Of a stretch of 64,000 nt of DNA, positions 1 through 64,000 are shown in pieces. The position numbers were made by a program, and so were the translations under genes. The notes beneath the pieces are model-generated. The model had not been told where the DNA came from and ran no database searches. It saw nothing but the letters and a program-made list of their open reading frames with translations. Source of the DNA: a virus. The stretch lies in UHGV virus genome UHGV-1558314. One strand, given 5' to 3'. Positions within the stretch are counted from its first letter, which is position 1, and the number at the start of each line of letters is the position of its first letter.

Positions 1-365
1 CAACGAGGCAAATAACGTTCAATGCATTCAACTGCAGGATTGGCTGTCATGTACCACGCAAATTCTGCAGCAGCATTGAGCTTTTTCCATGGTCGTACGT
101 CAATCTTGATTTGCCGCTGTGAAGGGTCCTGAATAACTACAGACACATTCAGCAATTCTTTTGTTCGAGTCACTGTTTGTGCATTGTTGCCCTTTGATTC
201 TACAAACTCACCTCTACAATGAAGTTCATACAAAATTGAGCGAAATGCTTCTGTTGCAGTGTTTTCAATGATTGTCGTCTGTTGATAACATAAATTTGAC
301 GACAATGCTTCAGCATCATTGTACTTTATGCTGTCATTGTCATAAGGTGAATTTTTTGTGTGCAT
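1..365 (-). CDS. partial ORF running off window start (first ~121 aa); weak thymidylate-synthase-family-like region
   Basis: Own minus-strand translation: ATG at 365-363, open to position 1 (MHTKNSPYDNDSIKY...RPWKKLNAAAEFAWYMTANPAVECIERYLPR). Absent from ORF track because truncated. EFxWY resembles the ELLWF/ELEWY helix of ThyA/pyrimidine hydroxymethylases, recalled from memory only. Confidence 0.4.
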   Translation of the reverse strand, partial: MHTKNSPYDNDSIKYNDAEALSSNLCYQQTTIIENTATEAFRSILYELHCRGEFVESKGNNAQTVTRTKELLNVSVVIQDPSQRQIKIDVRPWKKLNAAAEFAWYMTANPAVECIERYLPR

Positions 366-389
366 ATTTTGGGATGTTTGTTTTTGTTA

Positions 390-1484
390 TCATACAACGA
401 CGGTATCTCGTTTGCAATCTGTTCTGTCGAATATCGAGCAACAATATGATGCAGATTGCTCTTTGATTGCAATAGCTTCGTCATTGTCAAGTGATGAAAT
501 ACCATCTATGTATGCTTTTGTATTGCCAGCGATGTCATCATTTGTTAGCAATGCTGCACGACGTTCAGTACCAAAGAAGCCAAAGCACAATTGACGCTGC
601 AATGCTTCACGAGAAATCTTGTCATCAAACTCGGATTTCATGTGTTGCATAAATTCGACAATATCATCAATGTCGCATTGAGTAAAGTCAATGTACAATT
701 TATGCATGTACTTGAATCGTTTGTAGTCTGTTGCAAGAATTTCTGGGTGCACAATGAACAACGTCTTTTTGCTGTCTATTGGATTTGCAATGACTGACGC
801 TTGAACATAATCAACAAGCACGCCAGATTCACGAAGTTGCTCAACTGTTTTGCCAAATATATGCCCAAACGTGTCATCAAACCACTTCAAGTATACTTCG
901 TTGTCTTCATCTTTTGATGCGCCAACAATGTAAATCTCATTGACTCCAAGCGCTTTAAGACGAGTGTCAGATAGCATCGTGTTCAATTGATGCTGCACAT
1001 ACAGCATTGGGCTGCTATGCAAAACTGTTTTGACAATCTCACAAGCAATGTCCATATATGCATAGTCAAGCTTTGCAGATTTTGACACATACACTGCACG
1101 TTGCTGCAATGGCTCAATTGCTGAGCATGTGGTCACAAAGTTGCCAACACATTCTGCTACTGCAATGTCATGCAAGTCATCTGCAATGTACACAATACTT
1201 GACAAGTCATCAAATGTTTGAACAAGTTGCTGAAGCTTTGTTTTGTAATTGCAGAGCATCAATGACTTGATGTTGCAATTGCCAAGCATTGTCTTGATGA
1301 GTCGTTGACCTGCTTCAGTGCTGTCACCAGAAATGACATGCACATCGCAGTCAAACCAGTTCAACATGTCGATTGCATGCCGAACGCCATATTGCATTTG
1401 TTTTGCGAACTTGCCAGATTCATTGAACAGCATTTCACCTGACATAATGCCGTCAAAGTCACATACGATTTGAAGTCTGTCCAT
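390..1484 (-). CDS. HAD-superfamily phosphatase, KdsC-like N-terminal domain plus uncharacterised C-terminal domain
   Basis: HAD motifs VCDFDGIM (DxDG), ISGDS, IADDLHD in the first ~165 aa; pattern resembles KdsC/YrbI sugar-phosphate phosphatases. Confidence 0.55.
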   Translation of the reverse strand: MDRLQIVCDFDGIMSGEMLFNESGKFAKQMQYGVRHAIDMLNWFDCDVHVISGDSTEAGQRLIKTMLGNCNIKSLMLCNYKTKLQQLVQTFDDLSSIVYIADDLHDIAVAECVGNFVTTCSAIEPLQQRAVYVSKSAKLDYAYMDIACEIVKTVLHSSPMLYVQHQLNTMLSDTRLKALGVNEIYIVGASKDEDNEVYLKWFDDTFGHIFGKTVEQLRESGVLVDYVQASVIANPIDSKKTLFIVHPEILATDYKRFKYMHKLYIDFTQCDIDDIVEFMQHMKSEFDDKISREALQRQLCFGFFGTERRAALLTNDDIAGNTKAYIDGISSLDNDEAIAIKEQSASYCCSIFDRTDCKRDTVVV

Positions 1485-1488
1485 GTTG

Positions 1489-1821
1489 CTACAATTTTGA
1501 AGTTAAGTCAATTCGAATTTTGTCTGCGTTGCTTTGGTCAACAAATCTGTCATCAAAGAAACATTCAACTACGACAAGCTTCTTTGAATTCACAAATTCG
1601 ATTAGCGATTTTTGCATTGCATCAAGTTGCTTCATGCATTTACAAAAGCTGCTGTATGACATGATTTGCTTTGGTAACATATCAAATGCGTCTGCAATTC
1701 GCTGATGAGCAATCTTTTTTGATGTTGCAATAATGACATCTGCTTTGTTGTCATTTGCATGATTGCCAAATATCGCAATATGGTAAACTTTCATTGTATG
1801 AGTGATTTTGCTGTTATACAT
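1489..1821 (-). CDS. hypothetical protein
   Basis: 110-aa ORF packed between neighbours; start may be internal (MKVYHIAIFG). Confidence 0.4.
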   Translation of the reverse strand: MYNSKITHTMKVYHIAIFGNHANDNKADVIIATSKKIAHQRIADAFDMLPKQIMSYSSFCKCMKQLDAMQKSLIEFVNSKKLVVVECFFDDRFVDQSNADKIRIDLTSKL

Positions 1822-1848
1822 TTATGTTATATATGCACATTGTGCCAG

Positions 1849-4800
1849 TTAACAAATTGATGACGTGCCATCAGTATTTGCTACAACTGTCAATGCACTA
1901 TCAAACTCATCTTGTTGCAATACATGGTCAACTATGAGTGTTTTGCGAATTGCAGAAAGCTTGGTAAGCAACTGCATCAACACTTGCTGATAATTGATAT
2001 TGTTGACATCATGCTCAGCGCCAACAATCTGCCCATTGCTAAGCTTGCCACTGATTTCGTCAATGAGCAAGATGTTGCCCACTTTGTTTAAGCGTTGAGT
2101 CAAAATGAGATGCACGATTGCAAGACCTGCGAAAGTTCCTTCCATGCCAGACATTTGACTTACACTTCGAATTGACTTCGAGCCCATCAAGTCAATCATC
2201 TTCAACACATTGTTGTCATTGATGTCAAAGAACACTCGGTAGTTCAATGAATCCAGCAAATCATTGAGCTGTGCATTCAGTGATGTTGCAATTGCTGCAA
2301 AGACATATGAAACTAAGCCTCGTTTGCTTGTGCACTGCTTATATGCATTGTACACCAAGTTTGCAATGTTCCACTTTTTCGAAGCTTGCAAATCTTTCTT
2401 GAGAGCTTCAATTCGCACATTGTTTGCTGATAAGTCTGCTTGCATTGTTGCAATTTCTGCATTGATGCTTAGCAGTTTTGAGTTCGCTTCAGTTTCATGC
2501 TGCTTAGCATCATCAATGTCGACTTGCAATGCAGCATTTGTTGTAATATGCTGCTGAGTTTGCTGTGCATGTTCAAGTGCAAATGCTGCAGCAGTCTTAT
2601 CAATCTCAAGTTGTTTAAGCGCAGACTCATATGTCGCTTTCTTATCATACTCTGCTTGAGCAATTTCAAGTTCAGCATTTATTGCAGCCAGTTCTGATTC
2701 TACTGTAGATTTTGATTGCAATACATCTTGCTTTGCTTGTTCAGCTTTACGTTTGATGTCTGCAAGTTGATTTGTGATATCTGCAATTTGCATTTTGACT
2801 GCTTCGACTTCAAGCAATGTTGCTGCAGTAGCCATTGGTTGTGCAATGAATGCATCTAAGTCTCTTTGCGCATTGACTACAGTTCTCTGCAAATCATTGA
2901 GCTTTTCTGCATGCATGTCATATGCTGCTTTGTGTGCTGGATTCAGTGCAGCAATTATTGCATTTGAATCTGTAACATCTATGATTGCTGCTTGCAGTTG
3001 CTCAATTTCATACTTCAAATTGCCAATTTTGACAACATTCTCATTGAATTGCTCTGTCTTTTGCGCACATTCTTGACGCAACTTAGCAAGCTCAGTTGAC
3101 AACCACAGCTTGTATGCTTGTCCTGTGCCAGATGTCAAGTCATTTGTACATACAGGGCATTTGTCGTTTTCAAGTTGCTTTTGCTTGTCTATAACATTGT
3201 CGATGTTTGTTTTTGCAGCAGATATTTCTGTTCTAAGTGCATTTTGAACAGTGTTGATGTCTTCAATTTGCTTTTGCAAAGCATCTATTTTTGCCCGAGT
3301 GTTTGCATTGTACGACTTGCCAAGATTTATCAGCACAGAATCAATGTGCTGCTTTGCTGCATCATATGCAAGCTTTGATTCATCAAGCTTTGTTCTGTAC
3401 AATGACTCTGCATGCGCAACTTCTTTCTGCACTTTTGCAGATAGCTCATTCTGTTTTGTAAGCAGCTCAGCATATGTATTGTGCAGCTGTGAGCCAGATG
3501 CTATGACATTTGTGTATGCTGTATTAGCTTCATTGTCAATATTAGTGAGTTGCTGCTCAATCTGTGCTTTTGCTGTTTGCAACTTAGACATATCTTGCAA
3601 TGCAAGTGCAGCAATGTCAAGCTCAACTTTGTGAATCTTTGCAATGATGCCATCGATATTTGCTGTTGCATCTTCTATAGTTAAGATGTCTGCAGGAATT
3701 TGATGTAGTTTCTTTGAGAGCTCTTCTACTTTTGCACGAGCTTTTGTAAGCTTCGCGGACCACTCTTTTTGATTATCTTGTCGTAACTGCAAAGAGTAAT
3801 TGAGTTCATTGCAAGTTGTATTGAGAGACTCAAGTTCTGCTTTTATTGCAACATCAGTCAATGCGGGCTTACTAAGGCCATCAAACAATGCAGCCTTTGC
3901 AGCATCATTAGAATTGCCAAGCTGTACAAATGTATTGATGCCAAGAGTATCAAGTAGCCAGTCATTCAATGAATTTGAGTCCATTGCAATGATTTGGTCA
4001 AGTAGTGTCTGATTGATACAAACATATCGCGACAATTCCCAGATAGAGCCAAAGATTGCATATAGCGTGTCTTTGATTTCATGCTGCGGCACTACGTAGT
4101 CATCTGACAATCTTACAAGCTGAACAGTCTCATTGACTGCTGACACGTTATCTCGCCATGAGCCATCTGCATTTATTCGAGAACCTCGTTTGAATTTGCG
4201 TTCAAGTGTTCGAATCAATTTGTAGTGAACATTTTGACCTGCTACTACATGCACAAAGACACAAGAAGCTTCAAGCTTATCATATGACTCATTGTCAATC
4301 AATTTGTCATTGAAGTATGTCAAAGCGTTCTGCTTTGTTGCTGCAGAAGACTGTTCAGCGTCAATAAAGCCAGTCAGCAGCCATTTGATAAGTCTGAAGA
4401 TTGTAGTCTTGCCATTGCCATTGTTGCCTCTAACTTGTGTAAGCTGTGCAAGATTGTCAAAGCTGACATCAACATCTTTCAATGCCATGAACTGATTTGC
4501 TTTAACATTTTGAATGACATATTTTGCAACTTCAGTGTCAAAAGACAATTTATCAATTTGTTCATCAATCAATGACTTGAACATGTCAACAAACTGCTGA
4601 GCATCTTCAGTAGCAACTATGGCATTGCGTTCAATGTATGCATTGACCCAGTCAAGTGCAGCGTCTTTAAGCCATTCAGCAGTTTGAACCTTTTGCAGCA
4701 AATTGTCGCCATTTGCGTCTACAGCATTGATTGAATCAATGACAGCAGAATCATACAGAATGTCAATTGCAGCAACAACATATGAACTTACAAGATTCTG

Positions 4801-5775
4801 TGCAATGCGCTCAACAATACCAGACAGTTCGGGCTTTGTGACCTTTGACTTGATTTTGATTTTATTGATGCGGCCAGGGTTGATGAGTGCAATCTTGTCT
4901 GTTTTGACATCATTATCAATTGTGATTGTATGATAATGCACAAGCTGCTCAAGTGGATGCCACTCTACCACAATTCGCTTGTTGTCAATATCGATGTCAA
5001 GCAAGTTGTAGCCATGTTCTGCAGTACCATGCTGTATTGCAGTGTCATTCAACAAATAGTCGCCTTCACCAAAATCTCTGACAATTGGCGAGCCGCAATA
5101 TGTTAATGTCTTATCACCAGCAACCCATATTGCATGCTTATGAATGTCACCCATTGCAACAAAGTTGCTATTAAATTGCATTGCATCTATACGACTGTCA
5201 TTGTCACCACGAACAATACAATCATCAAAGTTGACACAATTCTTTACAGGGTCATGGAACAGCTCAATGACACACATTGATGACAATGCTGCAATCTGCG
5301 ATTCATCAAGTGATGCCCAAGGCGAATATGTGCCACCAGACCACTTCTCATTTTGAGCCCATACTGCAGCAGCAAAACCAGGTGCAAGCAGTTCAACTCT
5401 TGAACTGTTGATATACTTGATTCGCTTGTCATCAATTGCAGTTACAAGCTTGTCAATGCTATCTGTCCACTGCATTTGTGAACCATCACCAGCATCAAAT
5501 GTGTTATCACGTTGCTTCAAATCATGATTGCCAGCAGTAATGACAATTTGAAGCTTGTCATTGACTTCAAGCATGCCTTTGAGCAGCTTAACAAACAGCG
5601 ACTCTTCAAGTGAATTGCTATTCCAATGCTCAAACACGTCGCCGACAATGAATACAAACTCAACTGACTTTGCTTTGTCAATTAGTTGTTTGTTGATGTG
5701 CTCATATTCTACGAAACGTCGTAAATGACCTTGTCGAACATTATATTGAATGTCTGCTATGTGAAGTGCTTTCAT
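1849..5775 (-). CDS. fused Mre11/SbcD-like nuclease and Rad50/SbcC-like ATPase
   Basis: N-terminal metallophosphoesterase motifs (LHIADIQ, GDVFEH, GNHD, GDIHKH); Walker A GNNGNGKTT; long coiled coil with CPVC zinc hook; C-terminal signature SGMEG, Walker B LLIDE, H-loop DHV. Confidence 0.8.
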   Translation of the reverse strand: MKALHIADIQYNVRQGHLRRFVEYEHINKQLIDKAKSVEFVFIVGDVFEHWNSNSLEESLFVKLLKGMLEVNDKLQIVITAGNHDLKQRDNTFDAGDGSQMQWTDSIDKLVTAIDDKRIKYINSSRVELLAPGFAAAVWAQNEKWSGGTYSPWASLDESQIAALSSMCVIELFHDPVKNCVNFDDCIVRGDNDSRIDAMQFNSNFVAMGDIHKHAIWVAGDKTLTYCGSPIVRDFGEGDYLLNDTAIQHGTAEHGYNLLDIDIDNKRIVVEWHPLEQLVHYHTITIDNDVKTDKIALINPGRINKIKIKSKVTKPELSGIVERIAQNLVSSYVVAAIDILYDSAVIDSINAVDANGDNLLQKVQTAEWLKDAALDWVNAYIERNAIVATEDAQQFVDMFKSLIDEQIDKLSFDTEVAKYVIQNVKANQFMALKDVDVSFDNLAQLTQVRGNNGNGKTTIFRLIKWLLTGFIDAEQSSAATKQNALTYFNDKLIDNESYDKLEASCVFVHVVAGQNVHYKLIRTLERKFKRGSRINADGSWRDNVSAVNETVQLVRLSDDYVVPQHEIKDTLYAIFGSIWELSRYVCINQTLLDQIIAMDSNSLNDWLLDTLGINTFVQLGNSNDAAKAALFDGLSKPALTDVAIKAELESLNTTCNELNYSLQLRQDNQKEWSAKLTKARAKVEELSKKLHQIPADILTIEDATANIDGIIAKIHKVELDIAALALQDMSKLQTAKAQIEQQLTNIDNEANTAYTNVIASGSQLHNTYAELLTKQNELSAKVQKEVAHAESLYRTKLDESKLAYDAAKQHIDSVLINLGKSYNANTRAKIDALQKQIEDINTVQNALRTEISAAKTNIDNVIDKQKQLENDKCPVCTNDLTSGTGQAYKLWLSTELAKLRQECAQKTEQFNENVVKIGNLKYEIEQLQAAIIDVTDSNAIIAALNPAHKAAYDMHAEKLNDLQRTVVNAQRDLDAFIAQPMATAATLLEVEAVKMQIADITNQLADIKRKAEQAKQDVLQSKSTVESELAAINAELEIAQAEYDKKATYESALKQLEIDKTAAAFALEHAQQTQQHITTNAALQVDIDDAKQHETEANSKLLSINAEIATMQADLSANNVRIEALKKDLQASKKWNIANLVYNAYKQCTSKRGLVSYVFAAIATSLNAQLNDLLDSLNYRVFFDINDNNVLKMIDLMGSKSIRSVSQMSGMEGTFAGLAIVHLILTQRLNKVGNILLIDEISGKLSNGQIVGAEHDVNNINYQQVLMQLLTKLSAIRKTLIVDHVLQQDEFDSALTVVANTDGTSSIC

Positions 5776-5795
5776 ATTCTAAATGAGATTTAGAT

Positions 5796-5846
5796 TATAT
5801 GTTGATATTGTACAACATGCAAAATGCACTTGCATTTTGATACAAC
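5796..5846 (-). promoter_or_regulatory. conserved intergenic motif copy 1 (putative promoter/operator) upstream of the Mre11-Rad50 gene
   Basis: tatatgttgatattgtacaacatgcaaaatgcacttgcattttgatacaac; contains palindrome TTGTACAA and inverted repeat CAAAATGCA-ct-TGCATTTTG; ends ~50 bp upstream of ATG 5775. Confidence 0.45.
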
Positions 5847-5854
5847 GTATGTCA

Positions 5855-6199
5855 TTATTTTGCAAGCATTTTGCTGATTGCATCTATCACAGTTTCACTG
5901 AGCAAGTAGTAGACAACGCTTATCAGCAATGATATCAGTACTGCAGCTGTGATAAATTGCAACGCATTCACAATTGCACGCACAAATGTTATCTGTGTGT
6001 TGTATGCAAGCACTATGCAGCATAGCACAATAATGACACACCAGACTACAATTGCATATGCAGGCATCAATGAATTTGTCCATATGCAGTACAATACAGT
6101 AGTTAGCATCAAAAATGCTATTGCTCTGATGACTGACACAATGATGTCTATGTAGAGCTTCATTACACGTAAATGAACTCTTGGCTTATGCGGTTTCAT
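5855..6199 (-). CDS. small multi-pass membrane protein (GtrA-like size and topology; speculative)
   Basis: Three to four hydrophobic helices. ORF-track start 6265 overlaps upstream gene; likely start at 6199 or 6163. Confidence 0.4.
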   Translation of the reverse strand: MKPHKPRVHLRVMKLYIDIIVSVIRAIAFLMLTTVLYCIWTNSLMPAYAIVVWCVIIVLCCIVLAYNTQITFVRAIVNALQFITAAVLISLLISVVYYLLSETVIDAISKMLAK

Positions 6200-7437
6200 C
6201 ATGACTTTATGTACAATTCTGCAAGTTGTCTGGTGTACAATCGTGGATTGTGATATGCTTTCCAATATGCAGTAGACTTTATTGCAGCAAGAATCTCATC
6301 ATAATGTTTGACTGCTTTTGCTACAACTTCATCAAGTACATGCAAATCTTCTACACTAACAAGCAGCCATTTTTCTACAATGTCAATGAATTCTTGATTG
6401 CAATTAAAGCCATATTTGTAGTTGCAAGTGTCAAGTACAAGTGGGATGCAGTCATTTGTCAGTGCTTCAAAAAATCTACGAAGACTGAAACAATTCTCAT
6501 CATATGATGGAATGCTTAATGTAAACTTGGCAGTCTTGATGAGTTGCAAATACTCTTCGTATGGAATCAGAGGACCATTGTGCTTCCACTGATTGTTATG
6601 TCGTCTTGTTGTGTACTTGAACAAAAACTTTGAACTGTCAAGCTCACAAAGATGGTCCATGCGTAAAATGTAGTTATAGCGGTCTCTTCTATCAGGCCAA
6701 CTGTCAGTCATTGCAAACACAAAGTCTCTTTGCTTGTCACATTTTGCTGACATACCTCTATGCTGACACATGCAGTACCAATATTGCTGCGATGGACTGA
6801 ACTCGAACTTTGAGTGATGCTCACTGCCATCTTTGCATTGTTGAACGTAAATATTGTCAGGCACAAAGTGAAAGTAGAAATGTCGAATTTGCAAGCCGTC
6901 AATGTAGTCAAGCTTATGCTGCAATGGGTCCTCACAGAAATTGTAACACTGAATGCGTTTTGCTGCAGCATACTCAGCAACTATGAATGTGCACACCCAT
7001 TGCAATGCGATGTCTTCACTCTTCAAAAAGTCAACAAGTGGCTCATTTGGATGCGCTTTGCATTCATTGAACATTTTGTACCACTTGCATTGCTCCATGT
7101 CATACTTGGAGACTGTATTGCCATTAAAAAATGACACAGTATCAATTTTGAATGCCTCAAGTTGTTTATGCACAATGTCGATTGCTTGTGCATATGTGAC
7201 AGTCTCATCAGACATTATTTGTGCAAACTTGATTGGATGCGCATGCAAATTTGCAATTGTGTCTGCTGACATTTTGCGCTGTGTATGATAATCGACATAC
7301 AAAAACTGACACTTGTCTGTAAGCAATTCAAGCATTGCTACAGATTTCCATCGAATTGCTTGAAAGAAATTGAAGTGCGCAGTTTGAAAAATGAGATGCG
7401 TAGGCTTGTCAGAATGAGTCAAAGTTTGCATGGACAA
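6199..7437 (-). CDS. glycosyltransferase-like protein (exostosin/GT47-like C-terminal motif), paralog of 10462..12018
   Basis: Shared motifs with 10462..12018: NFCEDPLQHKLDYID, PSQQYWY, FTLSIPSYDENCFSLRRFFEALTNDCIPLV (S-x-R-x-x-E...C-I/V-P-L-V). Confidence 0.5.
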   Translation of the reverse strand: MSMQTLTHSDKPTHLIFQTAHFNFFQAIRWKSVAMLELLTDKCQFLYVDYHTQRKMSADTIANLHAHPIKFAQIMSDETVTYAQAIDIVHKQLEAFKIDTVSFFNGNTVSKYDMEQCKWYKMFNECKAHPNEPLVDFLKSEDIALQWVCTFIVAEYAAAKRIQCYNFCEDPLQHKLDYIDGLQIRHFYFHFVPDNIYVQQCKDGSEHHSKFEFSPSQQYWYCMCQHRGMSAKCDKQRDFVFAMTDSWPDRRDRYNYILRMDHLCELDSSKFLFKYTTRRHNNQWKHNGPLIPYEEYLQLIKTAKFTLSIPSYDENCFSLRRFFEALTNDCIPLVLDTCNYKYGFNCNQEFIDIVEKWLLVSVEDLHVLDEVVAKAVKHYDEILAAIKSTAYWKAYHNPRLYTRQLAELYIKS

Positions 7438-8594
7438 ATGTCGCAGTTATGTTGATGTTTGTGTTTATTTATGAAGTCATATGTCACTGCAAAAAAGTGC
7501 TTTGCAATGTCATATCGAGTTTTCAAATATGCTGCTTGTCGTTCACAAAATGCTGCATAAATATCTGGGTGTTGTTTGAATGCTGCAATGCGTTGCTGTA
7601 CTTGTTCTGCAGAATGCACATATGACACTTTGCTCAAATATACATCATCTGCAAATAATCGTTTGTCTTTGTCAACTGCGCAATCAACAAAAGTTGCAAT
7701 TCGTGCAACAATTGCTTCACCGACACGATTTGGTATTAGCCCATATTGCTCATATTGCTGTTCGCCGATAGCAATGTGTGCTGCTGCATATGACATTGCA
7801 TATGGCACACTATAAAATGGCACACTAAAATCAAATGAACAATTTGACTGCAGCAATTGTGTTTGTGCATCAGACAATCTACTTGTCAAGTTGCCTGTAT
7901 ATTTGTGCTCACCAAGAAAACTTGAGCGACAGCCTGAATCTACATAGTATCGAATGACTTTGTTTATGCGACTGTCAGATAGCATATGCCAATCTCTTGT
8001 AGCATATATCAAGTCTACTGTTTTTGCGCCAATATGACGAGGCTCTATCGCAACATTGCTGTATGTTGGCAGCATAAACAATGGCAGCCATTTGACATTG
8101 TTGAACACTGAATGCTCATTTGACAAATTCATGCACTGGCTAAGTTCAAGTACTGGCTCATCATACACGCCATGTAGCTCAACTCTGCCTGCATGCACAA
8201 AGTTGACACGCTTAAATGGAAATCGCATATCAGTGCAAACTGTCATTCTTGCTGCAATAGACATTCGCCACATAGCATGCAGCTTAACAACTGCTTCTGC
8301 TTGAGGTCGAGGCAACATATTTAGCAAATCAATCCAGCCGCCCCACAAAATCCAAACATCATTTGAACAGATGTTGAATTGCAAACTCAATATGTCTTCT
8401 ACTGTTGTAGCAATAATGTCATGCCCATTGATGCTTGCAAGGTGTTTTCGTTGATTTGCAATAATAATGACTTGACTGAATGGAGACTCTGGAAATGACA
8501 CAAGCGCTTTTGCAAACAACACGGGTTCTTGCGACACCAAGTTGTTTGAGTATGGGTCGATTATGCAATCAAGCTTGTGTATGAAGAGTCTCAT
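7419..8594 (-). CDS. hypothetical protein, paralog of 12015..13181 (second gene of duplicated module)
   Basis: Shared segments with 12015..13181 (ILWGGW/IFWQGS, MRFPFKRV/LRFDFDKE, LIPNRVGEAIV/LLPNRWVEGVL); overlaps upstream gene by 19 nt. Confidence 0.5.
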   Translation of the reverse strand: MRLFIHKLDCIIDPYSNNLVSQEPVLFAKALVSFPESPFSQVIIIANQRKHLASINGHDIIATTVEDILSLQFNICSNDVWILWGGWIDLLNMLPRPQAEAVVKLHAMWRMSIAARMTVCTDMRFPFKRVNFVHAGRVELHGVYDEPVLELSQCMNLSNEHSVFNNVKWLPLFMLPTYSNVAIEPRHIGAKTVDLIYATRDWHMLSDSRINKVIRYYVDSGCRSSFLGEHKYTGNLTSRLSDAQTQLLQSNCSFDFSVPFYSVPYAMSYAAAHIAIGEQQYEQYGLIPNRVGEAIVARIATFVDCAVDKDKRLFADDVYLSKVSYVHSAEQVQQRIAAFKQHPDIYAAFCERQAAYLKTRYDIAKHFFAVTYDFINKHKHQHNCDICPCKL

Positions 8595-9325
8595 TTTGCA
8601 GATGATTCAAAAAATTTGTAGACATCGCAGTTAGCAATGTGGTCATTCCAAGCATCTTCAGAGTCTGCAACAAAGCCACAATGACAGCGTTTTGGCTGCC
8701 AAACTGGTTCAACTACTGCAGGCATTGCTTCTTCAATAGTGTTTGCAGGTTCATTATCTGCTGGCAATACTTCAACGTCTTCAACTTGTGCTGCATCTTG
8801 TTGTGCACGCTGCTCAATGACATTGCCCTCAAAGTCAAACTGAATGCCAGCTTGTTCTGCTTTTGTACGATTATTACGAGCTACGAACAAATACGCAAAG
8901 ATGAATTCGACAAGCGCTATGGCAAGTGACTTCAGTGCATTGACAAGAAGCATGATGCCTGTTGATAAATGGCCGTCAAAGCTCAAAAACACGAACACAC
9001 ATGTAAAGCATGACATAAACACTGCAATCAGTGGAATGTTCTTGTATTTTGGCAACAAATCAGAGTTGACTGATGTAAGCAACACAACGAATTGATAACC
9101 TATTGCAAGCCAATAGTCGCCAAACACTGCATAGATATGCGTAGTGATGCCAATAAGAAATGTGATAGTCACAATCATAATGAGCAACACACTTGTCAGA
9201 AAGTCTGCAATAGAATTGCTGAGCTTGTCATACCAGTGTTTGTTGACAATTGACGTGTTGGCTACGCGCACTTTACTAAGTGCATCTATGCCGCTTTTGA
9301 TATTTGATTGTGCTTTCATACACAT
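8591..9325 (-). CDS. membrane protein with C-terminal Cys/His cluster
   Basis: Several hydrophobic helices; C-terminal CHCGF...HIANCD. Confidence 0.5.
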   Translation of the reverse strand: MCMKAQSNIKSGIDALSKVRVANTSIVNKHWYDKLSNSIADFLTSVLLIMIVTITFLIGITTHIYAVFGDYWLAIGYQFVVLLTSVNSDLLPKYKNIPLIAVFMSCFTCVFVFLSFDGHLSTGIMLLVNALKSLAIALVEFIFAYLFVARNNRTKAEQAGIQFDFEGNVIEQRAQQDAAQVEDVEVLPADNEPANTIEEAMPAVVEPVWQPKRCHCGFVADSEDAWNDHIANCDVYKFFESSAK

Positions 9326-9331
9326 ATAACG

Positions 9332-9469
9332 TTATATCATATCTACACACAAAGCAAATGCTACTGCAAGTGCAGCCATAATTGCATATACGACTATCGA
9401 TGCAGTATAATCTGATTCAGGATTCCACTTATCAGGTGTGTTAAGCTTGTGATACTTGTCTCGTCTCAT
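9332..9469 (-). CDS. small ORF (45 aa) with C-terminal hydrophobic helix, below ORF-track cutoff
   Basis: Own translation: MRRDKYHKLNTPDKWNPESDYTASIVVYAIMAALAVAFALCVDMI. Confidence 0.25.
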   Translation of the reverse strand: MRRDKYHKLNTPDKWNPESDYTASIVVYAIMAALAVAFALCVDMI

Positions 9470-9572
9470 CTTGAGTCAAAAAATGATGGCTGCTGCTACA
9501 TTTTGTGAAATCATGTGCAGCAGCCATCTGGCAGGTTTCTTGCTTTGTAAAGCTTGGATAGAGGATGGATTT

Positions 9573-9623
9573 TATATGTTGATATTGTACAACATGCAAA
9601 ATGTATTTGCATTTTGATACAAC
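9573..9623 (-). promoter_or_regulatory. conserved intergenic motif copy 2
   Basis: tatatgttgatattgtacaacatgcaaaatgtatttgcattttgatacaac; near-identical to copy 1 (2-3 substitutions). Confidence 0.45.
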
Positions 9624-9631
9624 ATATATTG

Positions 9632-9847
9632 TCATTTTGCACAGTCTGATGCAATTAAATCTTTGTCAAAGCATTCATCTATAATGTCTTCAATAAGATA
9701 CGCTTCGACATTGTTAAGCTTCAAGATATCTACGAGTTTTGCTTTGATATCGCAAGCTAATGCAGATTCGACTGTATGCAATATGACTGATGATACGACA
9801 TGCTTGTCTGTCATCATTTGTAATTGCTGTGGTGTTACTCTACTCAT
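9632..9847 (-). CDS. hypothetical small protein
   Basis: 71-aa ORF abutting the kinase-like gene. Confidence 0.35.
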   Translation of the reverse strand: MSRVTPQQLQMMTDKHVVSSVILHTVESALACDIKAKLVDILKLNNVEAYLIEDIIDECFDKDLIASDCAK

Positions 9848-10416
9848 GCGCCAAGTTCAGCTAAGCATTTCAACACATTGTCTTGCAGACTTGCATTGTT
9901 GTCAATTTCGACAATATGCAATGGTGAGTTCTTTCGCCACTCATCATATGCAGCAATCATTTCATTGCGTTTGCTGACATCAATGTTGACATCACCGCAA
10001 AAATTATCGACAAAATCTGGCACAACATCACGCTTGCATAAGAACACTACGTGCGGCAATGTTGCAAGCTTCTTTTCATATGCTTCAAAGAATGCTTGAT
10101 GCTTATCAGTGTGCAGCTCTTTGTAAAGCGTTGTGTTGAAGATTTGATGCGTGATGAATGAACGGTCACACAAAAACGTTGCTTTGCCAAAGCCTTGAGA
10201 GTCATTTCCAATGAACTCTAAGAAGAAGCGCCAATCATAAAAGAACGCTTCATTGAGGTCCCAAGGTTCGGGCATTGGGTCATCACCTGACTCATGCTGC
10301 TGCCACCAAGAACGAGATGTTCGTTTGCAATTGATAAACCATGGGCGCCACTTCATCAATTCATTGATGAGTGTTGTTTTGCCTGAAGCTTCTACACCTT
10401 CAAATATCGCTATCAT
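9844..10416 (-). CDS. P-loop nucleotide kinase (dNMP kinase / thymidylate-kinase-like)
   Basis: N-terminal IAIFEGVEASGKTT Walker A and FLCDRS (DRY/DRS-like) motif; resembles phage dNMP kinases and thymidylate kinases. Confidence 0.55.
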   Translation of the reverse strand: MIAIFEGVEASGKTTLINELMKWRPWFINCKRTSRSWWQQHESGDDPMPEPWDLNEAFFYDWRFFLEFIGNDSQGFGKATFLCDRSFITHQIFNTTLYKELHTDKHQAFFEAYEKKLATLPHVVFLCKRDVVPDFVDNFCGDVNIDVSKRNEMIAAYDEWRKNSPLHIVEIDNNASLQDNVLKCLAELGA

Positions 10417-10461
10417 TGTGTATTATGTTTGATTTTTGATTACAGTACAACGTAGTTATGC

Positions 10462-12018
10462 TCATTGCACTTCTACGAATGGCTCTTTCAACACAAAGCT
10501 GTCACCATTGCAACATGCGGCTGAGCCATCGTCTGCATCAAGTGCGCATGACATATCAGACTTGCAGAACTTGCAATATGAACATGACCATGCATGACTC
10601 ATAAAGTTGTTTGCTTCACAAATTACACAGCGCTCATGTGAAAGTGTATTGTCGCAATTGTCACAAGACTTCTTGATTGGCACATCTTTATTGATATATG
10701 CAAGATGCAATGCAATATCATACACAAAGTCACCCGTATATTGCTGAATGAAATCAGTGTGCCACAACTCTTTTAACAATTGTGTATGTCTATATGGCTG
10801 AACAATGTCTTCAAGATGCTGCAAGTCATCATCGCTAACCATGAGCTTCTTAATGACAAACTGTTTGAACTGCGGCCATCTGTCAAACATATAGAGTTTG
10901 CATGAGTTGTGCACAAGTGGAACACAGCCAAGCACAATGCTTTCACAGAATCTACGCAAACTAAAACAGTTTGCATCATATGACGGCACAATCAATGTGA
11001 ATCTGCTATGCTTGATGAGTTCAAGGTATGTGTCATATGGCAGTAGCTTGTCTGACAATGGCTGCTGTTGCTTGTCCCTGCTGAAAAATCTGAACACAAT
11101 GCCTTTATCAATTGCATCTTGATTGTGCAGATGCATGAGTTTGTTGATGAGTTCTGTGCGTTCAGTTTTGTCTCGCCAAGTATTCGTCAATGCAAATGCA
11201 AAATTCAGTCGCTTGTCATCAAACGTCGCTTCAATGTCATCCCAAGTTTTGTCATGCAAATACCAGTATTGCTGTGATGGGCACCATCCATAATATGCAA
11301 TAGCGTCTTGTTCTGCTGTAACGTCATACACATATGCAGAATTGTATTCAAGGCCAAGCCCTTTGACATTGTTGCAGTCATGAAAGTACCAATGCTGCAC
11401 TTTGAATATCTTTGATGCACTGAATGCGCTTTCATATGGCCCTGAATAGCGATAGTCAATGTAATTGAGCTTGTGCTGCAATGGGTCTTCGACAAAGTTG
11501 TTTATGACTGTGCCTTGTTGTTTGCCATTAGTCTTGCGAGCATTCAATGCAATATTGTACTGCATAATGACTGACAGCATCTCATACACTACATACATGA
11601 GTGCTTTGTAGACTGAGCCTGCTGCGTCAATTAGCGGCAAATCACGTTTGACTGATGCAGTACCAAATGTCTTGCAATATGCAGAAAATGTATCAAGTTC
11701 TGCCTGTTGAAATGAATTGCATGCGCCATTGAATATGTTGAATGTTGCAATGTAGCTCATATTACAAGATGTCATTGACATATCAAGACGCTTCATAATG
11801 TCAGCAATGCGACATTGAGCAAAATCTGACACATCAACATATTTGACATGATGACCTGATGCAGTCAAGCCAACTGCGACTTCTTTCATTTGTGGCACAA
11901 AGCCTACTACAATGAACAAGTCATCTTTGTTTGCTCGTTCAAACATTGCTGCACTTTTCCAAGTCAATGAATTGAAAAAGTCTATGTAGCCAGTCTGTGT
12001 GATGATATGTGTTCTCAT
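10462..12018 (-). CDS. glycosyltransferase-like protein (exostosin/GT47-like motif) with C-terminal Cys-rich extension
   Basis: NFVEDPLQHKLNYID, PSQQYWY, FTLIVPSYDANCFSLRRFCESIVLGCVPLV; Cys-rich tail (CDNCDN...CVICE...CSYCKFC). Confidence 0.5.
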   Translation of the reverse strand: MRTHIITQTGYIDFFNSLTWKSAAMFERANKDDLFIVVGFVPQMKEVAVGLTASGHHVKYVDVSDFAQCRIADIMKRLDMSMTSCNMSYIATFNIFNGACNSFQQAELDTFSAYCKTFGTASVKRDLPLIDAAGSVYKALMYVVYEMLSVIMQYNIALNARKTNGKQQGTVINNFVEDPLQHKLNYIDYRYSGPYESAFSASKIFKVQHWYFHDCNNVKGLGLEYNSAYVYDVTAEQDAIAYYGWCPSQQYWYLHDKTWDDIEATFDDKRLNFAFALTNTWRDKTERTELINKLMHLHNQDAIDKGIVFRFFSRDKQQQPLSDKLLPYDTYLELIKHSRFTLIVPSYDANCFSLRRFCESIVLGCVPLVHNSCKLYMFDRWPQFKQFVIKKLMVSDDDLQHLEDIVQPYRHTQLLKELWHTDFIQQYTGDFVYDIALHLAYINKDVPIKKSCDNCDNTLSHERCVICEANNFMSHAWSCSYCKFCKSDMSCALDADDGSAACCNGDSFVLKEPFVEVQ

Positions 12019-13181
12019 GATTTGAATGTTTGTTCAAGAATTGTGTAACACTGCACAATCATTACTGCAAGAGCTTTTTGCTGTGCTTGTTTGCAATCAT
12101 CAAAATTTGTGGGCGCAGTGCGTACGCGTGTTTTGCTATTAAGTGTCGCAAATGTCGCGTAGTCATCGAAGCCTATAATGTCAGCAAATAGGGCAATTGG
12201 CTTATAATCTACAAGTATGTTGCAGCAATTTGCAAGTACGCCTTCAACCCATCGATTTGGCAGCAAGTCTGCTTGCACATACAATGAATCACCAACTACA
12301 AGATTGTATGCCGACTGTGACATTACACGCGGCATTGCATCGTATGTGACTTTGTATTTAAGTGTAAAGTTTGGTGCTGCTGATTTAATCGCAGACAAAA
12401 TTGTGTCATCAAGATATGATGTTATGAGACACGTGTCGCACATATGTATGACAAATTGTTCAATCACACTTCTACGATACTCGTCAAGATATGTGAAACC
12501 TGCACAACTTGCACAGCATGCATATTGCTGCTTTATGTCAGCAAAGCTACGCACATGAGCTTCAATTGCATTTTGCATCGTTACTTGTAGTTTAAGCAAT
12601 CTTGGCTCTTTAATGTATTGAAGCTTCAATGCATTGACTGCTGCAATGATTTGCAATGGGGCAAACACACATTGAGACTCATCAAGCCAAGCGTATTTGA
12701 GATTTTTGTGCTGGCATAGATGCGTAATGTTGTCTTTTTGTGATTCTAAGTACTCTTTGTAATTGTGCAATCGCTTTGTCAATGTGCATTCTTTATCAAA
12801 GTCGAATCGCAAATCAGTTGTTAGTGTAAATTTGCGAGCGTTTGACAAACACCATGTTTTGAATGCATTCCACAGAACATCTTGCTGAAATTCTGAGCAA
12901 TGTTCAAGAGCAGCCTTTGAACCTTGCCAGAATATTGCGCAATCATCTGATTTTGCGCACTTCAGCATATCTTGCCATGCATGTATGTTATTGATAATAT
13001 GCACATTATCATACACAAGCTCATCAAGTATTGCATGCTTGTTCTCAGGGTCGCCAAACACATATACAGCATCAAACATTGTCTGCACAAAACCTGCAAA
13101 TGCAATAGGTTCTGTATGCTTAAGATGCTGTACGTCTGAACGCACGCATGTGTCAAATTTCAAAATGAATAGTTTGCTCAT
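12015..13181 (-). CDS. hypothetical protein, paralog of 7419..8594
   Basis: See 7419..8594; overlaps upstream gene by 4 nt. Confidence 0.5.
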   Translation of the reverse strand: MSKLFILKFDTCVRSDVQHLKHTEPIAFAGFVQTMFDAVYVFGDPENKHAILDELVYDNVHIINNIHAWQDMLKCAKSDDCAIFWQGSKAALEHCSEFQQDVLWNAFKTWCLSNARKFTLTTDLRFDFDKECTLTKRLHNYKEYLESQKDNITHLCQHKNLKYAWLDESQCVFAPLQIIAAVNALKLQYIKEPRLLKLQVTMQNAIEAHVRSFADIKQQYACCASCAGFTYLDEYRRSVIEQFVIHMCDTCLITSYLDDTILSAIKSAAPNFTLKYKVTYDAMPRVMSQSAYNLVVGDSLYVQADLLPNRWVEGVLANCCNILVDYKPIALFADIIGFDDYATFATLNSKTRVRTAPTNFDDCKQAQQKALAVMIVQCYTILEQTFKS

Positions 13182-13878
13182 ATACTTTGCAATTATCTAT
13201 TACATGTTGATATTGTACTTCATCTATGATGTGATTTGCAATGACACCATATGAGGCGTCATACATTGGCATCTTCTCATATGACAATGCTGCGTCAAGA
13301 TTGCATATCACATAATTGCAATGCACAATGTCATCTACATTGTCACTAACTGCTACGATATTGACACACTTTGCAAGAAATGCATCATCAAAGTCTACTT
13401 GATTGCATGCAACCTCATAATCTGCTGCGCTTCTTGGGTACCAATATAACTCAATGCCAGCACTACTAAGTAGTCGCAAGCCATCTATGTGATGATACAA
13501 GTCAACAAAATGCACTTGCTTAACGCCTGCTTGCAAAATAAGCTTTGCGCAATCAATGCATGGACTGTATGTTACATACAGCACTGCGTCATTTGCGGTC
13601 GCATTGCCATATTTGCACAGCTTCATCAATGCGTTTGATTCTGCATGCAAAACTTCTTTGTTGGTTTTGATACCTGCCGATGTTGCATGCTCACAACAAT
13701 TTGACATGCCAGTTGGCATGCCATTGTAGCCATCTGAAATTATGCAACCATTTTTTACAAGCAATGCGCCAACTTTTGCTCGCTGAGCATATGAATTTAA
13801 TGACCAAAGCTCAGCCATTTTAAGATATATGAGATTTCGTTGAAACTGCTTTGTTTCAGACCAAGTTAGCCATTTCAT
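13153..13878 (-). CDS. dCMP deaminase (cytidine/deoxycytidylate deaminase family) with C-terminal extension
   Basis: Zinc-binding motifs VLHAESNAL (HxE) and SPCIDCAKLI (PCxxC). Confidence 0.85.
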   Translation of the reverse strand: MKWLTWSETKQFQRNLIYLKMAELWSLNSYAQRAKVGALLVKNGCIISDGYNGMPTGMSNCCEHATSAGIKTNKEVLHAESNALMKLCKYGNATANDAVLYVTYSPCIDCAKLILQAGVKQVHFVDLYHHIDGLRLLSSAGIELYWYPRSAADYEVACNQVDFDDAFLAKCVNIVAVSDNVDDIVHCNYVICNLDAALSYEKMPMYDASYGVIANHIIDEVQYQHVIDNCKVYEQTIHFEI

Positions 13879-13882
13879 ATGC

Positions 13883-15265
13883 TTACAGTGAGTTTATAAT
13901 TTTGATAAAGTCTGTTACAATGTTTGTATGCAACTCAATGAGATAGTTGTCTTGTAATGTCATAAGCTCATCAAGTTCATCTACACTTAATGACTTGAAG
14001 ACTTCTGCACAATGCTTGGCATTTTTGATGTGTGCGACTTTATGATACTTGATAAAGTCAGGACACACACAATTATTCACGTACATACAAGGCAAGCCTG
14101 CAAGCATTGATTCAGTTGCTCTGAATGTAATTGCGTTGCATTGTTTCATATTCTCTTCACACACAATGTATGCAAAGTCGAACTGCGACAAGTATGTTAA
14201 CATGTCAAAATACTTGATTGTGCCATTATAGACATGTGGCATATCAATGTCGATATTGCCGACAACATGAGTTTCGATGTCTGCGCAGCCAAGCAAATCA
14301 ATGACTTCTTGTTTGCGTTCAGCGCACATGTCATTCCAAGCAACCATCGGCATTGCAGTAGTCAACTTGCCTGATTGCAATTTTGCTAAACGTTTTTCGT
14401 TATGTGATGCATACAATGGAATGCCTTCAAGTCTTGCATGCTGAATTGTGTTGACATTGATTTCTGTCAGCATTGACAACGCATTATGCATGTTCTGTGC
14501 TTGTGTGACAACTGTCATCTTTTTGCAGCGCAATCTAAAGTTTGCAATGTGTGGCACGAGTCGTAAATCATACCACAGCCATACAATGTCACCCTTCCAT
14601 GACTCAATAAGCTGCTTGTGCTGTTTGTAGATGACTGACTGACTCATCAAGTCATTCATTGCTGAGCATACAATGTACAACACACCATATTTGTCAATTG
14701 AGTGCTGCACATAGTCAACTGAGCAGCATAGCACATCTTTGTCGAAAAGTTTTGGGTCATGCACTTCTGCATCATCTACAATAAGATGTGCCTTGTATTG
14801 ATGCTGCTTTGTTGCATCAATGATGCGAGCAATTGCAAAGCATTCTCTACTTTGAATGTCTGTCTTATCTTGTCGTGGTTGGTCTTGTGTTCGTACAGGA
14901 TATGCAGGCTTAAGTATTACAGGCACAAAATGTGTTTTTGCAGAATATGGTGCATCTACTGCAGCAAACTCCGCGTTGCATCGTTGTGAATGCAGATGTC
15001 GTGCATATGATTGCAACAATTCATGAATCATTGCAATGTACTCTTTCAATTCAAACAGCTCGTGTACAGTTGCGTTTGTTATGTCGACTACGACAGTTTG
15101 TCGCACAATTGGATACACACAAATAACGTAATCATTATATGATAGTGGAATGCCTATAAATGCTGAGCATCTGTTTCGAAGCCATGCAATGCAATCAGCG
15201 TCAAACACAATTTCATATTGCTGCTGCAAAGCATTTAATTGCGCTATAATCAAATCATTGTGCAT
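13883..15265 (-). CDS. GT-B fold glycosyltransferase (GT1/GT4-like)
   Basis: C-terminal FAYIVCEENMKQCNAITFRATESMLAGLPCMYVN resembles the E-x7-E / EAMA-G-P donor-binding motif. Confidence 0.45.
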   Translation of the reverse strand: MHNDLIIAQLNALQQQYEIVFDADCIAWLRNRCSAFIGIPLSYNDYVICVYPIVRQTVVVDITNATVHELFELKEYIAMIHELLQSYARHLHSQRCNAEFAAVDAPYSAKTHFVPVILKPAYPVRTQDQPRQDKTDIQSRECFAIARIIDATKQHQYKAHLIVDDAEVHDPKLFDKDVLCCSVDYVQHSIDKYGVLYIVCSAMNDLMSQSVIYKQHKQLIESWKGDIVWLWYDLRLVPHIANFRLRCKKMTVVTQAQNMHNALSMLTEINVNTIQHARLEGIPLYASHNEKRLAKLQSGKLTTAMPMVAWNDMCAERKQEVIDLLGCADIETHVVGNIDIDMPHVYNGTIKYFDMLTYLSQFDFAYIVCEENMKQCNAITFRATESMLAGLPCMYVNNCVCPDFIKYHKVAHIKNAKHCAEVFKSLSVDELDELMTLQDNYLIELHTNIVTDFIKIINSL

Positions 15266-15289
15266 ATTCGTATTGTTTTATCATATATG

Positions 15290-15405
15290 AATATATTGTA
15301 CAACATGTATTGAGCTTTTGCACAACATATGTTGTTAAAATATCATCATTGTACAACATAAAGCGCATATTTGCACGTTGTGTTGCTAAAAATATTGTTA
15401 TTGTA
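15290..15405 (-). promoter_or_regulatory. cluster of three TTGTACA(A/C) boxes upstream of gene 13883..15265
   Basis: attgtacaacatg, cattgtacaacat, ttattgtacacaa within ~110 bp. Confidence 0.4.
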
Positions 15406-15440
15406 CACAAAACAAGCAGACTGCAATTGCAGTCTGCTTG
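15405..15440 (-). terminator. rho-independent terminator after gene 15488..16033
   Basis: Perfect 28-bp palindrome caagcagactgcaattgcagtctgcttg followed on the minus strand by TTTTGTG. Confidence 0.6.
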
Positions 15441-15487
15441 CACTTGTTATTAACCCTTAAAATCAATGACACTATGTCAATGTCATT

Positions 15488-16033
15488 TTAGTTTGCGTCC
15501 GCTTCCTGCGATTCAGCTTCAGCAGACTTTTCAGCAAGTTCTGCTTGCTTGCGTTTGTCAATTTCCTGCAAGCAAGTATCAAGTGCAGTAGCATTTTCAC
15601 GATACTGCTCGTCGAACTTCTGTACTTCTGCTGCAGGTGCCTCAAGCAGATTGTTGAGCGAATCCAGTGCTGCAGCAACCTGAGCACCCTTGAACTTCGT
15701 TGTAGATACTGCACGAACAATGTACTTGAACTCGAAGATGCCCATGGTGCTTCGTCCTTTTGCAGCGTCAGTAGCCCATGCAGCAAATGCGACAACATCA
15801 CGCATAAGTCGCATATCAAACTCAAGCTGCGGCAAAACAAGTTCGCACACATTACGTGCAACAGACTTGAGCAATTCGCCATCAGTCGTGACAATCATCT
15901 GCATTGACTGCGATTTGTCTTCGAGTTCTTTTCGAGCTTCACTGAGCAACTTTTCAAGTGCTTTCAGCTGCTCCATTGTCATGTCTTTGAGTTCAGTTGC
16001 AGGCTTTGCTGCAACAGCATTTTTCTTTGCCAT
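15488..16033 (-). CDS. coiled-coil protein, function unknown
   Basis: 181 aa, Lys/Glu-rich heptad-like segments; followed by a hairpin terminator. Confidence 0.5.
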   Translation of the reverse strand: MAKKNAVAAKPATELKDMTMEQLKALEKLLSEARKELEDKSQSMQMIVTTDGELLKSVARNVCELVLPQLEFDMRLMRDVVAFAAWATDAAKGRSTMGIFEFKYIVRAVSTTKFKGAQVAAALDSLNNLLEAPAAEVQKFDEQYRENATALDTCLQEIDKRKQAELAEKSAEAESQEADAN

Positions 16034-16046
16034 ATGAATAAATGTG

Positions 16047-16607
16047 TTATGAGATGATTTTGATGATTGCTAATGCTAATGTTGCTAAGCACAATGCGCT
16101 TAACAGAATCTTCCATATTGTGGCAGAATATCTTAACAATCGTAAGGGCTGTTCTTCTGCATATGCAAGATATTCGAGTTCAGCAACATTTGACATCACT
16201 GTTCTAATGATGCCATTGCCAGTGTAGTTATGTCGAAGTGTTACGACATCAAGCAGATTGTTTTGCACAAGTTGATTGAAGACAGGTTCCATGCGTTCAT
16301 GCATGATGTGCTCAACAATTGCGACTGAGTCAAGTGCTTCAAATTCTGTGCCCTGTATTGTTGCAATGACTTCAGCAGGGAGCTGCGTATGCACAATGAG
16401 ACATCGTTGTTCATTGAACAATGCAAATCCACTGTTCTTCAAAAATGTCAAAAAGTACTCATGCTCAGGGTCATTAAGATAGTCAAGCAGATATTGATGC
16501 CACTTGTTAGCTTCTGCATCAAGCTTGTTTAGACGTCGAATGACACCAAATGGCCATAGAGCCAATTTGGTATTGTGGAGGACGGTTTTATATTTCATAT
16601 GCATCAA
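16047..16607 (-). CDS. hypothetical protein with C-terminal hydrophobic helix
   Basis: 186-aa ORF. Confidence 0.45.
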   Translation of the reverse strand: MMHMKYKTVLHNTKLALWPFGVIRRLNKLDAEANKWHQYLLDYLNDPEHEYFLTFLKNSGFALFNEQRCLIVHTQLPAEVIATIQGTEFEALDSVAIVEHIMHERMEPVFNQLVQNNLLDVVTLRHNYTGNGIIRTVMSNVAELEYLAYAEEQPLRLLRYSATIWKILLSALCLATLALAIIKIIS

Positions 16608-17602
16608 TGTTCAAGATGACATGCACCATTCTGACAGCCCGCATTGCCATCTGACATGCTTGCAAGATTTGCATTGCTGTCACCACCAGCAGCTTGACCA
16701 ATATTACCAGATGAGCCAACAATGCTTATGAGTCTGCTGTCAGACATTGCAGAGCCTGCATTAGCCGAACCTGATTTGCTTGGCAATGATATTCTGGCTT
16801 CATCATAGTTGCCACCAAAAGTGATGTTCAAGTCAAGTGTAGAATCATCACCATCAATATCAATGTTGTGCTCGTAGTCTGTGATGATGTCATCGCCAGC
16901 CCATATATTATCGCCAGAATTAATTGCAGGATATTGCAAGTGTAATGTCAATGGAAGCTTGATGACTGCATCAATGTCTTCTTTGCCATGCGCAATTGTA
17001 TGCTGAGCATCCATAGAAGACACATCGAATTCATATGACGCGCCATGCATAGTGCCCGCCCAGACAAAACCATACATGTTCAACTGATACAGCTTGCTAA
17101 GCAGATACTCGTAAGTCTCAAGCGCAGTTAGCCAATCTGTTGAAAACACTTGAACATTGATTGCAAAATCTACTGGTATTCGTCTCATTGTGCTATACAA
17201 TGCAGCAGGCACGCTGTCAATTGTAGCAATCAAACGAATCTGTGTATCTTGCATGCCAAGCGCTTGTTTGTTGATTCGAGGCGACTCTACTTCAACAACG
17301 CATCGCGGCACAGTTTGAACAAAGTTCTTCGCGTCAACAAATGCATTTTCAAGTGAATTTGTTGGTGTATTGCCAACTGGGCTTGAGCCTTTACCAACAA
17401 GTTCACCTGACCAATATCGTTGGTCGCCAGTGCTCAGCATGTATGTAGGCATATTCAGACGAGCATACAAATCAGACAGCAGGCCAATAAATGCATTACG
17501 AAAGAAGTGCTGAAATGTCACGTCTTTTGCATTGACTTGCTGTTTGATTGCAGCTTGAGCTGATTTCAGCTCAGCCGAGCCTCTGTTCAGTGAATCTTTC
17601 AT
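16604..17602 (-). CDS. hypothetical protein
   Basis: 332-aa ORF overlapping neighbours by 4 nt at each end. Confidence 0.45.
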   Translation of the reverse strand: MKDSLNRGSAELKSAQAAIKQQVNAKDVTFQHFFRNAFIGLLSDLYARLNMPTYMLSTGDQRYWSGELVGKGSSPVGNTPTNSLENAFVDAKNFVQTVPRCVVEVESPRINKQALGMQDTQIRLIATIDSVPAALYSTMRRIPVDFAINVQVFSTDWLTALETYEYLLSKLYQLNMYGFVWAGTMHGASYEFDVSSMDAQHTIAHGKEDIDAVIKLPLTLHLQYPAINSGDNIWAGDDIITDYEHNIDIDGDDSTLDLNITFGGNYDEARISLPSKSGSANAGSAMSDSRLISIVGSSGNIGQAAGGDSNANLASMSDGNAGCQNGACHLEH

Positions 17603-18033
17603 TGGTCAAGCATATCATTAGCAGCTTTTTGCTGCATAACGAGTTTTAGCAAAGCGTCATTGCCCTGTGATTCAAGCATGTTTTTAGCTATGATGAGCTT
17701 GTTTGTGTATGACAACTGGTCCCAACAAAGCTTTGTGTCAAGCTCATAGTATGTGTTGATTGCATCAAACACATCGATAAGCTGCAAAGCGTTTTTTGTT
17801 AACGCAGCGCATTTTGCAATGCACTCATTGTACTTTGTAGGTTCAATGAACTTATATTTGCGAAGTCTTATTCTAATGTACCTGTGATACGAAGACTTTT
17901 GCAAAAACTGTTCTATTGTAGATGTTGCTAATGCTACTACAGTGTCGTCATTGATTGAAAGCTTGTCGTATTTGATTTCAAACCGCTCAAGTTCCGTAGA
18001 TAGCCATTCATTGTCAAATATCGACTTACCCAT
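17599..18033 (-). CDS. hypothetical protein
   Basis: 144-aa ORF. Confidence 0.45.
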   Translation of the reverse strand: MGKSIFDNEWLSTELERFEIKYDKLSINDDTVVALATSTIEQFLQKSSYHRYIRIRLRKYKFIEPTKYNECIAKCAALTKNALQLIDVFDAINTYYELDTKLCWDQLSYTNKLIIAKNMLESQGNDALLKLVMQQKAANDMLDQ

Positions 18034-18057
18034 AGTGTATGAACTGCTTGTAGCGTG

Positions 18058-18375
18058 TTATTGCATATTGTCGACAATCAGTTGTTCAAGTGCAATAGCT
18101 GACAATGCACCAGTTGCACGACCAGCTTCAATGCAATCACGAAAGACAATTGTCGTTGGTACTGAACGAACATTATGAGTGCTATCAAGCTCATCGCACT
18201 CTTCAACATTCACTTCAGCAAATGTCACCTTGCCATTGAATTTCTTTTCAGTTGACTCGAAAATTGGTGCATAGCCTTGACAAGGCACGCACCATGGCGC
18301 ACTGAACTTCACTACAACGAGTTGATTGTTTGCAAGTGCTCGAGCCATTTCGGCTTTATGTTTGAGTTGCAACAT
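18058..18375 (-). CDS. thioredoxin
   Basis: Active site WCVPCQ (WCxPC) in a ~105-aa protein. Confidence 0.85.
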   Translation of the reverse strand: MLQLKHKAEMARALANNQLVVVKFSAPWCVPCQGYAPIFESTEKKFNGKVTFAEVNVEECDELDSTHNVRSVPTTIVFRDCIEAGRATGALSAIALEQLIVDNMQ

Positions 18376-18417
18376 ATCTTTTTATGTTTGTTTGTTGACA
18401 ATATATGTATATTTGCA

Positions 18418-18873
18418 TTACTCATCATCTTCTACAGCAAGAACAGCTTCAAGCAATCTTGCGGTGCCTTTGCTAATGTTCTTGTCTTTGACGTTGGTGA
18501 GCTTTTTAAGGTCATACTGCATGATGCGCTCAAGCTTCTTTGCAGACTTGACTATGTCAACATCTTCAGCACGCATTGCTTTTGCAATTTGTGCAGCAAA
18601 GATGCACTTGTAGATATCAAGTTCTACGAAATCTGCTGCTTTGATGTCCTGTTCTTTGTACAGCTCAGTCAATGCTAAGCCAAACTGATTTGACGCTCTG
18701 TCAAAATCAACTTTTGTTGCGGGCTGTTGTGTTGCATTTGCTACAGCTTGAATTCGCTTTGTGACAAGCAAATAAGTGTCAAACACACCTTTGAGGTCTC
18801 GCTGCTCAACTATAGGCCGCAGCATTTCTTTGATTTCAGTAGAATTGAACGGTTGCATATTGTTTATTAGCAT
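18418..18873 (-). CDS. hypothetical protein
   Basis: 151-aa ORF. Confidence 0.45.
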   Translation of the reverse strand: MLINNMQPFNSTEIKEMLRPIVEQRDLKGVFDTYLLVTKRIQAVANATQQPATKVDFDRASNQFGLALTELYKEQDIKAADFVELDIYKCIFAAQIAKAMRAEDVDIVKSAKKLERIMQYDLKKLTNVKDKNISKGTARLLEAVLAVEDDE

Positions 18874-18891
18874 TTATATTGATAATGTACA

Positions 18892-20487
18892 TCAAAGTTT
18901 GAATTTTTGCACTTTTGCATCTACTGGCATCTTTTCAGCGTCATAGATTCGTTTTCGAGCAGCAAAGTGTTGCATGTCATAATTGCAGTAGCAGTAGCCT
19001 TTGCGAAGCTTGACAAGCATATCACTGTGAATTGTAAGCTTATGTGCAATATCAATAATGATTGCTTTCTGCTTAAGTGGATGCTTACGCAACAGTCGCC
19101 CAATTGACTGCAATGTTACGTTGTCAGATTTGCCAATCATCAAGAATGCAGCATAAAACCAAGCATGCACAGATACGCCTGTAGATAATGTGCCAGTTGT
19201 TGCAATCATGATGTGTCTATCAGGCTCTGCTTCCATCATTGCAAGCATGTCTTTGCGTTCATGCAAGGGTACATCACCTCTAATGATGTGAACAACCTTG
19301 TCAACACCAGACTGCTGTATGAATGTTTGACATGCATCATAGATGTTCTGCACATGGTCTCGTCGTTTGCAAAGCACAAGAGCATTTTTGTCAAGCGAAC
19401 AAATGATTTTTGCAATGAGCTTGTTAGCATCGACGTAGTTCATGCAATGATGTTGTTCTGCTGGAAGCAGTCTTGCAGTGTTATCAAACACTTCAGGATG
19501 CTCTTCAAGATACTGCACAAATGACGCATCATATTCTGCTGAATGCTCAATGACTACTCGTTTAATTTCAAAGTCAGACACGATGTTCTTTTCGAGTGCT
19601 TGAGCTACACCAAATGTACCCAATATTGGCCCAATGTAAGATTCAATTGTCAAACGAGCTGCAGTGTGCTCAAGTGGCAATGAACCAGAAACTCCAAGAC
19701 GATAATGAGCTTTTGTGCAATGACTGAAGATTTCACGAATTGATGCTGCAGGTGCACCATGAGCTTCATCAGTTACAATGAAGTCGAACTGTTCGAAAAA
19801 ATCTGCTGGCATATTAACAAGACTTTGATATGTGCCGACAACCATATCTGCATCTTGCATCTTGTACTCATTGCGAACGCCTGAATGGATTTTGTAGAGC
19901 TTGTAGTTCTTGTTTGCTAAATCTGACTCATTTTGTTGATAGCTGACAACAATATCGTCAAATGCTTGTGACACGAGATGCACCGAGGGCACAATCATAA
20001 GTGTTTTGCCATTGATTCTCTTGCTATCTTTTAAGAAGCGACTAATTACATAAACAAGAGCTGTTTTGCCATAAGAAGTCGCAAGGCGTAAACAGCATTT
20101 CTTGAATTTGCAAGCAGTCAAAATAAACTTGAGCTGGTCGTCACGCATGTCAAATGGCATGTCAAGACATTCTGCCCATTGCTCAAGTTCTTCAAGCGAC
20201 ACAATGCGGTCAAAGTTGTCAATGAGGCCCTCAATCTTGACTTCGTATGGAATTGGCTTACGCAATTGTAAGTCCCAAATACGCTTCCATAAGCCAAATG
20301 GTAGGTATATGCCATTAAACACATAGCAAATTTGCCCATTCCAATCTGTTTTGCGCCCTTTGCGCTTATTGACTGCTGCTGCAACAAAGTTTGGCACTTC
20401 TGCAGTAGCTTCAGCGTATAATTGCTTGGCTTCCAAATCATTTGCTTCGACAATCTGAAGCAAATCACCTATGACTTTGAGTCTCAT
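18892..20487 (-). CDS. superfamily-2 DEAH-box DNA helicase
   Basis: Motif I TSYGKTAL, motif II IVTDEAHGAPA, motif VI-like QSIGRLLR. Confidence 0.8.
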   Translation of the reverse strand: MRLKVIGDLLQIVEANDLEAKQLYAEATAEVPNFVAAAVNKRKGRKTDWNGQICYVFNGIYLPFGLWKRIWDLQLRKPIPYEVKIEGLIDNFDRIVSLEELEQWAECLDMPFDMRDDQLKFILTACKFKKCCLRLATSYGKTALVYVISRFLKDSKRINGKTLMIVPSVHLVSQAFDDIVVSYQQNESDLANKNYKLYKIHSGVRNEYKMQDADMVVGTYQSLVNMPADFFEQFDFIVTDEAHGAPAASIREIFSHCTKAHYRLGVSGSLPLEHTAARLTIESYIGPILGTFGVAQALEKNIVSDFEIKRVVIEHSAEYDASFVQYLEEHPEVFDNTARLLPAEQHHCMNYVDANKLIAKIICSLDKNALVLCKRRDHVQNIYDACQTFIQQSGVDKVVHIIRGDVPLHERKDMLAMMEAEPDRHIMIATTGTLSTGVSVHAWFYAAFLMIGKSDNVTLQSIGRLLRKHPLKQKAIIIDIAHKLTIHSDMLVKLRKGYCYCNYDMQHFAARKRIYDAEKMPVDAKVQKFKL

Positions 20488-20567
20488 GACATGACTTGTT
20501 AAATGAAAAGAGGCTCAGACAAACAATGTCTGTCTGAGCCTCGAGCATCTTTGATGCGCTTGTACTG

Positions 20568-21701
20568 CTACTTGAGCCCATTGATGAATGCTTCAGTTTC
20601 AGCATCCATCGTTGCTGCTGCAGGTGCTGCTGCTGGAGCTGCTGCAGGTGCAGGCTCTGCTGCAGGTGCTGAAGCTGCTGCAAACGGGTCAATAGCTGTC
20701 TGAGCTGCTGGTGCAGTAGCAGGCGCAGCTGCCGGAGCTGCTGCAGGTGCAGGCTGAGTAGTCTGTGCCTGCTGAGCTGCTGACGAATTGATGACAATGT
20801 CAGGCCAGATATCCGACACATCCTTGTAGTTAGCAAGGCGCATCTTAACCTGACGCTTGATGTCATCAGAAGCTTCGTGGTAGCCCCACTCCTTTTCGAC
20901 ATTCGGGTACTCCTTGAGCATGTCGACAATCTGCTGCATGATTTGCTGCTTGTATGCAGGGTCAGTGTCATACTTCGCCTGGTCAACAAGGCTGCCATCT
21001 GCAAGCAGCATCGACGATACGTTGGGCGAAATCGTCGAAGTCTCGTAGTCACGCATTTCAACGCCATTGACGTCTTTAAGCGTAATCTTCAAGAGAATGT
21101 CGTGGCCCTTAACAGGATGGAACATGTCCATAGGCTGAGCGCCCATTTGGATGTCTTCGTCGGTCGGCTTCATTGAGCTCAGCATTCTTTTATACAATGC
21201 AGCAGGGAGTCGATATGGGAGTACTTTCCCAACGTTCTCAGGGTGCACTGAATCAGCTTTGATTTGCACGAGGCAAGTGTACTGACTCTGCATACTGAAC
21301 TCTCGCTTTGCAAGCGCTTCCTGCTGAGCATCCTTGGTATTGATGAGTTCCCAGTAGAACGCCGAAATGGGGCACCAACCGTAGGGTTTCATCAAATTTT
21401 CCGGATTTTCAGGATGCGGATTAGGCGAGCTCGGCGAATTGTAGCGGAAGCCCTGATTATGGCCAGTTGCAAACCAGTAATAACGAACGATTGAAATCGG
21501 TACTGCTGGGTCTGCTAAATTCGGCAATACGCGAATAACTGCACGATAAACTTTGTCCTTTGGCGAATCCTGCGGCTTAGGATTGAAGAACTCAGGTCCT
21601 GCAGAACGTTCCGGCTTAGCAAAGCTTGCTACATTGTCCGGCTGGACATCAAAGATTGACAGCGGCTGATTACCGGTCTGTCCATTTTCAATTTGTGACA
21701 T
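20568..21701 (-). CDS. hypothetical protein with C-terminal Ala/Pro-rich low-complexity tail
   Basis: Canonical ATG at 21701; C-terminus APAAAPAAAPATAPAA...APAAEPAPAAAPAAAPAAA encoded by GCTGCTGCAGGTGC-type nucleotide repeats. Confidence 0.5.
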   Translation of the reverse strand: MSQIENGQTGNQPLSIFDVQPDNVASFAKPERSAGPEFFNPKPQDSPKDKVYRAVIRVLPNLADPAVPISIVRYYWFATGHNQGFRYNSPSSPNPHPENPENLMKPYGWCPISAFYWELINTKDAQQEALAKREFSMQSQYTCLVQIKADSVHPENVGKVLPYRLPAALYKRMLSSMKPTDEDIQMGAQPMDMFHPVKGHDILLKITLKDVNGVEMRDYETSTISPNVSSMLLADGSLVDQAKYDTDPAYKQQIMQQIVDMLKEYPNVEKEWGYHEASDDIKRQVKMRLANYKDVSDIWPDIVINSSAAQQAQTTQPAPAAAPAAAPATAPAAQTAIDPFAAASAPAAEPAPAAAPAAAPAAATMDAETEAFINGLK

Positions 21702-21787
21702 CGCAATAAATTTTTAGAAAGTTTAACAAAAAGTTTGAAATGAACTCTTCAGAAAATCTTCAGAAGTTTATTTGTTATTTGTATATG

Positions 21788-21838
21788 TATTGTGCAACAT
21801 GCATATTCATATTGTATATGAATATGATACAACATGCG
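21788..21838 (-). promoter_or_regulatory. motif variant with 10-bp inverted repeat, upstream of gene 20568..21701
   Basis: tattgtgcaacatgc...atattcatat-tgt-atatgaatat...gatacaacatgcg. Confidence 0.4.
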
Positions 21839-21852
21839 AATATCATTTGCAC

Positions 21853-22989
21853 TTATCTTGCATGACCGCAATCGTACACTGCAACATAACCAGCATCAAT
21901 CATAGTCTGTTCATCTTGACCACAGTCTTCAATGTGCTCTTTTGTCTTCAAATGACACCAGTGCTTACGAATTGTTGACTTGTCATCTGACAGTTGCGGA
22001 TTGAGCACAAAATCAGTTGAGTCTACTTGTTCACCTGCAAGATGCTTTCTAATGGCGTCAATGACTTCGTTGTCATCCATCCATTCGAATATTGTAATGC
22101 AAGTGTAGCCATGTTTGAGAGCAAGTTGAGCTTTGTCGAAGTGGTAGAATTTGCCAACTGGCTTATTGTGTTTTGTGCGCCCAGTTAAATATGCAAAGCC
22201 ATATGTTGCATTGTGTGACCAAAGAGGATTAACTTCAATCAAAAGTTTGCAGTGTTCATTACAATAATCAAGGTCATATGACCATCGTCCAAGATTGACA
22301 TTATCAAGCCCGCAATCAATACCAAGTTCTTGCAGCAATTTGTCATGCCACCAATGGTTTGTTTGCGATTTTATATGACCTTGAGCATTACGGCATTTAG
22401 TAGTCATACAAAACCATGGCACACCATGTCGTTCCATATTGACTTCTTGAACGCGTTCAAGATTGCCGCTCTTATTGCCATAACGTTGCTGTTTTGTTTG
22501 CAATGCAGCATCAATATTGCCCCATGCATTGCCATATCGTTTTACAACAGTTTGTCTACGTTTTTCAACATCACAGCACTTATTGCCATATTTACGCAAT
22601 TTAGTGTCAAATGCTTTTTGTGTATTGCCTACGCCACGTTTGACCCATTTGCGCTCTTTGCCTTGTTGACATCGTTCTTGGTTACCCCATGTGCTGCCAT
22701 ATCGTTCTAAATTTGTTTGTCTACGTTTTTCAACATTGCCTGCTTTGCATCCATATCGTGCTAAATTTGTTTGTTGTTGTTTAGCTACGCAATCTTTGTT
22801 ACGTGCAGGAAATTCAACGCCTAATGAACGTAGACAGCCAATTCTACGATTATAATTACGTTTAATATTGCCGTGTGATGTTTTACAAGGCCCATATCTT
22901 ACAAACTCAGTTGTTCTCAACAACTCATCTCGCTCTTGCTCAAGCTCTGCAATGCGCTTCTCAAGAGCTTCACCAGTTAGTGGCGTCAT
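21853..22989 (-). CDS. homing-endonuclease-like protein: tandem ~20-aa RYG-x4-GN repeats plus Vsr/DUF559-like (PD-(D/E)xK) nuclease domain; paralog of 63182..63886
   Basis: About 7 repeats (NLARYGCKAGN, LERYGSTWGN, LRKYGNKCCD, VKRYGNAWGN, QQRYGNKSGN, MERHGVPW); C-terminal DLDY...KLLIEVNPLWSHN...LALKHGYTCITIFEW. Confidence 0.5.
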   Translation of the reverse strand: MTPLTGEALEKRIAELEQERDELLRTTEFVRYGPCKTSHGNIKRNYNRRIGCLRSLGVEFPARNKDCVAKQQQTNLARYGCKAGNVEKRRQTNLERYGSTWGNQERCQQGKERKWVKRGVGNTQKAFDTKLRKYGNKCCDVEKRRQTVVKRYGNAWGNIDAALQTKQQRYGNKSGNLERVQEVNMERHGVPWFCMTTKCRNAQGHIKSQTNHWWHDKLLQELGIDCGLDNVNLGRWSYDLDYCNEHCKLLIEVNPLWSHNATYGFAYLTGRTKHNKPVGKFYHFDKAQLALKHGYTCITIFEWMDDNEVIDAIRKHLAGEQVDSTDFVLNPQLSDDKSTIRKHWCHLKTKEHIEDCGQDEQTMIDAGYVAVYDCGHAR

Positions 22990-23741
22990 TTCACTTCAGG
23001 TTTTGCTTGCTTGGCCAACTCAGCTTCAGCATTGAACTCTTTGCCCTCAGCTTTCATTGTTTCAGCATAAGTCTTTTCATCAGTGTAACGTTCTACGTCA
23101 TCACCAAGCAGTTTTGCAACTTCATCATCTGCTTCAAACAATGGCTGTGGATTGTCATCATTGTCATCTTTGAGTTGCTCAAATGTGCTGTTATGCTTTT
23201 CTGCAATTTTGATGAGGTCAACGATTGAACGAGTTACGAGTTCACCATTGATGCCTGACTGTTGTTCAGATTGACCAGAGCCTTGTTGCAATTCTGCTTG
23301 AGTTGCTCGAACATTATTATTGAGTGATGCAAGTACATTGGGAAGAGTTCGACAATATGATATATACTGCTGAACCAACGACATTGCATCATTCTGCAGT
23401 TTGATGAGAAATGCAAACTCACCCATGCCTCCGCCTTGTGCATCAATGCGCTCGAATACTGAATCAAGTGCATGCATTGCATAGAACACTTGTTTGCAAA
23501 GTAAATTGATGTTTGTCTTCTCCATCTCGATTGATGCATCGATAAACGGTGACTTAACATCTGCTGCTATGCACAATTTGCGAACTTCGTCAACATATTT
23601 TGAACACTTGTCAAGTGTCTTGTCAAGTTTGCTTCGGTCAAACTGCTTGTAAACTTCTAATGCATCGCTTACTTCTGCAGCATCCAATATTGCATTTGCT
23701 GCAGCCAATTCTGATTCTCTGCTCATCTCAAAATGGTCCAA
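22986..23741 (-). CDS. hypothetical acidic protein
   Basis: 251-aa ORF. Confidence 0.45.
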   Translation of the reverse strand: MDHFEMSRESELAAANAILDAAEVSDALEVYKQFDRSKLDKTLDKCSKYVDEVRKLCIAADVKSPFIDASIEMEKTNINLLCKQVFYAMHALDSVFERIDAQGGGMGEFAFLIKLQNDAMSLVQQYISYCRTLPNVLASLNNNVRATQAELQQGSGQSEQQSGINGELVTRSIVDLIKIAEKHNSTFEQLKDDNDDNPQPLFEADDEVAKLLGDDVERYTDEKTYAETMKAEGKEFNAEAELAKQAKPEVK

Positions 23742-24337
23742 GCTTCAATGATTGCTGAAAAATCTTCAAAGGGCATTGTAGTGTAGCCGGAATCACCCCA
23801 AGATATACCCCAGCTATTCTTGATGATGAATGAGTCTTTTGTATAGCCGACAATTGACACTGCATGACCACCAAAATTGCCATCGCCTTTCCAAAAATGC
23901 TCAGCATCAATGTCTTTTACGAGCATACCAACAAAGACAGGCCCATTTGCTACAACAGCAGATTTGATTTCATCAATTGTGTAGCAACGTCTGTATGCAG
24001 TTATTGGCAATTGCTCTGAGCCCTTTGACATTTTGATTGGCTGTGCTTTGAGTAGCTTAAAGACGTCACGTGGAATCATGCCCTCTTGAGGCTTATTTGA
24101 ACGACGCTCATACAATGCTTTGATGTCAAGCTTGCCTTGCATAGACAGCACAGAAGACCACCAGTCAATCATTGTTGCTGCTGTGTAAGCTGCACACATT
24201 GATGTACTGCCTTGGTCTTCTACTTGAAGCTGAGCAAGCTTATATGCAAGTGGCAAGTCGGTTTTTGCGTCAAAGCGCAAGTCTCTGTCATCTTGTGGTG
24301 ACTGGATGTAGCCCAGTCCATATGTCATCTGTTTCAT
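23723..24337 (-). CDS. papain-family (C1A) cysteine peptidase
   Basis: Catalytic motifs QGSTSMCAAY (Q...C), GGHAVSIVGY (His), IKNSWGISWGDSGY (Asn-Ser-Trp), matching the papain QGSCGSCWAF / HAVAAVGY / NSWGTGWGENGY pattern. Confidence 0.8.
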   Translation of the reverse strand: MKQMTYGLGYIQSPQDDRDLRFDAKTDLPLAYKLAQLQVEDQGSTSMCAAYTAATMIDWWSSVLSMQGKLDIKALYERRSNKPQEGMIPRDVFKLLKAQPIKMSKGSEQLPITAYRRCYTIDEIKSAVVANGPVFVGMLVKDIDAEHFWKGDGNFGGHAVSIVGYTKDSFIIKNSWGISWGDSGYTTMPFEDFSAIIEAWTILR

Positions 24338-24352
24338 ATCAGATAGTGTATA

Positions 24353-24649
24353 TCATTGTTCATGCCAGTGTCCTGTCAAGTCAAACATTGCTTCACGTTG
24401 TGCCTTTGTGCATTTTGCAATGTCGTCAATAATCCAACGCGGAGTGCTTCCCCAGTTGCAATATCGAATATAGCCTAATTGCTCAAGTTCTGCAACTGGG
24501 TCATACGCAAGACTAATTGGCATATTGTATGCATCAAACAGTTCTGGTTTGAGCTTTTGCAACAATATGTCAGCAGTTTTGTTATGTTCAGCAAAGCCAC
24601 AGTAGGTGACTTGACCTGATGAGCTTAACCAGCAAGATTGCATTGTCAT
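24353..24649 (-). CDS. hypothetical protein
   Basis: 98-aa ORF. Confidence 0.4.
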   Translation of the reverse strand: MTMQSCWLSSSGQVTYCGFAEHNKTADILLQKLKPELFDAYNMPISLAYDPVAELEQLGYIRYCNWGSTPRWIIDDIAKCTKAQREAMFDLTGHWHEQ

Positions 24650-25008
24650 TCATTTGGTTGAGGCTCAATTCGCATCACTACACGCACAGAATCTCTATAA
24701 GGATAAACTGACGCAACAATCAAATACCAACGTTTGTCGTCGACTTCGCCATTTGACTTGATGTATGGCGCAGAAGTAGTAATGTATCGAGCATGTTTGA
24801 ATGTCGTATCTACTCTTGCAGCAAGACAGGTAGAATCAGTCGTTTGAGCATGCCACACATCAATTTCTGGTAAATACGTGTTATGAGCATTGCATACACT
24901 ATCAACAAATTCTCGTGGTTGCAAAGTGACAGTTGACACATATATTGGCTTAACTGCAGCGCATGCAATGCATGCAATTGCAATGAACAACAATGTAAAT
25001 CGTTTCAT
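24646..25008 (-). CDS. putative secreted protein or lipoprotein
   Basis: N-terminal signal-like MKRFTLLFIAIACIACAAV. Confidence 0.4.
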   Translation of the reverse strand: MKRFTLLFIAIACIACAAVKPIYVSTVTLQPREFVDSVCNAHNTYLPEIDVWHAQTTDSTCLAARVDTTFKHARYITTSAPYIKSNGEVDDKRWYLIVASVYPYRDSVRVVMRIEPQPNE

Positions 25009-25012
25009 ATTC

Positions 25013-25282
25013 TTAGACGTTTTGTAGTTCTACAATATCATATCGCTTATGCAATTCAGACCAGTCACGAACGTAGCCTGTCATAAAGACATGCAACATG
25101 TATGGCTTGCTGTCAACATACTTGACTGCACCTGCAGCATCTTTGATTTGCTTGGCAGTTAGCCAAACTTCTGCGTTGTTACTTGTGTATACGCAATGAT
25201 ACACAGGCTCTGACAATTCAGTCACTGTGATTTTCTTGCCATTGCGCAATATGCATCGTACTTGTTTGCCCATTGCTTGCAA
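25013..25282 (-). CDS. hypothetical small protein, paralog of 25616..25912
   Basis: Shared pattern ITELxxPVxxC...YLT...H...GYVRxWxEL. Confidence 0.45.
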   Translation of the reverse strand: MQAMGKQVRCILRNGKKITVTELSEPVYHCVYTSNNAEVWLTAKQIKDAAGAVKYVDSKPYMLHVFMTGYVRDWSELHKRYDIVELQNV

Positions 25283-25322
25283 TTTATGATATTGTTAAGA
25301 TATCTACAAAAAGCAATGCACT

Positions 25323-25619
25323 CTACAAAAAGCAATGCACCATAAAACCCAAGAACATAATTATTGCAGGCTGCATGATGCAATACATAAAGAACTGTGC
25401 AGCAATCGGCAATTCATTGAACTTGTTGACTGTGTCATGATTCTTGAACAATGCCAGTACAAATGATATCCCAATTGCATGCTTAAGCGATAACGCAGTC
25501 AATGCGGGCCACACAGGCATCACAAACCACTCCCAGAAGTTCATAATAATGCAGCCATTCAGAATATAGCCTAACAGCATGAACATAATGCATGCAACAG
25601 TTGTCAGAAAGTTTTTCAT
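25323..25619 (-). CDS. small membrane protein (holin-like topology; speculative)
   Basis: 98 aa, about three hydrophobic helices. Confidence 0.4.
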   Translation of the reverse strand: MKNFLTTVACIMFMLLGYILNGCIIMNFWEWFVMPVWPALTALSLKHAIGISFVLALFKNHDTVNKFNELPIAAQFFMYCIMQPAIIMFLGFMVHCFL

Positions 25620-25912
25620 ATACGCTCAAGTTTTATGATGTCAGTTCTTAATGATTTGTATACAGCAAATAATTCAGTCCAGCCTCGTACATAACCAACG
25701 CCAATTACATGCAATGCATGTGCATCTGGTTTTGTATGGCAATGTCTTGCATGAGGCTGCTGTTCAAGTTCTGCTTGTGTAAGATAGACCTTTGATGTGT
25801 CATCATACACAAAACATGGAAATACTGGCTGTGCAAGTTCTGTTATGTCAATGTCTTGACCATTAGATAGCTTTGCAAGATATAATGTATTGGATTGCAT
25901 ATTAGCTTGCAT
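25616..25912 (-). CDS. hypothetical small protein, paralog of 25013..25282
   Basis: See 25013..25282. Confidence 0.45.
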   Translation of the reverse strand: MQANMQSNTLYLAKLSNGQDIDITELAQPVFPCFVYDDTSKVYLTQAELEQQPHARHCHTKPDAHALHVIGVGYVRGWTELFAVYKSLRTDIIKLERI

Positions 25913-25913
25913 A

Positions 25914-26837
25914 TTACATTGAGATGTTAAGAATTCGCTTGACTACAGAATCGATATCATTGTTTGCAGCATTGCACAGTTCCATGCGAACATTAGAATC
26001 AATGAACAAGTTATGAAACGTTGACGCAGCTTGAACAAGATGACACCAGATTGCTCGTCTACACATTGCAAGTTCTCTGTCAGCTTTGCTGCATTGCATG
26101 AGATACGAGTTTGCTCTATCACTGTAATATGACTGAGCATACTTGCATTGACGTTCAGCGTCATTTACAATGTACATGTATGGAGTCTTGACGTCAAAGT
26201 AAATTTTGCAATACAATGACTTGTCATCAATTGCAAAGTCATCAATATTGACAGTCAAATCTGTCATTGCATACGTCAAACCTCTGTCATGCAAATATGC
26301 AAACATTGCAGTATAGCATTGATGCAATGTAGCAATCAATTCACATTTGTCAGTTGACTGAACAACTTTGTATGCTGCTTTGATTGCCTTTGCATATATG
26401 AGCTGCAAACACAGCTCTTTGCGACGCAATGCTTTGCGTTCAAATTGTCGCTCATATTTGATGTGCTTACGTATGCGTTTGCGTTCTGTAAGCAATTTCG
26501 ACAAGTCAATACGAATGTATTTTGATACATTTGTAACAGCGGTGTCAATACTGTGCCACTGTTCAATGTCGTCAATGTCAAGTTCATGCGCAAGTGAATG
26601 TGACACTCTGCCGTACATGTATAAGACTTTGCAGTTGTCATCGCATAATGCATACATACACCATGATGACAGTTCAATGTCATGCTCAAATGTGGCAAAA
26701 TCAACTTCTACTGCAATATTTGCGTTTGTGCATATGCATTTTTGAATGTCAATGTCACTTAAGTACCACTTGAAAAATGAATCGACTTCTGCAGAATGTT
26801 GACTTATGATGCGCTTGAACAGCTTGTTCGATTTCAT
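25914..26837 (-). CDS. hypothetical protein
   Basis: 307-aa ORF. Confidence 0.45.
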   Translation of the reverse strand: MKSNKLFKRIISQHSAEVDSFFKWYLSDIDIQKCICTNANIAVEVDFATFEHDIELSSWCMYALCDDNCKVLYMYGRVSHSLAHELDIDDIEQWHSIDTAVTNVSKYIRIDLSKLLTERKRIRKHIKYERQFERKALRRKELCLQLIYAKAIKAAYKVVQSTDKCELIATLHQCYTAMFAYLHDRGLTYAMTDLTVNIDDFAIDDKSLYCKIYFDVKTPYMYIVNDAERQCKYAQSYYSDRANSYLMQCSKADRELAMCRRAIWCHLVQAASTFHNLFIDSNVRMELCNAANNDIDSVVKRILNISM

Positions 26838-27124
26838 GCTCGTATAAGTTTGATGACACAGTGCCTACAAGTAGCAAAAGTACTCAATATTGTTTCTACT
26901 TTGACACTGTACTGCACATCAATGACACGATATGTGCCACACAATGCAGACATTTCTTGACGACGTTCTGCAGGTACATTGACACTGTCTGTCAAATTGA
27001 TGATTGCACCAATCTGCATAGATGACATGACTGCAAATTGTTCTGGACCTACTTCTGCTTTGCGATATGCGACTTGTTTGTTGTTTTCGCAAATACTGAA
27101 TGCTACTGTATAATCTGGTGTCAT
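26834..27124 (-). CDS. hypothetical protein
   Basis: 96-aa ORF. Confidence 0.4.
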   Translation of the reverse strand: MTPDYTVAFSICENNKQVAYRKAEVGPEQFAVMSSMQIGAIINLTDSVNVPAERRQEMSALCGTYRVIDVQYSVKVETILSTFATCRHCVIKLIRA

Positions 27125-27136
27125 GATAGTCGCGTT

Positions 27137-27616
27137 TTATTCATTATCGTCATCATATCCCATGCAATCTTCAAGACTTGCAAAGTCATCATCAAAGTCA
27201 TCGAATTCAGGCTCTTTATTGCACCATTTGTAAGGTGGATTGTTGAGCAATTCAAGCTCTATTGCATTTGACTGTGCAGAAATCGGAACATATTCGAATG
27301 CTTCGACTGACATATCAAATTTGATGCAATGCAGCCACGGAAACATATCAGTGTCCTCATGCACAATGGGCTGACGAACGTAGTCTTTCATTGCAATGAA
27401 CTTGCTGCTGTTGTCCCAGTCTTCAATAGGAATTTCAAACTGTGATATGGTCGTATGACAATCGTCAAAGAAATTGCAGGATACGCCTACAATAACGTGC
27501 GTGTCTGTACGTTGACGTTCTATTGCAAGAAAGTCGTGTTTCTTGGAAAGATGAACTTCTCCATGCTTCTCTAAAAAGATTTTAAGAAGCTCTTTGTTAA
27601 TGTCATTGATATTCAT
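27137..27616 (-). CDS. hypothetical acidic protein
   Basis: 159-aa ORF with Asp/Glu-rich C-terminus. Confidence 0.4.
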   Translation of the reverse strand: MNINDINKELLKIFLEKHGEVHLSKKHDFLAIERQRTDTHVIVGVSCNFFDDCHTTISQFEIPIEDWDNSSKFIAMKDYVRQPIVHEDTDMFPWLHCIKFDMSVEAFEYVPISAQSNAIELELLNNPPYKWCNKEPEFDDFDDDFASLEDCMGYDDDNE

Positions 27617-27638
27617 TGCTGTAGAGATTTTATGATGT

Positions 27639-27950
27639 TTAATACTGAGTTTTTGCAGATATAGCTACTTTAATTGCTGCTTTAATTTGTTCGATTGCAT
27701 CTTGTGAGAACAATTCTGGCACTGCTAAATAGTGATACCATGATGTTGGCGCTGCCTGCATATCAGTTCGTTTAATTGCGAACCGAAGTTCTTTTGGTGA
27801 ACCAAGGCAACCCATATATTGGCAGCTTATTAGCTTAACTTGCACATTGTTAATGCTGCTATGAATAGCAAGATGAGACAGATTTATTCTGTCATAGAAT
27901 TTTAGATGCTTGAGTTGTTTTTCAATTGCTTTGAATGCGTTTGTATTCAT
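27639..27950 (-). CDS. hypothetical protein
   Basis: 103-aa ORF; last minus-strand gene before the plus-strand cassette. Confidence 0.4.
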   Translation of the reverse strand: MNTNAFKAIEKQLKHLKFYDRINLSHLAIHSSINNVQVKLISCQYMGCLGSPKELRFAIKRTDMQAAPTSWYHYLAVPELFSQDAIEQIKAAIKVAISAKTQY

Positions 27951-28015
27951 TGTTGTAGAGGTTTGTATACTATATTGATATATGATAATTGTACTACAAA
28001 TTTATCAAATTTGCA

Positions 28016-28133
28016 CTGATTTAATATATAATATGTCAATAAATTTCACATATAAAGTCTTTTCGCTTATGAAAACTACTCAACTCTGGTTTGAACGCCA
28101 GCAGTCAATCGCGGGGGGGCTCTTCGTGACACA
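28016..28133 (+). repeat. promoter/leader module, copy A (inverted partner at 31048..31160)
   Basis: About 113-118 bp near-identical to the reverse complement of 31048..31160, with 2-3 mismatches/indels by eye in the upstream part; contains ATG 28069 and G7 tract. Confidence 0.8.
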
Positions 28134-28185
28134 GGCATGCGCATATACGTGCGTGACAATGCTGATAACATTGTTAATGGGCTAA
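28069..28185 (+). CDS. leader ORF (MKTTQLWFERQQSIAGG...) containing a G7 tract; overlaps 28137..28769 in the -1 frame
   Basis: ATG 28069; G7 at 28113-28119; stop at 28185. The frame of 28137..28769 is open from 28095 (TPAVNRGGALRDTGMRIY...). Confidence 0.4.
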   Translation: MKTTQLWFERQQSIAGGLFVTQACAYTCVTMLITLLMG

Positions 28186-28769
28186 CTTGCTATTTGCACT
28201 GTATTGAAACAGGTCGAACACTTCAAAGAGACTTGCACACAAGCAATAATGGTGATGGCGTCACATTTTACATAACTGGTGATGACTATAAGCAATTAGT
28301 CGGCTCAACAAAAGACGCACAATTTTATCTTATTGACACGCCTGATGCTGCAGATATGTCTTGGTCATCTGCAGCATTTACACTTAGATATGGCGCAGAT
28401 ATAGTTAACAACACACTAAATGTCAATATTGAAGCGTTCAAATCATGCGAAGTAACAATAACTAACAGTGGCAATACATGCAGTTGCACCGCAATGCTTG
28501 AATCTGCATTGCCAGTGGCAATTAAACTGTCAACAATTTGCAATACATCAGTAGCATCTAATGTCGATGTGTCAGTTAACATAGCTGCAAATAGCTTGAC
28601 TGCTAATTTTAGAGTTGGCAATAGCTTATCTGCAAAATTGACGCATGTCGGCATATGGTCTATTGCTAATGCTTCTTATGTTTCACCAATATATGAGGGT
28701 GCTATAATTGTGAAAACACTGAACGACATATTTCACGTGTTCATAACAGATAAGACAACACTTGGCTAA
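28137..28769 (+). CDS. cassette protein 1 (210 aa), Ser/Thr/Asn/Val-rich; function unknown
   Basis: ORF on the rare plus strand, directly after conserved leader copy 1. Confidence 0.55.
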   Translation: MRIYVRDNADNIVNGLTCYLHCIETGRTLQRDLHTSNNGDGVTFYITGDDYKQLVGSTKDAQFYLIDTPDAADMSWSSAAFTLRYGADIVNNTLNVNIEAFKSCEVTITNSGNTCSCTAMLESALPVAIKLSTICNTSVASNVDVSVNIAANSLTANFRVGNSLSAKLTHVGIWSIANASYVSPIYEGAIIVKTLNDIFHVFITDKTTLG

Positions 28770-28804
28770 GTGTACATATCTTACAACATTCAAACATATA
28801 GCAT

Positions 28805-28858
28805 ATGAAAACTCCACAATTTTGGTTTGAGCGTCAACAAGGGCTAGCGGGGGGGCTC
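28805..28858 (+). repeat. diverged third copy of the leader module
   Basis: atgaaaactccacaattttggtttgagcgtcaacaagggctagcgggggggctc versus copy A; upstream part not conserved. Confidence 0.6.
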
Positions 28859-28861
28859 TAA
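28805..28861 (+). CDS. leader ORF copy 2 (MKTPQFWFERQQGLAGGL*) with G7 tract
   Basis: ATG 28805; G7 at 28849-28855; stop TAA at 28859-28861; about 75 percent nt identity to leader copy 1. Confidence 0.3.
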   Translation: MKTPQFWFERQQGLAGGL

Positions 28862-28898
28862 ATTAGTCTACCTGCAACTTGTTATTGGCGACGCTTCG

Positions 28899-29327
28899 TT
28901 GTACAACTTTGGCACTACTGAAACAATGGCGATACAAGGTACAATATCGCTTGACAATGTCACAGTTAACATACCAACGTCAGGCTTTCCTATCAAAATG
29001 ATGGAATGCCGCGGTGGTGAAACTCATGCAATTGGTGCGTTAATGATGCCAAAAGCTTATGACTACTCAAACTTTGCTGCAAAAATTGGTTTTGGCTGCT
29101 ATGCAGCAGATGGTCGTGGCACTGGCAACGTTTACAACATCAATGTGTATGCCAACATTAACAACACAAGCCCTGGTGGTAATCCCATACTGTTAACTTC
29201 TATGGCATGGCAATATCCATTAGGCGTTGGTGATAAGCTTACATTGCCAATGTCAAATCCATCTGTCAAAGTTAACAATGGAGATATCGTGTCAATCATA
29301 CTTAAGAATGCAAGGAAAGTCAGCTAA
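28899..29327 (+). CDS. cassette protein 2 (142 aa; ATG start probably at 28926)
   Basis: ORF-track start is TTG at 28899; in-frame ATG at 28926 (MAIQGTISLD...). Frame is +1 relative to leader copy 2. Confidence 0.5.
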   Translation: MYNFGTTETMAIQGTISLDNVTVNIPTSGFPIKMMECRGGETHAIGALMMPKAYDYSNFAAKIGFGCYAADGRGTGNVYNINVYANINNTSPGGNPILLTSMAWQYPLGVGDKLTLPMSNPSVKVNNGDIVSIILKNARKVS

Positions 29328-29351
29328 CTGACAGATGCATCACATATAAGC

Positions 29352-29390
29352 AATGCTCCACTGAGAAATCTCAGTGGAGCATTTTTTGTG
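29352..29390 (+). terminator. rho-independent terminator between convergent genes 28899..29327 (+) and 29412..29822 (-)
   Basis: 14-bp stem aatgctccactgag / ctcagtggagcatt, loop aaat, then TTTTGTG on the plus strand. Confidence 0.65.
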
Positions 29391-29411
29391 CTGTTTGGCA
29401 ATTTTAGACAT

Positions 29412-29822
29412 CTATATGCTATAGTATGCCCTATTGACAAGCAACACATAGTCACCACACAGTAATGCAGCGTACGACATCATGCAATCATCTTGCGGCG
29501 CACTGACATCTGCATATCCTTTTGCGTACATAACCATGTTGTTGTGCACAAAGTCAACTTTAGCATTTGCATAAATTGCATCAGTGCCACGGTCAACTAT
29601 AAATGATTCACCGCGTTCAAGCGCATTTGCATTAATTGTCACGGTAGATGTACCAGCATTAATGCTGTACAATGTATTTGGCACAGCATTAATGCTGGTA
29701 CTTGATACCGTCATAAACTTAGCAGCAAATATGCTATCAACCAAATCACCAAATTGTGCTGAGGTGGGTTTATCTCCGGTTTCAAAATACGTTTTGAGTA
29801 CCGAACGTGTTTGAACTGCCAT
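29412..29822 (-). CDS. cassette protein 3 (136 aa)
   Basis: Convergent with the plus-strand genes; upstream short ORF (29957 down to 29841) carries another G7 tract. Confidence 0.5.
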   Translation of the reverse strand: MAVQTRSVLKTYFETGDKPTSAQFGDLVDSIFAAKFMTVSSTSINAVPNTLYSINAGTSTVTINANALERGESFIVDRGTDAIYANAKVDFVHNNMVMYAKGYADVSAPQDDCMMSYAALLCGDYVLLVNRAYYSI

Positions 29823-30017
29823 ATGTTTCGATGTTTTAAGTTATGCAATGTGACATGAAAGCAACACTGCAAACTTTTCATCGAATGCAATGTCACCTAC
29901 GTTATAACAAGAGATTGAGCCAGATATGTGACCCCCCCAATTCAATTTGAATGTCATAAAGCTTATGAGTTTGTAAATGTTTGTTTTGTTTATATATTTT
30001 GACTGCCCATATGTACA

Positions 30018-30094
30018 TATCAAAACAACATCTTAGTTGTTTTGCATCTTGCATCAAAACAACATCTTAGTTGTTTTGCATCTTGCATCAAAAC
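30018..30094. repeat. tandem direct repeat, 34-bp unit x2.3, each unit with a 9-bp-stem hairpin
   Basis: tatcaaaacaacatcttagttgttttgcatcttg / catcaaaacaacatcttagttgttttgcatcttg / catcaaaac; internal inverted repeat caaaacaac-atctta-gttgttttg. Confidence 0.8.
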
Positions 30095-30269
30095 TCATAG
30101 GCATTGCATTCAAAGATGAAGATTTTACAGCAGACATTGCACTTGATAACGCGTCATTTTATGATGGCCAAACTGCATGGCTAACTGGAAAGCTTCTGGC
30201 AGCATTGTGTTAAGTATAAAACAGTTACATTGAAAGCTAACACAACAGTAAACATCGCCATTTAATGCA

Positions 30270-30315
30270 CATCAAAAACTCCACTGAACAATTAAGTTCA
30301 GTGGAGTTTTTGATG
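30270..30315. terminator. bidirectional hairpin terminator downstream of gene 30332..30985
   Basis: catcaaaaactccactgaac-aattaa-gttcagtggagtttttgatg; stem flanked by A5/T5 so either strand reads hairpin plus U-tract. Shares core CTCCACTGA with the 29352 hairpin. Confidence 0.6.
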
Positions 30316-30331
30316 TGTAGTGTGCAAAATA

Positions 30332-30985
30332 CTACAACATATTCCAGTTTGTTATGTCATACATGTTGAAGCTGAACGCTGATGTGATGTATCCAAGAGT
30401 AGTCAAGATGTCCACACCAACTACAGGGTCATTTGCAATAAGCAAAATACAGTTAGTGACAGACGTATCGACCATATTGTCTGCTTGAAAATCATTGTGC
30501 ATCAACCAGTCAGCAAAGCAGATGTCATAGTACACAGGATTGCCTGCAAATACTTTATCATTTCCAAATGCTTCTGATGGGTGCGACAATGTAGATGCAA
30601 GCAGTTGAATGTCTTCATCTGTGCAAGACGATTTAATGTCATCAAGCACAATTGCTACACGCTGCTCATTTGTCTCTGAATCACCTCTATGAATTTCATG
30701 AATCCAAGGCAAGCATGCAAGTGCATCACCACATGTCAAATTGACATTATCAAGTGTCTCGCCTTGACCTGCGTAGCAATATAAAGTGGAGCCAGTGCCA
30801 TAACGTAGACAGTCATTTATGCTGACATTATCAAGATACACTGAACAAATTGACAATGCACCTGCACCAAGCCTGTTTGCAGGAATTGTCAACTTATATG
30901 TTGGCACGCCATTTGACTGCACTGTAATAGGCGAGCCCGCTAATAATTCACCAGTGTCAGCATCATAGCATTCGACTTCTTGCAT
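30332..30985 (-). CDS. cassette protein 4 (217 aa)
   Basis: Preceded by leader copy 3 (ATG 31110, G7 at 31066-31060 on minus); gene frame is -1 relative to leader and open through the tract (TPAVNRGGALRDTIISGT...). Confidence 0.55.
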   Translation of the reverse strand: MQEVECYDADTGELLAGSPITVQSNGVPTYKLTIPANRLGAGALSICSVYLDNVSINDCLRYGTGSTLYCYAGQGETLDNVNLTCGDALACLPWIHEIHRGDSETNEQRVAIVLDDIKSSCTDEDIQLLASTLSHPSEAFGNDKVFAGNPVYYDICFADWLMHNDFQADNMVDTSVTNCILLIANDPVVGVDILTTLGYITSAFSFNMYDITNWNML

Positions 30986-31047
30986 AGTCGCATATGCAGC
31001 TTCAAGTAGTGAACCATCTGCTTTGTTGATAGTGCCGCTGATAATAG

Positions 31048-31160
31048 TGTCACGAAGAGCCCCCCCGCGATTGACTGCTGGCGTTCAAACCAGAGTTGAG
31101 TAGTTTTCATAAGCGAAAAGACTTTTTGTATGTGAAATTTATTGACATATTATATATCAG
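31048..31160 (-). repeat. promoter/leader module, copy B (inverted partner of 28016..28133)
   Basis: Reverse complement reads ctgatatataatatgtcaataaatttcacatacaaaaagtcttttcgcttATGaaaactactcaactctggtttgaacgccagcagtcaatcgcgggggggctcttcgtgaca. Confidence 0.8.
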
Positions 31161-31171
31161 GCAGCAATATG

Positions 31172-31210
31172 CACAAAAAAGAAGAGCATCGGTTAAAAAC
31201 CGATGCTCTT
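31172..31210 (-). terminator. rho-independent terminator after BACON-like gene 31259..31873
   Basis: Stem aagagcatcgg / ccgatgctctt, loop ttaaaaa; minus strand continues CTTTTTTGTG. Confidence 0.55.
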
Positions 31211-31258
31211 TCAAGTTCTGCTGTGAACTGTTCAATAGTGTAATCTTGTTGTACTCGA

Positions 31259-31873
31259 TTACGATACAGTCCACGGGCAGTTTGCGGTAACCGTAACCGT
31301 AACGGCAGGAGTACCGGCCTGAGGAATCGTGATTTCCTGCTTGTCGAGTACCAGCGTCGGGTCACCAGCAGCCTGAACGATTGCAATCTGAGCAGTCTGG
31401 GCACCGTTGGCAGTTACCAAAATCGATGTCGTGCGCTCGTTAATCGTCAAGTTGGCAGGAATGTCAAGCTCAATGCTGAAAGCAAACTCGGCGTTGGCAC
31501 CAGGGTCACCAGTGATTGCTACGCCATTGTTGGTTTCTACACCAGCAACTGCGTACTTTTTAGGCAGTTCGATAACAAACTCGCCGCCCTCAACGATGCT
31601 GAACGTCAGCTTCGATGAGTTAGATACACCGGTTACGGTAAGAGTACCGCCAGCTTTAGGAGCTGACATCTCTGAGCCGTTGTCAAATGACACGAACTCA
31701 GCCTTTGCAGTCTGCTGTACATTGTACGTTGAAGGCGCTGCAATACCAGCACCCTGAACGGTTACAACACCAGTACGTGCAATACGACCAGTGTGGGCGT
31801 CAGCAGAGTTGGAAATTGAACCATTACCCGAACCAGATGTCGGGCTAAGTTTCAACCATGCGGGTTTAGCCAT
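31259..31873 (-). CDS. BACON-like domain protein
   Basis: N-terminus MAKPAWLKLSPTSGSGNGSISNSADAHTGRIARTGVVTVQ fits the BACON pattern (W..s..sGsG.g......R.a.itv) as recalled from memory; paralog of the two downstream genes. Confidence 0.5.
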   Translation of the reverse strand: MAKPAWLKLSPTSGSGNGSISNSADAHTGRIARTGVVTVQGAGIAAPSTYNVQQTAKAEFVSFDNGSEMSAPKAGGTLTVTGVSNSSKLTFSIVEGGEFVIELPKKYAVAGVETNNGVAITGDPGANAEFAFSIELDIPANLTINERTTSILVTANGAQTAQIAIVQAAGDPTLVLDKQEITIPQAGTPAVTVTVTANCPWTVS

Positions 31874-31931
31874 TGTTCAAAATTGTTATTAAGTGAGTGT
31901 ATATGTTTAACACAAATTCGATGATTGCTCA

Positions 31932-32531
31932 TCAAAGAATTTTCCAAGAAGCGTTTGATGTCAAATTCATTGTGATTGTCGTGCCATCATCATCAACTGT
32001 CACAGATTCTGTACTCAGCACAAGAGTTGCTGCAGCAGCTGCTTGAGTAATGCTAACATTCAATGATTTGCCACCAGGAGTTGTCACTGTCAATACAAAT
32101 GATTTCTGTTCAATTGTCAAATTTTGCGGTATTGTAGCTTCAATTGACCATGCAAACTTTGCAATATATCCAGGGTCATTTGCAATTGCTGTGTCATTTG
32201 TTGCAGCGACGCCATTTGCTGTGTACGCAGTCGGAATGCTAAGATTCGGATTTGTAGTTGCAAACTTAAGTTTTGCTGCGTTAGACTCACCAGAAACAAC
32301 AATTTTTGTGGTTGCCGCAGAAACATTGTATGATGTTGTGCCAGATACAAATTCTGCAAGAGCAGCTTGGTTGATTGTTGCTTGCTTTGTAACTGTTGGT
32401 GTGGTCTTCGTTTGCACAGTCGCAATTGTGCTACGAATGCCTCTGCCGGTATGAGCTCCTGCAGTAAATGCCAGGATATCATTACCCTCACCAGACATTG
32501 GTGAACACTGTGCCCATATAGCTTTTGCCAT
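31932..32531 (-). CDS. BACON-like domain protein
   Basis: MAKAIWAQCSPMSGEGNDILAFTAGAHTGRGIRSTIATVQ; ends with ...NVSITQAAA. Confidence 0.5.
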   Translation of the reverse strand: MAKAIWAQCSPMSGEGNDILAFTAGAHTGRGIRSTIATVQTKTTPTVTKQATINQAALAEFVSGTTSYNVSAATTKIVVSGESNAAKLKFATTNPNLSIPTAYTANGVAATNDTAIANDPGYIAKFAWSIEATIPQNLTIEQKSFVLTVTTPGGKSLNVSITQAAAAATLVLSTESVTVDDDGTTITMNLTSNASWKIL

Positions 32532-32602
32532 TGTTACTGTGCAATTTTTAATTGTTTGACATGATATTTATATGCATTGCTTAAGCAATGTTGAATTGAC
32601 AT

Positions 32603-35600
32603 TTATCGAACAAGGAATGATGTACCAACAACCATATTCGGGATTGCCAAGCCATTGCCAGACTGGCTTACTGCAACTGTGCCACTTGTGTAGCCTGACA
32701 ATGCAGCAGTAATTGTTGCCGACCTGCTGTTATCTGAACCCCAGTTGTTTGCAGCTGACAATGTCGAACCGCTGATTGTGAATGCACCATTGTTCGATGA
32801 GTACGTTGGAGTAACCGCAGCATCTGATGTTGTAGACTGACCTGTCGTGTACTTTGTGACAGTTCGACCTGTCGTAGACAATGTTGCAGTGCCACCAGCA
32901 GCCCCAAAGCTTGTAACAGTTGAGCTGACAATCAGAGTCTTCGTAGTCGAAGTCACACTGTTGGCTTCCTGTGTAGCAGTGATTGCTTTTGAGCCAGTTT
33001 GACCATTCAACGCAACCGTCATATTGACTGTAGCGGTTCTTGCAGAACCAGCAGTTGTGCCACGATTTGCAGCAGTCAATGAACCGGTTGTACTACTGTT
33101 AAGCGTAAAGCCAGTAGTTGTAGCCATACTGTATGAAATTGTACCGCCAGATGTAATAGTAGTTTTTGAACCACTTGTGTACGTTGCTGTCTGCGAGTAT
33201 GCTGGCGTGCCTGTTGGAGTCTTTGTTGCACCTGCTGCAGCAAATGTTGCATATGATGTTGCTGTAGTAACTGTGACTGCGCTGTATGATACACTGTTAG
33301 CTGCTTGATAAACATCAAGAGCTTTTGTAGCAGTCTTAGACCCTTCACCAGTAGCAGTTGCAGTCAAAGTGCCAATCTTTGTACGAGCTTTGACTGTAGT
33401 GCCAAGCGATGATGCGCTGACTTTTGTGCTATACGCAATGCTAACTGAACCTGGCCTTGTGCTGCCAGACGTATATGTAATTGTCTGTGATGCACTGATG
33501 CCAGACATTGATGCAACTTCACCGCCACCAGCAGGAATATCTGACACAGTTCCACCAGAAATTGTAACCGCGCCATATGTCGTAATTGCATTTGCAGCTT
33601 GGTACACATCGACTGCTTTTGTTCCAGATTTGCCATTGACTGTTACTGTAACAGTAGATGTTGTAATCTTTGTGCGGGCTTTAGCAGTAGTGCCAAGTGA
33701 ACTACCAGACACTGCGCCAGTAGACGTTGTTACACCAGTGCCAGACCATGATTTGCTGCCACCAGACGTAACTGTCTGTGTTGAGCCACTTGACCACATA
33801 ACTGATTGACTGAATGACACTGAAGGCGTAACTGAGCCACCCTTTGCAGGAACATCGCTATAAGTCATCGAAACTGTGGGCGTACCATATGTAGCAGCAT
33901 TAGCATTTTGAGATGCAGTAGCAGTCTTTGTTCCACTGATGGCTTTTGTGCCTGCAGCATTGTATGACGCAGTAGGCGTCCATGTAGCTGTTACAGTCTT
34001 TGTGACTGTCAGCGATGTAGTTGCGCCACTTGCAGTAGTGCCTTTTGATGATGCGGTTATAGCACCAGTAGATGTATTGAGTGCAGTGAACAATCCTGAT
34101 GCGCCTGGCCAACTATATGATGTTGTAGTTGACAATGAACCATACGTAGATGCTGGCGCAGTAGTTGAAGTACTGCCACTACTAAAATGGTATGTTACTG
34201 TGTTTGCACCATTTGACGGTGTAGATGTTCCGCCACCTGCAGCAATTGCAGGATATGACATCGAACCAACTGCAATATTGAGTGCAGTCACATAGTTGCC
34301 TGCCTGATAAATCGTGGCAGACTTGCTGGCAGATTTGCCATTCATTGTGACTTTAACAGTCAGTGTGCCTGCAGTAGTCTGGTTAGATATTGCGGTGTCT
34401 TTTGATTGCGCAGTGACTGTTGACGTATACTCAATTGTTCCGCCGCTTGTCAGTGTTTCTGTCGTCTTTTCACCAGTAGCATATGTCGTAGTTTTGACCT
34501 GCGAGTAAGTTACTGTGCCAGATTTTACAGAACCTCCGCTTGCTGCAATGATAGTTGCAGACGGCGTCAAGTTAACTGTGATATCGCTATATGTAACTGT
34601 GCCAGCAGATTGAGCTGCTTGATAAACATCTGCAGCTTTTGATGCAGACTTGCCATTGAGTGCTACTGTGACAGTCAATGTGCCAATCTTTGTTCGTGGC
34701 TTAACTGTTGTGCCAAGTGATGATGCAGTGATACCTGCTGCTGGACTGTATGAAATTGTTGCACCAGTAGTGATGTTCTGTGTTGAAGTTGATGTGTATG
34801 TTGCAGTCTGCGAATATGACACATTGCCGCTCTTAATTGTACCACCAGTTACAGGAATATCTGCTACAGTGAAGCTTGAAATTGTAACTGCGCCATATGA
34901 CACAGTGTTTGCAACTTGCTTGACTGTGCAAGAACCAGTTTTTGTAACACCGCCCTCAGTATATGAGCCAGAAATTGTAATGCTGCGTTCTGCGCCTACG
35001 ACTGTTGTGCGATTTGCTGCAGTTACTGTAGCAGTCGACAATGTAAAGCCAGTTGCTGAACCGCTAAGTGTTGCAGATACTGCAGCAGATGACGTTGAGC
35101 CTGATGCATATGTGTATGACGCTGTTGAAGTGATTGTAGTTGAACCGCCACCAGCTGCCAATGTTGCAGCGCCAGGTGTCAATGTCAAGCCATTCAGCGT
35201 CTTTGAGTTTGCAGTTTGTGTTGCAGTAGCAGTTTTTGTAGCAGACTTGCCATTGATTGCTACCGTAACTGTGACAGCATTTGAAGCATCAGTAGAGCCT
35301 ACATATGATGTGCCCATTGACGTTACAGTCAATGCGCCACTTGTCGTATTCAATGTCCAGCGTGACTTAGCAGTCATTGCATAAGACAATGTAGCGCCAC
35401 TTGTCAATGTGCCACCTGAGCCAGCTACGCCATTCCAAGTCCAAACTTGTGAATATGAAACAGTTGGGTTTGATGTACCACCAGCAGGAGCAATGTTAGC
35501 ATATGAGAATGTTCCAATGACAGGCGTTGCATAGACTTTAGCACCTGCAGCTTGGTTGAACGTAATATCTTTTGATGCAGACTTACCATTTGCAGTGACT

Positions 35601-36931
35601 GTCAAGGTGACAACAAACCCATTACGTGCAACAGTAGAATTGTTGTTTGTCACTGTGACATTCAAGCCAGACAAGCTGTAGCCTGTTGCAGCAGTTTTGA
35701 CGGCAGCAGTCCATATGCCGCCTGACGTGTTACTATCAGTTGAGCCGCTGCTGTATGTCATTGACTGCGTAAATGTTGCAGATGCATTAGCTGCAACAGT
35801 TTGACCTGCTACTGCAAGAGCAACTGGTGTTGTCTTTGTAATGACTGGTGTGCCGTATGTAATGCTGTTGGCTGCTTGTGTAATTGATACAGTAGCAGTT
35901 GCATTGCCATATGACGCTGTGCCGCTAAATGACCGAGCATCACCGACAGTCTTACCACGATTTGCAGATGTTACAGAATTTGCAGATATTGTAAAGCCTG
36001 TTGCAGTGCCTGTAATTGTTGGCTTGACATTTGTTTCAGTAGATGTAACAACACCGTTCCATGTCACAGTGTACGTACCAGTGATGGTTGATGTTCCACC
36101 TGCTGCAGTATGACTTGTTGAATATGTGTTCAAAGCAAGTTTGTACACAACTGAACCTGCAGCTTGTGAGCATTTAACGGTCTTCGATAATTCATGACCA
36201 CTTACAGTCAGTGTTGGTGTAACTGCTGCAGTTGACGTGTTGTTCGGTGTATTGACAGTGATTGTTGCAGGACCTGTGCCAGATGCTTTTGAGACTGACC
36301 AACCTGCAGGTACGCCCGAAATTGTCCATGCAAAGTCAGGATTACAAGAAATTGCGAATGTCTTCGATTCACCCTTTGCAACAAATGACAAAGTTTCTGG
36401 TGATACTGCCAATGTTGCACTTGCACCAGCTTGATTTACTGTAAATGTTGCAGACTTGCCACCAGGCGTTGACAATGTGAAAGTGAATGCCTTTGCAGCG
36501 ATTGCAGTATGTGCAGCAATCTGCACTCGTACAATGACTTCAAATTCTGCATTGACACCAGGGTCATTGTCAAAATTTGTATTAAGCGCATAATCTTTGC
36601 TTGCAACAGTTACGCCAAGCACTGTGCCACTTGCAGTACCGCCAGTACTGCCAAGCACAAGTTTTTGTGCATTTGTGACACATTTCAATGTTGCAATAGT
36701 GCCACCATTTGACGCAATGTTTGTAGATGCAACTGTAGCTCGTATAGTTTCACCAGGAGACTCTTGCAATACTGCACAGTTTTCAGTTACTACTGGTGAA
36801 CCTGTAGTTGTTTGCGCAGTAAAGCTGCCAGACCTGTTATTTCGACCAGTATGCACAGATGCTTTGACAGACAACTGTGAGTTGCCTGTGCCAACATCAG
36901 GTGTAACTGTCAACCAAGTAGGCTTTGCCAT
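32603..36931 (-). CDS. giant Thr/Ser-rich repeat protein with N-terminal BACON-like domain and many tandem Ig-like repeats (probable fibre/adhesin)
   Basis: N-terminus MAKPTWLTVTPDVGTGNSQLSVKASVHTGRNNRSGSF; repeated ~90-aa units ending NGKSASK....YQAAN. Confidence 0.6.
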   Translation of the reverse strand: MAKPTWLTVTPDVGTGNSQLSVKASVHTGRNNRSGSFTAQTTTGSPVVTENCAVLQESPGETIRATVASTNIASNGGTIATLKCVTNAQKLVLGSTGGTASGTVLGVTVASKDYALNTNFDNDPGVNAEFEVIVRVQIAAHTAIAAKAFTFTLSTPGGKSATFTVNQAGASATLAVSPETLSFVAKGESKTFAISCNPDFAWTISGVPAGWSVSKASGTGPATITVNTPNNTSTAAVTPTLTVSGHELSKTVKCSQAAGSVVYKLALNTYSTSHTAAGGTSTITGTYTVTWNGVVTSTETNVKPTITGTATGFTISANSVTSANRGKTVGDARSFSGTASYGNATATVSITQAANSITYGTPVITKTTPVALAVAGQTVAANASATFTQSMTYSSGSTDSNTSGGIWTAAVKTAATGYSLSGLNVTVTNNNSTVARNGFVVTLTVTANGKSASKDITFNQAAGAKVYATPVIGTFSYANIAPAGGTSNPTVSYSQVWTWNGVAGSGGTLTSGATLSYAMTAKSRWTLNTTSGALTVTSMGTSYVGSTDASNAVTVTVAINGKSATKTATATQTANSKTLNGLTLTPGAATLAAGGGSTTITSTASYTYASGSTSSAAVSATLSGSATGFTLSTATVTAANRTTVVGAERSITISGSYTEGGVTKTGSCTVKQVANTVSYGAVTISSFTVADIPVTGGTIKSGNVSYSQTATYTSTSTQNITTGATISYSPAAGITASSLGTTVKPRTKIGTLTVTVALNGKSASKAADVYQAAQSAGTVTYSDITVNLTPSATIIAASGGSVKSGTVTYSQVKTTTYATGEKTTETLTSGGTIEYTSTVTAQSKDTAISNQTTAGTLTVKVTMNGKSASKSATIYQAGNYVTALNIAVGSMSYPAIAAGGGTSTPSNGANTVTYHFSSGSTSTTAPASTYGSLSTTTSYSWPGASGLFTALNTSTGAITASSKGTTASGATTSLTVTKTVTATWTPTASYNAAGTKAISGTKTATASQNANAATYGTPTVSMTYSDVPAKGGSVTPSVSFSQSVMWSSGSTQTVTSGGSKSWSGTGVTTSTGAVSGSSLGTTAKARTKITTSTVTVTVNGKSGTKAVDVYQAANAITTYGAVTISGGTVSDIPAGGGEVASMSGISASQTITYTSGSTRPGSVSIAYSTKVSASSLGTTVKARTKIGTLTATATGEGSKTATKALDVYQAANSVSYSAVTVTTATSYATFAAAGATKTPTGTPAYSQTATYTSGSKTTITSGGTISYSMATTTGFTLNSSTTGSLTAANRGTTAGSARTATVNMTVALNGQTGSKAITATQEANSVTSTTKTLIVSSTVTSFGAAGGTATLSTTGRTVTKYTTGQSTTSDAAVTPTYSSNNGAFTISGSTLSAANNWGSDNSRSATITAALSGYTSGTVAVSQSGNGLAIPNMVVGTSFLVR

Positions 36932-36986
36932 TTTATGTCGTTTTGTTATTTTCTGTGATATTTACACACACAATGTAACTTGCATT

Positions 36987-38915
36987 TTATCGAACATGCC
37001 AAAGAGTGTTCGACTTCACATTGACAGAGCTCTTAAAGTTATTATGACTACATAGCCAAACATGCGACTTATCAAGTTCTGCATAGGCATCTGACTTTAA
37101 GAATGCTTCAGAAGATTTGCTTGTCTGTTGCTTTGTCATTGATGCATCGCCTACAAGCATTGCAGTAGAGCCTTTGTACACTTGTTGCGCGTCATCTGCA
37201 ATCAATGTAGCTTCAAACGGCTGTTGCTGCATAAGCAATGCAAGCGTAGACCTACATGCATCTTTGTCTACTCGTATATGTGTGATTTTGCCAGCAAAGC
37301 CATACAGCTGAACAATGTCTGAGTCATTTGACCAGTCATGCAAAATTGATGTAGACTTAACAACTTCTGTCAAGATTTGCATGTCATTGACTATGGTCGA
37401 TGTTGACAAACTCAGTACAAGTTCAACGTCACCATTGTTAAGATTGCGTTGTCTAATGACTACGCCGTTCCAGCTCTTGCAAATCTTATCATCTACGCTT
37501 GCTAAGCTTTCGCCAGTTTTGACATCAAGCACATGTAACAAGCCAGATGACACTGCAAGCATCAATCTGCCAAGTCGCATCAGTTGCCATGATGCTGCTT
37601 GAGCTTTTGCATTGTCTTCAAGCATAAACAAGCAACATGCAGACCAATCTGACGTATCAAGTGATTTGACATACTCAACTGCAATGTCATTGCCAACTGC
37701 ATTCATATCATAATATGCAGCAGACACTGGCACATATTTGAACGACAGCGGTGATTCATTTACACTGACTGCTTTATGAATGAATCTACGATTAGTTTCG
37801 TACATGCTCAAGTCGACATGCATGTCATTAACAAACATATTGAGAGCAATGTCTTCGACTTGTTCAGTTGCAACTTTGTCTGCATCAAAAGTATCGAATG
37901 TTTTTGTGAGCTCGTCCAAATTAAGTATCTCTTTCACATCATCAGCAACTTGCATCTTAGACTCGTCACGATATTCAGGTCGATGCTCATATGACTTCAA
38001 TGTTAGCTCATAATATGGCGTTGATAACATAATGCCATTTGGATGCTGCACAGATGCGACTTCAAGCATTCGATTTGCTATTGGCACGTAGCAATAGTCA
38101 AATTGCTGCGGCTGCTTGCCAATGCCAAATACTCGTTCATATTCTGCTTTTGGCACATGAGCTGTTATGCATTGTTCAAAATCAATGTCAAATGCGTCAT
38201 ATGTGACTTTGTTCGTGCTAAATTCATTGTCAACGACCATCAACTTCAGCCACTTAACTGCGCCAGTATGAATCAAATCATATGCACGCAATGATGCAAC
38301 ACGATGTTCATCTGACACTTCATGACTAAACCAGATAACAACATGACCAAGCTGACGATTCACAGCATTTACAATGTTGTCTTGCAATGCTATAGCATCT
38401 TGCATGTGCGTGTATGGATTGTACAGATGATTGTCTGATTCAATGACAATTGATGCTTGTTTTGCTGGTGCAAAAATCTCGTCAGCATATGTGACATTGT
38501 CAACAGACTCTTCATTGACTTTGATGTCTTCAAGCACGTATGAGTCATGACGAACATTTGCTGCATCTGTCCATTGCTTGCGCCATGCAATATCAACAAT
38601 CATAATGAACTTGACATACACTGGTTCGTCCGCAGTTGCATATGCAAGTACAAACTCATTCAAATGCGTTGCAGCATCATACACAGACCCAGGCTCAGAC
38701 CACGTCTTGCCTACATCTACAGACCATTTGAACTGCACATTGAGCATTGCATGACATTGCTCAGCATTGTCGACAAGCTCAATGTTATTCAATGAGCCTT
38801 TGATATCTGCAGCAAATTCAAGATACAGCGTAGAATCTTGTCTTACGATGATGCAATCGTCATCAGCCCTTTGTGACACTGACTGCTTTGTTGATTCGTT
38901 TGATGACTTTGCCAT
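36987..38915 (-). CDS. hypothetical protein, probable virion/morphogenesis protein
   Basis: 642-aa ORF in the late-gene block. Confidence 0.45.
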   Translation of the reverse strand: MAKSSNESTKQSVSQRADDDCIIVRQDSTLYLEFAADIKGSLNNIELVDNAEQCHAMLNVQFKWSVDVGKTWSEPGSVYDAATHLNEFVLAYATADEPVYVKFIMIVDIAWRKQWTDAANVRHDSYVLEDIKVNEESVDNVTYADEIFAPAKQASIVIESDNHLYNPYTHMQDAIALQDNIVNAVNRQLGHVVIWFSHEVSDEHRVASLRAYDLIHTGAVKWLKLMVVDNEFSTNKVTYDAFDIDFEQCITAHVPKAEYERVFGIGKQPQQFDYCYVPIANRMLEVASVQHPNGIMLSTPYYELTLKSYEHRPEYRDESKMQVADDVKEILNLDELTKTFDTFDADKVATEQVEDIALNMFVNDMHVDLSMYETNRRFIHKAVSVNESPLSFKYVPVSAAYYDMNAVGNDIAVEYVKSLDTSDWSACCLFMLEDNAKAQAASWQLMRLGRLMLAVSSGLLHVLDVKTGESLASVDDKICKSWNGVVIRQRNLNNGDVELVLSLSTSTIVNDMQILTEVVKSTSILHDWSNDSDIVQLYGFAGKITHIRVDKDACRSTLALLMQQQPFEATLIADDAQQVYKGSTAMLVGDASMTKQQTSKSSEAFLKSDAYAELDKSHVWLCSHNNFKSSVNVKSNTLWHVR

Positions 38916-40413
38916 TTCGAGGATTTATGATTGCAAGTTCAATATCATAGTCGCCGATATGACGAAAATGATGTCTAAAAAGATATTTGTCAGATGTAGC
39001 TTCAATGACTCCACCAGATATTGCATTGCGATATGTGCATGTCCATTTGATGTCATGTGGAGCATAAGCATATGACAGCTCATCTGGGAAGCAGCACACT
39101 TGACTACCAACTGTCACAGTTGCGCCATTGTCAATCTTGCAAAACCTTGTATCATTTGGTCTACGTTGCACTGCATAGTGATGTTGACATTCAAACATAT
39201 CTGATTTGATTGACAAAGTTTGCCAAGGTGATTCAATGAGATATCGAGGCTTTTGAGACTCTTCACTTACAAGTTTACAATGTAACCCAAGATTTTCAAG
39301 CTCTTCAACAAGTTGAGTGTTTGCAATGTGTAGGGTGTAGTGTTTGTCATTTGTGTGTATTTCCACATCATGCTCAGTAGCATCAACGACATCTGCAATG
39401 ATTGTCGCAGGCCAATTGCCAGTCAGCTCAAAGTCATCAAATGAGAAATGCAAATCTGTTTTGACATGCAATTGTGCTCTGCTCATAGGCTCTTTGCTGT
39501 ACGCATACAATGCCCATTGCATTGAATTGTCAAGCATCTGAATTTCTTGCACAGACCATGTAAACTTCACAAATTGTGAATCTGCTTGCAATTCACAGTA
39601 GTCATTGATTTGCTTGAGCAAGTCTTTAACATCTGTGTATGCAATGTTGACTTCATCTGCGTCAACTTGAACGCCATCGACATCGACAAACTCAGACATC
39701 GACATTGCAAACGTGCCAGCACCTTCAATATCAATTTGCATGTTCAGATATGTTGAGCCGTACTGCAACAATCGCATGCAATCAGAATCAATAAGTTTGA
39801 TGTCATTCAAATGGTCAAGCCATAGAACATTTGATTGCGCCTTGTCAAGATTGTAGAGCCATTTTATGATTGAGCCGTCTTTTTTGACATTTTCTGGGTC
39901 AAATACGTTAGGGTCTGGGTAGCTCATGAAATCTGGCACACCCAATGCTTTGCGTGTGCTATAGAACAATGTAGCATTGTTCATGCCTGCAATGTCAATA
40001 GACTCATCAGGCTCTTGAAGCTTTGCAGCAATTTGAGACAATGAATTGCCAGCATATGACTGCTCAAGTGAATGTAGTTTGCAGTCTGCAATAGCAATGA
40101 CGAAGTTTGCTTGCAATTCTACGATGTTCAGTGTGCGTTTGAACACTTGCACTTGACCATAGCAATCTTTGAGAGTCAACACAAGTTCATATGCACCTGC
40201 AGTTGTTATGCCAAGCTTAAGATGCTGTTGAACATCAAGATACGTTCTGTCAAACACAAGCTTGCCAGATTCATCATAGATTTCATATGTAGCTTCTCTA
40301 CAATTTTGTATGAGCGCAGATAAGTCTGCGTCTTTTGATGACCATGCTGCAATTGAAATGTCTATAATTGCTACATTGTCTCTGTAAAAAAGCCCTATAG
40401 GTTGCGGATTCAT
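38863..40413 (-). CDS. hypothetical protein, probable virion protein
   Basis: 516-aa ORF. Confidence 0.45.
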   Translation of the reverse strand: MNPQPIGLFYRDNVAIIDISIAAWSSKDADLSALIQNCREATYEIYDESGKLVFDRTYLDVQQHLKLGITTAGAYELVLTLKDCYGQVQVFKRTLNIVELQANFVIAIADCKLHSLEQSYAGNSLSQIAAKLQEPDESIDIAGMNNATLFYSTRKALGVPDFMSYPDPNVFDPENVKKDGSIIKWLYNLDKAQSNVLWLDHLNDIKLIDSDCMRLLQYGSTYLNMQIDIEGAGTFAMSMSEFVDVDGVQVDADEVNIAYTDVKDLLKQINDYCELQADSQFVKFTWSVQEIQMLDNSMQWALYAYSKEPMSRAQLHVKTDLHFSFDDFELTGNWPATIIADVVDATEHDVEIHTNDKHYTLHIANTQLVEELENLGLHCKLVSEESQKPRYLIESPWQTLSIKSDMFECQHHYAVQRRPNDTRFCKIDNGATVTVGSQVCCFPDELSYAYAPHDIKWTCTYRNAISGGVIEATSDKYLFRHHFRHIGDYDIELAIINPRNGKVIKRINKAVSVTKG

Positions 40414-40424
40414 TATATTGCAGT

Positions 40425-40874
40425 CTATTGATGATTGTTGTTATCGCACTTATTGAGCAACTGGTCATAATACGTTTGCTCTGTCTTACGCTGCTGTTCT
40501 ATCAAAATGATGATTTGTTCCATCTGAATTTCAAACGCGGCGTTTTTGCGAACAAGTGCCTTATGTTGCTCAGCAGTCAATGATGCGTCAAGAATATCCA
40601 ACATATCTGCATAATATGCAGCAATAATTTTGTTGTATTGCTGCATTGCAGTTTGCAATGACTCAAATGACTGGTCAGATAATGTTGACAAAATCTGAAC
40701 ATGCATTTTGTCTGTCAAGCCAATTTTTGCTTGCAGCAAATCACGTTCTGCTGAATGCTTTCTGTCAATGTTGATGATAAACATCATCAAAATCATCAAT
40801 ACAAAAGCTATAACAGTCTTGTAGTTCTTGTCATCAATGAATCGCAGCAAAAATATGTCTAAAAACTTTTCCAT
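40425..40874 (-). CDS. membrane-anchored coiled-coil protein
   Basis: N-terminal hydrophobic helix then coiled-coil-like segment. Confidence 0.4.
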   Translation of the reverse strand: MEKFLDIFLLRFIDDKNYKTVIAFVLMILMMFIINIDRKHSAERDLLQAKIGLTDKMHVQILSTLSDQSFESLQTAMQQYNKIIAAYYADMLDILDASLTAEQHKALVRKNAAFEIQMEQIIILIEQQRKTEQTYYDQLLNKCDNNNHQ

Positions 40875-40876
40875 TG

Positions 40877-42226
40877 TTACTCTGCGATTTCCCAGATTCG
40901 TGTTCGTTTATTTGCTATGCTTCGTACAACAGCATCATCACCTATGTGAACATCCAATGCTCGATTTGACGTCAATGTGATGTTCTTTGTGCCACCAGGC
41001 TGCTCAAATGACAAGTTAGCTTTGTCAAGTTCAAGCAATGGGGCCAAGTCCATGCTTTGGTCAATAAGCCAATCAAAGTACTCAGCGTCAATTTGTGTCG
41101 TGTCAATGTCTGCTTCAGTTACTACAAAAATGTCATTAAGCTTGTTTGGTCTAACAGTGTCACCAATTGGCTCAAATGCAGTGCTTGACAGAAGCATTGT
41201 ATGTGGACGAATGTAAATGATGTCTTCATCTACAAATGCATTCATATCTTTGACGACAATTTGTGCTGCAGGAGTGTATGGCTTTGACGTCACAATTTCT
41301 GCATTGTCTGAGCCATACAAATACCGAGCCATGTAGGATGCAAAAACATCAATGCTGACATCTGCAAAATGAATGTGCTCTGGCAAAAAGACATCTTCAA
41401 GAATCATGACAAGATACTGCAGCTTCAGCAACAAATCTTGATTGTCTGCCATGTTCTTGACAAATTCAGGCATGCCACAATTCAGATATTTGCCAGACGC
41501 TTCATTGTATTCATAGGTCAATTGCAGCAAATTTGTGCGTTTGTACATGCCTGCGTATGGCGAAATGTCATCTTGCAATGACAATAATGTTCTGTTGTTG
41601 CCATCAAGTGATTTGAGCACTTCATAGATGCGAACAGCTTCACTGTAGCCAAGCCAGTCTAATGCAGCATGCAACCCATTGTATGTACCAAGCTTACTGT
41701 CAATGTCATCTCGTCGTATGAGCCACTCTCTTGCTTTGCTATTCTGCAATATGAAGTCAACGACATCTTGTCGAATGTCATTCAGCATCAATGCTTTGTT
41801 GTAGTACTCAAGATAGTCATGACCCATATTAGACATCATGACAAGCAAGCGTTCATCTGCGTCAACGACTGTAGCAGTCACATTGACATGCAATGCAATG
41901 CCATCAACGACAACTTCAATTGCACAAACATTATTGCCAACATCAACAGCGTTGAATATGATGTTTGCAATCATATCATTGTTGACAAGATGTCGAGTAG
42001 TCTTATCTACAAGCAGCAATTCATTGTTCTCGTCAACTGCAAAGAAACTCAATGCAGATGATAGCAATCTGACTGTGCATTCAACATTGTCTGAAAACAA
42101 TGATGCAATGTTATATGTGCCCTTTGACACATTGCCAAGCTCTATGTTAGCGCCGTCATAGATGCGCTTGCCGAATCTGTCAAAAATGTTTATTGCAGCC
42201 ATGTTACAGTTTCTTATCGATGTCAA
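40877..42226 (-). CDS. hypothetical protein, probable virion protein
   Basis: 449-aa ORF. Confidence 0.45.
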   Translation of the reverse strand: MTSIRNCNMAAINIFDRFGKRIYDGANIELGNVSKGTYNIASLFSDNVECTVRLLSSALSFFAVDENNELLLVDKTTRHLVNNDMIANIIFNAVDVGNNVCAIEVVVDGIALHVNVTATVVDADERLLVMMSNMGHDYLEYYNKALMLNDIRQDVVDFILQNSKAREWLIRRDDIDSKLGTYNGLHAALDWLGYSEAVRIYEVLKSLDGNNRTLLSLQDDISPYAGMYKRTNLLQLTYEYNEASGKYLNCGMPEFVKNMADNQDLLLKLQYLVMILEDVFLPEHIHFADVSIDVFASYMARYLYGSDNAEIVTSKPYTPAAQIVVKDMNAFVDEDIIYIRPHTMLLSSTAFEPIGDTVRPNKLNDIFVVTEADIDTTQIDAEYFDWLIDQSMDLAPLLELDKANLSFEQPGGTKNITLTSNRALDVHIGDDAVVRSIANKRTRIWEIAE

Positions 42227-42434
42227 AGTATGACGTAAAGCGATTCACAAATTCAACAAACAAAATCGACAATGCATCACACATGCCAATGAGAGTTGAC
42301 ACGCCAAAATACGCTGCAACTCTTGTGCTCTTATTGAACACTACTCTACTATATACGCCACTCTGCCATGATGGCTTTGCGGTGACAAGCATTGATTGCT
42401 TGATTTTGTCTCTTGTTGTGAAATTCGATTGCAT
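42204..42434 (-). CDS. hypothetical small protein
   Basis: 76-aa ORF filling an otherwise empty 220-bp gap; overlaps downstream gene start by 23 nt. Confidence 0.3.
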   Translation of the reverse strand: MQSNFTTRDKIKQSMLVTAKPSWQSGVYSRVVFNKSTRVAAYFGVSTLIGMCDALSILFVEFVNRFTSYFDIDKKL

Positions 42435-42446
42435 ATTTGTGAATCA

Positions 42447-44057
42447 TCAACATTCTACATACGAGCCATCAGTGTTTTCAACAAGCACTTTGATGCTCAA
42501 GCCCACATCTGTGCCTTGCTGACTTCTTATCAATGGCACAATGTTTTTTGATTGTGGTGCAATGTTGCCCATATTGTCAATGTGCTCGTCATTGCCAATA
42601 AACTGTACATCCACTGATTTGATGACATCAAGCTCTTCAAGTTTTGCAATTGCAGCAGAACGACTAACGAATGTCGATGCATTTGACCATGAGTCTTCTA
42701 CAAATGTTTTTGCAGCATCAAGCAATTGCTGCTTGACGTCTTCTATATTTTGCAGTACTGCGGTCTTTTTGACAAGAATGAGCATCTGATAAAATTCAAG
42801 TTGCACAGTGTCAAATTGTACATCAGTTAGCAGCACATAGTCACCAGTGTTTTCAATAGCATTGTTCAGATATTGTCTATCTATAGAGTCAATCGTAAAT
42901 TCTGCTATTGGCAATGACCAGTAGTCATACACTATTGAGCCTGCTTTGACATACTTGTCTGCAATGTTGGGCACCAGTACAACATGAATTGTCTGAGTCT
43001 CTGTATTTGACCAGACATCAAGTATCTTATACTGGCCAAAACGTGACATGAATGCTCTGATTGAATCTGCTGAGTGCAACACAAGTGCCCTGTTAATTGA
43101 GCCTGCATGTGAACGTATCGATTCGATGTCTTCACCATTGTAACCACCTACAATGTCTGTCAACTGTTCAATGACTAATACACCCTTTGGGCTTACAGCA
43201 GTAGTGTTTGCATCATACATGCCATTGACCCATTCAAATGTTGCATCATTGTCAATCAAAATGTTTCCTGCATAGCCCTCACATGCAGTGTATTCTACAT
43301 TGACGACTGCATTTTGTGCAGGAATTTGACCAGCAGTACCATTGCCAAACACAATCTGTAGTTTGCCATCATATGACCAGCGTTCAATGTACCCCTTGCT
43401 GTATCGGTCCATTTCATCAAACCCTGCATAGCAAGTCCACAGCTCATTGCCAACTGTGACAGTCAATGAATCCTCAGACACAATCAAGTTGCGCTCTTCG
43501 ATAGTGAATGTTGTCATTGACTCACCATCAGAAATATATTGCTGAGACTTGCGTTCACCTTGTCTAACTGCGAATTCATATCGTACACCCGTCAACTCAT
43601 TGTTGATGTTGAGTTGCGCAAAGTCTTGATGCATGTCGATGTAGTACATCAGCGAGTTCTCTTTGCATTTAATTGCAGCATATCGCTTAATGAACACAGT
43701 CGGGCCAAGCTCTTTAACTGCGTCATATGAAAAACTTAATGCAATTTTGCCTGATGCTGCAATGCCACCAACACATTTGTAGCATGCAAGCTGCGCAAGA
43801 CCTCGTACAGATGCAGTTTGTTCTGCAGTAAGCAAGTTGTTTTCTTTTGTGCCTACTACAATTTGCGTAAAGATGAGTGACGCAAGTTCTCTGAAACTCT
43901 GAACAAGAATTCCAAAAATTGTATATTTGCCATACTGCTTCTTTGTAGAGTTCAGCAAATTCTGCAGCCAAGTATCTATAGACTGTGACACGCCTGAATA
44001 TGACATTTGCATTTTCTGCATCCATGTCATATTGTCACGAGTGTTATTTGTGCGCAT
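42447..44057 (-). CDS. hypothetical protein, probable virion protein (start trimmed to ATG at 44057)
   Basis: ORF-track N-terminus (to 44159) reads through a 30-bp tandem DNA repeat (CAHSKRxIL x2); first plausible ATG downstream is M35 at 44057. Confidence 0.45.
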   Translation of the reverse strand: MRTNNTRDNMTWMQKMQMSYSGVSQSIDTWLQNLLNSTKKQYGKYTIFGILVQSFRELASLIFTQIVVGTKENNLLTAEQTASVRGLAQLACYKCVGGIAASGKIALSFSYDAVKELGPTVFIKRYAAIKCKENSLMYYIDMHQDFAQLNINNELTGVRYEFAVRQGERKSQQYISDGESMTTFTIEERNLIVSEDSLTVTVGNELWTCYAGFDEMDRYSKGYIERWSYDGKLQIVFGNGTAGQIPAQNAVVNVEYTACEGYAGNILIDNDATFEWVNGMYDANTTAVSPKGVLVIEQLTDIVGGYNGEDIESIRSHAGSINRALVLHSADSIRAFMSRFGQYKILDVWSNTETQTIHVVLVPNIADKYVKAGSIVYDYWSLPIAEFTIDSIDRQYLNNAIENTGDYVLLTDVQFDTVQLEFYQMLILVKKTAVLQNIEDVKQQLLDAAKTFVEDSWSNASTFVSRSAAIAKLEELDVIKSVDVQFIGNDEHIDNMGNIAPQSKNIVPLIRSQQGTDVGLSIKVLVENTDGSYVEC

Positions 44058-44083
44058 ATCAGTTAATTTGTTTGTATATGTAT

Positions 44084-44160
44084 TCGAATGTGCACACATG
44101 AGAATAGGTCTCTTCGAATGTGCACATATGAGAATAAGTCTCTTCGAATATGCGCACAAA
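44084..44160. repeat. tandem direct repeat, 30-bp unit x2.5
   Basis: tcgaatgtgcacacatgagaataggtctct / tcgaatgtgcacatatgagaataagtctct / tcgaatatgcgcacaaa. Confidence 0.8.
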
Positions 44161-44188
44161 AAGAAGAGCTTGCATATGCAAGCTCTTC
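44153..44188 (-). terminator. rho-independent terminator after gene 44231..44614
   Basis: Palindrome gaagagcttgcatatgcaagctcttc followed on the minus strand by TTTTTGTGC. Confidence 0.55.
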
Positions 44189-44230
44189 CATCGCCAAAAC
44201 CTATCTAATTATGGAAACACCTCTGAAAGG

Positions 44231-44614
44231 TCAAATTATGAATCGTTTTGTGATTGGCCTGAAGTCTTCTGGCAAATCATAACGTTTTGTGATTGTTACA
44301 TCGCAAACAAGCAAATCGTTCATTTGTGTAGCAGATTTTGTAATGAAACAGTTGACAGACCATTCAAACAAATGCTGCGTAACGCTATAGTTTTTGAGTG
44401 CAGTAATGATATGTGATTGAATTGTTGCTGTCGAAATGCTTCTGTGATAAAGCGCAGCATCAATCTTCTCGACATCAAACATAATGTCAATTTCATTCAA
44501 AAAGACACGCAATGAATCTGTTGTTTGCAATTCATCATCTTCTTGAGTTTCTACAAAGTCAATACCTTGTAGCTCTTGTGACATTTGTGATGTATCGAAA
44601 CGATTATCTGACAT
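44231..44614 (-). CDS. hypothetical protein
   Basis: 127-aa ORF followed by a hairpin terminator. Confidence 0.45.
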   Translation of the reverse strand: MSDNRFDTSQMSQELQGIDFVETQEDDELQTTDSLRVFLNEIDIMFDVEKIDAALYHRSISTATIQSHIITALKNYSVTQHLFEWSVNCFITKSATQMNDLLVCDVTITKRYDLPEDFRPITKRFII

Positions 44615-44620
44615 GATATG

Positions 44621-45931
44621 CTATGCTGTTTGTTGAACATTGACAGTCACAAGCACCTGTTTACCAGGCTCCTGCGATTTCATTTGACGTGACACTTCAA
44701 TGAATGCATCAAGCAATTGCGCAGGTGAAACAGTCATGCCTTGCTCCATAAGCTGCTTACGCAATGCTGCGATTTGCTGACTTGCATTTTGGTCATTGCC
44801 AATTGACAACATTAGTGAATCAAGTCGACGTCCAAGTTCTGCAACTTTAAGTTGAATTGACTGCAATTGCGATGCTGAATCTGCAAGTTGACTGATAGCT
44901 TGCATGTACAAATCAAGCGACACGCCATCAATGTTCGACACTTCAATTGGTGCAAGGCCGACATTGCATGAGCTTACTCGAGTGCAAATGCGAAATGCGA
45001 TTGCATTTGCAGAGCCATCATCAGACATTGCTTTCTTAACAAAGCGTTGCATGCTATAGCCTCTGCCACCTGATTCTTCATATCGATTGACAAAGAACAA
45101 TGAGTGCAAGCATCGTGTTTTGATAGATGGATTTGACTGCAGCCAAACATCACAATACAATGCAATGCAATTGAATTCAATGTCTTCATTGAATGTTTCA
45201 TAATCTGAGAACTGCAGCTTCAATCTGTCAACTGCACGGCTCAAACTGTATCGACTTGCAGGTTCTACGACATCTGCATTGTCATAGATTGCTTTTGTGA
45301 ATGTCGTGTCGCCATCTTCAAGACCTTGCGCGTTTTCTTGAAATGTTTCTGGCACATAGCCAACTTCAATGTCTGGATATGTTGCAGCAGTCCACTTTGC
45401 ATTGCATCGCTTTGCATTTGCAGGTATGTACAGATACTGTTCTGTGTATGACATGCCGTTAAGCTCAACTACACCAAAATCTATCGCATTGCCAATGTAT
45501 GTAACAAGCGGCTGCCAATCTGAACGTTGCACGAATGCTGCGCCATCTGCAGTAGACTCAAGTTCAAGAGCAGAAGCCTTTTGAAACATCTTCCACAACG
45601 CAGATTCTGTGAATGTTTCATTGGCAGACTCCAGCAATGACGTTGCAAGCAATGAGCAGTTGTCGAGGTAGTTTTGACACAATGCTGGCACAAGAGCATT
45701 GGCGTCTTCGACCATCGTAGTGTCATTGAACTCTGATGGATGCACAAAGAACTTTTGCCCATTGTGCTCAGCGTCATTGTACCAATCTGGAATGTTCAAA
45801 CAAGCAAACACAGATGGTGACACGACAATGTCGTGATTTAATGTCGCATTTGTCAGTAGCGTATTTGTGTCAGTGAACACAAGTACAGTGCCTTGTGTTA
45901 ACTTTAACGGGTCGAAAACGGAAACTCTCAT
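44621..45931 (-). CDS. hypothetical protein, probable structural protein
   Basis: 436-aa ORF. Confidence 0.45.
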   Translation of the reverse strand: MRVSVFDPLKLTQGTVLVFTDTNTLLTNATLNHDIVVSPSVFACLNIPDWYNDAEHNGQKFFVHPSEFNDTTMVEDANALVPALCQNYLDNCSLLATSLLESANETFTESALWKMFQKASALELESTADGAAFVQRSDWQPLVTYIGNAIDFGVVELNGMSYTEQYLYIPANAKRCNAKWTAATYPDIEVGYVPETFQENAQGLEDGDTTFTKAIYDNADVVEPASRYSLSRAVDRLKLQFSDYETFNEDIEFNCIALYCDVWLQSNPSIKTRCLHSLFFVNRYEESGGRGYSMQRFVKKAMSDDGSANAIAFRICTRVSSCNVGLAPIEVSNIDGVSLDLYMQAISQLADSASQLQSIQLKVAELGRRLDSLMLSIGNDQNASQQIAALRKQLMEQGMTVSPAQLLDAFIEVSRQMKSQEPGKQVLVTVNVQQTA

Positions 45932-45933
45932 TG

Positions 45934-46368
45934 TTATAAAATTGTCAATCGATGCTCTGCATCAGTTTGCTCACTGTTAAATGTCACTGTCACTGAGTGC
46001 TCAGTGTCATTGAAACTTGCAATGCATTCATGCTCAATGCCTGCAATTCGCAAATGCACATCAGCAAAAGTCTTGTCAATTGTTGATTTGATGACATACA
46101 CATATTGCGGTGCTTGTGATTCAAGTCGAGTAACAGTCACATACTGATTGTCTACTTGCTCTTCACTATTTACAAGCTCAGTCAATGTTGGCTTTACTAC
46201 ACTGACATGTGCAAACTGCAATGCTTTAAGTACTGCTTTGCTTCTTGAATCTACTTGTTGCTGATTTGACACCAGCAGTTTGATTGCAGAGTATGGTGTC
46301 TCTACATTAGCATCAATAGTATTGAGTGCAATAGGCTTTACAGTAGCCAAAAATTCTGCAAGTGTCAT
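45934..46368 (-). CDS. hypothetical protein
   Basis: 144-aa ORF. Confidence 0.45.
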   Translation of the reverse strand: MTLAEFLATVKPIALNTIDANVETPYSAIKLLVSNQQQVDSRSKAVLKALQFAHVSVVKPTLTELVNSEEQVDNQYVTVTRLESQAPQYVYVIKSTIDKTFADVHLRIAGIEHECIASFNDTEHSVTVTFNSEQTDAEHRLTIL

Positions 46369-46369
46369 A

Positions 46370-46900
46370 TTATGAAAGCTGAGCCGTAGTGTACCAAGTT
46401 AAGTCAGATTCATTGTACGTCAATGCAATTGTAAGAGCTTGACCAAGTTGCTGTGACAATTGCTTACATGAATCAATGAATGCTTGCATATCTGCATATG
46501 ACTTTGTGTAGAACATGCCCCATTCTGTTGTATTGACTGCGACATTATGAACATCTGCAAGATGACAGACTTCTACAGATGATACATTAAAGTCTGAGCC
46601 ATCTTCATCAACATGATGCACATTGTTTGCGCACCAATACTGATACAAACGAGCTTTGTCTGATGCAGTCATGTCAAACTGCATGCGTTGAGCAATTGAT
46701 TCATCGACATTATCAATGAATTGCTTTGCTGACTTTGATTCAAGCATCGCATGATGCAGTGTATGATTTGCATGCCAGTCTGGAGTGCCGATTGCTACGC
46801 TAAGCTGATTTTCAAACACAAATTGTTGTGCTTGAGCTTCTTCGTAGCATTGTGTCCATGTCTTTGTCATGTTGTTTATCTTAAGTTTGTATATGTACAA
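46370..46900 (-). CDS. hypothetical protein
   Basis: 176-aa ORF. Confidence 0.45.
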   Translation of the reverse strand: MYIYKLKINNMTKTWTQCYEEAQAQQFVFENQLSVAIGTPDWHANHTLHHAMLESKSAKQFIDNVDESIAQRMQFDMTASDKARLYQYWCANNVHHVDEDGSDFNVSSVEVCHLADVHNVAVNTTEWGMFYTKSYADMQAFIDSCKQLSQQLGQALTIALTYNESDLTWYTTAQLS

Positions 46901-46987
46901 ATAATGTTGATGTTGTATTGAAGCATCGCAAAATAAGGCCAGACTACTCGGTTGAGCTTGCCTGGCCTTTCAAATGCATTTTGCTTA

Positions 46988-47884
46988 TTACAGTGTTCCG
47001 CAAAGCAATTCACGTAAATCCATGCCGGCTTGTGTACTGTACTGAGCAATAAGATTACGTTCTGAATCAGACATACTCCAATAAATCTTATGCAGAGCTC
47101 TACGAATAATAGTATGAATGCCAGATGTGCTACAATTGAACTTCTTTGCAAGTTCTGCATGAGTTAACAAATCAGCATCGCCAAGGCCATACACATGTGT
47201 GAGTACAAGCTTTTCATTTTGAGTGAGTTGTTCAAATGCTCTTTGCAGAATCTTTGTGATACGTTTGTGAGCATCTTCGATTTCAAGAACTTCTTGGCCT
47301 GTTTTGAAGTCTGACCTCAAATCATTCTGAACTGGTGACCATGCGTCACCATCTTTGTCAAGTGTAGTGTCATCCTTGCTGATGAATTGCTTGCCTTCAA
47401 GAGCTCTTTCATATGCTCCACGAATACCAGTAGATAATTGTTGACTTGTCAGATTGAGTTCGTCAAGCACATATTTCTTAATCCAAGGATATGCATATGT
47501 GCTAAACTTTGCTTCACGAACTCCTGCAGGCAATACGCCTTCTACGTAATTCTTGGCTGCTATTGACAATCCAAGATTGCCTGCTTGAATGACGTCATCA
47601 AATGGAACCGAGCGTTTGCCAGATGCGAACCATAAGCTTCGTGCAACTGATATGACCAATCTTAAACAAGATTTGATAAGAGCTTCACGATTTTCTTGAG
47701 TCTTCTTGAATCGAGTAACATCACAATATCGCTTTGCAGTAGCCAGCGATTTGACTTCTTCAGGAGTAAGCTCATTCTCCATCCTCATTTGCTTGAGCTC
47801 TTCCTTTGTGTATAGACGTTCTCTTGTGATTCTACCTACGTCCTTTACGTAGCCTTGATTGATTTGTGAATTTGAACCTGCCAT
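46988..47884 (-). CDS. sigma-70-family RNA polymerase sigma factor
   Basis: Region-2-like LRLVISVARSL...FDDVIQAGNLGLSIAAKNY; region-4 helix-turn-helix LTQNEKLVLTHVYGL...LTHAELAKKFNCSTSGIHTIIRRALHKI. Confidence 0.75.
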   Translation of the reverse strand: MAGSNSQINQGYVKDVGRITRERLYTKEELKQMRMENELTPEEVKSLATAKRYCDVTRFKKTQENREALIKSCLRLVISVARSLWFASGKRSVPFDDVIQAGNLGLSIAAKNYVEGVLPAGVREAKFSTYAYPWIKKYVLDELNLTSQQLSTGIRGAYERALEGKQFISKDDTTLDKDGDAWSPVQNDLRSDFKTGQEVLEIEDAHKRITKILQRAFEQLTQNEKLVLTHVYGLGDADLLTHAELAKKFNCSTSGIHTIIRRALHKIYWSMSDSERNLIAQYSTQAGMDLRELLCGTL

Positions 47885-48017
47885 GGTTGTGTAACTTATT
47901 TAGTTTTAATTTGTTATATAAATTTAATCATTTTTTGTCACATATGAAAATGTTTTGCACATTATTGTCACATAAAGTGTAAAAAAGTTATGAACATTTT
48001 GTTAACACATGTAGACA

Positions 48018-49640
48018 TCAAACCATTTCATTCAACTTGTCGACGTTCTTTTTAGCGTCTGCACTTTGTACAAATGCATAGACATTATCATAGACTTTGC
48101 TAATTGCTGCATCTGTGTAATCATAGAAGCTGTGTCGAGTTCTTGAAGTTCTGCCACCTTTGATGCCAAGTGATGCTTTGTCAGAATCTGATGGTTTCCA
48201 ATATGTTCGTCCAAACCCCGTAGATAGAATCATACTTTCCACGCCAGACCTATCTCGTGGCATAGCATGTTTCAAATGGCAAGTTACAATGAAGTCAGTT
48301 GGAAAGTCATCATAGCCAAGCTCACTTGATGCAGGTTGAATGTCAGTCTTCGTTAAGATAAGATTGCCAATGCTTGCTATGGGTCGAAGTGGGTTTCCTA
48401 ATAGCAAGTGCCATTCGCCGATGGCGTCGCCCTTCAACAAACTATTCATAACAGGAATTGCTGGTCGACCAATAGTGTTCAAGAATTTCGCAACAGCAAA
48501 ACGTTGAAATGCAAGTTTAGCAATCTGCTGCAATTTTTGTTTTGCTGCTTCTTTTCCACCTCCGCTTGCATTCATAATGTTTTGAGCAATGCCTTTGAAG
48601 AAGTCTGTGATTGAGTTGAATGAACCATCAAGCGCATCTTGAATGATTGTAGATTCAAGTTCAAGTGCTTTGTTCCAGAATACTGATGGTTGACCGCCAA
48701 CCCAGTAGCGACCACCTCCCCAAAAACGCGCGTCATTGTATGTGCATTGCATCACATTGCTCAACAAGTCAAGCATTGCTGTTTTGGGATTGATTCCATC
48801 AATCGACTTCAATGAATAAAAGAATTTGACAGTCAATTCATGCTCAAAGTTCAAGCCGACATCACGAATATGCGTTTGTGTAATTGAATCAATTGGGCCA
48901 TAGACTTTATTGTGGTCATGTGTCGGGTCTATTGACAGTCGTGCTTTGCCACGCATTTGGTCTTTTGCATACACTGGGTCCATCAATTTTGCTACTCGGC
49001 CCATCCAGCCACTGATGCCATAATTGCCTCCACTGTCACCACGCATTTCGCCTTGCTCCAATGCAGCAGACAATTCTTTCCAACGCATGCCAAAACTGAA
49101 GCTCAACAAATCTTCAAGTTTGTTGTTTTCACCATCAAACCACGTAATCATATGAGCGATTTCAGGTGTTTGCTGAACTGTTGTGTTGAAGATGTCATCT
49201 TGACATGGCTCAGCAAATCTGCGCAATGTTATGAGTCTGTTGTTTGGGATTTGACCAAGAAATCTGCAATATGCAAAGTCTTGCCAATCGTATGTTGATG
49301 CGCCAATGGGGTTGTTAATGATATTTGCTGCAGTAGGCGTCAAGTATTGCAGGCCTTGCAAGTCTTGGTCAAAGTACACAGTTTTGCCATCAGGCAATTG
49401 CGGTGCTGCAAATAGATTCCATGCATTGAACAAAGACTGCACACCTTGTTTTGATGCATCTTCTGCACCACGAGGCATATCAGCATTGAGTTTCTTTTCA
49501 TAAAACCCGTGCTCATAATCTGTCTCTTGTGCAAATGCGCCTGTCAATGTGCTATTATCTGCATTGAGCTTATTGTCTTTTGGCGGAGCTATTGTAGCCA
49601 TATCTTCAAATGTATTTAGGATATGTACCAAACATAACAA
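48018..49640 (-). CDS. hypothetical protein, probable virion protein
   Basis: 540-aa ORF; start may be the internal MATIAPPK. Confidence 0.45.
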   Translation of the reverse strand: MLCLVHILNTFEDMATIAPPKDNKLNADNSTLTGAFAQETDYEHGFYEKKLNADMPRGAEDASKQGVQSLFNAWNLFAAPQLPDGKTVYFDQDLQGLQYLTPTAANIINNPIGASTYDWQDFAYCRFLGQIPNNRLITLRRFAEPCQDDIFNTTVQQTPEIAHMITWFDGENNKLEDLLSFSFGMRWKELSAALEQGEMRGDSGGNYGISGWMGRVAKLMDPVYAKDQMRGKARLSIDPTHDHNKVYGPIDSITQTHIRDVGLNFEHELTVKFFYSLKSIDGINPKTAMLDLLSNVMQCTYNDARFWGGGRYWVGGQPSVFWNKALELESTIIQDALDGSFNSITDFFKGIAQNIMNASGGGKEAAKQKLQQIAKLAFQRFAVAKFLNTIGRPAIPVMNSLLKGDAIGEWHLLLGNPLRPIASIGNLILTKTDIQPASSELGYDDFPTDFIVTCHLKHAMPRDRSGVESMILSTGFGRTYWKPSDSDKASLGIKGGRTSRTRHSFYDYTDAAISKVYDNVYAFVQSADAKKNVDKLNEMV

Positions 49641-49649
49641 AAGCTTGAC

Positions 49650-50141
49650 TTATTCAGTCAAGCTTTGTTCAGAAAGTTCAATAATTTGTGTTTCGTATAG
49701 TCGTCTTAGTTCATCAAATCTTACACAGTTTTTGTCATACAGTGTAGCAAGACCTTGCAATGCTTGTTGTTTGCTTGTCCATACAATGTCAGCAGTCAAA
49801 TCCCATAACCACTTTTGTGCATAATAGAACTTCCAGTCATGCCAAAATGCATGTGCAGTAATTTGCTGTTCTTTATCATCAATGTAGATAAAGTGATGTG
49901 TTGGATTGCCACTTTCAAGATCTACAAATCTGAATGTCTTGTTTGCTACATGCTCAGCAATCCATTCATCAGATGCAATGACTTCTTGCAATGCGCATTG
50001 ATAATAGTAACGCTTTGCAATGTCAAAGTGACGAACAACTACGCCACGAAACAGTGTCCACAGCCAAGGCTCTTCTTCTGAACTTCTAATCCAGTAGACT
50101 TCTTGATTGACTGGCAGAAAATCGTAGTGAACGAGGTCCAT
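49650..50141 (-). CDS. hypothetical protein
   Basis: 163-aa ORF. Confidence 0.45.
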   Translation of the reverse strand: MDLVHYDFLPVNQEVYWIRSSEEEPWLWTLFRGVVVRHFDIAKRYYYQCALQEVIASDEWIAEHVANKTFRFVDLESGNPTHHFIYIDDKEQQITAHAFWHDWKFYYAQKWLWDLTADIVWTSKQQALQGLATLYDKNCVRFDELRRLYETQIIELSEQSLTE

Positions 50142-50144
50142 TGC

Positions 50145-50723
50145 TTACAGATGCACATTGACACTTGTCACAAGGTCGCAATCAATCAATGCTTTGAGCG
50201 TGTCAATTTCATTGTAGCCAAATGCGCGTGTAGCAGCAAGCACATGATTGACATCTACTGCAGCAGTAATGTCGACTACAACAGTCTTGTCATCTTCAAG
50301 TGGCTGCAAACGCTTGATGAGTTGATGCAGCATATCGTCTGCAGGTGCGCTTAGCTGCTGTGCTGGATATGCCGGTATATGCTGCACTGGTTCAATTGGT
50401 GATGTTATTGGCGATGTAGTTGCTGGTGACACTGGTGCAATTGGTACTACATGCTGTACTGGTGCGATGACTTCAGATACAACACTGCCATCTGCAGCAG
50501 TTGTAGTTACGCTTGGAATCACAATTGGCTGAGAAAATACGTCATCTTGAGGGCGATTCCATGTTTCAATTTCAGACAATGCATAAAGACGATTTTGACT
50601 GTCCCATGCCTTATCAGCTTCTTCGTCAATTGCAACAATTGTTCGAATTTCTGCCGTTGCTGGCCTATCGCCGTTTTCGAGCTGTTCAATGACTCTGATA
50701 GGCGCTATTGATGTTCGTGCCAT
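50145..50723 (-). CDS. hypothetical protein (start trimmed to ATG at 50723)
   Basis: ORF-track start at 50780 is a TTG inside the intergenic motif; first ATG is 50723 (MARTSIAPIRV...). Confidence 0.45.
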   Translation of the reverse strand: MARTSIAPIRVIEQLENGDRPATAEIRTIVAIDEEADKAWDSQNRLYALSEIETWNRPQDDVFSQPIVIPSVTTTAADGSVVSEVIAPVQHVVPIAPVSPATTSPITSPIEPVQHIPAYPAQQLSAPADDMLHQLIKRLQPLEDDKTVVVDITAAVDVNHVLAATRAFGYNEIDTLKALIDCDLVTSVNVHL

Positions 50724-50738
50724 GTTTGGATGGTTTTT

Positions 50739-50810
50739 TATATTGTACAATATGCAAAGTGCTTTTGCACTTTGATGCAAAGTACTGCGTACACAACATG
50801 CAATGTATAA
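50739..50810 (-). promoter_or_regulatory. motif variant with inverted repeat CAAAGTGC-tttt-GCACTTTG, upstream of gene 50145..50723
   Basis: tatattgtacaatatgcaaagtgcttttgcactttgatgcaaagtactgcgtacacaacatgcaatg. Confidence 0.4.
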
Positions 50811-50895
50811 ATTTGCATTTGTGTCGCTATTTTATGCTAAGCACCCTGCGTAAAATAGTGAAATGCTTATTTTACGCAGGGTACGTCAGGTTAAA

Positions 50896-53800
50896 TTATC
50901 GTACGATGAATGGCTTGTTGGTATCTTCAATAATCATTGAGCCAATGCCATGCAACTCTTGAGTAACCTCGACAGATACGTCTTGTGCAGTGTTGTACGA
51001 GCACTTGAATGCTGCAACTCGACTAAATGCGTCAATGTCTGAGTAACTGAGTTCATCGACTTGCATTGAGATTTCACCAATTGCTGGCGTAGTCTTTGAT
51101 GGCGTAATTGTGATGTCATGCAGCCAACCCGGATTGCCAACTATGACTGCTGTCAATGATTCGCCATCAATAGGATTGACGATTTCATAGTTGAAGTTTA
51201 GTGTCTTTGCAGCATCATCAGTTGTTGCTGATGCAGGTGTAATGTTGATTGTTGTTACGCCTTTAGCAGCTTGAACAACTTGTGCAGTGACATCTTGAGC
51301 ATTGATGTGAGAGAACTTAACTGAGCAGCTACGTTGTTCTATCGTTAAGTTGCGGTCACATTCAATAGTCAAGTAGCCCTTGCCAGTATTGTCATCGTAT
51401 TCGAAGTTTGTGTCAGTAAATGTGCCGTCATTATCAAGAACTTCATATGACAATTGCTGCCCTGCAATTGGATTACTAACAGTGATTTCGAATTGTGCTT
51501 GAGTGTCAGTTGACTTCAATTGAGCATTCATTGGCTCAACAATTATCATTGATACACCTTGAGCTGCTTGTGTGATGCTGACCGTTACATTGTCAGCAGT
51601 CATGTATGACAGTCTCAAGTATAAGTTACGAGTAGCTGTTGCAGTGTTGATGTCAAGCGCAAATTGTATTGTGCCAGCTGACATGTTTACTGCAGGTTCG
51701 CCAACAAAGCCAGAGCCCTCTGCTGTAACTGTTAATGTTTCGCCTTCAATAGGATTAGTGATGCTAAAGTTAACTGTGAACGAACCGCCATTAGCTGCTG
51801 CGTTGATTGTCAATGGTTCAGCATTGATGACTGTAGCTTCTTTAGCTGCTTGAGTAAGCAATACTGCTACATTGTCAGCAGTTGGATATTGCAGTACAAT
51901 ATTTGCTGTACGAGCAGTTGTTTGCAATGTCTTGTCATAATCAAATGTAATCTTGTCATCAGCAACTTGAACGTTGTGAATCCAACTTTCTGTAGCATAT
52001 GCAGTGACTGCTGCACCAGCAAAGCCATTACGAATTTGATATGCAATTTCAGCTGAACCACCAGCTGCATTAAGTGACATAGAGCTTGTGACAATGATTT
52101 CGGGTCTTGTTGAAACACCTGTGCTGTATTGAACAACAGAAGCTATTACACGAGGCTCAAATATAACAGCATTTGCAGAACCGCCAAATGTAGGTGTTGC
52201 AATCACATAGATTGGCCAAACTCCACTTGATGCGACATTACGTAAGATTGCTTGATAATGCAGTTCATTGCATGCATCTTGCAATTCACTCCACGTTTTT
52301 GTAGTGTCAATTGATGTCAAGCATGCTGGCAATACTGCGCATGTTGATGGCTTATCAGCATCAATTTGTGTTGCAGCACCACCTGATACTGGTCTGTAAC
52401 TCAAGTCGACTTTAACAGATGCATAGCCATTGCCATACACAATAAATGGCACTGTGATATCGAGCAAAATATCTACAGTTGCAGGCATGTTCAGATATGC
52501 TGGCAGTGGTACAAGCGTTTGCATTGCTGTCGTGCCTGGCACATGGTCATCGAATGATTCAACATACACAGGTGGTGTCAAGTCATCTTTATGCGCATAT
52601 TCTGCATGAGTGTGGTCTGAATGTGATACTGTGCTTGCATAACCAGACCCAGCAAAGTCTTTATTGAATGCAGACTTCTTTGCTTCTTCAGTCAATCTGC
52701 CGGAGCCATCATATGTCAGCACAGTATTTGATGAGCCAATACCTGCCGCAAGATGATTTGAGCCATCAATGAAGACATGCTTGTATTGACGTTCAAACAA
52801 ATGAGCATCAAAATTGTCAAATATCGAATTGAACAACTTTTTGACTGCAGATGCTGTAGGCAGATGCTTGTTTGCATTTGCGCCATCGATAATGATGCTT
52901 GACCAATTGTCTGAGCTCTTGAAGATGCTAAGAAGCATATCAACAACTTTGCCAGTAGCATCTGTGCCAAGAACACTTGCACCGGGCAGTTTCATCAATT
53001 GCAAGTCGACTGTTGCAGCAAGTTTAAGCAACTGCTTTGTCAATGTCAGAATGTCTGTGACAACTCCAGCATCTGACAATGCTGCAATGCGATATGACTG
53101 ATTGATGAGTTGCGCAAACTTATATGCACGAATGAATGACTCTCGCTTTGCTTCTGCATCCAAGCCTTTTGCCAAGAACAACTCATCATATTTCAGATTT
53201 GCATATGACAATATGTCAAGCTCATTGACTGCAGATGTAAAATGATTGCGAAGTCTAATGCCCTCATATGACTGCCACAATGCAGCCAAATCAGCAAATG
53301 ACTTGACATGTGAATCATCTGATGCAAAGCCAAATACAAGACCACTGTTAAAGTCATTTTGCAGCAGCATATGCGGAAAAGCATCAATGCCTGGCAACTG
53401 ATTCTTTTTGTCTGCATCAAGACGATTCAGTGTTCGTTGTGTGAGGTCGTAATAGTAATATGGATTGCCCAATATCTGCATAACTGGCTTTGCTACTTTG
53501 TTGTTTGCATTGCCAAGTCCATCGATTTGTGTATCACTCGGTGCAAGCAGAATAACTGAGCTGTCAACGTTATTGTATCGAGGCACGCTTTCAAGCCCTA
53601 TTGACAACGCACCTGTATGCTTGTTTGAGTAGTTGTTGTCGATTTCTGCGCCAGGCTGCCCGTCTGCAGCAATGTTGAACATTGCTGCATATGACTTGAT
53701 TGTGCCGCCATACTTTGTTTTGATGAGCTCTTCAATGATTTGCGTAATGATGACATTCAAGTTATCATTGTCACTTGTCAGCAATTGCAAGCCCGTAAAT

Positions 53801-54303
53801 TGCCACCATTGAGCATCATTTGATGATGCATCATACCAGTACACCTTGCCATCTGGTGCAATGACCCAGTCTGCGTATGACAAAGCGTCTGTATGCAAAA
53901 TGTTGCAAAACGCAGGTTTGTTTGCATCTGAACAGAACTCATTGAATGCTGCAGCATCGACAACTTTTGCAGTACCTGCGTCATTTTGCGTAGCTGACCA
54001 ATCACTGCCAAACACTGTATTTATATCAGCAAGTGATGCGTACATAATGCGGTTGCCTCGATAGCCATCGAAGCCAGGCAAGCCACGGTCGCCAGTTTCA
54101 CCAATGCGACCCTTAAATAGGGGTGAATTCACAATTCTACTGAAATTGTAATTCAAAATTTCACACAACTCTGCATAAGATGTGACTTGAAGTTTTTTCA
54201 GTACAATTGGCTGTGCTTTATGTTCTGCAGACATGTTGTTCAGATATTTTGCTTTGTATATGTATTCGAGACTTTGTTGAGAATCGTCTGTCACTATGTG
54301 CAT
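50896..54303 (-). CDS. tail-fibre-like protein with short collagen-like Gly-X-Y run and C-terminal tandem Ig/BACON-like repeats
   Basis: GRIGETGDRGLPGFDGYRG (6 Gly-X-Y triplets); repeated units ...ADNVTVSITQAAQG / ...AQDVTAQVVQAAKG. Confidence 0.55.
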   Translation of the reverse strand: MHIVTDDSQQSLEYIYKAKYLNNMSAEHKAQPIVLKKLQVTSYAELCEILNYNFSRIVNSPLFKGRIGETGDRGLPGFDGYRGNRIMYASLADINTVFGSDWSATQNDAGTAKVVDAAAFNEFCSDANKPAFCNILHTDALSYADWVIAPDGKVYWYDASSNDAQWWQFTGLQLLTSDNDNLNVIITQIIEELIKTKYGGTIKSYAAMFNIAADGQPGAEIDNNYSNKHTGALSIGLESVPRYNNVDSSVILLAPSDTQIDGLGNANNKVAKPVMQILGNPYYYYDLTQRTLNRLDADKKNQLPGIDAFPHMLLQNDFNSGLVFGFASDDSHVKSFADLAALWQSYEGIRLRNHFTSAVNELDILSYANLKYDELFLAKGLDAEAKRESFIRAYKFAQLINQSYRIAALSDAGVVTDILTLTKQLLKLAATVDLQLMKLPGASVLGTDATGKVVDMLLSIFKSSDNWSSIIIDGANANKHLPTASAVKKLFNSIFDNFDAHLFERQYKHVFIDGSNHLAAGIGSSNTVLTYDGSGRLTEEAKKSAFNKDFAGSGYASTVSHSDHTHAEYAHKDDLTPPVYVESFDDHVPGTTAMQTLVPLPAYLNMPATVDILLDITVPFIVYGNGYASVKVDLSYRPVSGGAATQIDADKPSTCAVLPACLTSIDTTKTWSELQDACNELHYQAILRNVASSGVWPIYVIATPTFGGSANAVIFEPRVIASVVQYSTGVSTRPEIIVTSSMSLNAAGGSAEIAYQIRNGFAGAAVTAYATESWIHNVQVADDKITFDYDKTLQTTARTANIVLQYPTADNVAVLLTQAAKEATVINAEPLTINAAANGGSFTVNFSITNPIEGETLTVTAEGSGFVGEPAVNMSAGTIQFALDINTATATRNLYLRLSYMTADNVTVSITQAAQGVSMIIVEPMNAQLKSTDTQAQFEITVSNPIAGQQLSYEVLDNDGTFTDTNFEYDDNTGKGYLTIECDRNLTIEQRSCSVKFSHINAQDVTAQVVQAAKGVTTINITPASATTDDAAKTLNFNYEIVNPIDGESLTAVIVGNPGWLHDITITPSKTTPAIGEISMQVDELSYSDIDAFSRVAAFKCSYNTAQDVSVEVTQELHGIGSMIIEDTNKPFIVR

Positions 54304-54321
54304 TTTGCATTCAGTCTATCA

Positions 54322-57300
54322 TCATTGCCACTCTACAATGCACCTTGCTGCACCTTGTTGAGCTTCAAATTGCACTGTGATATATGAATTTGAACTGTCT
54401 CTGTTCAATGCAATTGGCATGATGAGCTGACCTGTAAAGACATCATAGAATGTCAATGTTGGTTGCAGCAGTTTTGCAATCAAGTAATTTGCATATTGCA
54501 TTGATTTTGCATTGTCACCAAGCAACTTTGCAAGTGCAGCTACAAGCGATAAACGCTGTTCTGCACCAGCAACATCAGGTAATTGCAGTTCTGCTGTTTT
54601 TGTTGCAGCAACAGACATAATTGCTGCGAACATGCAAAGTTCAAACACTGTAGGGCCTTCGATATGCTCAAATGCGCCATCAAGCCAAACTCTCGACAAT
54701 TGCGTTGACAATGGGCTAATAACTTGTTCTACTGTAAGAACTTCATTGTCAATCAATGCCCACAAATGAACTGAACTTGACTGAGCAAACGCTACTTTGT
54801 GCTGCAAAGACTCATCATTTGCAAGCGCAGACCATTGCGTAACTTGAGTCAATTCAGGCAGACAATATGTGCCATATCGAGTCAAATTGACAAGCAGCTT
54901 ATTTGTTGGACTTGCATTTGCAGGGTCTGCATCAATGATTTGCTGCTGCATAAACTTTTGCATTACTGCAATTCCGTCAAGCGCATTGATTGCATCACGT
55001 TGATTGTAGAATGCTATTGGCGCGAATCTGTGAATCATTGTTTGCATTGTTGGCATGACTTGCATTACAATGCTTGTCATCATTGACTCAAGAATTCGTG
55101 GTCTAACAGAGCCCTCAATAAATGCATCGACGTCATTGTCAAATGTCACAGCAAGCTCTGTTTGTATCATATGTTGAGGCCAACTGTATGTTTCACCAGA
55201 CTCGTATTCAATTGATGGAATGATGTCTTTGACCCAGATGATTGCTTCTGTGTCATTCAGCAAGTTCACTTCAATTACATCGAATAATTGTACAAATGCA
55301 GTCTTATATGCTACTGCACTTGTCCAGTTTGTTATGTCAAGTTTGACATTTGTGCCTACAATGAAGATGTCCTTAATTGAGAACAAGTTTTGCAATGCAA
55401 TAACTTTGATTGCAATGTCAATTGAGCCGTCATCATTTATGACGATTGGCTTGTCTACTGTAGTGCCTTTGTATGGAAAGCTTGCGACAGTTTTGCTAAG
55501 CGGATAACAGTTGAATGCTACATCTACTTGTGCAATTTTGTTGTCATCAAGAGCAACAATGCTTGAATTGTCATAGTAGATGCTTTTGTCAATTGCAGTT
55601 GTTTGCAAAATGCCATCAAGATTGACAAGAGACTGGTCAATGACTTTGAATGGCAGTACAACTGTCAATGTTTTGAACTTGTTGTTGATGACAAGCTGCG
55701 GTTTGCATTCAAATACGCTGTCACTGTCTACTCTGACTACTGCAAAGCGCCAGCCAACATATGATGATGACACACTGTACTCAACGCCCTTGAACAATGC
55801 GAATGCAGTGATATGGTCTGGCTTGGCGTAGCAGTATGTGTAGCATGGCACTTCAAGAACAGCCTTGTCAGTTACAGCAAATTTATGTGTCAGTTTTGTG
55901 TCAAATACATCGATAGTAGTGTCAGCAAACTCTTTTATGTCAATTGCTTCTGTAGCATATGACTTGCAAAGCAGTTTTGCATGCTGATGCTGCAGCACAT
56001 ATTCAGGGCAGCCAGACCCTTCAACAAACCAGCTATAATTAAATGAATCCAGTGCAATGCCTGTTAAGCGTTCATATGGCGCAAACCCTGTGCAGTTGAA
56101 TGCTATTGAATTGTTTGCTCTGTATTGCTTGTTCAACGCATCAGTAGCTTCAACTGCAGCAAAATGGCATTGATGAATATTGGGCTTGTTGTCATCATTA
56201 ACTGCAAGGTCGTCAAATCTGTCATAGACAGAATCAGAAAATATCAATGCAGAGTCTTTTGACTCAAGAGTCTTGATTGCGTTTGGTTGTGAGTTGCCTT
56301 GCAATTGCTTAACATGCTGAGCTATTGCATCAATATATTGCATACGTTTTGACTTTTCTGCTGCAGCAGTCATGTTAGTAGCCCATGCATCAATATCGAA
56401 TTCTGTGTTTGTTGTCAGTCTCAATTCAGACTCATAGAAGCCTGACCAGTCATACACATCATGCAATCTGCAAAGTCTGGCTTGTGCAGCTTGAATTTGC
56501 AGCATGTCAAATGCAATTTTGACTGCAATGTCTGGTAGCACATCATCTACAAGCACTACAAGCGAATCAGTAGTTGTCAATGACTCATCAATTTCTGAAA
56601 GAGTCAACAATTGACGAATTCGTACTTTAATTGTATCAGTGTCATTAAGATGTAGCAACAATGCATTTGCAGTTTGCAAGTACTGTCGCATTGTAGCACT
56701 AATGACAAGTGAGTTGTTGACAGTAACTGCTGCATCAAATTGCACAGTTTGGCTGCTGTACGTGCTTTTCTTGTACATAGACCATGGCAGCAAAACTTCA
56801 ATGTCAACATCATTTGAGTTACAATTTGTCTCAATTCGTAGTCTTGGATTGCTTTCTGCACTGTACTTTGACGATGGCAACACTGTTACAGTGTAGTCAT
56901 ATGTAGACTTTGCTGATGCATTTTTGAATGCTTCAATGAATCTGTCAATGCTTTCTTGCCAGTTTAGACCAAACAAGAATTGATTGTCATCGACTGTTTG
57001 GCCATCTTCCCATGCATACAGACGTTCGCCATCGATGCCAGCATCTTTCATCTGACAAACAACTTGCACATCGACATTGCCATCTACAATGATTTCGAAT
57101 TTTTCACCAGGCGTCATTTTGCCCGTCAATTCCAAATCAAGTGTTCGCTTTCGTGTAAATGTGTTTGGCTTAAGCCCATCATTTGCAGAAAATGATGCTA
57201 CAACAGTTTCTGCATACAGCTTAGATGAATCAAGCAATGTAGGCAATTTGACAGTGTAGCCATCAATGTATGTCAGCAAGCCAAGCGCATCACCAGATAC

Positions 57301-58119
57301 ATATGCATCAATGAATGGCAAATGTGACAATGACATCGTTGGCGTCCACTCTGTCATTTGAGCATCTGACACATACAAGCCGACATATCGATGCTCACCT
57401 GGAGTGACATCTTCAAATTCAAATGACAAGTTGACAATTTGCGAGCATATCAGACCATTGTCTCGCCAAGCTTCTGATAATGCAGCATCAAAGTCATATG
57501 GCGACAATTCTGCGTCATCAATGTTTGGCGCACCAAGTGTGACATCTTTGTATTGCGCAGTGACTGCATCAAAGCCCCATACACGACTTTGCTGATTGCT
57601 GCTATGTGACACAAAACATGCAGCTTCAGACATTGATGCTTGATGCTTTGTCAACTCAACAATGTCTTTCAATCGCCATTGATGAACAAGTACAGCGTCT
57701 TTTATGATGCTTTGCCAATCTGTTGCAGTTAAGTTATCTGAACGCAATACAACAAAGTATTGTGGCATATCTGTCTTTGACAGCAACAATGGTGCAAAAT
57801 ATCTGAACACATTGAGTCGCTTCGTATATCTGCAGCCACACACATATGTCATATCGAACTGTTTTGCAAGTTCGTCATTTTGCTGCATGCCAATGAGTGT
57901 GCTTTGTTGCACATTGCAAATCTTCGATATGCCCCACTTAAGACGAGACCACATTGCAGCAGCATTGTCTGCATATGAGCCTGCATTCGAGTCAAACTCA
58001 AGTGAACTTGAATTTGTAAGTGGCGCAAACTTGACTTTGCTATACATGTCTACAATGCATTGTACATCGCCAGACAGCAATGTATTTGTGCGAAACAGTG
58101 CTTTTGATTCGTGTATCAT
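54322..58119 (-). CDS. large virion/tail protein, function unknown
   Basis: 1265-aa ORF between the fibre-like and TM-rich giant proteins. Confidence 0.5.
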   Translation of the reverse strand: MIHESKALFRTNTLLSGDVQCIVDMYSKVKFAPLTNSSSLEFDSNAGSYADNAAAMWSRLKWGISKICNVQQSTLIGMQQNDELAKQFDMTYVCGCRYTKRLNVFRYFAPLLLSKTDMPQYFVVLRSDNLTATDWQSIIKDAVLVHQWRLKDIVELTKHQASMSEAACFVSHSSNQQSRVWGFDAVTAQYKDVTLGAPNIDDAELSPYDFDAALSEAWRDNGLICSQIVNLSFEFEDVTPGEHRYVGLYVSDAQMTEWTPTMSLSHLPFIDAYVSGDALGLLTYIDGYTVKLPTLLDSSKLYAETVVASFSANDGLKPNTFTRKRTLDLELTGKMTPGEKFEIIVDGNVDVQVVCQMKDAGIDGERLYAWEDGQTVDDNQFLFGLNWQESIDRFIEAFKNASAKSTYDYTVTVLPSSKYSAESNPRLRIETNCNSNDVDIEVLLPWSMYKKSTYSSQTVQFDAAVTVNNSLVISATMRQYLQTANALLLHLNDTDTIKVRIRQLLTLSEIDESLTTTDSLVVLVDDVLPDIAVKIAFDMLQIQAAQARLCRLHDVYDWSGFYESELRLTTNTEFDIDAWATNMTAAAEKSKRMQYIDAIAQHVKQLQGNSQPNAIKTLESKDSALIFSDSVYDRFDDLAVNDDNKPNIHQCHFAAVEATDALNKQYRANNSIAFNCTGFAPYERLTGIALDSFNYSWFVEGSGCPEYVLQHQHAKLLCKSYATEAIDIKEFADTTIDVFDTKLTHKFAVTDKAVLEVPCYTYCYAKPDHITAFALFKGVEYSVSSSYVGWRFAVVRVDSDSVFECKPQLVINNKFKTLTVVLPFKVIDQSLVNLDGILQTTAIDKSIYYDNSSIVALDDNKIAQVDVAFNCYPLSKTVASFPYKGTTVDKPIVINDDGSIDIAIKVIALQNLFSIKDIFIVGTNVKLDITNWTSAVAYKTAFVQLFDVIEVNLLNDTEAIIWVKDIIPSIEYESGETYSWPQHMIQTELAVTFDNDVDAFIEGSVRPRILESMMTSIVMQVMPTMQTMIHRFAPIAFYNQRDAINALDGIAVMQKFMQQQIIDADPANASPTNKLLVNLTRYGTYCLPELTQVTQWSALANDESLQHKVAFAQSSSVHLWALIDNEVLTVEQVISPLSTQLSRVWLDGAFEHIEGPTVFELCMFAAIMSVAATKTAELQLPDVAGAEQRLSLVAALAKLLGDNAKSMQYANYLIAKLLQPTLTFYDVFTGQLIMPIALNRDSSNSYITVQFEAQQGAARCIVEWQ

Positions 58120-58124
58120 GTCTC

Positions 58125-61100
58125 TTATTTGTGTACTTTTATGCCTGCGCCTTCAAGCAATTCGAAGATGTCAATCAATATCGACATTACAGGATTTGAC
58201 GGGTCATCAGCAAACTCTGCATACTTGTCTGCGCCTTCTACAGGATTGCTTTCAGTGCCAAGCTTGAGCATAGGCTGCATTACACCAGCAGTTGCAGGCA
58301 ATGCATTCATTGAGCTGAAGTTGTCTTTGTCAGTGTCCTTGTTCAAGAATGACTCAAGAGTGTCGAACAGCTTCTTGAGTGATTGAACAAGCGGCCCTTC
58401 TATCGTTGCTGCAACTTGTTTGAGTCCTGCAATCATTTCTTGTGATTGCAATGATTTATATTGAATGTCGAGCTTTGTCAACTTTTCAAAGTTGAGTGAA
58501 TTGATTGCAGTTTGAATGTTCTCAATGTTTGTTGCAGTAGATTGCAGTTCTTTATTACGTGTATCCAGGTTGCCATCAGCAAGAACATCAAAGAATGCGT
58601 CAAGAGATTTACCAACTGTTTGCACTCTATATGTGTTAATGCCTTGCATGCCATCAAACATTGATACGATAGCGCCTACTGCAGCTTTTGCTGTTGGCGC
58701 AAATGTCTTTTCAATGTAATTGACATCAATCTTTGATTGTGAGAAGCCTGTTATGAGATTGACAAGTGGGTCAAGAATTGTACCAATGCCGTCAAAGCCC
58801 TTCTTTGCTTGTTGCATGCGTTTCTTGAAATCTTCACGTTCAGCAGCATTTATGCAAGCATTTACAAGAGAATCAATGACTGATTCAAGACCTGCGCCAA
58901 CTTTTGGTAATGCTTCAGACAAATCAATCGTGCCTACGACTACAAGTTCACCATTTCGAGCTTCATATTTTGGGAACACAAGAGTCGCCATGCCCTTGAT
59001 GCCCTCAGACAATTGATATACGAGATTGCCAAGACCTGACAGCGCGTTGATTGCTTTCTTAGCACCCTTTGCTTTGTCTTCAACGCCATCAAGAGCATCA
59101 ACCATGACCTCAATGAACGTTGCAAGATTGTTGCCAATGCTTGCAAGTTCAGCATCAGTCAAGTTGACTTCTGACATTGTTTTGATTGTCTTTGCAAAGC
59201 TAAGCATTGACAAGCCTACAGCACCAAGTGCTGTGGCGCCAGCAAGCGTAAATGGCAATGTGAATGGGTTGCCTGTCACAGTAGCAACGCCTACTAAAGC
59301 TGCAACAGTGCCAGCAATTGATGCAACATCAAGGTCTTTGACTGTCTGCATCTTTTCAAGTGCAGTAGCAAAAACATATGTTGCAGCACCAGTAGCTGCC
59401 ATAGCAGCTGCACCAAGCAATGCAAGTGGACCAACCAAGCCAAGCGCAGTTGCTGCAGCAGTTACAGTAACTACAAATGCACCAAGTGCAAGCATTGTAG
59501 TGCCATCAACAGATTGAGCTTTGACAAGAGCATTTGCATACATTGTAGTGCCGACTGCAGATAATACAAGTGCAGCGCCACCAAGCAACGCAGTCGCACC
59601 CATATTGCCCAGAATTGCAATTGCGCCAACATTTGCTGCAATAAACAAGCCCATCATGACAGCAGTCTCACCATCAACAGCATTTGCAATCAACAATGCG
59701 CCAGCAAGCAATGCAACGCCAACTGAGGTAATTATAAGCGCACCAGCAGCCATAAGCGGCGAGCCCTTGCTTGATAGAGCCATCAATGCTGCAAGTGCAC
59801 CAGTTACAACTGCAAGTGCTGCACCAGCTTTACCCATGTCTTCCCAATCAAGCAATTTATATGGCAACATTGCAATGCCAAGAATGCCAACTGCTGCAGC
59901 CATCACAATAACACCAGTAGCAATTGACAGCACTTGTTTGCTATCTTTTGCTACTCTTGTCATGACTGTAAATATCGTAGCAAGCACACCAATGCCTATG
60001 CCAGCTTTAATCATGTCTTCTTGCTCAACAATTCGCCAAGCAAATACGCCAAGTGCAAGTACACCAACCGCTGCAGCCATAGCAAGCACGCCTACACCAA
60101 GCTTTTGCATATCACCATCTTTGCCAGCAAGACGATTTGCGCCAGCCATTGCCAATGCAAGCGTAGTAATTGTTATTGCAGGCGCAAATGCATATGTGTA
60201 ATCAGGGATGAGTTCGTGCCAAGCCCAAATTGACAATGCAAGCACTGCTATTGAACCTGCAATCATCATCATTTGAGCGCCAATGCCACCCTTAAGATTT
60301 GAGCCCTCTGTCTGCATTTTGCTAAATGCTTCAGCATTACCTTTGCCAGCAAGCGTCATACCAAGACCTGCGCCGGCAGATGATATGCCATTTGCAAAGC
60401 CAATTGCAAGACCCAATGCAACAATGACACCGAAGATTAAGCCAACGGATTCCCAGCTTGCTTCCATCAATTCGCCTGCAGCAACCACTGCAAGCACAAA
60501 CAGAGCAATTGAGCCTGATAGCATCAGCATTTCTTTGCCCACTGCATTCTGCTGGCCTTTCTTGCCGCTGCCTGAACCAAACAACGATTCACCAGACAAT
60601 GCTTTGCCAAGTACCCAGATTGCTCCACTGACAGCAAGTAAAGCAACTGAGCCCATAGCAACACCGTCCCACGACACATTACTAAACAGCATCATTGACA
60701 ATGCGACCATGCTAAGTGCGCCTGCAATCATCATGACGTTCTTTGCACCAGCTGATGCATCTTTGTCAGTGATTTTGCCAATTGCCCAGTATGCTGCAAT
60801 GAATGTCATTGTGCCAAGCGTGAACATTCCAAGAGCTTCAAATGTCACAAGTTGGCCAAACGCCCATATTGTAAGACCCACAAGAGCAATTGCTGCAGCA
60901 GCTTTCATGACAACCTCTGTTGTTCTATCAAGAGATGCCACAAGTGATTCAACTTGGCTGACCATGTCAGCCACTGCAGTCATTGACTCTTTATGAGATT
61001 TCAGAGTTTCAGCAGCTTTCAAATACGAATCGACAAGCTTATTCAAGGCTGTCTCAAATCTTGGAGCAGCCTTTTCAAGCCTGTCGACAATCAAATCGAT

Positions 61101-61847
61101 AGCCTCAAGACCGCTTTCAAGCTGCAACCGTTTGACAGGCGACATATTTGTCAAAGAGTCAATGATTGTCGCAAAAGCAGTAGCTATCGTGCCCATTTTT
61201 GGGTCAATGTTGGGCGCATTGCTTGCATTGGCCTTGCTGTTTGCGATTGAGTCTTTTTCTTGACGTTCTGCAATGACGTCTGCAAATGTTGTCAAGTCAT
61301 CGAGTTTTGATGACATCAATGCAAAGATGTTGCGTTGATTTTCCTCGATAACTTCAAGATAGACTCTTACAAGGTCACAATGTTGTGTAAATTCAGTATG
61401 CTGTGATTCAACATGCTCTGCAATCACATCAAGCAACACAGAAGCATCTGATATGTTTGTTGCAGCAGCTTTGTTTTCAATATGCTCTGCAATGATTTCG
61501 AGCAATGCGTTTGTGTCAGACAATAATGCAGATACTGATGTTGCTGAAGATGATTCGTCTGTTTGCAGTTCAGATATGATTTGAGCAAGACCAGCAAACA
61601 TATTTGTTTCTGCACTCGAATCTTTTTCTTTCCATGATTGATACAAAACTGCACCAACAGTTGAGCACAATGACGCAACAATAGTGTCATTGCCAACAAT
61701 TGACATGAAAGTGTTTTCAAGCTTTGTCAGCTCATCATCACTGACATCAGTCGAAGATGCTGACGACGTGTCAGCATCTTCGAACTCTTGCCAGTTTGTT
61801 GGCTTGTCGCCTGTAGAATCGTAGACGTTTGTTTTGTCTTCAGCCAT
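58125..61847 (-). CDS. giant protein with N-terminal coiled coil and about 20 Ala/Gly-rich hydrophobic helices (tape-measure-like or membrane-spanning ejection protein)
   Basis: Residues ~330-900 are almost continuous hydrophobic A/G/L/V/I/M segments (e.g. AAAIALVGLTIWAFGQLV, IAGALSMVALSMMLF). Confidence 0.5.
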   Translation of the reverse strand: MAEDKTNVYDSTGDKPTNWQEFEDADTSSASSTDVSDDELTKLENTFMSIVGNDTIVASLCSTVGAVLYQSWKEKDSSAETNMFAGLAQIISELQTDESSSATSVSALLSDTNALLEIIAEHIENKAAATNISDASVLLDVIAEHVESQHTEFTQHCDLVRVYLEVIEENQRNIFALMSSKLDDLTTFADVIAERQEKDSIANSKANASNAPNIDPKMGTIATAFATIIDSLTNMSPVKRLQLESGLEAIDLIVDRLEKAAPRFETALNKLVDSYLKAAETLKSHKESMTAVADMVSQVESLVASLDRTTEVVMKAAAAIALVGLTIWAFGQLVTFEALGMFTLGTMTFIAAYWAIGKITDKDASAGAKNVMMIAGALSMVALSMMLFSNVSWDGVAMGSVALLAVSGAIWVLGKALSGESLFGSGSGKKGQQNAVGKEMLMLSGSIALFVLAVVAAGELMEASWESVGLIFGVIVALGLAIGFANGISSAGAGLGMTLAGKGNAEAFSKMQTEGSNLKGGIGAQMMMIAGSIAVLALSIWAWHELIPDYTYAFAPAITITTLALAMAGANRLAGKDGDMQKLGVGVLAMAAAVGVLALGVFAWRIVEQEDMIKAGIGIGVLATIFTVMTRVAKDSKQVLSIATGVIVMAAAVGILGIAMLPYKLLDWEDMGKAGAALAVVTGALAALMALSSKGSPLMAAGALIITSVGVALLAGALLIANAVDGETAVMMGLFIAANVGAIAILGNMGATALLGGAALVLSAVGTTMYANALVKAQSVDGTTMLALGAFVVTVTAAATALGLVGPLALLGAAAMAATGAATYVFATALEKMQTVKDLDVASIAGTVAALVGVATVTGNPFTLPFTLAGATALGAVGLSMLSFAKTIKTMSEVNLTDAELASIGNNLATFIEVMVDALDGVEDKAKGAKKAINALSGLGNLVYQLSEGIKGMATLVFPKYEARNGELVVVGTIDLSEALPKVGAGLESVIDSLVNACINAAEREDFKKRMQQAKKGFDGIGTILDPLVNLITGFSQSKIDVNYIEKTFAPTAKAAVGAIVSMFDGMQGINTYRVQTVGKSLDAFFDVLADGNLDTRNKELQSTATNIENIQTAINSLNFEKLTKLDIQYKSLQSQEMIAGLKQVAATIEGPLVQSLKKLFDTLESFLNKDTDKDNFSSMNALPATAGVMQPMLKLGTESNPVEGADKYAEFADDPSNPVMSILIDIFELLEGAGIKVHK

Positions 61848-61856
61848 AGTGTATCA

Positions 61857-62111
61857 TCAGAACTTTGGCAGTTCAAAATTGTTGTTGAACTTTGGCATTG
61901 GCAGACTTGTCGGCATCATTGACTTTGCTTTGCGCATGTACGCATCTTGTTGAGCCTTGATGCTTTTATGAGTGCTGCTTTGTGAATCACCATCGCCCTT
62001 TCGAGCCTCTTCTTCAGTCTTGATAAGCTCAAGAACATCATCAAGTAGCCATTGATATTCATAATATGGCAATGCGTCCAATTCAGAAAACTGAAGAGGG
62101 CATTTTTGCAT
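61857..62111 (-). CDS. hypothetical small protein (start trimmed to ATG at 62111)
   Basis: ORF-track start 62255 overlaps upstream gene by 128 nt; internal ATG at 62111 (MQKCPLQF...) lies 17 nt after the upstream stop. Confidence 0.4.
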   Translation of the reverse strand: MQKCPLQFSELDALPYYEYQWLLDDVLELIKTEEEARKGDGDSQSSTHKSIKAQQDAYMRKAKSMMPTSLPMPKFNNNFELPKF

Positions 62112-62127
62112 GATGTATATGCGATTC

Positions 62128-63150
62128 TTACAAAAGTTCCGATTCGAGATTTTGAACTGGTTGAAAAATCTGCTTGATTCCCTCTGGAAATCGAAACGGG
62201 GCTTCACCCTCCATGTGACACTTCGGGCAAGTGAACTTGATATTGTTAGATGCAAGAATCATGCACTTAGACAGAATCTTCAGTTTAAGCGGCAATTCTT
62301 TGAATGCATCCATTGCTTGGAACGATTGACAAATTTGCTCAGCTTTCTTGACATTAAGACCTCGCCAATCAGGTGTAAGCCATTGAGCTGCAAGAATATA
62401 TGTCTTTGCATTCATCAATGTATCTTTGTCAAGTGTTCGCATGTACTCTGCAAAAACTTTGCCAACACCAATTGTCGACGGCTTGAGTACGAGTTCGCCA
62501 TACGAACGAGTTTGAACTCGATAGCAGCCGGTTTCAGAATCAATGTATTTGTCCATTGATTCATCGGGCTCATCCCAAGTCATGTTATCAGCAGTCAAGT
62601 CAAGCTTGAAATTATGCTTGCAAGTGCCTGATGAAATTTCCAGCGTAATTGGGTTTGTCAGCTCAGAGTTCTCAGGGAATGTGAGGTCGTGAATCAACAT
62701 TATTAAGCGCCACTTGTCGTGTTCGTATACATCATCAACTGACCAATGATTCATGCCGGACTTGCTGACACATCGAACACACACCTTAACAATGTCGTTC
62801 AAATATGTTGCTGCTTCAGCTGGATTTGCATTGTCATCAAGATTAGACCAATGACGAATTTCACCTGCTCGGCAAGCTCGATAGATAATTTGCAAATCAC
62901 TTGGGTACAGTCGACCTTGCTTAGCAAGCTTCGTCATGTCAACATTGAACCAGCCAGTGTCTGTAACTTCTGATTGACGTGCTCTTTCTGCAATACGCTC
63001 TTGAGCTACTTCAGTTGCAGCGTCAATTGCGCTGTCATTGATTTTTGTAGCTGCTTCAGCTTCTTCTACTGCAGATGCAAGTGGATTGTTTCGACCTGCA
63101 TTCTCACCACCATCTGCTGGAATGCTAAGACGTTTTCTTTCTTGTGGCAT
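62128..63150 (-). CDS. hypothetical protein (start trimmed to ATG at 63150)
   Basis: Internal ATG (MPQERKRLSIP...) avoids a 74-nt overlap with 63182..63886. Confidence 0.45.
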   Translation of the reverse strand: MPQERKRLSIPADGGENAGRNNPLASAVEEAEAATKINDSAIDAATEVAQERIAERARQSEVTDTGWFNVDMTKLAKQGRLYPSDLQIIYRACRAGEIRHWSNLDDNANPAEAATYLNDIVKVCVRCVSKSGMNHWSVDDVYEHDKWRLIMLIHDLTFPENSELTNPITLEISSGTCKHNFKLDLTADNMTWDEPDESMDKYIDSETGCYRVQTRSYGELVLKPSTIGVGKVFAEYMRTLDKDTLMNAKTYILAAQWLTPDWRGLNVKKAEQICQSFQAMDAFKELPLKLKILSKCMILASNNIKFTCPKCHMEGEAPFRFPEGIKQIFQPVQNLESELL

Positions 63151-63181
63151 ATTGTAATGTGTTTGAATGGTTTTGTTTGTT

Positions 63182-63886
63182 TTATATATTTGACAACTGT
63201 TTGCGTTGTAAAATTGCATGACCGCAGTCATATACTGCAACATAGCCAGCATCAATCATCTCTTGCTCATTTTGTCCGCAGTCTTCAACATGTTCTTTTG
63301 TCTTCAAATGACACCAGTGTTTGCAAATAGTTGACTTGTCATCTGACAATTGTGGATTGAACGCGAAGTCAGTTGAGTCTACTGGTTCGCCTGCAAGATG
63401 CTTTCGAATGACATCGATGACTTCATTGTCATCCATCCATTCAAATATTGTTATGCAAGTGTAGCCATGCTTAAGAGCAAGCTGAGTTTTGTCGAAGTGA
63501 TAGAATTTGCTAACATGCTTATTGTGTGTAGTACGGCCAATTAAATATGCAAAACCATATGTTGAATTGTGTGACCAAGTTGGATTGATTTCAATCAATA
63601 ATTTGCAATGTTCATTACTGTAATTGAGGTCATATGACCATCGCTCAAGATTGACATCATCAAGCCCACAATCAATCCCAAGTTCTTGCAGCAATTTGTC
63701 ATGCCACCAATGGTTTGCTCGTGATTTTACATGACCTTGAGCATCACGACATTTAGCAGTCATACAAAAATATGGGACACCATAGCGTTGCATGTTAGTT
63801 GACGCAATTTTTTGCAAATCGCCTGCAGCAGACCCATATTTTTGTCGTTTTGTTGCAACTGCTACTGCAATATTGCCAAATGACAT
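63182..63886 (-). CDS. homing-endonuclease-like protein (short RYG repeats plus Vsr/DUF559-like nuclease domain); paralog of 21853..22989
   Basis: C-terminal ~170 aa are about 90 percent identical to 21853..22989 (WWHDKLLQELGIDCGLD...KLLIEINPTWSHN...); two QKYG/QRYG repeats at N-terminus. Confidence 0.5.
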   Translation of the reverse strand: MSFGNIAVAVATKRQKYGSAAGDLQKIASTNMQRYGVPYFCMTAKCRDAQGHVKSRANHWWHDKLLQELGIDCGLDDVNLERWSYDLNYSNEHCKLLIEINPTWSHNSTYGFAYLIGRTTHNKHVSKFYHFDKTQLALKHGYTCITIFEWMDDNEVIDVIRKHLAGEPVDSTDFAFNPQLSDDKSTICKHWCHLKTKEHVEDCGQNEQEMIDAGYVAVYDCGHAILQRKQLSNI

Positions 63887-64000
63887 CTATATACTTTAAT
63901 GTACCAAACTGGAAATAGGCTATCCTAATGCAAATATAGGATTTTTCTTTGAAAATCCATATTCAAGGTAAAATACAAGTCATTAAAAGTCAACCATAAC

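Follow-up and report, generated by a model that had tools for sequence, protein, structure and literature searches.

What is the function of two short, nearly identical elements in the genome of an uncultured jumbo phage, a member of the wider sigma-encoding, T4-related jumbo group? Within the 64,000-nt stretch of DNA that we analysed (the window), the two copies lie at 5796-5846 (site 1) and 9573-9623 (site 2). A preliminary description had reported them as near-identical copies containing a palindrome and an inverted repeat, and had proposed either a dimeric regulator site or a phage-specific promoter. The copies are indeed present: each is 51 nt long, of the form tatatgttgatattgtacaacatgcaaaatg[c/t]a[c/t]ttgcattttgatacaac, with two mismatches between them, and a 28-mer of the element has exactly two matches with up to three mismatches, versus none in 100 dinucleotide shuffles. 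Their similarity is longer than had been noted, with 5795-5864 matching 9572-9641 (70 nt, 90% identity). The symmetric features are found as well: TTGTACAA, a perfect 8-bp palindrome, at 5808-5815, and the inverted repeat of site 1, CAAAATGCA (5820-5828) and TGCATTTTG (5831-5839), one arm of which reads CAAAATGTA in copy 2 (8/9 match). Site 1 is intergenic, with a start codon at 5775 on one side and a stop codon at 5855 on the other. Site 2 is overlapped by a 64-aa ORF (9441-9635); since a 17-nt insertion in the close relative L001 disrupts the frame of this ORF, the region is most likely non-coding.

The genes neighbouring both sites are all on the minus strand, and the preliminary description, although right about the copies, chose the strand that is the wrong one for function and missed a tandem structure. 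Read on the minus strand, each copy consists of two tandem units, 30 nt apart, of agTGCAAA-N9-aTGTTG-TACAAT-AT. That is, a unit comprises a -35-like (g)TGCAAA, a spacer of 16 nt (in rare cases 17 nt) whose end reads aTGTTG, a -10-like TAcaAT, and then AT..A.ATA, with a start codon usually 16-45 nt further on. At site 1, for example, the ATG of a 1308-aa Mre11/Rad50-like gene (5775) lies 31 nt past the TACAAT hexamer. The information content of the consensus, which was drawn from matrix matches chosen with that same matrix, is highest at TGCAA and TGTTGTA..AT, and the -10 box has the profile TA...AT, as in sigma-70-family -10 elements.

The two sites are not isolated; they are the most similar pair of a larger family (Table 1). 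The strict pattern TGCAA[AG]-N15-17-TA[CT][AC]AT matches the window eight times on the minus strand and never on the plus strand, with 0.65 matches expected per strand. A 40-nt weight matrix gives 13 minus-strand matches above 13 bits, nearly all of them a short way 5' of a start codon, and two marginal plus-strand matches; on shuffled sequence the mean maximum is 9.7 bits, with 0.3 matches per shuffle. Leave-one-out scores range from 10 to 39 bits, and the matrix recovered sites outside its training set, at 18889 and 394. The enrichment upstream of genes that had been suggested as a check is therefore present in the sequence at hand, and a partial copy reported at 13204-13218 proves to be part of a complete member of the family (13212-13240, minus strand).

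The motif also recurs in sequence that was not used to define it, namely 43 kb of contig IMGVR_UViG_3300045988_152288 (in two pieces, L121 and L122) that does not overlap the window. Here the window-trained matrix finds 15 matches, all on the coding strand, the best score on the opposite strand being 5.1. Every one of the 15 lies upstream of an ATG that opens an ORF, 13 of them at a distance of 16-68 nt, and the remaining two form a tandem pair that shares one ATG, at distances of 135 and 163 nt. A related contig has yet another near-identical copy of 70 nt, the third, ahead of an operon with a family-B DNA polymerase. The genes served belong mainly to DNA metabolism (Mre11/Rad50-like, glycosyltransferases, SSB, polymerase).

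Table 1. Motif units, stem-loops and associated features in the window; scores are weight-matrix scores.
Feature	Position	Strand	Details
Site 1 downstream unit	5807-5834	-	TGCAAG 5829-5834, 16-nt spacer, TACAAT 5807-5812; score 43.6
Site 1 upstream tandem unit	5837-5864	-	TGCAAA 5859-5864, N16, TATCAA 5837-5842; score 28.9
Site 1 stem-loop, CAAAATGCA / TGCATTTTG	5820-5839		Spans -35-like box and first half of spacer; -13.2 kcal/mol, z = -2.0
Site 2 downstream unit	9584-9611	-	TGCAAA 9606-9611, N16, TACAAT 9584-9589; score 44.9
Site 2 upstream tandem unit	9614-9641	-	TGCAAA 9636-9641, N16, TATCAA 9614-9619; score 37.0
Site 2 stem-loop, CAAAATGTA / TGCATTTTG	9597-9616		8/9 pairing; -15.2 kcal/mol, z = -3.6
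Intrinsic-terminator-like hairpin, GATGGCTGCTGC...GCAGCAGCCATC then T run	9476-9528	-	Strong; -30.1 kcal/mol, z = -5.2
Weaker member, TGCAAT-N16-TACTGT	10442-10469	-	25 nt upstream of ATG 10416; score 30.0
Member, TGCAAA-N17-TACAAT	13212-13240	-	Within 3' end of dCMP-deaminase gene; 30 nt upstream of ATG 13181
Member	15295-15322	-	29 nt upstream of ATG 15265 (460-aa gene); score 37.1
Member	15348-15375	-	53 nt upstream of member 15295-15322; score 38.7
Degenerate third TACAAT	~15400-15405		Right after terminator hairpin 15412-15441
Member, TGCAAA-N16-TACATT	18884-18911	-	Matrix match, outside the training set at that stage; overlaps 3' end of helicase gene, upstream of 151-aa gene; score 26.5
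Weaker unit, CATGTTGCACAAT	21789-21801	-	Near SSB gene; score 13.9
Member, TGCAAA-N16-TATCAT	21824-21851	-	Upstream of SSB gene (start 21701); score 43.0
Member, TGCAAA-N16-TACAAT	27988-28015	-	Divergent intergenic region, 37 nt upstream of ATG 27950; score 34.0
Member, TGCAAA-N16-TACAAT	50742-50769	-	Tail-gene region; ATG at 50726; score 43.1
Member, TGCAAA-N16-TATGAT	389-416	-	3' end of 364-aa gene, next gene runs off window; kept in relative L116
Phage-encoded sigma-70-family factor	46988-47884	-	Regions 2 and 4; candidate trans-acting factor for the motif
Bacteroidota host-type promoter, TTTC-N19-TAAATTTA	47913-47949	-	Upstream of sigma gene; sole such promoter in window

In most intergenic copies, a stem-loop takes in the TGCAAA box together with the spacer's first half. 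Stem sequences vary between copies; therefore, it is complementarity rather than sequence that is kept. For example, the stem of the member at 50742-50769, CAAAGTGC/GCACTTTG, has a compensated change relative to site 1 (z = -3.2), and the arms of site 2 match at 9/9 positions in two relatives. Over 28 sites, the segments from -34 to -3 average -5.84 kcal/mol, versus -2.62 +/- 0.31 in column-permuted controls, and 0/300 permutations reach the observed value, although this test overstates independence, because several family members are related by duplication; the z-scores of single hairpins are modest (-0.5 to -3.6). At site 1 the stem-loop is contained in a longer imperfect hairpin, in which GTTGTA of the upstream unit pairs with TACAAT of the downstream unit. 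Whereas terminators elsewhere in the window are GC-rich with U tracts, the cassette stem-loops are AT-rich, have no clear U tract and lie over the -35 box rather than before it, so that termination by them may be poor or not their role. The strong hairpin at 9476-9528 lies approximately 55-110 nt downstream of the -10 box of site 2, so that the predicted product is either a transcript of only some 100 nt or an attenuated leader; a strong terminator after a promoter is an odd arrangement for an operon promoter.

The number of units changes between close relatives. In a 94.5%-identical relative, a 30-nt deletion cuts site 1 from two units to one: the hairpin is gone, and an exact TGCAAA-N16-TACAAT is rebuilt, its -35 box coming from the upstream unit and its -10 box from the downstream one. 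Site 2 of this relative has an extra 17-nt partial unit. Over the 9.3 kb that can be compared, changes fall inside the cassettes only, and no gene gain or loss was seen. In the more distant phages MA9V-2, PTm1 and PAU, the region before the orthologous nuclease gene contains a hairpin that directly adjoins a -10-like box, TTGT..TA; in PAU this hairpin is a canonical terminator.

Our best reading of these patterns is a phage-specific class of promoters, of sigma-70-family type, fused to weak terminator-like hairpins; we assign a probability of roughly 0.7 to the elements being promoters organised as promoter and stem-loop cassettes. The sequence statistics thus favour one part of the earlier proposal, the phage-specific promoter, given the two boxes, their fixed spacing of 16-17 nt, the restriction to the coding strand, the position close 5' of starts and the recurrence in the related 43 kb. 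On this reading each unit is a minus-strand (coding-strand) promoter with the geometry of the sigma-70 family, at which transcription would start. The stem-loop would supply the other half of such a terminator-promoter cassette, namely a weak terminator or insulator that acts on read-through RNA from upstream; we propose this terminator or insulator role tentatively, at somewhat less than even odds. Because the copies are alike, the cassettes also offer substrates to slippage and recombination, which alter the number of units.

Phages of this group reportedly have no RNA polymerase of their own but carry sigma factors (PMC7824862). The sigma factor encoded in the window shares 23-32% identity with its nearest phage homologues, and such homologues are common to MA9V-1/2, PAU and PTm1. 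We would give about an even chance to this factor serving the motif, in which case the holoenzyme would use the phage sigma and not the host primary sigma. The host is probably a member of the Bacteroidota, as judged from three features only: the absence of a Shine-Dalgarno motif (0/55 genes), a BACON domain, and distant relatives whose hosts are Flavobacteriia. The consensus of Bacteroidota promoters (-33 TTTG / -7 TAnnTTTG) is not matched by the motif, whereas the promoter of the phage sigma gene does match it, and the phage sigma factor would itself be made from this host-type promoter. In Chryseobacterium phage MA9V-2, the homologous sigma gene has a perfect TATATTTG.

It is important to weigh the cassettes against other readings. 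They might be ordinary early promoters read by the host primary sigma, while the phage sigma serves another class of genes. Such a geometry is generic for the sigma-70 family; the replication, repair and nucleotide-metabolism genes served are early or middle genes in most phages; the sigma gene is located among tail and baseplate genes; and the comparable stem-loop promoters of T4-like phages, discussed below, are host-type early promoters. If the host primary sigma has an unusual specificity, the sites could indeed be host-type promoters. We nevertheless consider this unlikely, since the motif departs from the -33/-7 consensus that this phage's sigma gene uses and that is abundant in PTm1 and MA9V-2, the generic TTGACA/TATAAT pair is not enriched (44 found versus 46.5 expected), and a long conserved aTGTTGTA together with TGCAAA is typical of a dedicated specificity factor.

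The other part of the earlier proposal, a dimeric repressor or activator of phage or host bound at TTGTACAA or at the TGCA..TGCA dyad, would attribute conservation to protein binding rather than to polymerase recognition. Both TTGTACAA and the 14-bp ATATTGTACAATAT (50740-50753) are perfect palindromes, many copies have a dyad around the TGCAAA box, and similar arms (CAAAGTG / CACTTTG) occur upstream of the orthologous nuclease gene of PTm1. However, TTGTACAA owes its symmetry solely to the conserved GTTG in front of the -10-like TACAAT, and the surrounding conservation is asymmetric: TGCAAA is invariably on the same side, at a constant 16-17 nt. Relative to genes, every site points the same way. 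The second inverted repeat differs from copy to copy in its sequence, in the length of its arms (3-12 bp), in its loop size and in the spacing of its TGCA half-sites (6-11 nt), as suits a folded structure more than a rigid dimer. Moreover, both boxes are kept where the dyad is missing, namely in copies that lie within genes and in the relative's collapsed site 1, and when 49 window ORFs were scanned with Pfam, no helix-turn-helix regulator emerged other than the sigma factor. Operators are therefore improbable. We regard as still less probable an RNA-level element in polycistronic transcripts (a processing site, a hairpin protecting 3' ends or a translational operator), which would account for the hairpin excess and the nearness to start codons, and which read-through RNA from genes densely packed on one strand would include. 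The distance to the ATG, 16 to 163 nt, is too loose for an operator over a ribosome-binding site; the best-conserved positions lie partly outside the stems and obey -35/-10 spacing; hairpin-free copies retain the boxes; and an Rfam search gave no match to the element. Finally, the two copies might have arisen by a recent duplication, or might be a small mobile palindrome, and have no part in regulation. This would fit the observations that they are far more alike than other members, that units are gained and lost, and that another small palindromic insert occurs at three promoters of the relative. Yet neutral repeats would not be expected to yield some 28 sites that share two boxes a fixed distance apart and always lie on the coding strand ahead of genes, including those in sequence outside the motif definition, and this last reading is largely refuted.

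The promoter and stem-loop cassettes favoured here resemble in composition and behaviour (PMC4122927) the promoter-early and promoter-middle stem-loops, PeSL and PmSL, of T4-like myoviruses (Arbiol et al. 2010, PMC2839356; Comeau et al. 2014, PMC4122927). In either case, composite elements of only about 50-70 bp, closely alike in sequence, recur in intergenic regions, with a stem-loop and a two-box promoter immediately 5' of a start codon; in both, the stem sequence is variable among copies and phages, and the copies are sites of indels or slippage between close relatives. The present elements differ in their consensus, TGCAAA-N16-TACAAT with a conserved aTGTTG, which is neither the host consensus nor a Mot box, in a stem-loop that lies over the -35 box and spacer and not upstream of the promoter, and in having no Shine-Dalgarno module. 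They also differ in changing only internally, without gene gain or loss over the 9.3 kb that can be compared, and in preceding core replication and repair genes rather than mainly hyperplastic regions.

Promoters read by phage sigma factors (such as the gp36 promoters of phiEco32/7-11 and the gp28 middle promoters of SPO1) share with our case the lack of an own polymerase, an encoded sigma-70-family protein, and a long phage-specific consensus upstream of a gene set, unlike that of the host; the consensus sequences are unrelated, and here the sigma factor is linked to the motif by inference. Bacteroidota primary-sigma promoters share the presumed host core polymerase, a downstream box beginning with TA, and a short A-rich leader without Shine-Dalgarno, but TACAATAT misfits TAnnTTTG and TGCAAA at 16 nt misfits TTTG at 19-21 nt. 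PTm1 and MA9V-2 have host-type boxes throughout, and in the present phage such boxes precede the sigma gene, but the motif sites have none. In the MotA/AsiA middle promoters of T4, too, a phage box replaces the host -35 before a sigma-70-type -10, ahead of replication-class genes. The Mot box has the sequence (a/t)(a/t)TGCTT(t/c)A, with its centre at -30, and is separated from the -10 box by about 12 nt, whereas the box here is TGCAAA at 16 nt. A scan of 49 window ORFs turned up neither a MotA nor an AsiA domain. The N4 virion-RNA-polymerase promoters likewise include a hairpin as an integral part; they have a short stem with a 3-nt loop, are used by a giant single-subunit polymerase, and have no -35 and -10 boxes, in contrast to the variable stems and loops, the boxes in sigma geometry and the hairpin-free copies seen here.

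We conclude that this phage has, upstream of its genes, a family of at least 13 promoter-like cassettes, predicted from sequence, and that the two elements are the members in which the cassette is best preserved. We did not find the consensus described in the literature; the kind of phage regulatory repeat is a familiar one, and the consensus itself appears to be new.

The element described at two intergenic positions in the window, which we call site 1 and site 2, is real and lies far above chance. Both copies are present and differ from each other by two bases. A 28-mer taken from the element has exactly two matches; allowing up to three mismatches adds no others, and 100 shuffled sequences contain none. 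The similarity is longer than had been noted, extending over 70 nt at 90% identity (5795-5864 versus 9572-9641). The palindrome, the inverted repeat and the partial copy listed in the preliminary description were all recovered at the positions collected in the table. On the coding strand, site 1 reads TGCAAA-ATAATGACATACGTTG-TATCAA-AA-TGCAAG-TGCATTTTGCATGTTG-TACAAT-AT, followed by 29 nt and an ATG; that is, the unit TGCAAA-N16-TAnnAn occurs twice in tandem. The partial copy is itself a complete unit with a 17-nt spacer, situated in the 3'-terminal part of the deaminase gene, and ends 30 nt upstream of the ATG of the next gene (13181). Weaker copies were returned by a repeat finder at 13194, 15277, 15348, 21806 and 50724. 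A near-identity search of the region against GenBank phages gave no match, and neither did Rfam over the whole window at the gathering score.

Coordinates of the features discussed (positions are those of the window unless a stretch of another genome is named)
Feature	Coordinates	Strand	Remarks
Site 1	5796-5846	minus	two tandem units
Palindrome TTGTACAA	5808-5815		in site 1
Inverted repeat CAAAATGCA/TGCATTTTG	5820-5828, 5831-5839		in site 1
Site 2	9573-9623	minus	promoters at 9584-9619
Terminator near site 2	9476-9528	minus	
Partial copy	13204-13218	minus	
Left part	1-24 kb		glycosyltransferases, thioredoxin, helicase, SSB
Fused Mre11/Rad50-like nuclease	1849-5775	minus	left part
dCMP deaminase	13153-13878		left part
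Homing-endonuclease-like gene	21853-22989		
Direct repeat, 300 nt	21858-22157, 63214-63513		
Inverted repeats with GCGGGGGGGCTCT	28024-28132, 31047-31157		diverged third copy, 28801-28859
BACON-domain protein	31259-31873		
Right part	32-62 kb		tail and baseplate proteins, tape-measure-like protein
1442-aa protein	32603-36931	minus	internal repeat families D4, D5, D8, D9, D13, D16
Possible T4-like late boxes TATAAATATCA, GTAAATATCA	32565-32572, 36957-36965	minus	
Sigma-70-family protein	46988-47884		
Host-type promoter	47913-47949	minus	
AAATGATTAAATTTA in repeated promoters of MA9V-2	L117 11299, 24052, 41009		
Second tandem promoter in the relative	L122 2711-2739		
Predicted short RNA in the relative	L122 2739-2840		
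(T)AATATATGTTCTCATATATTCGAA insert in the relative	L116 ~3945-3975, 10906-10929; L121 ~6000-6030		

Two explanations had been offered for this structure, a phage-specific promoter or a site for a dimeric regulator. The former is supported, at the level of sequence, by the boxes, the strand, the position and the recurrence of the motif. In its strict form, TGCAA[AG]-N15-17-TA[CT][AC]AT, the motif occurs eight times on the minus strand of the window and never on the plus strand, compared with an expectation of 0.65 per strand; all strong sites read TGCAAA-N16-TAcaAT, with N17 in one case. When aligned on the hexamer, the copies have in common gTGCAAA, a variable stretch of 9-10 nt, (c/t)ATGTTG, TACAAT and AT. 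A 40-nt weight matrix yields 13 minus-strand matches above 13 bits, versus two marginal matches on the plus strand, and it recovered two sites on which it had not been trained (18889 and 394); on shuffled sequence its mean maximum is 9.7 bits, with 0.3 matches per shuffle. All 13 window matches lie on the coding strand upstream of an ATG, at a distance from the hexamer of 18-37 nt in most cases and greater at SSB and at site 2.

As an independent test set we used L121 and L122, two 21.5-kb stretches of a close relative (IMG/VR contig 3300045988_152288; 174,628 bp, 94.5% identical across window positions 4285-13541) that have no overlap with the window. The window-trained matrix finds 15 matches there, every one of which precedes an ATG on the coding strand; the best score on the opposite strand is 5.1 bits. 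Thirteen of these sites fall 16-68 nt before an ATG that opens an ORF, and the other two form a tandem pair that shares one ATG, at distances of 135 and 163 nt. The genome-wide enrichment upstream of genes on which the promoter reading had been made to depend is found, as far as the data allow, in the window and in both stretches. A third near-identical double unit, of 70 nt, is present on another related metagenomic contig (L120), before a SWIM-domain gene and a family-B DNA polymerase.

Over 27 sites the consensus is agTGCAAA.......t..aTGTTGTAcaATat..A.Ata.aA, which is somewhat circular because the same matrix chose the sites. The information is about 2 bits at TGCAA and at the G, T and A of TGTTGTA, and the -10-like hexamer has the profile TA..AT (T 2.0, A 1.8, c 0.9, a 0.6, A 1.5, T 1.6 bits). 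Three generic features of sigma-70-family promoters are present: two boxes with a fixed spacer, a hexamer with TA at its start and T at its end, and orientation with the genes.

Nearly all ORFs of the window are on the minus strand, and a tRNA scan of the window found none. The nuclease shares 26% identity with its counterparts in the jumbo phages MA9V-1/2 of Chryseobacterium and PTm1/PTm5/pT24 of Tenacibaculum, and is partly similar to the one in Sphingomonas phage PAU; the order SSB, helicase, ..., nuclease is common to the window and MA9V-2. This 1308-aa protein joins an Mre11-like phosphoesterase to a Rad50/SbcC-like ATPase, a fusion also seen in the MA9V and PTm1 phages (PHROG 35725). Shine-Dalgarno-like 4-mers are missing at -20 to -4 from all 55 start codons and are rare genome-wide as well (2.8% of random 17-nt windows); A makes up 42% of the leaders and G 12%. 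This is consistent with Shine-Dalgarno-independent initiation as in Bacteroidota, and the absence probably reflects the host phylum. Because of the BACON domain, the lack of Shine-Dalgarno-like 4-mers and the A-rich leaders, we infer a Bacteroidota host.

Other repeats were observed in the window. The window's only plus-strand genes sit in a 2.9-kb segment between nearly perfect inverted repeats (97%) of about 110 nt, and the three copies, counting the diverged one, end just before genes (28137 plus, 30985 minus, 28899 plus). One possibility is a promoter with leader that the three genes have in common; another is that the repeats bound an invertible or mobile segment. The 300-nt direct repeat (87%, 41 kb apart) falls, in its first copy, in the 5' part of a homing-endonuclease-like gene, and the two loci are probably paralogous endonuclease genes. 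The 1442-aa protein, whose gene adjoins that of the BACON-domain protein, has no family match and many internal repeats at spacings of ~300-1000 nt; it is probably a repetitive fibre or decoration protein.

Bacteroidota promoters have the consensus TTTG at -33 and TAnnTTTG at -7, separated by 19-21 nt. TACAATAT and TGCAAA at 16 nt do not fit TTTG/TAnnTTTG. A scan for E. coli-type sigma-70 promoters (TTGACA/TATAAT) shows no enrichment (44 found versus 46.5 expected), and the sigma-54 (-24/-12) and T4 late (TATAAATA) forms do not fit; the element is neither an N4-type hairpin promoter nor a known RNA family. A Bacteroidota promoter read on the plus strand (TTG ... TTTGCA) was rejected because it would be antisense to every gene, besides having the wrong spacing (17-18 nt versus 23-25 nt) and no TA. 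The plus-strand mirror of the motif, TGCAAA-N17-TACAAC, falls under the matrix threshold.

The window encodes a sigma-70-family protein with regions 2 and 4, homologues of which are conserved in MA9V-1/2, PAU and PTm1; an exact-protein look-up returned no record. In searches of 59 window ORFs with Pfam, PHROGs and NCBIfam (49 with Pfam) it is the sole regulator, with no MotA or AsiA. Directly upstream of its gene lies TTTC-N19-TAAATTTA, which fits the Bacteroidota -33/-7 form and is the window's only good coding-strand host-type match upstream of a gene. The MA9V-2 sigma gene has a perfect TATATTTG box, and host-type boxes are abundant throughout PTm1. Jumbo phages of the PAU/PTm1/MA9V type are reported to encode sigma factors and no RNA polymerase of their own (PMC7824862). 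The simplest model, and a plausible one, has two steps: the host holoenzyme would transcribe the phage sigma gene, and the phage sigma, which should be able to read both a -10 and a -35 box because regions 2 and 4 are present, would then direct the TGCAAA/TACAAT class before replication, repair and DNA-modification genes. Recognition of these promoters by the host's primary sigma factor is a live alternative.

Two side observations concern promoters of other types. An exact 15-mer of the host-type promoter, AAATGATTAAATTTA, spacer bases included, occurs three times in MA9V-2, whose proteins are only ~26% identical; such retention is unusually deep for non-coding DNA. The possible T4-like late boxes, each preceded by GTTCGATAAA, stand 33-41 nt before structural-region genes (starts 32531 and 36931), a weak reading because there are two copies only.

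The dimeric-regulator site fared less well than the promoter. Such an operator would account for the palindromes by symmetric half-sites, but these are not conserved symmetrically at a fixed spacing: the spacing varies from 6 to 11 nt, the arms covary rather than being conserved, the architecture is one-sided, and copies without a hairpin retain both boxes. It is therefore disfavoured. The same holds for an element acting at the RNA level, since the distance to the ATG is loose and the conservation obeys a -35/-10 rule. Neutral duplication is largely refuted, because the strand and position statistics rule against it.

Comparison with the relative bears on the promoter reading as well. At site 1 of the relative exactly one unit (30 nt) has been lost, and the hairpin with it, but the junction TGCAAA-ATGATAACATATGTTG-TACAAT keeps the two boxes 16 nt apart, from which it seems that selection acts on the two-box geometry. 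The leader of that site has a new 28-nt palindromic insert, and site 2 has gained a 17-nt partial unit, which breaks a 64-aa ORF over site 2 that is therefore probably no gene. Thus cassettes, by which we mean one or more units with their stem-loop, change unit number readily. A small palindromic insert, (T)AATATATGTTCTCATATATTCGAA, is found in the leader directly 3' of three promoter units of the relative; the window has no match to it when up to three mismatches are allowed. In appearance it resembles a miniature hairpin that is either mobile or derived from slippage. An exact 15-mer scan of IMG/VR gave mostly chance single matches among the matches listed, the sole useful one being a second piece of the relative contig. 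For footprinting, a word-indexed protein search for intermediate relatives returned nothing at E <= 1e-10, and, apart from the same relative, an alignment-based locus search recovered only PAU, PTm1 and a single megaphage. Sampling of this lineage is sparse.

The nested hairpins have energies of -13.2 kcal/mol (z = -2.0) at site 1 and -15.2 kcal/mol (z = -3.6) at site 2. The copy at 50742 has a different stem, CAAAGTGC/GCACTTTG (z = -3.2); folding is weak or absent in several other copies, and in the copies that fall within coding sequence (13217, 18889, 394) a stem is barely present or missing. Stems vary between copies in sequence, length (3-12 bp) and loop size. Over 28 sites, the segment from -34 to -3 has a mean of -5.84 kcal/mol, versus -2.62 +/- 0.31 kcal/mol in column-permuted controls (0 of 300 permutations match the observed mean), a statistic that is inflated because some copies are related by duplication. 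Complementarity within sites therefore exceeds that expected from the conserved columns alone.

The stem-loop lies at -45 to -14, over the -35 box and spacer, and is AT-rich without a clear U tract; strong terminators elsewhere in the window contrast with these weak structures. Wobble pairs in imperfect stems, judged by eye, number three sense versus two antisense, an uninformative difference. Ahead of the orthologous nuclease gene of MA9V-2, PTm1 and PAU there is likewise a hairpin that abuts a TTGT..TA box; the PAU hairpin, in the same place, is a canonical terminator, GC-rich and with a U run. Because this layout recurs, and because the PAU terminator is canonical, we read the stem-loop as the putative terminator or insulator half of the cassette.

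Only ~55-110 nt 3' of the promoter units of site 2, ahead of the next ORF, comes a terminator hairpin of high stability (-30.1 kcal/mol, z = -5.2) that has a T run; a second tandem promoter, in the relative, likewise has a terminator ~60-90 nt downstream. Both pairs predict RNAs of ~85-100 nt, putative small RNAs or attenuated leaders, for which Rfam has no match; these two promoters may drive small RNAs or regulated leaders that control DNA-modification genes. As for the stem-loop, it may be a working part of the promoter instead of a leftover terminator: by extruding as a hairpin or cruciform it would display the -35 box, or else it would couple initiation to the termination of upstream RNA. 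Such an architecture would then be an ancient feature of the PAU/PTm1/MA9V-like jumbo-phage clade and its private sigma factor. That all of this holds jointly, with the stem-loop an obligatory promoter part, the architecture an ancient clade trait, and small RNAs or leaders made from at least two promoters, strikes us as very improbable.

The closest described systems are the PeSL and PmSL cassettes (promoter-early and promoter-middle stem-loops) of T4-like phages, repeated composites of stem-loop and promoter that end at a start codon, whose stems vary between copies and phages and which are implicated in indels between close relatives (PMC4122927). The present cassettes likewise repeat a stem-loop and a two-box promoter before a start codon. 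However, their promoter is neither host-type, as in PeSL, nor a TGCTT Mot box, as in PmSL; their stem overlaps the -35 box and spacer, whereas the PeSL/PmSL stem-loop precedes the promoter; and they have no Shine-Dalgarno module at the 3' end. PeSL/PmSL go with indels or gene exchange between close relatives; here we see a change in unit number, the 17-nt partial duplication and the 28-nt insertion, all within cassettes, with no gene gained or lost over the 9.3 kb compared. Because the promoter, stem, Shine-Dalgarno and exchange details differ, we place the present elements beside PeSL/PmSL, as of the same kind, rather than among them. Judged from sequence, they are best regarded as a newly described promoter and stem-loop cassette family, of a familiar type, in an uncultured jumbo phage.

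In the literature searched we found no mapping of transcription programmes in Bacteroidota jumbo phages. The motif offers a testable promoter class for such a phage, with a consensus, about 28 sites and a candidate sigma factor. The sites may be of use as orthogonal promoter and sigma parts for Bacteroidota, or as landmarks for operon annotation in related metagenomic phage genomes. For the biology of these phages, a cascade from host sigma to phage sigma is suggested, in which the phage sigma factor appears to be made from a host-type promoter; and the idea of a recombinogenic cassette of promoter and stem-loop would be extended past the classical T4-like phages.

Follow-up and report, generated by a model that had tools for sequence, protein, structure and literature searches.

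A duplicated pair of GT-B glycosyltransferase genes in a putative DNA hypermodification island of an uncultured large phage

The window analysed here, a stretch of 64,000 nucleotides from the virus genome UHGV-1558314, carries five predicted GT-B glycosyltransferase genes (B1, B2, B3, A1 and A2) belonging to two families and located, like the other features given with coordinates below, on the minus strand. Four of these form the two paralogous pairs that the original prediction had placed here, namely B1 (7419..8594, 391 aa) with A1 (6199..7437, 412 aa) and B2 (12015..13181, 388 aa) with A2 (10462..12018, 518 aa, including a Cys-rich C-terminal tail of ~70 aa). The shared gene order and short overlaps that had been proposed were borne out; B precedes A both times with overlapping stop and start codons, the overlap being 4 nt for B2/A2 (ATGA, 12015..12018) and 19 nt for B1/A1 with the TTG start of A1 at 7437, or 13 nt with the ATG at 7431; the latter is the likely true start and was chosen by gene calls on near-identical contigs. 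The fifth gene, B3 (13883..15265, 460 aa), is a third and highly diverged T4-beta-glucosyltransferase-like gene with an additional N-terminal region of ~115 aa, and had been overlooked together with the DNA- and nucleotide-metabolism context of the locus. A terminator-like hairpin with a U-tract (9476..9528; RNA fold -28.7 kcal/mol, z -5.2 against shuffled sequences, followed by UUUUUU) divides an upstream unit, opened by B3 and continuing with a deaminase, B2, A2 and a kinase-like gene, from a downstream unit of a membrane protein, B1 and A1. As both the hairpin and other genes stand between the B2-A2 and B1-A1 modules, the arrangement is not a simple tandem repeat.

The dCMP deaminase gene (13153..13878; Pfam dCMP_cyt_deam_1 E 5.5e-21, PHROG 174 E 5e-44) lies between B3 and B2 and overlaps the start of the latter. 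Downstream of A2 is a P-loop nucleotide-kinase-like protein (9844..10416, 190 aa) with a weak match to PHROG 761 thymidylate kinase (E 9e-6) and sub-threshold Pfam matches to AAA_28, Thymidylate_kin and dNK; it is conserved in the metagenomic relative L001 (44% identity) and is possibly a kinase for a modified dNMP. A membrane protein of 244 aa (8591..9325) immediately precedes B1, overlapping it by 4 nt; it has about 4 TM helices by hydropathy and a conserved C-terminal CxC...H...C zinc-finger-like motif, and shares 47-63% identity (BLASTP) with the genes at the same position in four relatives (L001, L008, L009 and L010). A small multi-pass membrane ORF (5855..6265, 136 aa, about 4 TM by hydropathy) comes after A1 and overlaps it, and in L002, L008 and L010 A1 is likewise followed by an ORF, 100-129 aa long and with 3-4 predicted TM segments; the position is conserved, with no sequence conservation detected.

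The glycosyltransferase genes are part of a replication module, and a Mre11/Rad50 fusion, a gp32-like SSB and a helicase are also found in the neighbourhood. Some 5 kb further on, flanked by the Mre11/Rad50 gene and a thymidylate synthase (ThyA) homolog, is a gene for a 364-aa protein (390..1484) carrying a KdsC-like HAD sugar-phosphate phosphatase domain at its N-terminus (NCBIfam TIGR01670 E 1.9e-9; PDB 2p9j and KdsC E 1.6e-4 to 1e-2), a candidate enzyme of a sugar-donor pathway. The ThyA homolog itself is truncated at the window end (6..263) and just its N-terminal 86 aa lie within the window, where it shares 37% identity with the L001 homolog (E 5e-11, tblastn); the full-length protein was read from L005, a contig ~99% identical. 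Numbered as in E. coli ThyA, the homologs of both L005 and L001 keep the catalytic C146 and have a cytosine-type Asp in place of N177; the homolog of this phage also keeps D169, and its top PDB sequence match is the CMP hydroxymethylase MilA (2e-23). The enzyme is likely, from its sequence, to be a dCMP hydroxymethylase supplying the acceptor base, and the retention of D169 together with the match to MilA points to hydroxymethylation and not hydroxylation. Neither a dCTPase nor a gene for the synthesis of nucleotide-sugars was recognised within the window.

The pair has indeed been duplicated, and long ago. A1 and A2 share 30% identity over 445 columns (BLASTP E 5e-47) and B1 and B2 24% over 350 columns (E 8e-14), and as these alignments cover almost the whole proteins and the statistics were adjusted for composition, similarity limited to low-complexity segments can be dismissed for both families. 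All the motifs on which the pairing had been based (NF[CV]EDPLQHKL, PSQQYWY, FTL..PSYD.NCFSLRRF...C[IV]PLV and LIPNRVGEAIV/LLPNRWVEGVL) were found, and lie at positions that are invariant in the alignments of the two families. Orthologs of each copy occur among five metagenomic relatives (L001, L008, L009, L010 and L012), which places the duplication before the divergence of those lineages, in keeping with the age originally suggested; identity between the window and L008 orthologs is 31-51% compared with 19-32% between paralogs, and the tree of A agrees with that of B. Both L008 and L012 carry orthologs of B2 and A2, and L004 has a single A gene together with two B-like genes placed outside both the B1 and the B2 clade. 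The adjacency of B then A was seen in seven lineages, in many cases with the stop codon of B overlapping the start of A, and with a 70-aa gene between B and A in L010. The order B3-deaminase-B2-A2 was found again in the separate lineage L012, and B3 orthologs lie upstream of the deaminase in both L001 and L012. Duplication of the pair as one unit is plausible, short of proof, L001 having A2 and no B2.

The B gene, originally described as a partner gene, is no accessory but itself a glycosyltransferase; on sequence evidence B1, B2 and B3 are divergent homologs of the T4 DNA beta-glucosyltransferase (BGT; CAZy GT63, PF09198; PDB 1bgt and 1c3j), with which they share <20% identity. B1 matched PHROG 7922 'beta-glucosyltransferase' (E 1.4e-7), and the B-family profile matched T4 BGT 1bgt across ~240 residues (E 5e-8). 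Residues 116-395 of B3 aligned with a broad BGT-like alignment, A3, at a probability of 98.3% (hhalign E 1.5e-14; hmmsearch of B3 with the same profile E 4.6e-17). In Pfam none of B1, B2 and B3 individually matched PF09198 even at E up to 1, let alone at the gathering score, and 27 of 50 sampled from 240 remote B homologs did match; the homology thus becomes visible only with profiles. Equivalents of T4 E22, D100, R195, R269 and E272 are kept in B1, B2, B3 and the L001, L004 and L008 relatives (in B2 these are E24, D123, R236, R310 and E313), with K in place of R269 in two relatives and L or M at the position of T4 R191 in the B proteins. In the T4 enzyme Asp100 and Glu22 are catalytic and Arg195, Arg269 and Glu272 bind UDP. 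An AF2 model of B1, built on an alignment of just 7 sequences, reached a pLDDT of 55 and a pTM of 0.44 and was therefore kept out of the fold search. Whereas T4 has one BGT there are three copies here, two of which are each paired with a member of a second GT-B family.

Modelling allows A to be assigned with confidence as a GT-B fold glycosyltransferase (AF2 pLDDT 88.6), both A1 and A2 having two Rossmann-like domains and C-terminal nucleotide-sugar binding motifs. Structural matches were strong to the lipid/polysaccharide glycosyltransferases WlaC, PimA and BshA, and the second match in BFVD is labelled 'DNA beta-glucosyltransferase'. A donor-site motif, Y-x9-R-x2-E, is common to A and the B/BGT profile (hhalign E 4e-5), and the invariant motifs of the A family are all kept in A2. 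The original description of A as GT47-like was not upheld. GT47/exostosin enzymes (PF03016) also have a GT-B fold and a C-terminal donor-binding motif similar to that of A (FTL.IPSYD..CFSLRRF.E....C.PL), and the sequence match is confined to this motif; the matches of A1 and A2 (21.6 and 25.5 bits, E 1e-4 to 1e-5) fell below the gathering score of 33.4 and spanned only profile positions ~160-260 of 293, and GT47 enzymes were not their nearest structural neighbours. A further weak match was to Glyco_trans_1_2.

We infer the acceptor and the sugars from homology and gene context, and on this basis consider it rather probable that the genes form an island that makes 5-hydroxymethylcytosine (5hmC) and glycosylates it with one or more oligosaccharides. 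The thymidylate synthase homolog would convert dCMP to 5-hydroxymethyl-dCMP, the P-loop kinase together with host kinases would phosphorylate this further, and the resulting triphosphate would be built into DNA by the phage replisome, after which the GT-B enzymes would move sugars from nucleotide-sugars to the hydroxymethyl group. B1, B2 and B3 would most likely work on the flipped-out base, and A1 and A2, each translationally coupled to a B, would most likely lengthen the first sugar. The ancient duplication may then have led to two different disaccharides or to a longer or branched glycan; the suggested sub-functionalisation, with two sugar additions as an example, fits such a scheme as all copies keep their catalytic and donor-binding motifs.

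Comparable systems are known. In RB69, DLP3 and RL38J1 a ThyA homolog, a kinase encoded among the glycosyltransferase genes and several GT-B enzymes produce mono- to tri-glycosylated cytosines, and the biosynthesis of tri-arabinosylated cytidine has been shown on DNA, with chain growth ascribed to successive transferases (Lee et al., NAR 2026, PMC13326640). Those clusters and the present locus alike combine several GT-B enzymes with a ThyA homolog, a HAD sugar-phosphatase and a thymidylate-kinase-like kinase. However, their ThyA homologs bear the D169N signature and lead to 5-hydroxycytosine whereas D169 is kept here, their two or three transferases are GT4-like whereas here there are five that are BGT-like or of the A family, and unlike them this locus has no recognised arabinose or UDP-sugar synthesis genes. 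In MT/TET (5mYOX) phage clusters di- and trisaccharides are assembled on 5hmC by the products of neighbouring glycosyltransferase genes, whose roles are position-specific (Pyle et al., bioRxiv 10.1101/2023.12.21.572611). There, one enzyme attaches the initial sugar to 5hmC and its neighbour extends it, and the GT-B members are T4 BGT-like with an Asp equivalent to D100. The differences are that the 5hmC of those phages is post-replicative, being made by a methyltransferase and a TET-like dioxygenase, whereas a ThyA-type enzyme would act here on the nucleotide pool, and that their sequential class is GT-A (their GT-B enzymes all being of subclass III) whereas both partners here are GT-B. In T2 and T6, which have an alpha-GT, a second enzyme, TAGT (beta-glucosyl-HMC-alpha-glucosyltransferase), adds a second sugar, giving gentiobiosyl-hmC (PMC13216743). 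TAGT is a GT-A enzyme (PF20691), and none of the five proteins matched that family in Pfam; A is GT-B.

The T4 alpha-GT and beta-GT offer a different model. They too are GT-B paralogs retained from an ancient duplication, with a role in counter-defence (PMC13216743). The two divide the 5hmC sites between them, and by analogy all five enzymes might glycosylate the modified base directly, differing in sugar, anomeric linkage or sequence context, and the duplication would have diversified monosaccharide marks with no chain being formed. We regard this as rather unlikely, as the strict adjacency of B then A in seven lineages suggests coupled steps and there is no known precedent for five monosaccharide transferases acting on a single base, whereas chains built by three enzymes have been described (PMC13326640). 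Five GT-B genes stand out in any case, as very few phages are reported to go beyond one or two types of glycosyltransferase (PMC13216743).

Several features of the locus count against a DNA island. A soluble DNA-modifying pathway needs no membrane proteins, yet these are conserved around B1-A1 in several lineages; the B proteins lack a match to PF09198 and the B1 model is unreliable, the complete ThyA homolog lies beyond the window and comes from another contig, the window lacks an identified dCTPase or nucleotide-sugar synthesis gene, and the glycosyltransferases are near-neutral, with pI values of 5.9-7.3 as against about 9 for the basic T4 BGT, although above the median of 5.1 for the window proteome. 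The unit that joins B1 and A1 to the two membrane proteins could accordingly glycosylate a molecule associated with the membrane, for instance a lipid-linked glycan, an envelope polymer or a protein, and might thereby alter the host surface and block superinfection; the bracketing of B1-A1 by membrane genes, the resemblance of A to WlaC, PimA and BshA and to Glyco_trans_1_2 and GT47, and the fact that the enzymes are not basic would all suit such a non-DNA acceptor. This nevertheless seems unlikely. To our knowledge DNA is the sole known acceptor of GT63 enzymes, whose catalytic signature the B-type proteins keep, and the family has been reported exclusively from phages (PMC13216743). The glycosyltransferases have no TM segments, the second module sits with the dCMP deaminase and kinase and without membrane genes, and the entire set lies within a block of genes for replication and nucleotide metabolism that includes a cytosine-type ThyA homolog.

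The membrane genes could also be accommodated on the side of DNA, if the 4-TM zinc-finger protein, B1, A1 and the small membrane protein formed a membrane-tethered heteromeric DNA-glycosylation machine that joined B3, B2 and A2 in building a tetra- or pentasaccharide on hydroxymethylcytosine, which we consider speculative and decidedly unlikely. Heteromeric GT-B systems do exist, such as streptococcal GtfA/GtfB, but an obligate B-A heterodimer, with catalysis by one subunit and the second serving chiefly to bind or present the substrate, so that there are two or three functional enzymes and not five, is very improbable given that catalytic-base and donor-binding residues are invariant in both partners in all lineages, which is unexpected for a non-catalytic subunit, that A2 of L001 is fully conserved without an adjacent B2, and that a gene separates B and A in L010.

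Glycosylation of hydroxymethylcytosine in DNA thus remains the preferred reading, and most likely it is the phage's own DNA that is sugar-coated against bacterial nucleases, with an expected gain of resistance to restriction, CRISPR and glycosylase defences. Were a membrane-tethered machine to be involved, its product would surpass all known DNA glycans in complexity, and a GT-B family, that of A, would for the first time be linked to DNA. The sugar-coating of DNA is a known strategy, which in this uncultured large phage would be carried out by rare and undescribed enzyme families.

Five genes for GT-B glycosyltransferases are present at the locus, B1, B2 and B3 of one type and A1 and A2 of another, a count that follows from the homology of the B-type genes to T4 DNA beta-glucosyltransferase (BGT) and from the fold of the A-type proteins; it is very likely that all five are glycosyltransferases. 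The genes of the region form a co-directional run on the minus strand. First in transcription order is B3 (13883..15265, 460 aa), followed by a dCMP deaminase gene (13153..13878), B2 (12015..13181), A2 (10462..12018) and a P-loop kinase-like gene (9844..10416), after which there is a terminator-like hairpin with a U-tract (9476..9528, minus strand; -28.7 kcal/mol, z -5.2). Beyond it lie the gene for a membrane protein with four transmembrane (TM) segments (8591..9325), directly upstream of B1 (7419..8594), then A1 (6199..7437), a small multi-pass membrane ORF (5855..6265, ~4 TM segments) overlapping the end of A1, and a fused gene of 1308 aa (1849..5775, PHROG 35725) that joins an Mre11-like phosphoesterase to a Rad50/SbcC-like ATPase. 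The upstream glycosyltransferase unit is bounded by two strong hairpins, that at 9476..9528 and one with a perfect palindromic stem of 13 bp, located upstream of B3 (15412..15441). A scan for sigma-70 promoters gave matches no better than chance. The Mre11/Rad50 fusion was found directly downstream of a B-A pair in the window and in the metagenomic contigs L001/L002, L004, L005 and L009, a count that covers only the contigs reaching that far.

The B-type genes are homologs of T4 BGT. A B-family profile matched this enzyme in the PDB (E 5e-8, ~240 residues) and B1 matched PHROG 7922 'beta-glucosyltransferase' (E 1.4e-7). A single-sequence search with B1 against PDB sequences returned no match, and in a Pfam scan none of B1, B2 and B3 reached the PF09198 threshold alone. 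When 1.84 billion representative proteins were searched exhaustively with HMMER, 240 B relatives were found, and 27 of 50 full-length relatives sampled matched PF09198. When T4 BGT was added to the alignment of these relatives, the equivalents of Glu22, Asp100, Arg195, Arg269 (or Lys) and Glu272 were found to be kept in B1, B2, B3 and the B proteins of related contigs, and the position of T4 Arg191 to be Leu or Met. The T4 sequence used agrees with the stretch in the PDB profile match; in the published structures of BGT, Glu22 and Asp100 are catalytic and Arg195, Arg269 and Glu272 bind UDP. The AlphaFold (AF2) model of B1, with a pLDDT of 55, was of too low quality to be used. B3, which was not part of the original prediction and has an extra N-terminal region of ~115 aa, is by profile comparison a third, very diverged member of the BGT-like superfamily (hhalign against a broad BGT-like alignment, probability 98.3%, E 1.5e-14; hmmsearch E 4.6e-17). 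Its kinship is visible with profiles only, BLASTP of B3 against B2 and A2 giving nothing significant.

The GT-B fold of the A-type proteins is secure as a prediction, the model of A1 having a pLDDT of 88.6 and a pTM of 0.85. The second match of this model in the viral structure library BFVD was annotated as a DNA beta-glucosyltransferase, but Foldseek against the PDB gave generic GT-B matches only, so that a specific affinity with BGT is only suggestive. Searches of the PDB with the single A2 sequence and with an A-family profile gave no match. A C-terminal donor-site signature, Y-x9-R-x2-E, is common to A and B, and in hhalign the A profile matched the broad BGT-like alignment in this motif at 69% probability, whereas the narrow B profile gave no signal (probability 0.15). 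Over the whole sequence A and B have no detectable kinship. The GT47 label attached to the A genes in the original prediction rests on Pfam matches below threshold that cover about 100 C-terminal residues.

The proposal that B1-A1 and B2-A2 are a duplicated gene pair proved sound. A1 and A2 share 30% identity over 445 columns (E 5e-47) and B1 and B2 24% over 350 columns (E 8e-14); in pairwise alignment the similarity is full-length and not confined to low-complexity segments, and the motifs originally quoted all fall in invariant columns of the A- and B-family alignments. Short overlaps occur within both pairs, of 4 nt (ATGA) for B2/A2 and of 13 or 19 nt for B1/A1, depending on whether A1 starts at ATG 7431 or TTG 7437. 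Neighbour-joining trees placed A1, A2, B1 and B2 in separate clades with congruent branching, and identities between orthologs of the window and contig L008 (31-51%) exceed those between paralogs (19-32%); the duplication is therefore older than the split of these lineages. Of the two families, B is the faster-evolving. That the B-A pair was duplicated as one unit is plausible, though short of proof. The original interpretation was correct in part, in that the duplication is old and the copies have probably kept distinct activities; the family assignment and biological context were wrong or incomplete.

Relatives of these genes are very rare. A first search of 5.8 billion proteins found 12 clusters of the A family, including A2's own, and five of the B family. 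Among IMG/VR contigs a single one carries an A gene (IMGVR_UViG_3300045988_152288, 174.6 kb; 97% identity to A1, near-identical to the window), and none of the GTDB genomes contains an A relative. In Megablast the 7-kb region matched none of 50,697 phage records, and tblastn with A2 and B1 produced nothing beyond weak, partial matches, which were set aside (Pseudoalteromonas phage XG4, Sphingomonas phage PAU gp180, Ralstonia phage RsoM2USA and a glycosyltransferase of Enterococcus phage Planchet). Gene content varies among the related contigs, with from three to five glycosyltransferases. L008 has both pairs (deaminase, B2, A2, kinase, and further on TM protein, B1, A1), L012 has B3, deaminase, B2 and A2, and L001 has B3, deaminase and A2 without B2, then TM protein, B1 and A1. 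L009 and L010 have TM protein, B and A, and the most distant, L004, has one A and two B-like genes.

The glycosyltransferase genes sit in a replication and nucleotide-metabolism block with genes for a gp32-like SSB, a helicase, thioredoxin (18058..18375, minus strand) and the Mre11/Rad50 fusion. The left edge of the window cuts a thymidylate-synthase (ThyA) homolog, leaving its N-terminal part inside (6..263, minus strand); the full sequence was taken from the ~99% identical contig L005 (17037..17918). It keeps the catalytic Cys and has Asp at the position of E. coli N177, the cytosine-specific state. Its best PDB match is the CMP hydroxymethylase MilA (2e-23), above thymidylate synthases and T4 dCMP hydroxymethylase, and since D169 is kept it is without the 5-hydroxycytosine-synthase signature of Lee et al. 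The L001 ortholog has an additional Cys-rich, zinc-ribbon-like C-terminal extension. Adjoining the ThyA homolog is a 364-aa protein (390..1484, minus strand) with an N-terminal KdsC-like HAD sugar-phosphate phosphatase domain; its C-terminal half is faintly similar to the glucan phosphorylase C-terminus (E 0.006), and a homolog search gave only two uninformative clusters. In contig L011 (570..1907), the gene two upstream of a remote B-like homolog (P0024) has a faint Peptidase_U32 match; RB69 gp50, which belongs to the arabinosylation cluster of that phage, has a match to the structure of a predicted collagenase of U32 type (5d88). A ThyA-family gene next to a remote B homolog in L011 resembles a canonical thymidylate synthase, with H147 and N177 retained, and was excluded from the evidence for hydroxymethylation.

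The proposed pathway would be one in which dCMP is hydroxymethylated, phosphorylated and built into DNA, the B-type enzymes, being homologs of BGT, add sugar to the 5hmC of the DNA, and the A-type enzymes, translationally coupled to B, extend the first sugar; two modules plus B3 would then give either different disaccharides or a longer glycan. DNA is the probable acceptor, and the order B then A is put forward tentatively. A rival is a non-DNA, membrane-associated acceptor, because B1-A1 has a membrane-protein gene on either side, the glycosyltransferases have a near-neutral and not a basic isoelectric point, and no dCTPase or nucleotide-sugar pathway genes were recognised in the window, relaxed Pfam scans of neighbouring unassigned ORFs included. 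Isoelectric point as a proxy for DNA binding is not decisive. The same three observations leave room for a membrane-tethered machine. The 4-TM protein combines an acidic linker with a zinc-finger-like motif, CxC-x15-H-x4-C, that is conserved at the C-terminus, and at 47-63% identity in the equivalent position in four other lineages it is better conserved than the glycosyltransferases. The small membrane ORF is conserved in position only: in L002, L008 and L010 the gene after A1 is likewise an ORF of about this size with 3-4 TM segments, but a vaguely similar C-terminus apart there is no detectable sequence identity. An obligate B-A heterodimer with one non-catalytic partner is disfavoured, since catalytic motifs are kept in both partners and since A2 is intact in L001, where B2 is missing.

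Both the use of GT-B enzymes by phages to glycosylate their DNA and ThyA-linked multi-transferase clusters are well known. The experimentally characterised clusters of RB69, DLP3 and RL38J1 contain a ThyA homolog, HAD phosphatase, thymidylate-kinase-like kinase and several GT-B transferases (PMC13326640), a composition that the locus parallels, and in DLP3 and RB69 the phosphatase adjoins the ThyA homolog as it does here. Adjacent phage glycosyltransferases with position-specific roles have been reconstituted to form di- and trisaccharides on 5hmC (bioRxiv 10.1101/2023.12.21.572611), and very few phages have more than one or two glycosyltransferase types (PMC13216743). What is new is that the A family becomes a candidate for glycosyltransferases of a DNA pathway, that one genome has three BGT-like paralogs, that the heterotypic B-A pairing is conserved, and that there are membrane proteins at the flanks.

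From the length of the near-identical IMG/VR contig, the genome of the phage can be put at 175 kb or more. Its host probably belongs to the Bacteroidota, as indicated by a BACON-domain protein (31259..31873, minus strand) and by the nearest ThyA homologs, which come from Chryseobacterium, Bacteroides and Maribacter phages. Also on the minus strand are a papain-like cysteine protease domain gene (23723..24337) and, beside the gp32-like SSB gene, a homing-endonuclease-like gene (21853..22989). Early-region proteins (6-15 kb) contain 2.5-4.6% Cys, compared with 0.2-1.6% in large structural proteins. A C-terminal tail of A2 (10462..10690, minus strand; ~70 aa) has more than 10 Cys, also occurs in P0011 and P0012 and is missing from the A2 orthologs of L001 and L008; the C-terminus of B1 (7419..7450, minus strand) is the Cys-rich HNCDICPCKL.

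Glycosylated phage DNA is resistant to restriction enzymes, CRISPR nucleases and some sequencing and cloning enzymes. The five candidate DNA glycosyltransferases of the locus come from two families hardly represented in public data, and new enzymes of this kind are potential tools for 5hmC labelling. The range from three to five transferases among relatives offers a natural series in which to study the growth of DNA-glycan complexity in the arms race with host defences. Should the acceptor not be DNA, the T4 beta-glucosyltransferase family would have non-DNA members.

Follow-up and report, generated by a model that had tools for sequence, protein, structure and literature searches.

The intergenic region at 21.8 kb of this phage genome carries a perfect inverted repeat set between direct repeats, and further palindromes and repeated boxes lie in other intergenic regions, among them those at 15.3 and 50.7 kb. 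A preliminary description took these for operator-like variations on the theme of a 50-bp element that may form a regulon; whether they are binding sites of one shared regulator, or accessory parts of a repeated element of another kind, is the question that this locus raises. The window analyzed here (the whole stretch of 64,000 nucleotides) is part of an uncultured gut phage genome of ~175 kb, and near-identical genomes of ~175 kb were found in gut metagenomes. It has a GC content of ~0.40, carries nearly every ORF on the minus strand, and is 6% non-coding. The first 28 kb hold a T4-like replication and nucleotide-metabolism gene set, whose products include an SbcC-like nuclease, a beta-glucosyltransferase-like protein, dCMP deaminase, thioredoxin, a UvsW/DEAD-type helicase, and a gp32-like single-stranded-DNA-binding protein (SSB); virion proteins (baseplate wedge, head closure, tape measure) are encoded between 32 and 63 kb. 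No close relative was recovered among cultured phages (a megablast search of 20–24 kb against INPHARED returned 0 matches), and no record identical to the window's SSB protein was found. The nearest relatives, at ~30% protein identity, are the Chryseobacterium phages MA9V-1/2, Tenacibaculum phage PTm1, Sphingomonas phage PAU, and some huge metagenomic phages. Rfam (gathering threshold) and tRNA scans of the window likewise gave 0 matches. The host is probably a member of the Bacteroidota, given that no Shine–Dalgarno motif precedes any of 58 genes, that one window protein contains a BACON domain, that the samples are gut metagenomes, and that Chryseobacterium and Tenacibaculum are hosts of its nearest cultured relatives; absent Shine–Dalgarno sequences are a known trait of Bacteroidetes (PMC7366714).

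The elements themselves are largely as first described. The 21.8-kb palindrome (catattcatat-tgt-atatgaatatg) is present with its flanking caacatgc boxes (21795–21802 and 21830–21837), though its arms are 11 bp long and not 10; the 50.7-kb palindrome, CAAAGTGC-tttt-GCACTTTG in the plus-strand reading, adjoins TTGTACAA at 50743–50750, and the three TTGTACA(A/C) boxes begin at 15296, 15349, and ~15397. Shuffled-sequence controls gave palindrome densities well below those observed, and the observation therefore stands. Over the whole window, nine perfect inverted repeats (arms ≥11, loop ≤8) were counted against 0.53 expected from 60 dinucleotide shuffles; pooling all intergenic regions gave 11 inverted repeats with arms ≥8 against 1.0 expected, several of these being ordinary terminators. 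Locally, an 11-bp arm arose in 0.15% of 2000 dinucleotide shuffles of the 151-nt intergenic region at 21.8 kb, and in 0.8% of shuffles of its AT-rich 71-nt core. The palindrome at 5.8 kb is comparably unusual (P=0.0085, local shuffles), the 8-bp palindrome at 50.7 kb is marginal by itself (P=0.06), and TTGTACAA occurs 8 times against 2.6 expected.

Read on the minus strand, which is the coding strand here, the 21.8-kb palindrome sits between two promoter-like cores, P1 and P2, that lie 35 bp apart (Table 1). P1 begins right after the TAA stop codon of the upstream homing-endonuclease-like gene. The left arm of the palindrome opens within the CAT of P1's −10 box, the right arm stops exactly 7 nt before the P2 −10 box, and the −35 element and spacer of P2 are built from palindrome sequence. 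Promoters of the P1 type occur singly in one relative (L050), and the P2 core matches the single promoter of others (L001 and L054–57). Most likely, P1 and P2 are a tandem promoter pair serving the gp32-like SSB gene downstream. The caacatgc and TTGTACAA boxes were also considered as operator half-sites in their own right and were rejected: on the minus strand caacatgc reads GCATGTTG, TTGTACAA is the junction of TTG and TACAA, and both are the −10 hexamer with its upstream extension, read on the non-coding strand.

Table 1. Features of the 64,000-nt window discussed in the text; sequences are given in the minus-strand reading unless marked otherwise.
Feature	Position	Strand	Details
Cassette upstream of SbcC-like nuclease gene	5807..5846	-	Degenerate core 1 GTTGTATCAA; palindrome CAAAATGCA-ag-TGCATTTTG 5820–5839; TGCAA-N17-TACAAT 5807–5834
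Near-identical paralogous cassette	9584..9623	-	Palindrome 9597–9616 with one arm mutated
TTGCAA-N18-TACAAT	13212..13241	-	At 3' end of dCMP deaminase ORF, 33 nt before next start codon
Three tandem promoter-like cores	15295..15408	-	15397–15408, 15348–15375, 15295–15322; equal to the three TTGTACA(A/C) boxes
T4 gp32-like SSB gene, 377 aa	20568..21701	-	phrog_224; PF08804 in homologs; tblastn to T4 gp32
Long SSB leader	21702..21788	-	Conserved stem CTTCTGAAGA..TTCTGAAGAG (21745–21766), then A+T-rich tract with TTAAA up to ATG
Putative promoter P2	21789..21817	-	ATACAA 21812–21817 at −35; 17-nt spacer ending GCATGTTG (21795–21802); CACAAT 21789–21794
Perfect palindrome CATATTCATAT-aca-ATATGAATATG	21802..21826	.	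11-bp arms, 3-nt loop; plus-strand form catattcatat-tgt-atatgaatatg
Putative promoter P1	21824..21852	-	GTGCAA 21847–21852; 17-nt spacer ending GCATGTTG (21830–21837); TATCAT 21824–21829
TGCAA-N17-TACAAT	27988..28015	-	Upstream of 103-aa gene absent from relatives L054 and L055
Phage-encoded sigma-70-family factor, 298 aa	46988..47884	-	Regions 2 and 4; phrog_351 E=4e-26; PF04542, PF04545; SigA/RpoD matches in PDB
50.7-kb cassette	50742..50800	-	Core 1 CATGTTGTGTACGCA 50786–50800; palindrome CAAAGTGC-aaaa-GCACTTTG 50755–50774; TGCAA-N17-TACAAT 50742–50769

What the sites at 21.8, 50.7, and 15.3 kb share is a bipartite motif on the coding strand, nTGCAA-N17-TACAAT, with CATGTTG directly before TACAAT. 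Seven exact matches to TGCAA-N17-TA[CT][AC]AT occur in the window against 0.92 expected, a count reached by none of 100 shuffles, and all seven lie on the minus (coding) strand in intergenic sequence, with none inside coding sequence. An eighth copy has an 18-nt spacer (13212–13241) and a ninth is P2 at 21.8 kb. The −10 box lies 21–40 nt before the start codon (21 nt before the ATG at 50.7 kb), or about 120 nt in the case of the SSB gene, whose leader measures about 80–120 nt. In an alignment of 12 copies from the window and its relatives (alignment A2), TGCAA and ATGTTGTA..AT form invariant columns, and the motif also precedes the SSB and thioredoxin genes of relatives with only 58–60% SSB identity. 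The motif belongs to a larger minus-strand cassette of 50–70 nt, which consists of an optional first core (..GTTGTATCA(T/A)), a short inverted repeat, and CATGTTG-TACAAT, the nTGCAA element being almost invariant 17 nt upstream of TACAAT; at 5.8 and 9.6 kb, the CA of the degenerate first core GTTGTATCAA opens the left arm of the repeat. These cassettes precede early/middle genes. The earlier claim that the three sites are variants of the 50-bp repeat family holds on this alignment and on the repeat families D2, D7, and D9. Of the proposed regulon, the part that stands is the shared bipartite motif: because they have this one conserved motif in common, the three sites are plausibly one co-regulated promoter class, though their inverted repeats do not amount to one operator.

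Two conserved boxes 17 ± 1 bp apart, a −10 hexamer resembling TATAAT, placement upstream of genes in the same orientation, and depletion from coding sequence are together the signature of a promoter class with sigma-70-family −35/−10 geometry, and from this signature we infer promoter activity. The consensus itself is unusual. GTGCAA agrees with the Escherichia coli −35 box at only 3 of 6 positions, and a generic E. coli-type sigma-70 promoter scan gave 46 sites where 50 were expected, hence no enrichment, and did not pick the family out. The primary sigma factor of Bacteroides recognizes the motifs TTTG/−33 and TAnnTTTG/−7 (PMC7366714); neither the Bacteroidota TAnnTTTG element nor the T4 late motif TATAAATA was enriched upstream of window genes. 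The TGCAA/TACAAT consensus thus fits neither E. coli sigma-70 nor the TTTG/TAnnTTTG promoters of Bacteroides, the host itself being presumed.

The window encodes its own sigma-70-family factor (Table 1), with homologues in MA9V, PTm1, and PAU, and no RNA polymerase match was found within the window. Large phages of “group 2” in the T4 superfamily are reported to lack an RNA polymerase of their own and to encode sigma factors, some of them near RpoD (PMC7824862). Because the motif is unlike the consensus of the Bacteroidota host, the phage sigma factor is a candidate reader, and it may recognize the TGCAA-N17-TACAAT promoters.

The palindromes behave differently from the promoter boxes. An anchored scan of copies from the window and its relatives found perfect stems of 6–11 bp (P≤0.03 against shuffles) between −40 and −18 in window copies at 5.8, 9.6, 50.7, and 21.8 kb (P2) and in copies from relatives (L030, the 9.6-kb ortholog; L001-15.3b; L054-SSB; L001-SSB; L047a; L047c). 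The commonest stem end point lies 7 nt before the hexamer, a register shared by the 21.8-, 5.8-, and 50.7-kb palindromes and by several copies in a related IMG/VR contig, though loop size (2–4 nt) and stem ends shift by a few nucleotides between copies. Statistics were taken copy by copy, since arms and loops stand in slightly different registers in alignment A2, which precluded one consensus structure. Arm sequences change from copy to copy yet remain complementary: CAAAATGCA/TGCATTTTG, CAAAGTGC/GCACTTTG, CAAATGCA/TGCATTTG, and CATATTCATAT/ATATGAATATG, with further pairs AAGTGCA/TGCACTT and CATTGCA/TGCAATG. Across paralogous copies such changes run from AATGCA/TGCATT, AGTGCA/TGCACT, and TTGCA/TGCAA to the unrelated AT-rich arms at 21.8 kb. 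Arms that change and yet still pair favour the view that hairpin potential, more than a protein half-site, is what selection or a mutational process acts on. About one third of the copies, that at 13212–13241 included, have no significant stem while keeping both promoter boxes. The 9.6-kb palindrome, imperfect in the window, is perfect in its ortholog L030, and single substitutions break the stem in one member of each of three close ortholog pairs (window 9.6 kb and L030, window 15.3b and L001, and L001 and L054 at the SSB site); because such substitutions break stems between close relatives, the constraint on pairing is weak.

Comparison of strains points the same way. Three alleles exist at the SSB site: L050 has one promoter only, with TATCAT; L001 and L054–57 also have just one, with TACAAT; and the window and L058–63 have the tandem arrangement with the palindrome. 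Relatives with 95–97% SSB identity retain the gene, leader, and a single promoter while the 21.8-kb palindrome is absent; L001 and L054–57 have a different small palindrome there, TGCAAAA-gta-TTTTGCA, and in the tandem allele of L058–63 the outermost palindrome pair is mismatched (ATACG for ATATG). At 50.7 kb, L064 retains ATGCAA-N17-TACAAT with the 8-bp palindrome replaced by one of 5 bp in another register. The order and number of promoter modules at 15.3 kb differ in L050, and the −35/spacer half has been replaced in L030 at 5.8 kb and swapped at 50.7 kb as well. Across orthologous sites in relatives that are 79–97% identical, palindromes are lost or replaced and the promoter boxes stay: the constant features are the two boxes, and the palindromes, on the sequences compared, are a recurrent, fast-evolving accessory.

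These comparisons bear directly on the idea that the 25-bp palindrome is an operator, bound by a dimeric phage or host regulator that switches transcription of the SSB operon, with the other palindromes belonging to the same regulon. The palindrome is perfect and statistically unusual, and it covers the P1 start region and the −35/spacer of P2, such that a bound protein would occlude both promoters; moreover, a fixed dyad, TGCAA-N7-TTGCA, recurs between −34 and −18 (at 5.8, 9.6, and 50.7 kb of the window and at the L054 SSB site). Against this, the arms ATATTCATAT, CAAAGTGC, and CAAAATGCA are unrelated from site to site, and loop and register vary, which is not what one shared operator predicts. 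The half-site ATATTCATAT occurs exactly only in the palindrome and once more, unpaired, just past the −10 box of a 15.3-kb promoter, leaving the window with no second paired copy, and no half-site is common to the promoters that would be regulated. A symmetric change of both arms would also be unexpected for a protein half-site. Nor are the palindromes conserved at orthologous promoters of relatives (SSB: L050, L001, L054–57; 50.7 kb: L064), even those with 95–97% SSB identity. Scans of 60 window proteins against PHROG and Pfam gave no DNA-binding regulator other than the sigma factor, though most proteins have no family match and a regulator may be among these. Because the palindrome is absent in close relatives and the window has no second paired half-site, a common operator is unsupported, and we consider an operator of this kind quite improbable.

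A palindrome that comes and goes among strains could also be a neutral by-product, in which a 35-bp duplication, recombination between promoter alleles, or a replication template switch placed an inverted copy of ancestral promoter-proximal sequence next to the original, with no function resulting. The left arm, ATTCATATA, is indeed ancestral sequence found just downstream of the −10 box in L051 and in the window's 15.3c promoter, so that the right arm alone is new in the tandem allele; the SSB site is polymorphic, with its three alleles, and the outermost pair is already mismatched in L058–63. The hairpin is also thermodynamically weak: as RNA, the AU-rich 21.8-kb stem folds at −9.4 kcal/mol, which corresponds to z=−1.2 when the 41 nt are dinucleotide-shuffled for comparison. 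Template-switch correction of quasi-palindromes can keep arms complementary without selection. Such an origin nonetheless leaves unexplained why many paralogous cassettes, far more than in shuffles, have a palindrome in one common register although its arms are unrelated, and why two or more diverged lineages (the window and L058–63) have kept the allele with tandem promoters and palindrome. A purely neutral origin is thus possible but, in our estimation, rather unlikely.

A third alternative treats the repeats as DNA that acts through its structure and not as conventional promoters, either as extruded hairpins like those through which the virion RNA polymerase of phage N4 recognizes early promoters or as iteron-like origin or recombination sites. 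The inverted repeat does hold its position while its sequence changes, and the 2–4-nt loops, stems of 7–11 bp, and flanking direct repeats resemble those of hairpin promoters. Yet the window yielded a sigma factor and no phage RNA polymerase, the loop and stem bases are unconserved, and the third or so of copies that are stemless still have both promoter boxes. For origin sites, it is awkward that all copies are oriented with the genes, at short, gene-appropriate distances from start codons, and that GC skew shows no switch at the cassette sites. Structure-dependent sites of this sort appear very improbable.

The cassette stems also differ from intrinsic terminators, which combine a GC-rich stem with a U-tract; the palindromes have neither. 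With folding energies of −5 to −13 kcal/mol (z −0.4 to −3.1), these stems are short and rich in AU, and no U-tract follows them. A terminator scan called true terminators at 15412–15441 and 20510–20542 and did not call the 21.8- and 5.8-kb palindromes; the 50.7-kb palindrome lies outside the range of that scan, and by eye it is followed by CATATTG with no T-run. Canonical GC-rich terminators lie separately upstream of the 15.3- and 50.7-kb cassettes, the core at 15397–15408 coming directly after the terminator at 15413–15440. Summed over 22 copies, folding of the sense strand (−153.5 kcal/mol) shows no clear difference from that of the antisense strand (−140.3 kcal/mol), in a comparison aimed at telling an RNA role of the stems from a DNA role. 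Any terminator activity of the cassette stems would be weak.

Of the explanations considered, the one we favour, with some confidence, is that the palindromes are probably variable stem-loops within a repeated promoter cassette, similar to known cassettes of T4-type phages and shuffled by recombination among strains, and are not a shared operator. With a sigma-70-type factor, perhaps the phage sigma, RNA polymerase would start transcription ~7 nt downstream of TACAAT. At 21.8 kb, a tandem cassette (P1 with TATCAT, P2 with CACAAT) would drive the gp32-like SSB operon, the palindrome being the stem-loop of the second cassette. By analogy with those cassettes, the stem-loop might serve as a weak attenuator or 3'-end structure that damps read-through from the upstream gene (the homing-endonuclease-like gene at 21.8 kb), and might likewise be a recombination hot spot promoting exchange between cassettes, as opposed to a sequence-specific operator. 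Promoter modules have been exchanged or reordered at four loci (21.8, 15.3, 5.8, and 50.7 kb). The only gene-content difference examined beside a cassette, an indel of the 103-aa gene at 27.6–27.9 kb, is not flanked by two cassettes; this indel arose between short similar gene starts.

The known cassettes in question are the PeSLs (promoter-early stem-loops) of the T4-type phages RB49/phi1, PST, and nt-1 (Arbiol et al. 2010, PMC2839356; Comeau et al. 2014, PMC4122927). These are repeated intergenic elements in which a sigma-70-like promoter is combined with a stem-loop that in most cases overlaps the −35 and −10 boxes or lies in the stretch separating them; they have been shown both to promote and to terminate transcription, and recombination at these points shuffles genes among closely related phages (PMC2839356; PMC4122927). 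PeSLs and the window cassettes have in common a repeated intergenic unit of ~50–100 bp, a −35/−10 promoter with a stem-loop, variable sub-positions, a T4-like replication module, and, for the promoter modules at least, exchange between close relatives, and the pairing of a repeated intergenic promoter with an adjacent or overlapping stem-loop was found here in D2, D7, and D9 (four copies in the window and six in relatives). However, the two share no sequence homology. The window stems are AU-rich around TGCA and lack a U-tract, whereas PeSL stems are polyG/polyC; the window promoters depart from the host sigma-70 consensus and perhaps depend on a phage sigma, whereas PeSL promoters are host-read “early” promoters. 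The window cassettes precede conserved replication genes (SSB, SbcC-like nuclease), in contrast to the mainly orphan genes behind PeSLs, and neither mini-circles nor a gene indel between two cassettes were seen here.

Closer in some respects are the internal-protein loci of T-even phages, where weaker AT-rich stem-loops on phage-specific promoters have been described as PeSL analogues (PMC2839356). According to that description, these hypervariable loci have weak AT-rich stems of variable size and promoters that, like those of the window cassettes, do not follow the host consensus, though promoter sequence and phage group differ. The window cassettes also bear some likeness to T4 middle promoters. 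The latter consist of a MotA box at −30 and a sigma-70 −10 box and precede replication genes, gene 32 included. Both have a non-canonical upstream box (TGCTT in T4, TGCAA here) and a −10-like hexamer, a likeness that serves as a lead only; no MotA/AsiA homologue was found here, and the upstream box lies at −35, with a 17-nt spacer.

Taken in this context, the window cassettes are elements of a familiar type, found here in a phage lineage that is new. They extend a T4-type design, a promoter with a built-in stem-loop that is exchanged among strains, to a distant lineage, and they offer a promoter consensus that can be tested, together with a candidate sigma factor, for a widespread uncultured ~175-kb gut phage lineage that probably infects Bacteroidota, the transcription signals of Bacteroidota phages being poorly known. 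For annotation, recognizing the cassette keeps these palindromes from being labelled operators or terminators. The more interesting point is whether the phage sigma imposes a promoter specificity foreign to its Bacteroidota host. A stronger proposal would hold both that TGCAA-N17-TACAAT is the specificity of the phage's RpoD-like sigma, foreign to the TTTG/TAnnTTTG promoters of the host, and that the co-varying stem-loop in the −35/spacer region has a structure-dependent function, either in promoter control or in the shuffling of promoters by recombination, and is not a passenger; that both halves would hold together seems unlikely at present.

Two further observations concern the surroundings of these cassettes. 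A scan of IMG/VR for TTTGCATRTTRTACAAT returned mostly single chance matches, several matches occurring together only in one related contig of 174.6 kb. Downstream of P2, the SSB transcript would begin with a long leader (Table 1), the layout of which was compared with that of the T4 gene 32 translational operator (PMC3014915).

The leader of the T4 gp32-like single-stranded-DNA-binding protein (SSB) gene contains two conserved boxes, CUUCUGAAGA and UUCUGAAGAG, that are able to pair around a loop ranging from 4 to ~22 nt in relatives at 58–97% identity; no covariation was seen in this stem among the same relatives. Downstream of the stem, an A/U-rich tract with UUAAA reaches to the AUG. In the autoregulatory operator of T4 gene 32, a structure lies ~67 nt upstream and A+U-rich repeats of UUAAA come after it (PMC3014915); the predicted stem and A/U-rich UUAAA tract of the SSB leader are similar to it in layout. 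The heptamer AAATAAC, present in ~2 copies in the window, has grown to ~5 tandem copies in the SSB leader of one strain lineage (assemblies L058–L063).

Four Logan contigs (L058–60 and L062) start at an identical base within P1, one of the predicted SSB promoters, and assemblies thus apparently break at the repeated promoter-like cassette (TGCAA-N17-TACAAT with a variable stem-loop). The polymorphic SSB promoter is immediately preceded by the homing-endonuclease-like gene at 21.9 kb, which is missing from a relative at 76% identity (L051) and shares ~580 nt at its 3′ end, at 88% identity, with the 3′ end of its paralogue. Promoter allele diversity at the SSB gene might derive partly from co-conversion during homing.

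Coordinates of features in the window
Feature	Position	Strand	Remarks
SSB gene leader	21702-21788		stem at 21745-21766
AAATAAC expansion (L058-L063)	equivalent to 21766-21780		upstream of SSB gene
Homing-endonuclease-like paralogues (n=2)	21853-22989, 63182-63886	(-)	phrog_3339
Paralogous gene starts with common leader (n=3)	28024-28132, 28801-28859, 31047-31157		locus 28.0-31.2 kb
Strong inverted repeats	29352-29383, 30021-30078, 30268-30317		hypervariable locus
BACON-domain protein	31259-31873
TAAATATCA	32562-32570, 36956-36964	(-)	upstream of two large virion genes
1442-aa protein gene	32603-36931	(-)	without family match
Phage-encoded sigma-70-family factor	46988-47884	(-)	regions 2 and 4; inside virion-gene block

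In the hypervariable locus, the conserved leader common to three paralogous gene starts encodes MKT(T/P)Q(L/F)WFERQQ..AGG, which we take to be reminiscent of the T4 internal-protein capsid-targeting sequence, and ends 3′ in a run of 7 G. Each leader is out of frame with the long ORF behind it (233, 173, and 259 aa), both in the window and in the independent assemblies L001, L037, L054, and L056; these ORFs can be reached from the leaders only if one G is gained or lost. This pattern points to the G-run as a possible site of slippage or phase variation; alternatively, the leader may be an upstream ORF. A second copy of the promoter and leader is inverted (86 nt, 97% identical), and the genes between the inverted arms vary from strain to strain. 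The locus also contains inverted repeats with 15-bp arms in one case and 22-bp arms in another, and two identical 9-bp-arm hairpins, CAAAACAAC-atctta-GTTGTTTTG, spaced 34 nt apart.

The 133-nt region upstream of the sigma factor gene carries direct repeats of ATGTGACAA, and TGCAA-N17-TACAAT is absent from it. A separate late-promoter motif resembling the T4 late −10 box may be represented by TAAATATCA, which has just two instances in all; the instance at 32.57 kb forms part of TATAAATA. Across the whole window, none of 58 gene starts has AGGA, GGAG, or GAGG within 20 nt upstream, which, together with the encoded BACON-domain protein, is consistent with a Bacteroidota host.

A ~775-bp segment (26038–26813) within a 307-aa ORF (25914–26837) is missing from L001, L037, and L054–56. 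The 1442-aa protein gene contains several internal repeats with a period of ~300–1000 nt (repeat families D4, D6, D10, and D11), and the SSB gene carries tandem repeats of the GCTGCTGCAGGTGC type at its 3′ end (20601–20755), which encodes the C-terminal part.

Follow-up and report, generated by a model that had tools for sequence, protein, structure and literature searches.

Putative free-standing Hef-like homing-endonuclease genes in an uncultured gut phage: a copy with a DUF7487 repeat array and a remnant split by an IS1595-family element

We consider it probable that the uncultured phage of ~175 kb studied here carries free-standing homing-endonuclease genes of the Hef-like type, whose products would combine an array of DUF7487 repeats with a following Vsr-fold nuclease domain of the EDxHD type. 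The window, i.e. the whole stretch of 64,000 nt that was analysed, is the last 64 kb of a 175,395-bp contig assembled with MEGAHIT. It harbours two related ORFs on the minus strand, hereafter A and B, which lie about 41 kb apart at the positions that had been noticed in an earlier note on this DNA (Table 1). Judged by their sequences, A and B are Hef-like/EDxHD free-standing homing endonucleases, a known class of enzymes. The view of the earlier note that they represent free-standing homing endonucleases is supported by the Hef-like architecture and by the finding of sites that are empty, replaced or occupied among related phages. Neither of the two results that the note had named as speaking against it, i.e. 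genes fixed in all relatives or a nuclease domain lacking support from the fold, was encountered.

The phage possesses a T4-type terminase, and among cultured phages Chryseobacterium phage MA9V-1 comes nearest to it (at 40%). Three consecutive genes of 1,135, 1,265 and 1,240 aa (window 50896-61847) occur in all sibling phages and have no Pfam matches in precomputed tables; a crAss-like phage, first assumed from these genes of about 1,200 aa, was ruled out by the terminase and by MA9V-1 as the nearest cultured relative. No tRNAs were found in the window, a scan of it for promoters and terminators remained at chance level, and cultured phages yielded no megablast match to the region. The gp32-like SSB gene downstream of A ends in an Ala/Pro-rich low-complexity tail (window 20568-20760, AAAPAAAPATAPAA...) and has a GC content of 51%, compared with 41% for the window.

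Table 1. Location of the putative homing-endonuclease genes, their parts and their surroundings in the window
Feature	Position	Strand	Remarks
gp32-like SSB gene	20568..21701	-	downstream neighbour of site A; PF08804
ORF A	21853..22989	-	intact, putative Hef-like homing-endonuclease gene, 378 aa; phrog_3339 'homing endonuclease' match 3.7e-10
A residues 321-378 + stop codon, small C-terminal beta domain	21853..22029	-	ends in conserved VYDCGHA
A residues 196-320, Vsr-fold (EDxHD-type) nuclease domain	22030..22404	-	from profile and fold
A residues 57-195, DUF7487 array	22405..22821	-	7-8 units of 18 aa
A residues 1-56, N-terminal part	22822..22989	-	helices 6-26 (long) and 38-56; model pLDDT >93
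251-aa ORF	22986..23741	-	upstream neighbour of site A
Empty third site	48008..48015 (8 nt)	.	between 540-aa gene (48018..49640) and sigma-like 298-aa gene (46988..47884)
340-aa gene (phrog_36717)	62128..63150	-	downstream neighbour of site B
Copy B	63182..63881	-	3' 232 codons of P0004-type (424-aa) Hef-like gene
ORF B as called	63182..63886	-	234 aa
Target-site duplication copy, ATTTGGCA (8 bp)	63874..63881	-	window junction and reciprocal junction in P0350
IS1595-family element end, 119 nt	63882..64000	.	ATG of 234-aa ORF (63884-63886) lies in IS end; contig ends here

Gene A occupies the space between the 251-aa ORF and the SSB gene (site A), and its ATG overlaps the TGA of the upstream ORF (ATGA). 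An AlphaFold2 model, for which 83 homologues served as input (mean pLDDT 93), comprises an N-terminal helical part, seven helix-loop units at residues 65-188, an alpha/beta domain at residues 197-317 and a small beta domain at residues 342-372. In the N-terminal part I13, L16 and L24 are nearly invariant among homologues, and residues 1-56 could possibly play a role in dimerisation. A single-sequence search of the PDB and a search of NCBIfam yielded nothing useful.

In the model, each unit of the array is built of a 12-residue helix and a 6-residue loop with the motif YGxxGN, and the glycines of the YG anchors fall at residues 57, 80, 98, 119, 135, 153, 171 and 189. The repeat array of the earlier note is thereby confirmed, with 7-8 units bearing YG anchors, although its period is 18 aa (54 nt) and not about 20 aa. 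Direct DNA repeats with a spacing of 54 nt were recovered at 22457-22760 by a repeat search, two of the units being 84% identical over 55 nt, despite the fact that Tandem Repeats Finder reported no tandem repeat in the DNA. Pooling 199 canonical units from the close clade yields the consensus [VI]xKxxxTKxxRYGNxxGN, in which K3, T7, K8, R11, Y12, G13, N14, G17 and N18 are conserved and positions 1, 4, 5, 9, 15 and 16 are highly variable. The number of canonical (18-residue-spaced) units per protein ranges from 2 to 13 among close homologues.

The array had previously been regarded as unassignable to any named family; it corresponds in fact to Pfam DUF7487. ORF A itself reaches 25.2 bits, just below the threshold of 27, which is passed by its close homologue P0003 and by the L006 allele (28.4 and 29.5 bits), and scores of 142-204 bits, along with matches to MTES_1575, are seen in relatives reached at E = 1e-28 to 1e-10. 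To our knowledge, Pfam describes no function for DUF7487. With a pI of 10.0 and 30 K+R among its 139 residues the array is strongly basic, compared with a near-neutral nuclease domain, and from this composition and the conservation of the units we presume it to be a DNA-binding module. Neither a NUMOD nor an HTH motif was found by Pfam in A or B.

The proposal of a Vsr/DUF559-like C-terminal nuclease gained support from both fold and profile. A search of the nuclease profile against the PDB (hmmsearch) returned 3r3p as the sole match (E = 0.0025), and hhalign aligned the domain with I-Bth0305I at a probability of 95.7% (E = 9e-9); for the latter comparison D196 and H213, the two residues mutated to inactivate the crystallised I-Bth0305I, were put back into the crystallised double-mutant sequence (PMC3239194). 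Foldseek against the PDB produced only weak matches, with E above 0.06. In the alignment D239 of A pairs with D196 of I-Bth0305I, E252 with E206, N254 with N208 and H259 with H213. The family shows no variation at D239 and H259, and hardly any at E252, H283 and K286. Where the EDxHD motif has its last Asp (D222 in I-Bth0305I, D97 in Vsr), both alignments place the near-invariant H283, and since this His is conserved across the whole clade it should be regarded as a family trait and not as decay. The domain shows the Vsr-type variant of the PD-(D/E)xK fold as well as detectable homology to I-Bth0305I, in whose family 'bacteriophage Hef type homing endonucleases' have already been placed (PMC3239194).

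Homologues of A likewise carry DUF7487 together with REase_MTES_1575 (Pfam), and the family is large, with 1,176 representatives at 50% identity reaching E <= 1e-3. Matches in BFVD and in PHROGs (phrog_3339) agree on the assignment to homing endonucleases. Among annotated phage proteins, the one nearest to A is a 'putative homing endonuclease' of Escherichia phage ZQ1 (Ackermannviridae). It is encoded between the tail tube and tail sheath genes, contains DUF7487 (1e-24) and MTES_1575/DUF559, and is related to entries of 411 phage records, labelled 'Hef-like homing endonuclease' in some cases and 'nuclease/acetyltransferase' in one. In the related phage LIMEstone1, the gene adjoining the tail tube gene is the Hef-like F-LimVIII; the ZQ1 protein sits at the genome position called Hef-like in the LIMEstone paper and has the same two domains. 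The link of A to the Hef of phage U5, which is reported to cleave nrdB (PMC2988022), runs via annotation and this Ackermannviridae homologue. The Hef-like architecture, i.e. a DUF7487 array followed by a Vsr/MTES_1575/DUF559 nuclease, is found in A with a sub-threshold DUF7487 score and in close homologues with scores above the threshold.

Longer relatives (P0032-P0082, 480-650 aa) show a GNAT/Mom-like domain between the nuclease and the C-terminal VYDCG strand (profile positions 407-489, alignment A3). The naming of this domain follows from a weak match to glyphosate N-acetyltransferase (E = 0.025), a weak Pfam match to Mom and the single 'nuclease/acetyltransferase' record in GenBank.

The proteins A and B can be aligned without gaps (BLASTP, A155-377 with B2-224), with 177 of 223 residues identical (79%, E = 4e-144), and no third copy was detected in the window with tblastn. 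At the DNA level the identity is 82% over the 669 shared nt, composed of 87.5% in the nuclease (375 nt), 84.8% in the C-terminal domain (171 nt) and 61% in the two shared repeats. An identity of 85-90% over more than 500 bp, as had been estimated before, thus applies to the 3' 546 nt, and the full shared length stays at 82%. Between A and B the repeats have a dN/dS ratio of 0.70, against 0.15 in the nuclease and 0.07 in the C-terminal domain. The reading frame of A is unbroken and evolves under purifying selection. The ratio of 0.70, together with the mosaic alleles described below, shows the array to be the fast-evolving and recombining part of the gene, next to a conserved nuclease.

The second copy had been described as a paralogous gene. 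It is indeed homologous to A, but represents the 3' fragment of a 424-aa gene that is broken by an insertion sequence (IS). Copy B retains the last two repeats, a full nuclease domain in which every conserved residue is present, and the C-terminal domain. Compared with the 3' part of the intact gene, present as P0004 in sibling phages, the first ~410 nt are identical, followed by 19 differences (19/696 nt overall). A naturally short paralog was ruled out, as the homology to this 424-aa allele ends at 63881 and the ATG of the called ORF is supplied by the IS end. The remaining 119 nt are unrelated to the gene; their outer 24 nt occur twice, in inverted orientation, as the bounds of a 2,555-bp element in Alistipes timonensis JC136 (L020/L021; NZ_FNRI01000001.1, 109,863-112,417), one end of which is ~93% identical to all 119 nt. 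The Alistipes element has perfect 28-bp terminal inverted repeats and a transposase with the domains DDE_Tnp_IS1595 (PF12762, 3.8e-38) and zinc ribbon (PF12760, 1.2e-14), features that were tested on this relative, as the phage copy shows 119 nt only.

The reciprocal junction is present in P0350, a cluster mate of B from a 60.9-kb contig, in which the 5' half of the gene ends with ...KRYGNKFG and continues with RHLYTLMYQT. Its tail YGNKFGRHLYTLMYQT is the exact translation of the gene's 5' half, ATTTGGCA and the inverted IS end, and because it matches this join, the insertion is taken to have made the 8-bp duplication ATTTGGCA. Duplications of 8 bp are typical of the IS1595 family (PMC12561309). 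The characters of that family were found as a whole, i.e. the transposase and zinc ribbon in the Alistipes relative, the terminal inverted repeats in the Alistipes copy, and the 8-bp duplication as reconstructed from the two junctions. Copy B is, as read from these junctions, the 3' remnant of a full-length paralog inactivated by an IS1595-family insertion.

The same IS was observed at another position in an IMG/VR sibling, beside DNA equivalent to window 27146-29386, and at the ends of two other viral contigs (viral copies L022, L023 and L024); the Alistipes IS and the viral copies are 90-93% identical over 0.5-1.7 kb. Its presence at a different site in the sibling and at the ends of other viral contigs suggests that the IS moves within this phage lineage. 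Furthermore, an IS shared with Alistipes provides a lead to the host of the uncultured phage, which is probably Alistipes or a related member of the Bacteroidales. The Alistipes element contains a 270-aa passenger ORF on its minus strand (1605-2417 of 2,555 bp) with weak matches to BNR-like repeats, and no obvious 8-bp duplication was seen in the Alistipes or L023 copies at the assumed boundaries. When viral and metagenome contigs were scanned for exact matches, neither a longer piece of the IS end nor a pattern across the junction turned up.

Sibling phages (174-181 kb) have flanks 92-99% identical to those of the window and a backbone that is ~95% identical, and they differ at exactly these endonuclease loci. 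The comparison of insertion sites with relatives, as advised in the earlier note, revealed that the genes are not fixed: free-standing, intergenic and polymorphic between related phages, they were met at three sites as empty, occupied or replaced alleles. At site A, where the window holds A, the allele of the IMG/VR sibling is 95% identical to A, that of L004 (P0002) 72% and that of the 181-kb sibling (P0011) 51%. P0002 is a mosaic with regard to A, with 98% identity in the first 60 nt, ~50% in the array and 97-100% in the 3' part, over the seven 60-nt blocks that follow (~420 nt), and DNA homology between P0011 and A begins only at about codon 257. The sole empty site A was seen in L012, whose SSB is 76% identical; there the stop codon of the 251-aa ORF homologue is directly followed by the intergenic region ahead of the SSB gene, the indel thus coinciding with the endonuclease ORF. 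All close relatives seen (~95% backbone) have a gene at site A.

In the siblings, site B is flanked by the 340-aa gene and, in divergent orientation, by the large terminase gene, and three alleles were found here: the 424-aa allele P0004 in several siblings, a member only 38% identical to A in the IMG/VR sibling, and the disrupted allele of the window. More distant relatives have no family member at this site. In one of them (L011, terminase 54% identical) a 389-aa gene (4844-6013), whose product has an N-terminal domain like the TnsA endonuclease, fills the slot upstream of the terminase; here a different nuclease family is found in the same neighbourhood as site B. The third site is empty in the window and is filled in the 181-kb sibling by an insertion of 1,023 nt with the 352-aa member P0018, between flanks that are 93-99% identical to the window. 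The start codon of P0018 is contributed by the end of the gene upstream, and its stop lies in the common downstream sequence. One sibling genome has three paralogs. The divergence of the flanks was examined for co-conversion, and no clear gradient was apparent beside the genes.

Further alleles from other assemblies include frameshifted versions of both gene types (cluster members P0344, P0345/P0347 and P0361), two of whose breaks lie within a few nt of where the IS inserted (AACAAATTTGGC) or, in the A-type gene, at the homologous boundary between repeats; such alleles may reflect real decay or homopolymer sequencing errors. Several alleles end in a duplicated C-terminal motif (...YDCGHAKLLADDCGHAR), namely P0352/P0353 (388 aa), P0006, P0017 and P0021 (see also L005 5850-5900), and no allele of the site-A cluster is commoner than the 388-aa form, which occurs on 56 contigs. 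This duplication may be the footprint of recombination at the 3' junction. Taken together, the polymorphic sites, the replaced and frameshifted alleles and the dN/dS values of A and B form a pattern that fits invasion, replacement, decay and loss, as expected of free-standing homing-endonuclease genes.

In the mechanism that we propose, the basic repeat array would lay the protein along the DNA, and the Vsr-like domain, with D239, E252, N254, H259 and H283, would cut a site in genomes devoid of the gene. By analogy with I-Bth0305I the enzyme probably acts as a dimer, and cleavage would be Mg-dependent, as extrapolated from I-Bth0305I and Hef. During co-infection, recombinational repair from the endonuclease-carrying genome would then copy the gene into the intergenic slot. 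Several observations sit less easily with homing. Site A is always occupied among relatives with a ~95% backbone and its only empty counterpart comes from the more distant L012; the flanks lack a clear co-conversion gradient; ORF A scores just under the Pfam threshold for DUF7487; and the last Asp of EDxHD appears to be replaced by the near-invariant H283. The translational coupling of A to its upstream gene and the purifying selection would also fit a domesticated nuclease, and the very different arrays at the same site are hard to square with an array that alone sets a common target. Such unrelated arrays at one site imply either that the affinity provided by the array is largely non-specific, as has been proposed for the NUMOD region in I-Bth0305I (PMC3239194), or that different alleles cut different nearby sequences.

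According to one alternative, the family would represent a domesticated phage nuclease that no longer homes and acts for the benefit of the phage, e.g. in degrading host or competitor DNA, excluding co-infecting relatives or stimulating recombination, the paralogs being an ordinary gene-family expansion. Strong purifying selection on the nuclease and C-terminal domains, the overlap of the start of A with the upstream stop, an occupied site A in every close relative seen and the spread of the commonest site-A-cluster allele over 56 contigs all agree with it. A required function, however, would not be expected to show the clean presence and absence found at site 3 between nearly identical flanks, nor does it suit the replacement of alleles at sites A and B, the frameshifts in other alleles or the copy destroyed by an IS, so that we regard domestication as unlikely. 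The opposite extreme, in which both copies are dead relics, i.e. decaying homing-endonuclease genes without remaining activity at the end of a cycle of invasion, degeneration and loss, seems quite improbable. It could draw on the splitting of B by the IS, on the frameshifted alleles elsewhere, on one repeat of A that has lost its anchor glycine (WV in A versus WG in P0001) and on the His in place of the last motif Asp. Yet A is open over its full length, has all the residues that are invariant in the family, evolves at dN/dS ratios of 0.07-0.15, and shares H283 with its whole clade.

That the proteins are Vsr-type mismatch-repair nickases or restriction-like defence nucleases, and not mobile elements, we hold for extremely unlikely: the long repeat array, the dispersed multi-copy distribution and the polymorphic sites speak against it, and the sequence is closer to I-Bth0305I than to Vsr. 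With regard to copy B, its truncation might be an artefact of assembly of a gene that is intact in the real genome, as the contig stops exactly 119 nt past the breakpoint and 119 nt is the k-mer size of the assembler (MEGAHIT). We consider this very unlikely. Every junction k-mer of a de Bruijn contig must occur in the reads, the 119 nt are a genuine IS end with ~93% identity to the Alistipes IS1595-family element, and the reciprocal junction with its matching 8-bp duplication comes from an independent contig; a contig end after exactly k nt of IS is what would be expected at the branch node of a multi-copy IS in the de Bruijn graph. An artefact, or a large inversion, was set aside once the reciprocal junction and the Alistipes element had been found.

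The reading that we prefer, Hef-like homing endonucleases of which A is intact and B disrupted, allows one further speculation, which we rate as improbable. The DUF7487 array could form a solenoid that reads DNA in modules, each repeat supplying one helix, in which the face of K3, T7, K8 and R11 would lie on the backbone and positions 1, 4, 5, 9, 15 and 16 would read bases, and the swapping or resizing of arrays would retarget a constant nuclease. The pattern cited for it is the exchange of the array on a constant nuclease between A and P0002, along with arrays of 2 to 13 canonical units. If true, this would constitute a natural, compact, TALE-like programmable nuclease scaffold. A fast-evolving, recombining array combined with a conserved nuclease is a reasonable candidate for the study of DNA-recognition modules. 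For the phage lineage, which is represented by many public assemblies, two 'hypothetical proteins' can now be read as a putative Hef-like homing endonuclease and an IS-disrupted remnant, and three hot spots of genome variation are marked beside the SSB gene, the terminase gene and the sigma-like gene. The uncharacterised Pfam family DUF7487 becomes linked to the EDxHD/Hef class, and the lineage offers an apparent example of an insertion sequence that moves in large phages with a T4-type terminase.

Among known systems, the IS1595 family is matched by the Alistipes relative, with its DDE_Tnp_IS1595 and zinc-ribbon transposase and inverted repeats of ~28 bp, and by the 8-bp duplication of the insertion described here; of the phage copy 119 nt are visible, whereas the Alistipes copy spans 2,555 bp with a passenger gene. 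The Vsr mismatch endonuclease (1CW0), DUF559 and RAP domains have the core fold and the Asp/His catalytic positions in common with A, but Vsr is, unlike A, a single-domain repair nickase with neither a repeat array nor mobility. I-Bth0305I, of the EDxHD family, is intron-encoded and has two NUMOD2/HTH motifs; by contrast, the genes described here are free-standing, and their products have a helical DUF7487 array (7-8 units in A), a conserved His (H283) where I-Bth0305I has D222, and an extra C-terminal beta domain. The seg and mob genes of T4 lead the same lifestyle, as short intergenic genes that are present or absent between related phages and as nuclease genes that swap at one locus, although their catalytic folds (GIY-YIG and HNH) are unrelated to the nuclease of A. 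The Hef-like proteins differ from A in sequence, with identities of only 24-27%, and in lineage, as the phage studied here is a Bacteroidales gut phage; moreover, most annotated Hef-like proteins are 480-650 aa long with a GNAT/Mom-like domain after the nuclease, a domain that the proteins here lack. Nevertheless, the Hef-like set, which includes U5 Hef, the LIMEstone genes F-LimIII, F-LimVII, F-LimVIII and F-LimX, and 'Hef-like' genes of Campylobacter, Acinetobacter and Klebsiella phages, has the same architecture as A, and its genes, like those presented here, are free-standing, intergenic, found in several copies per genome and placed next to conserved replication, packaging or structural genes.
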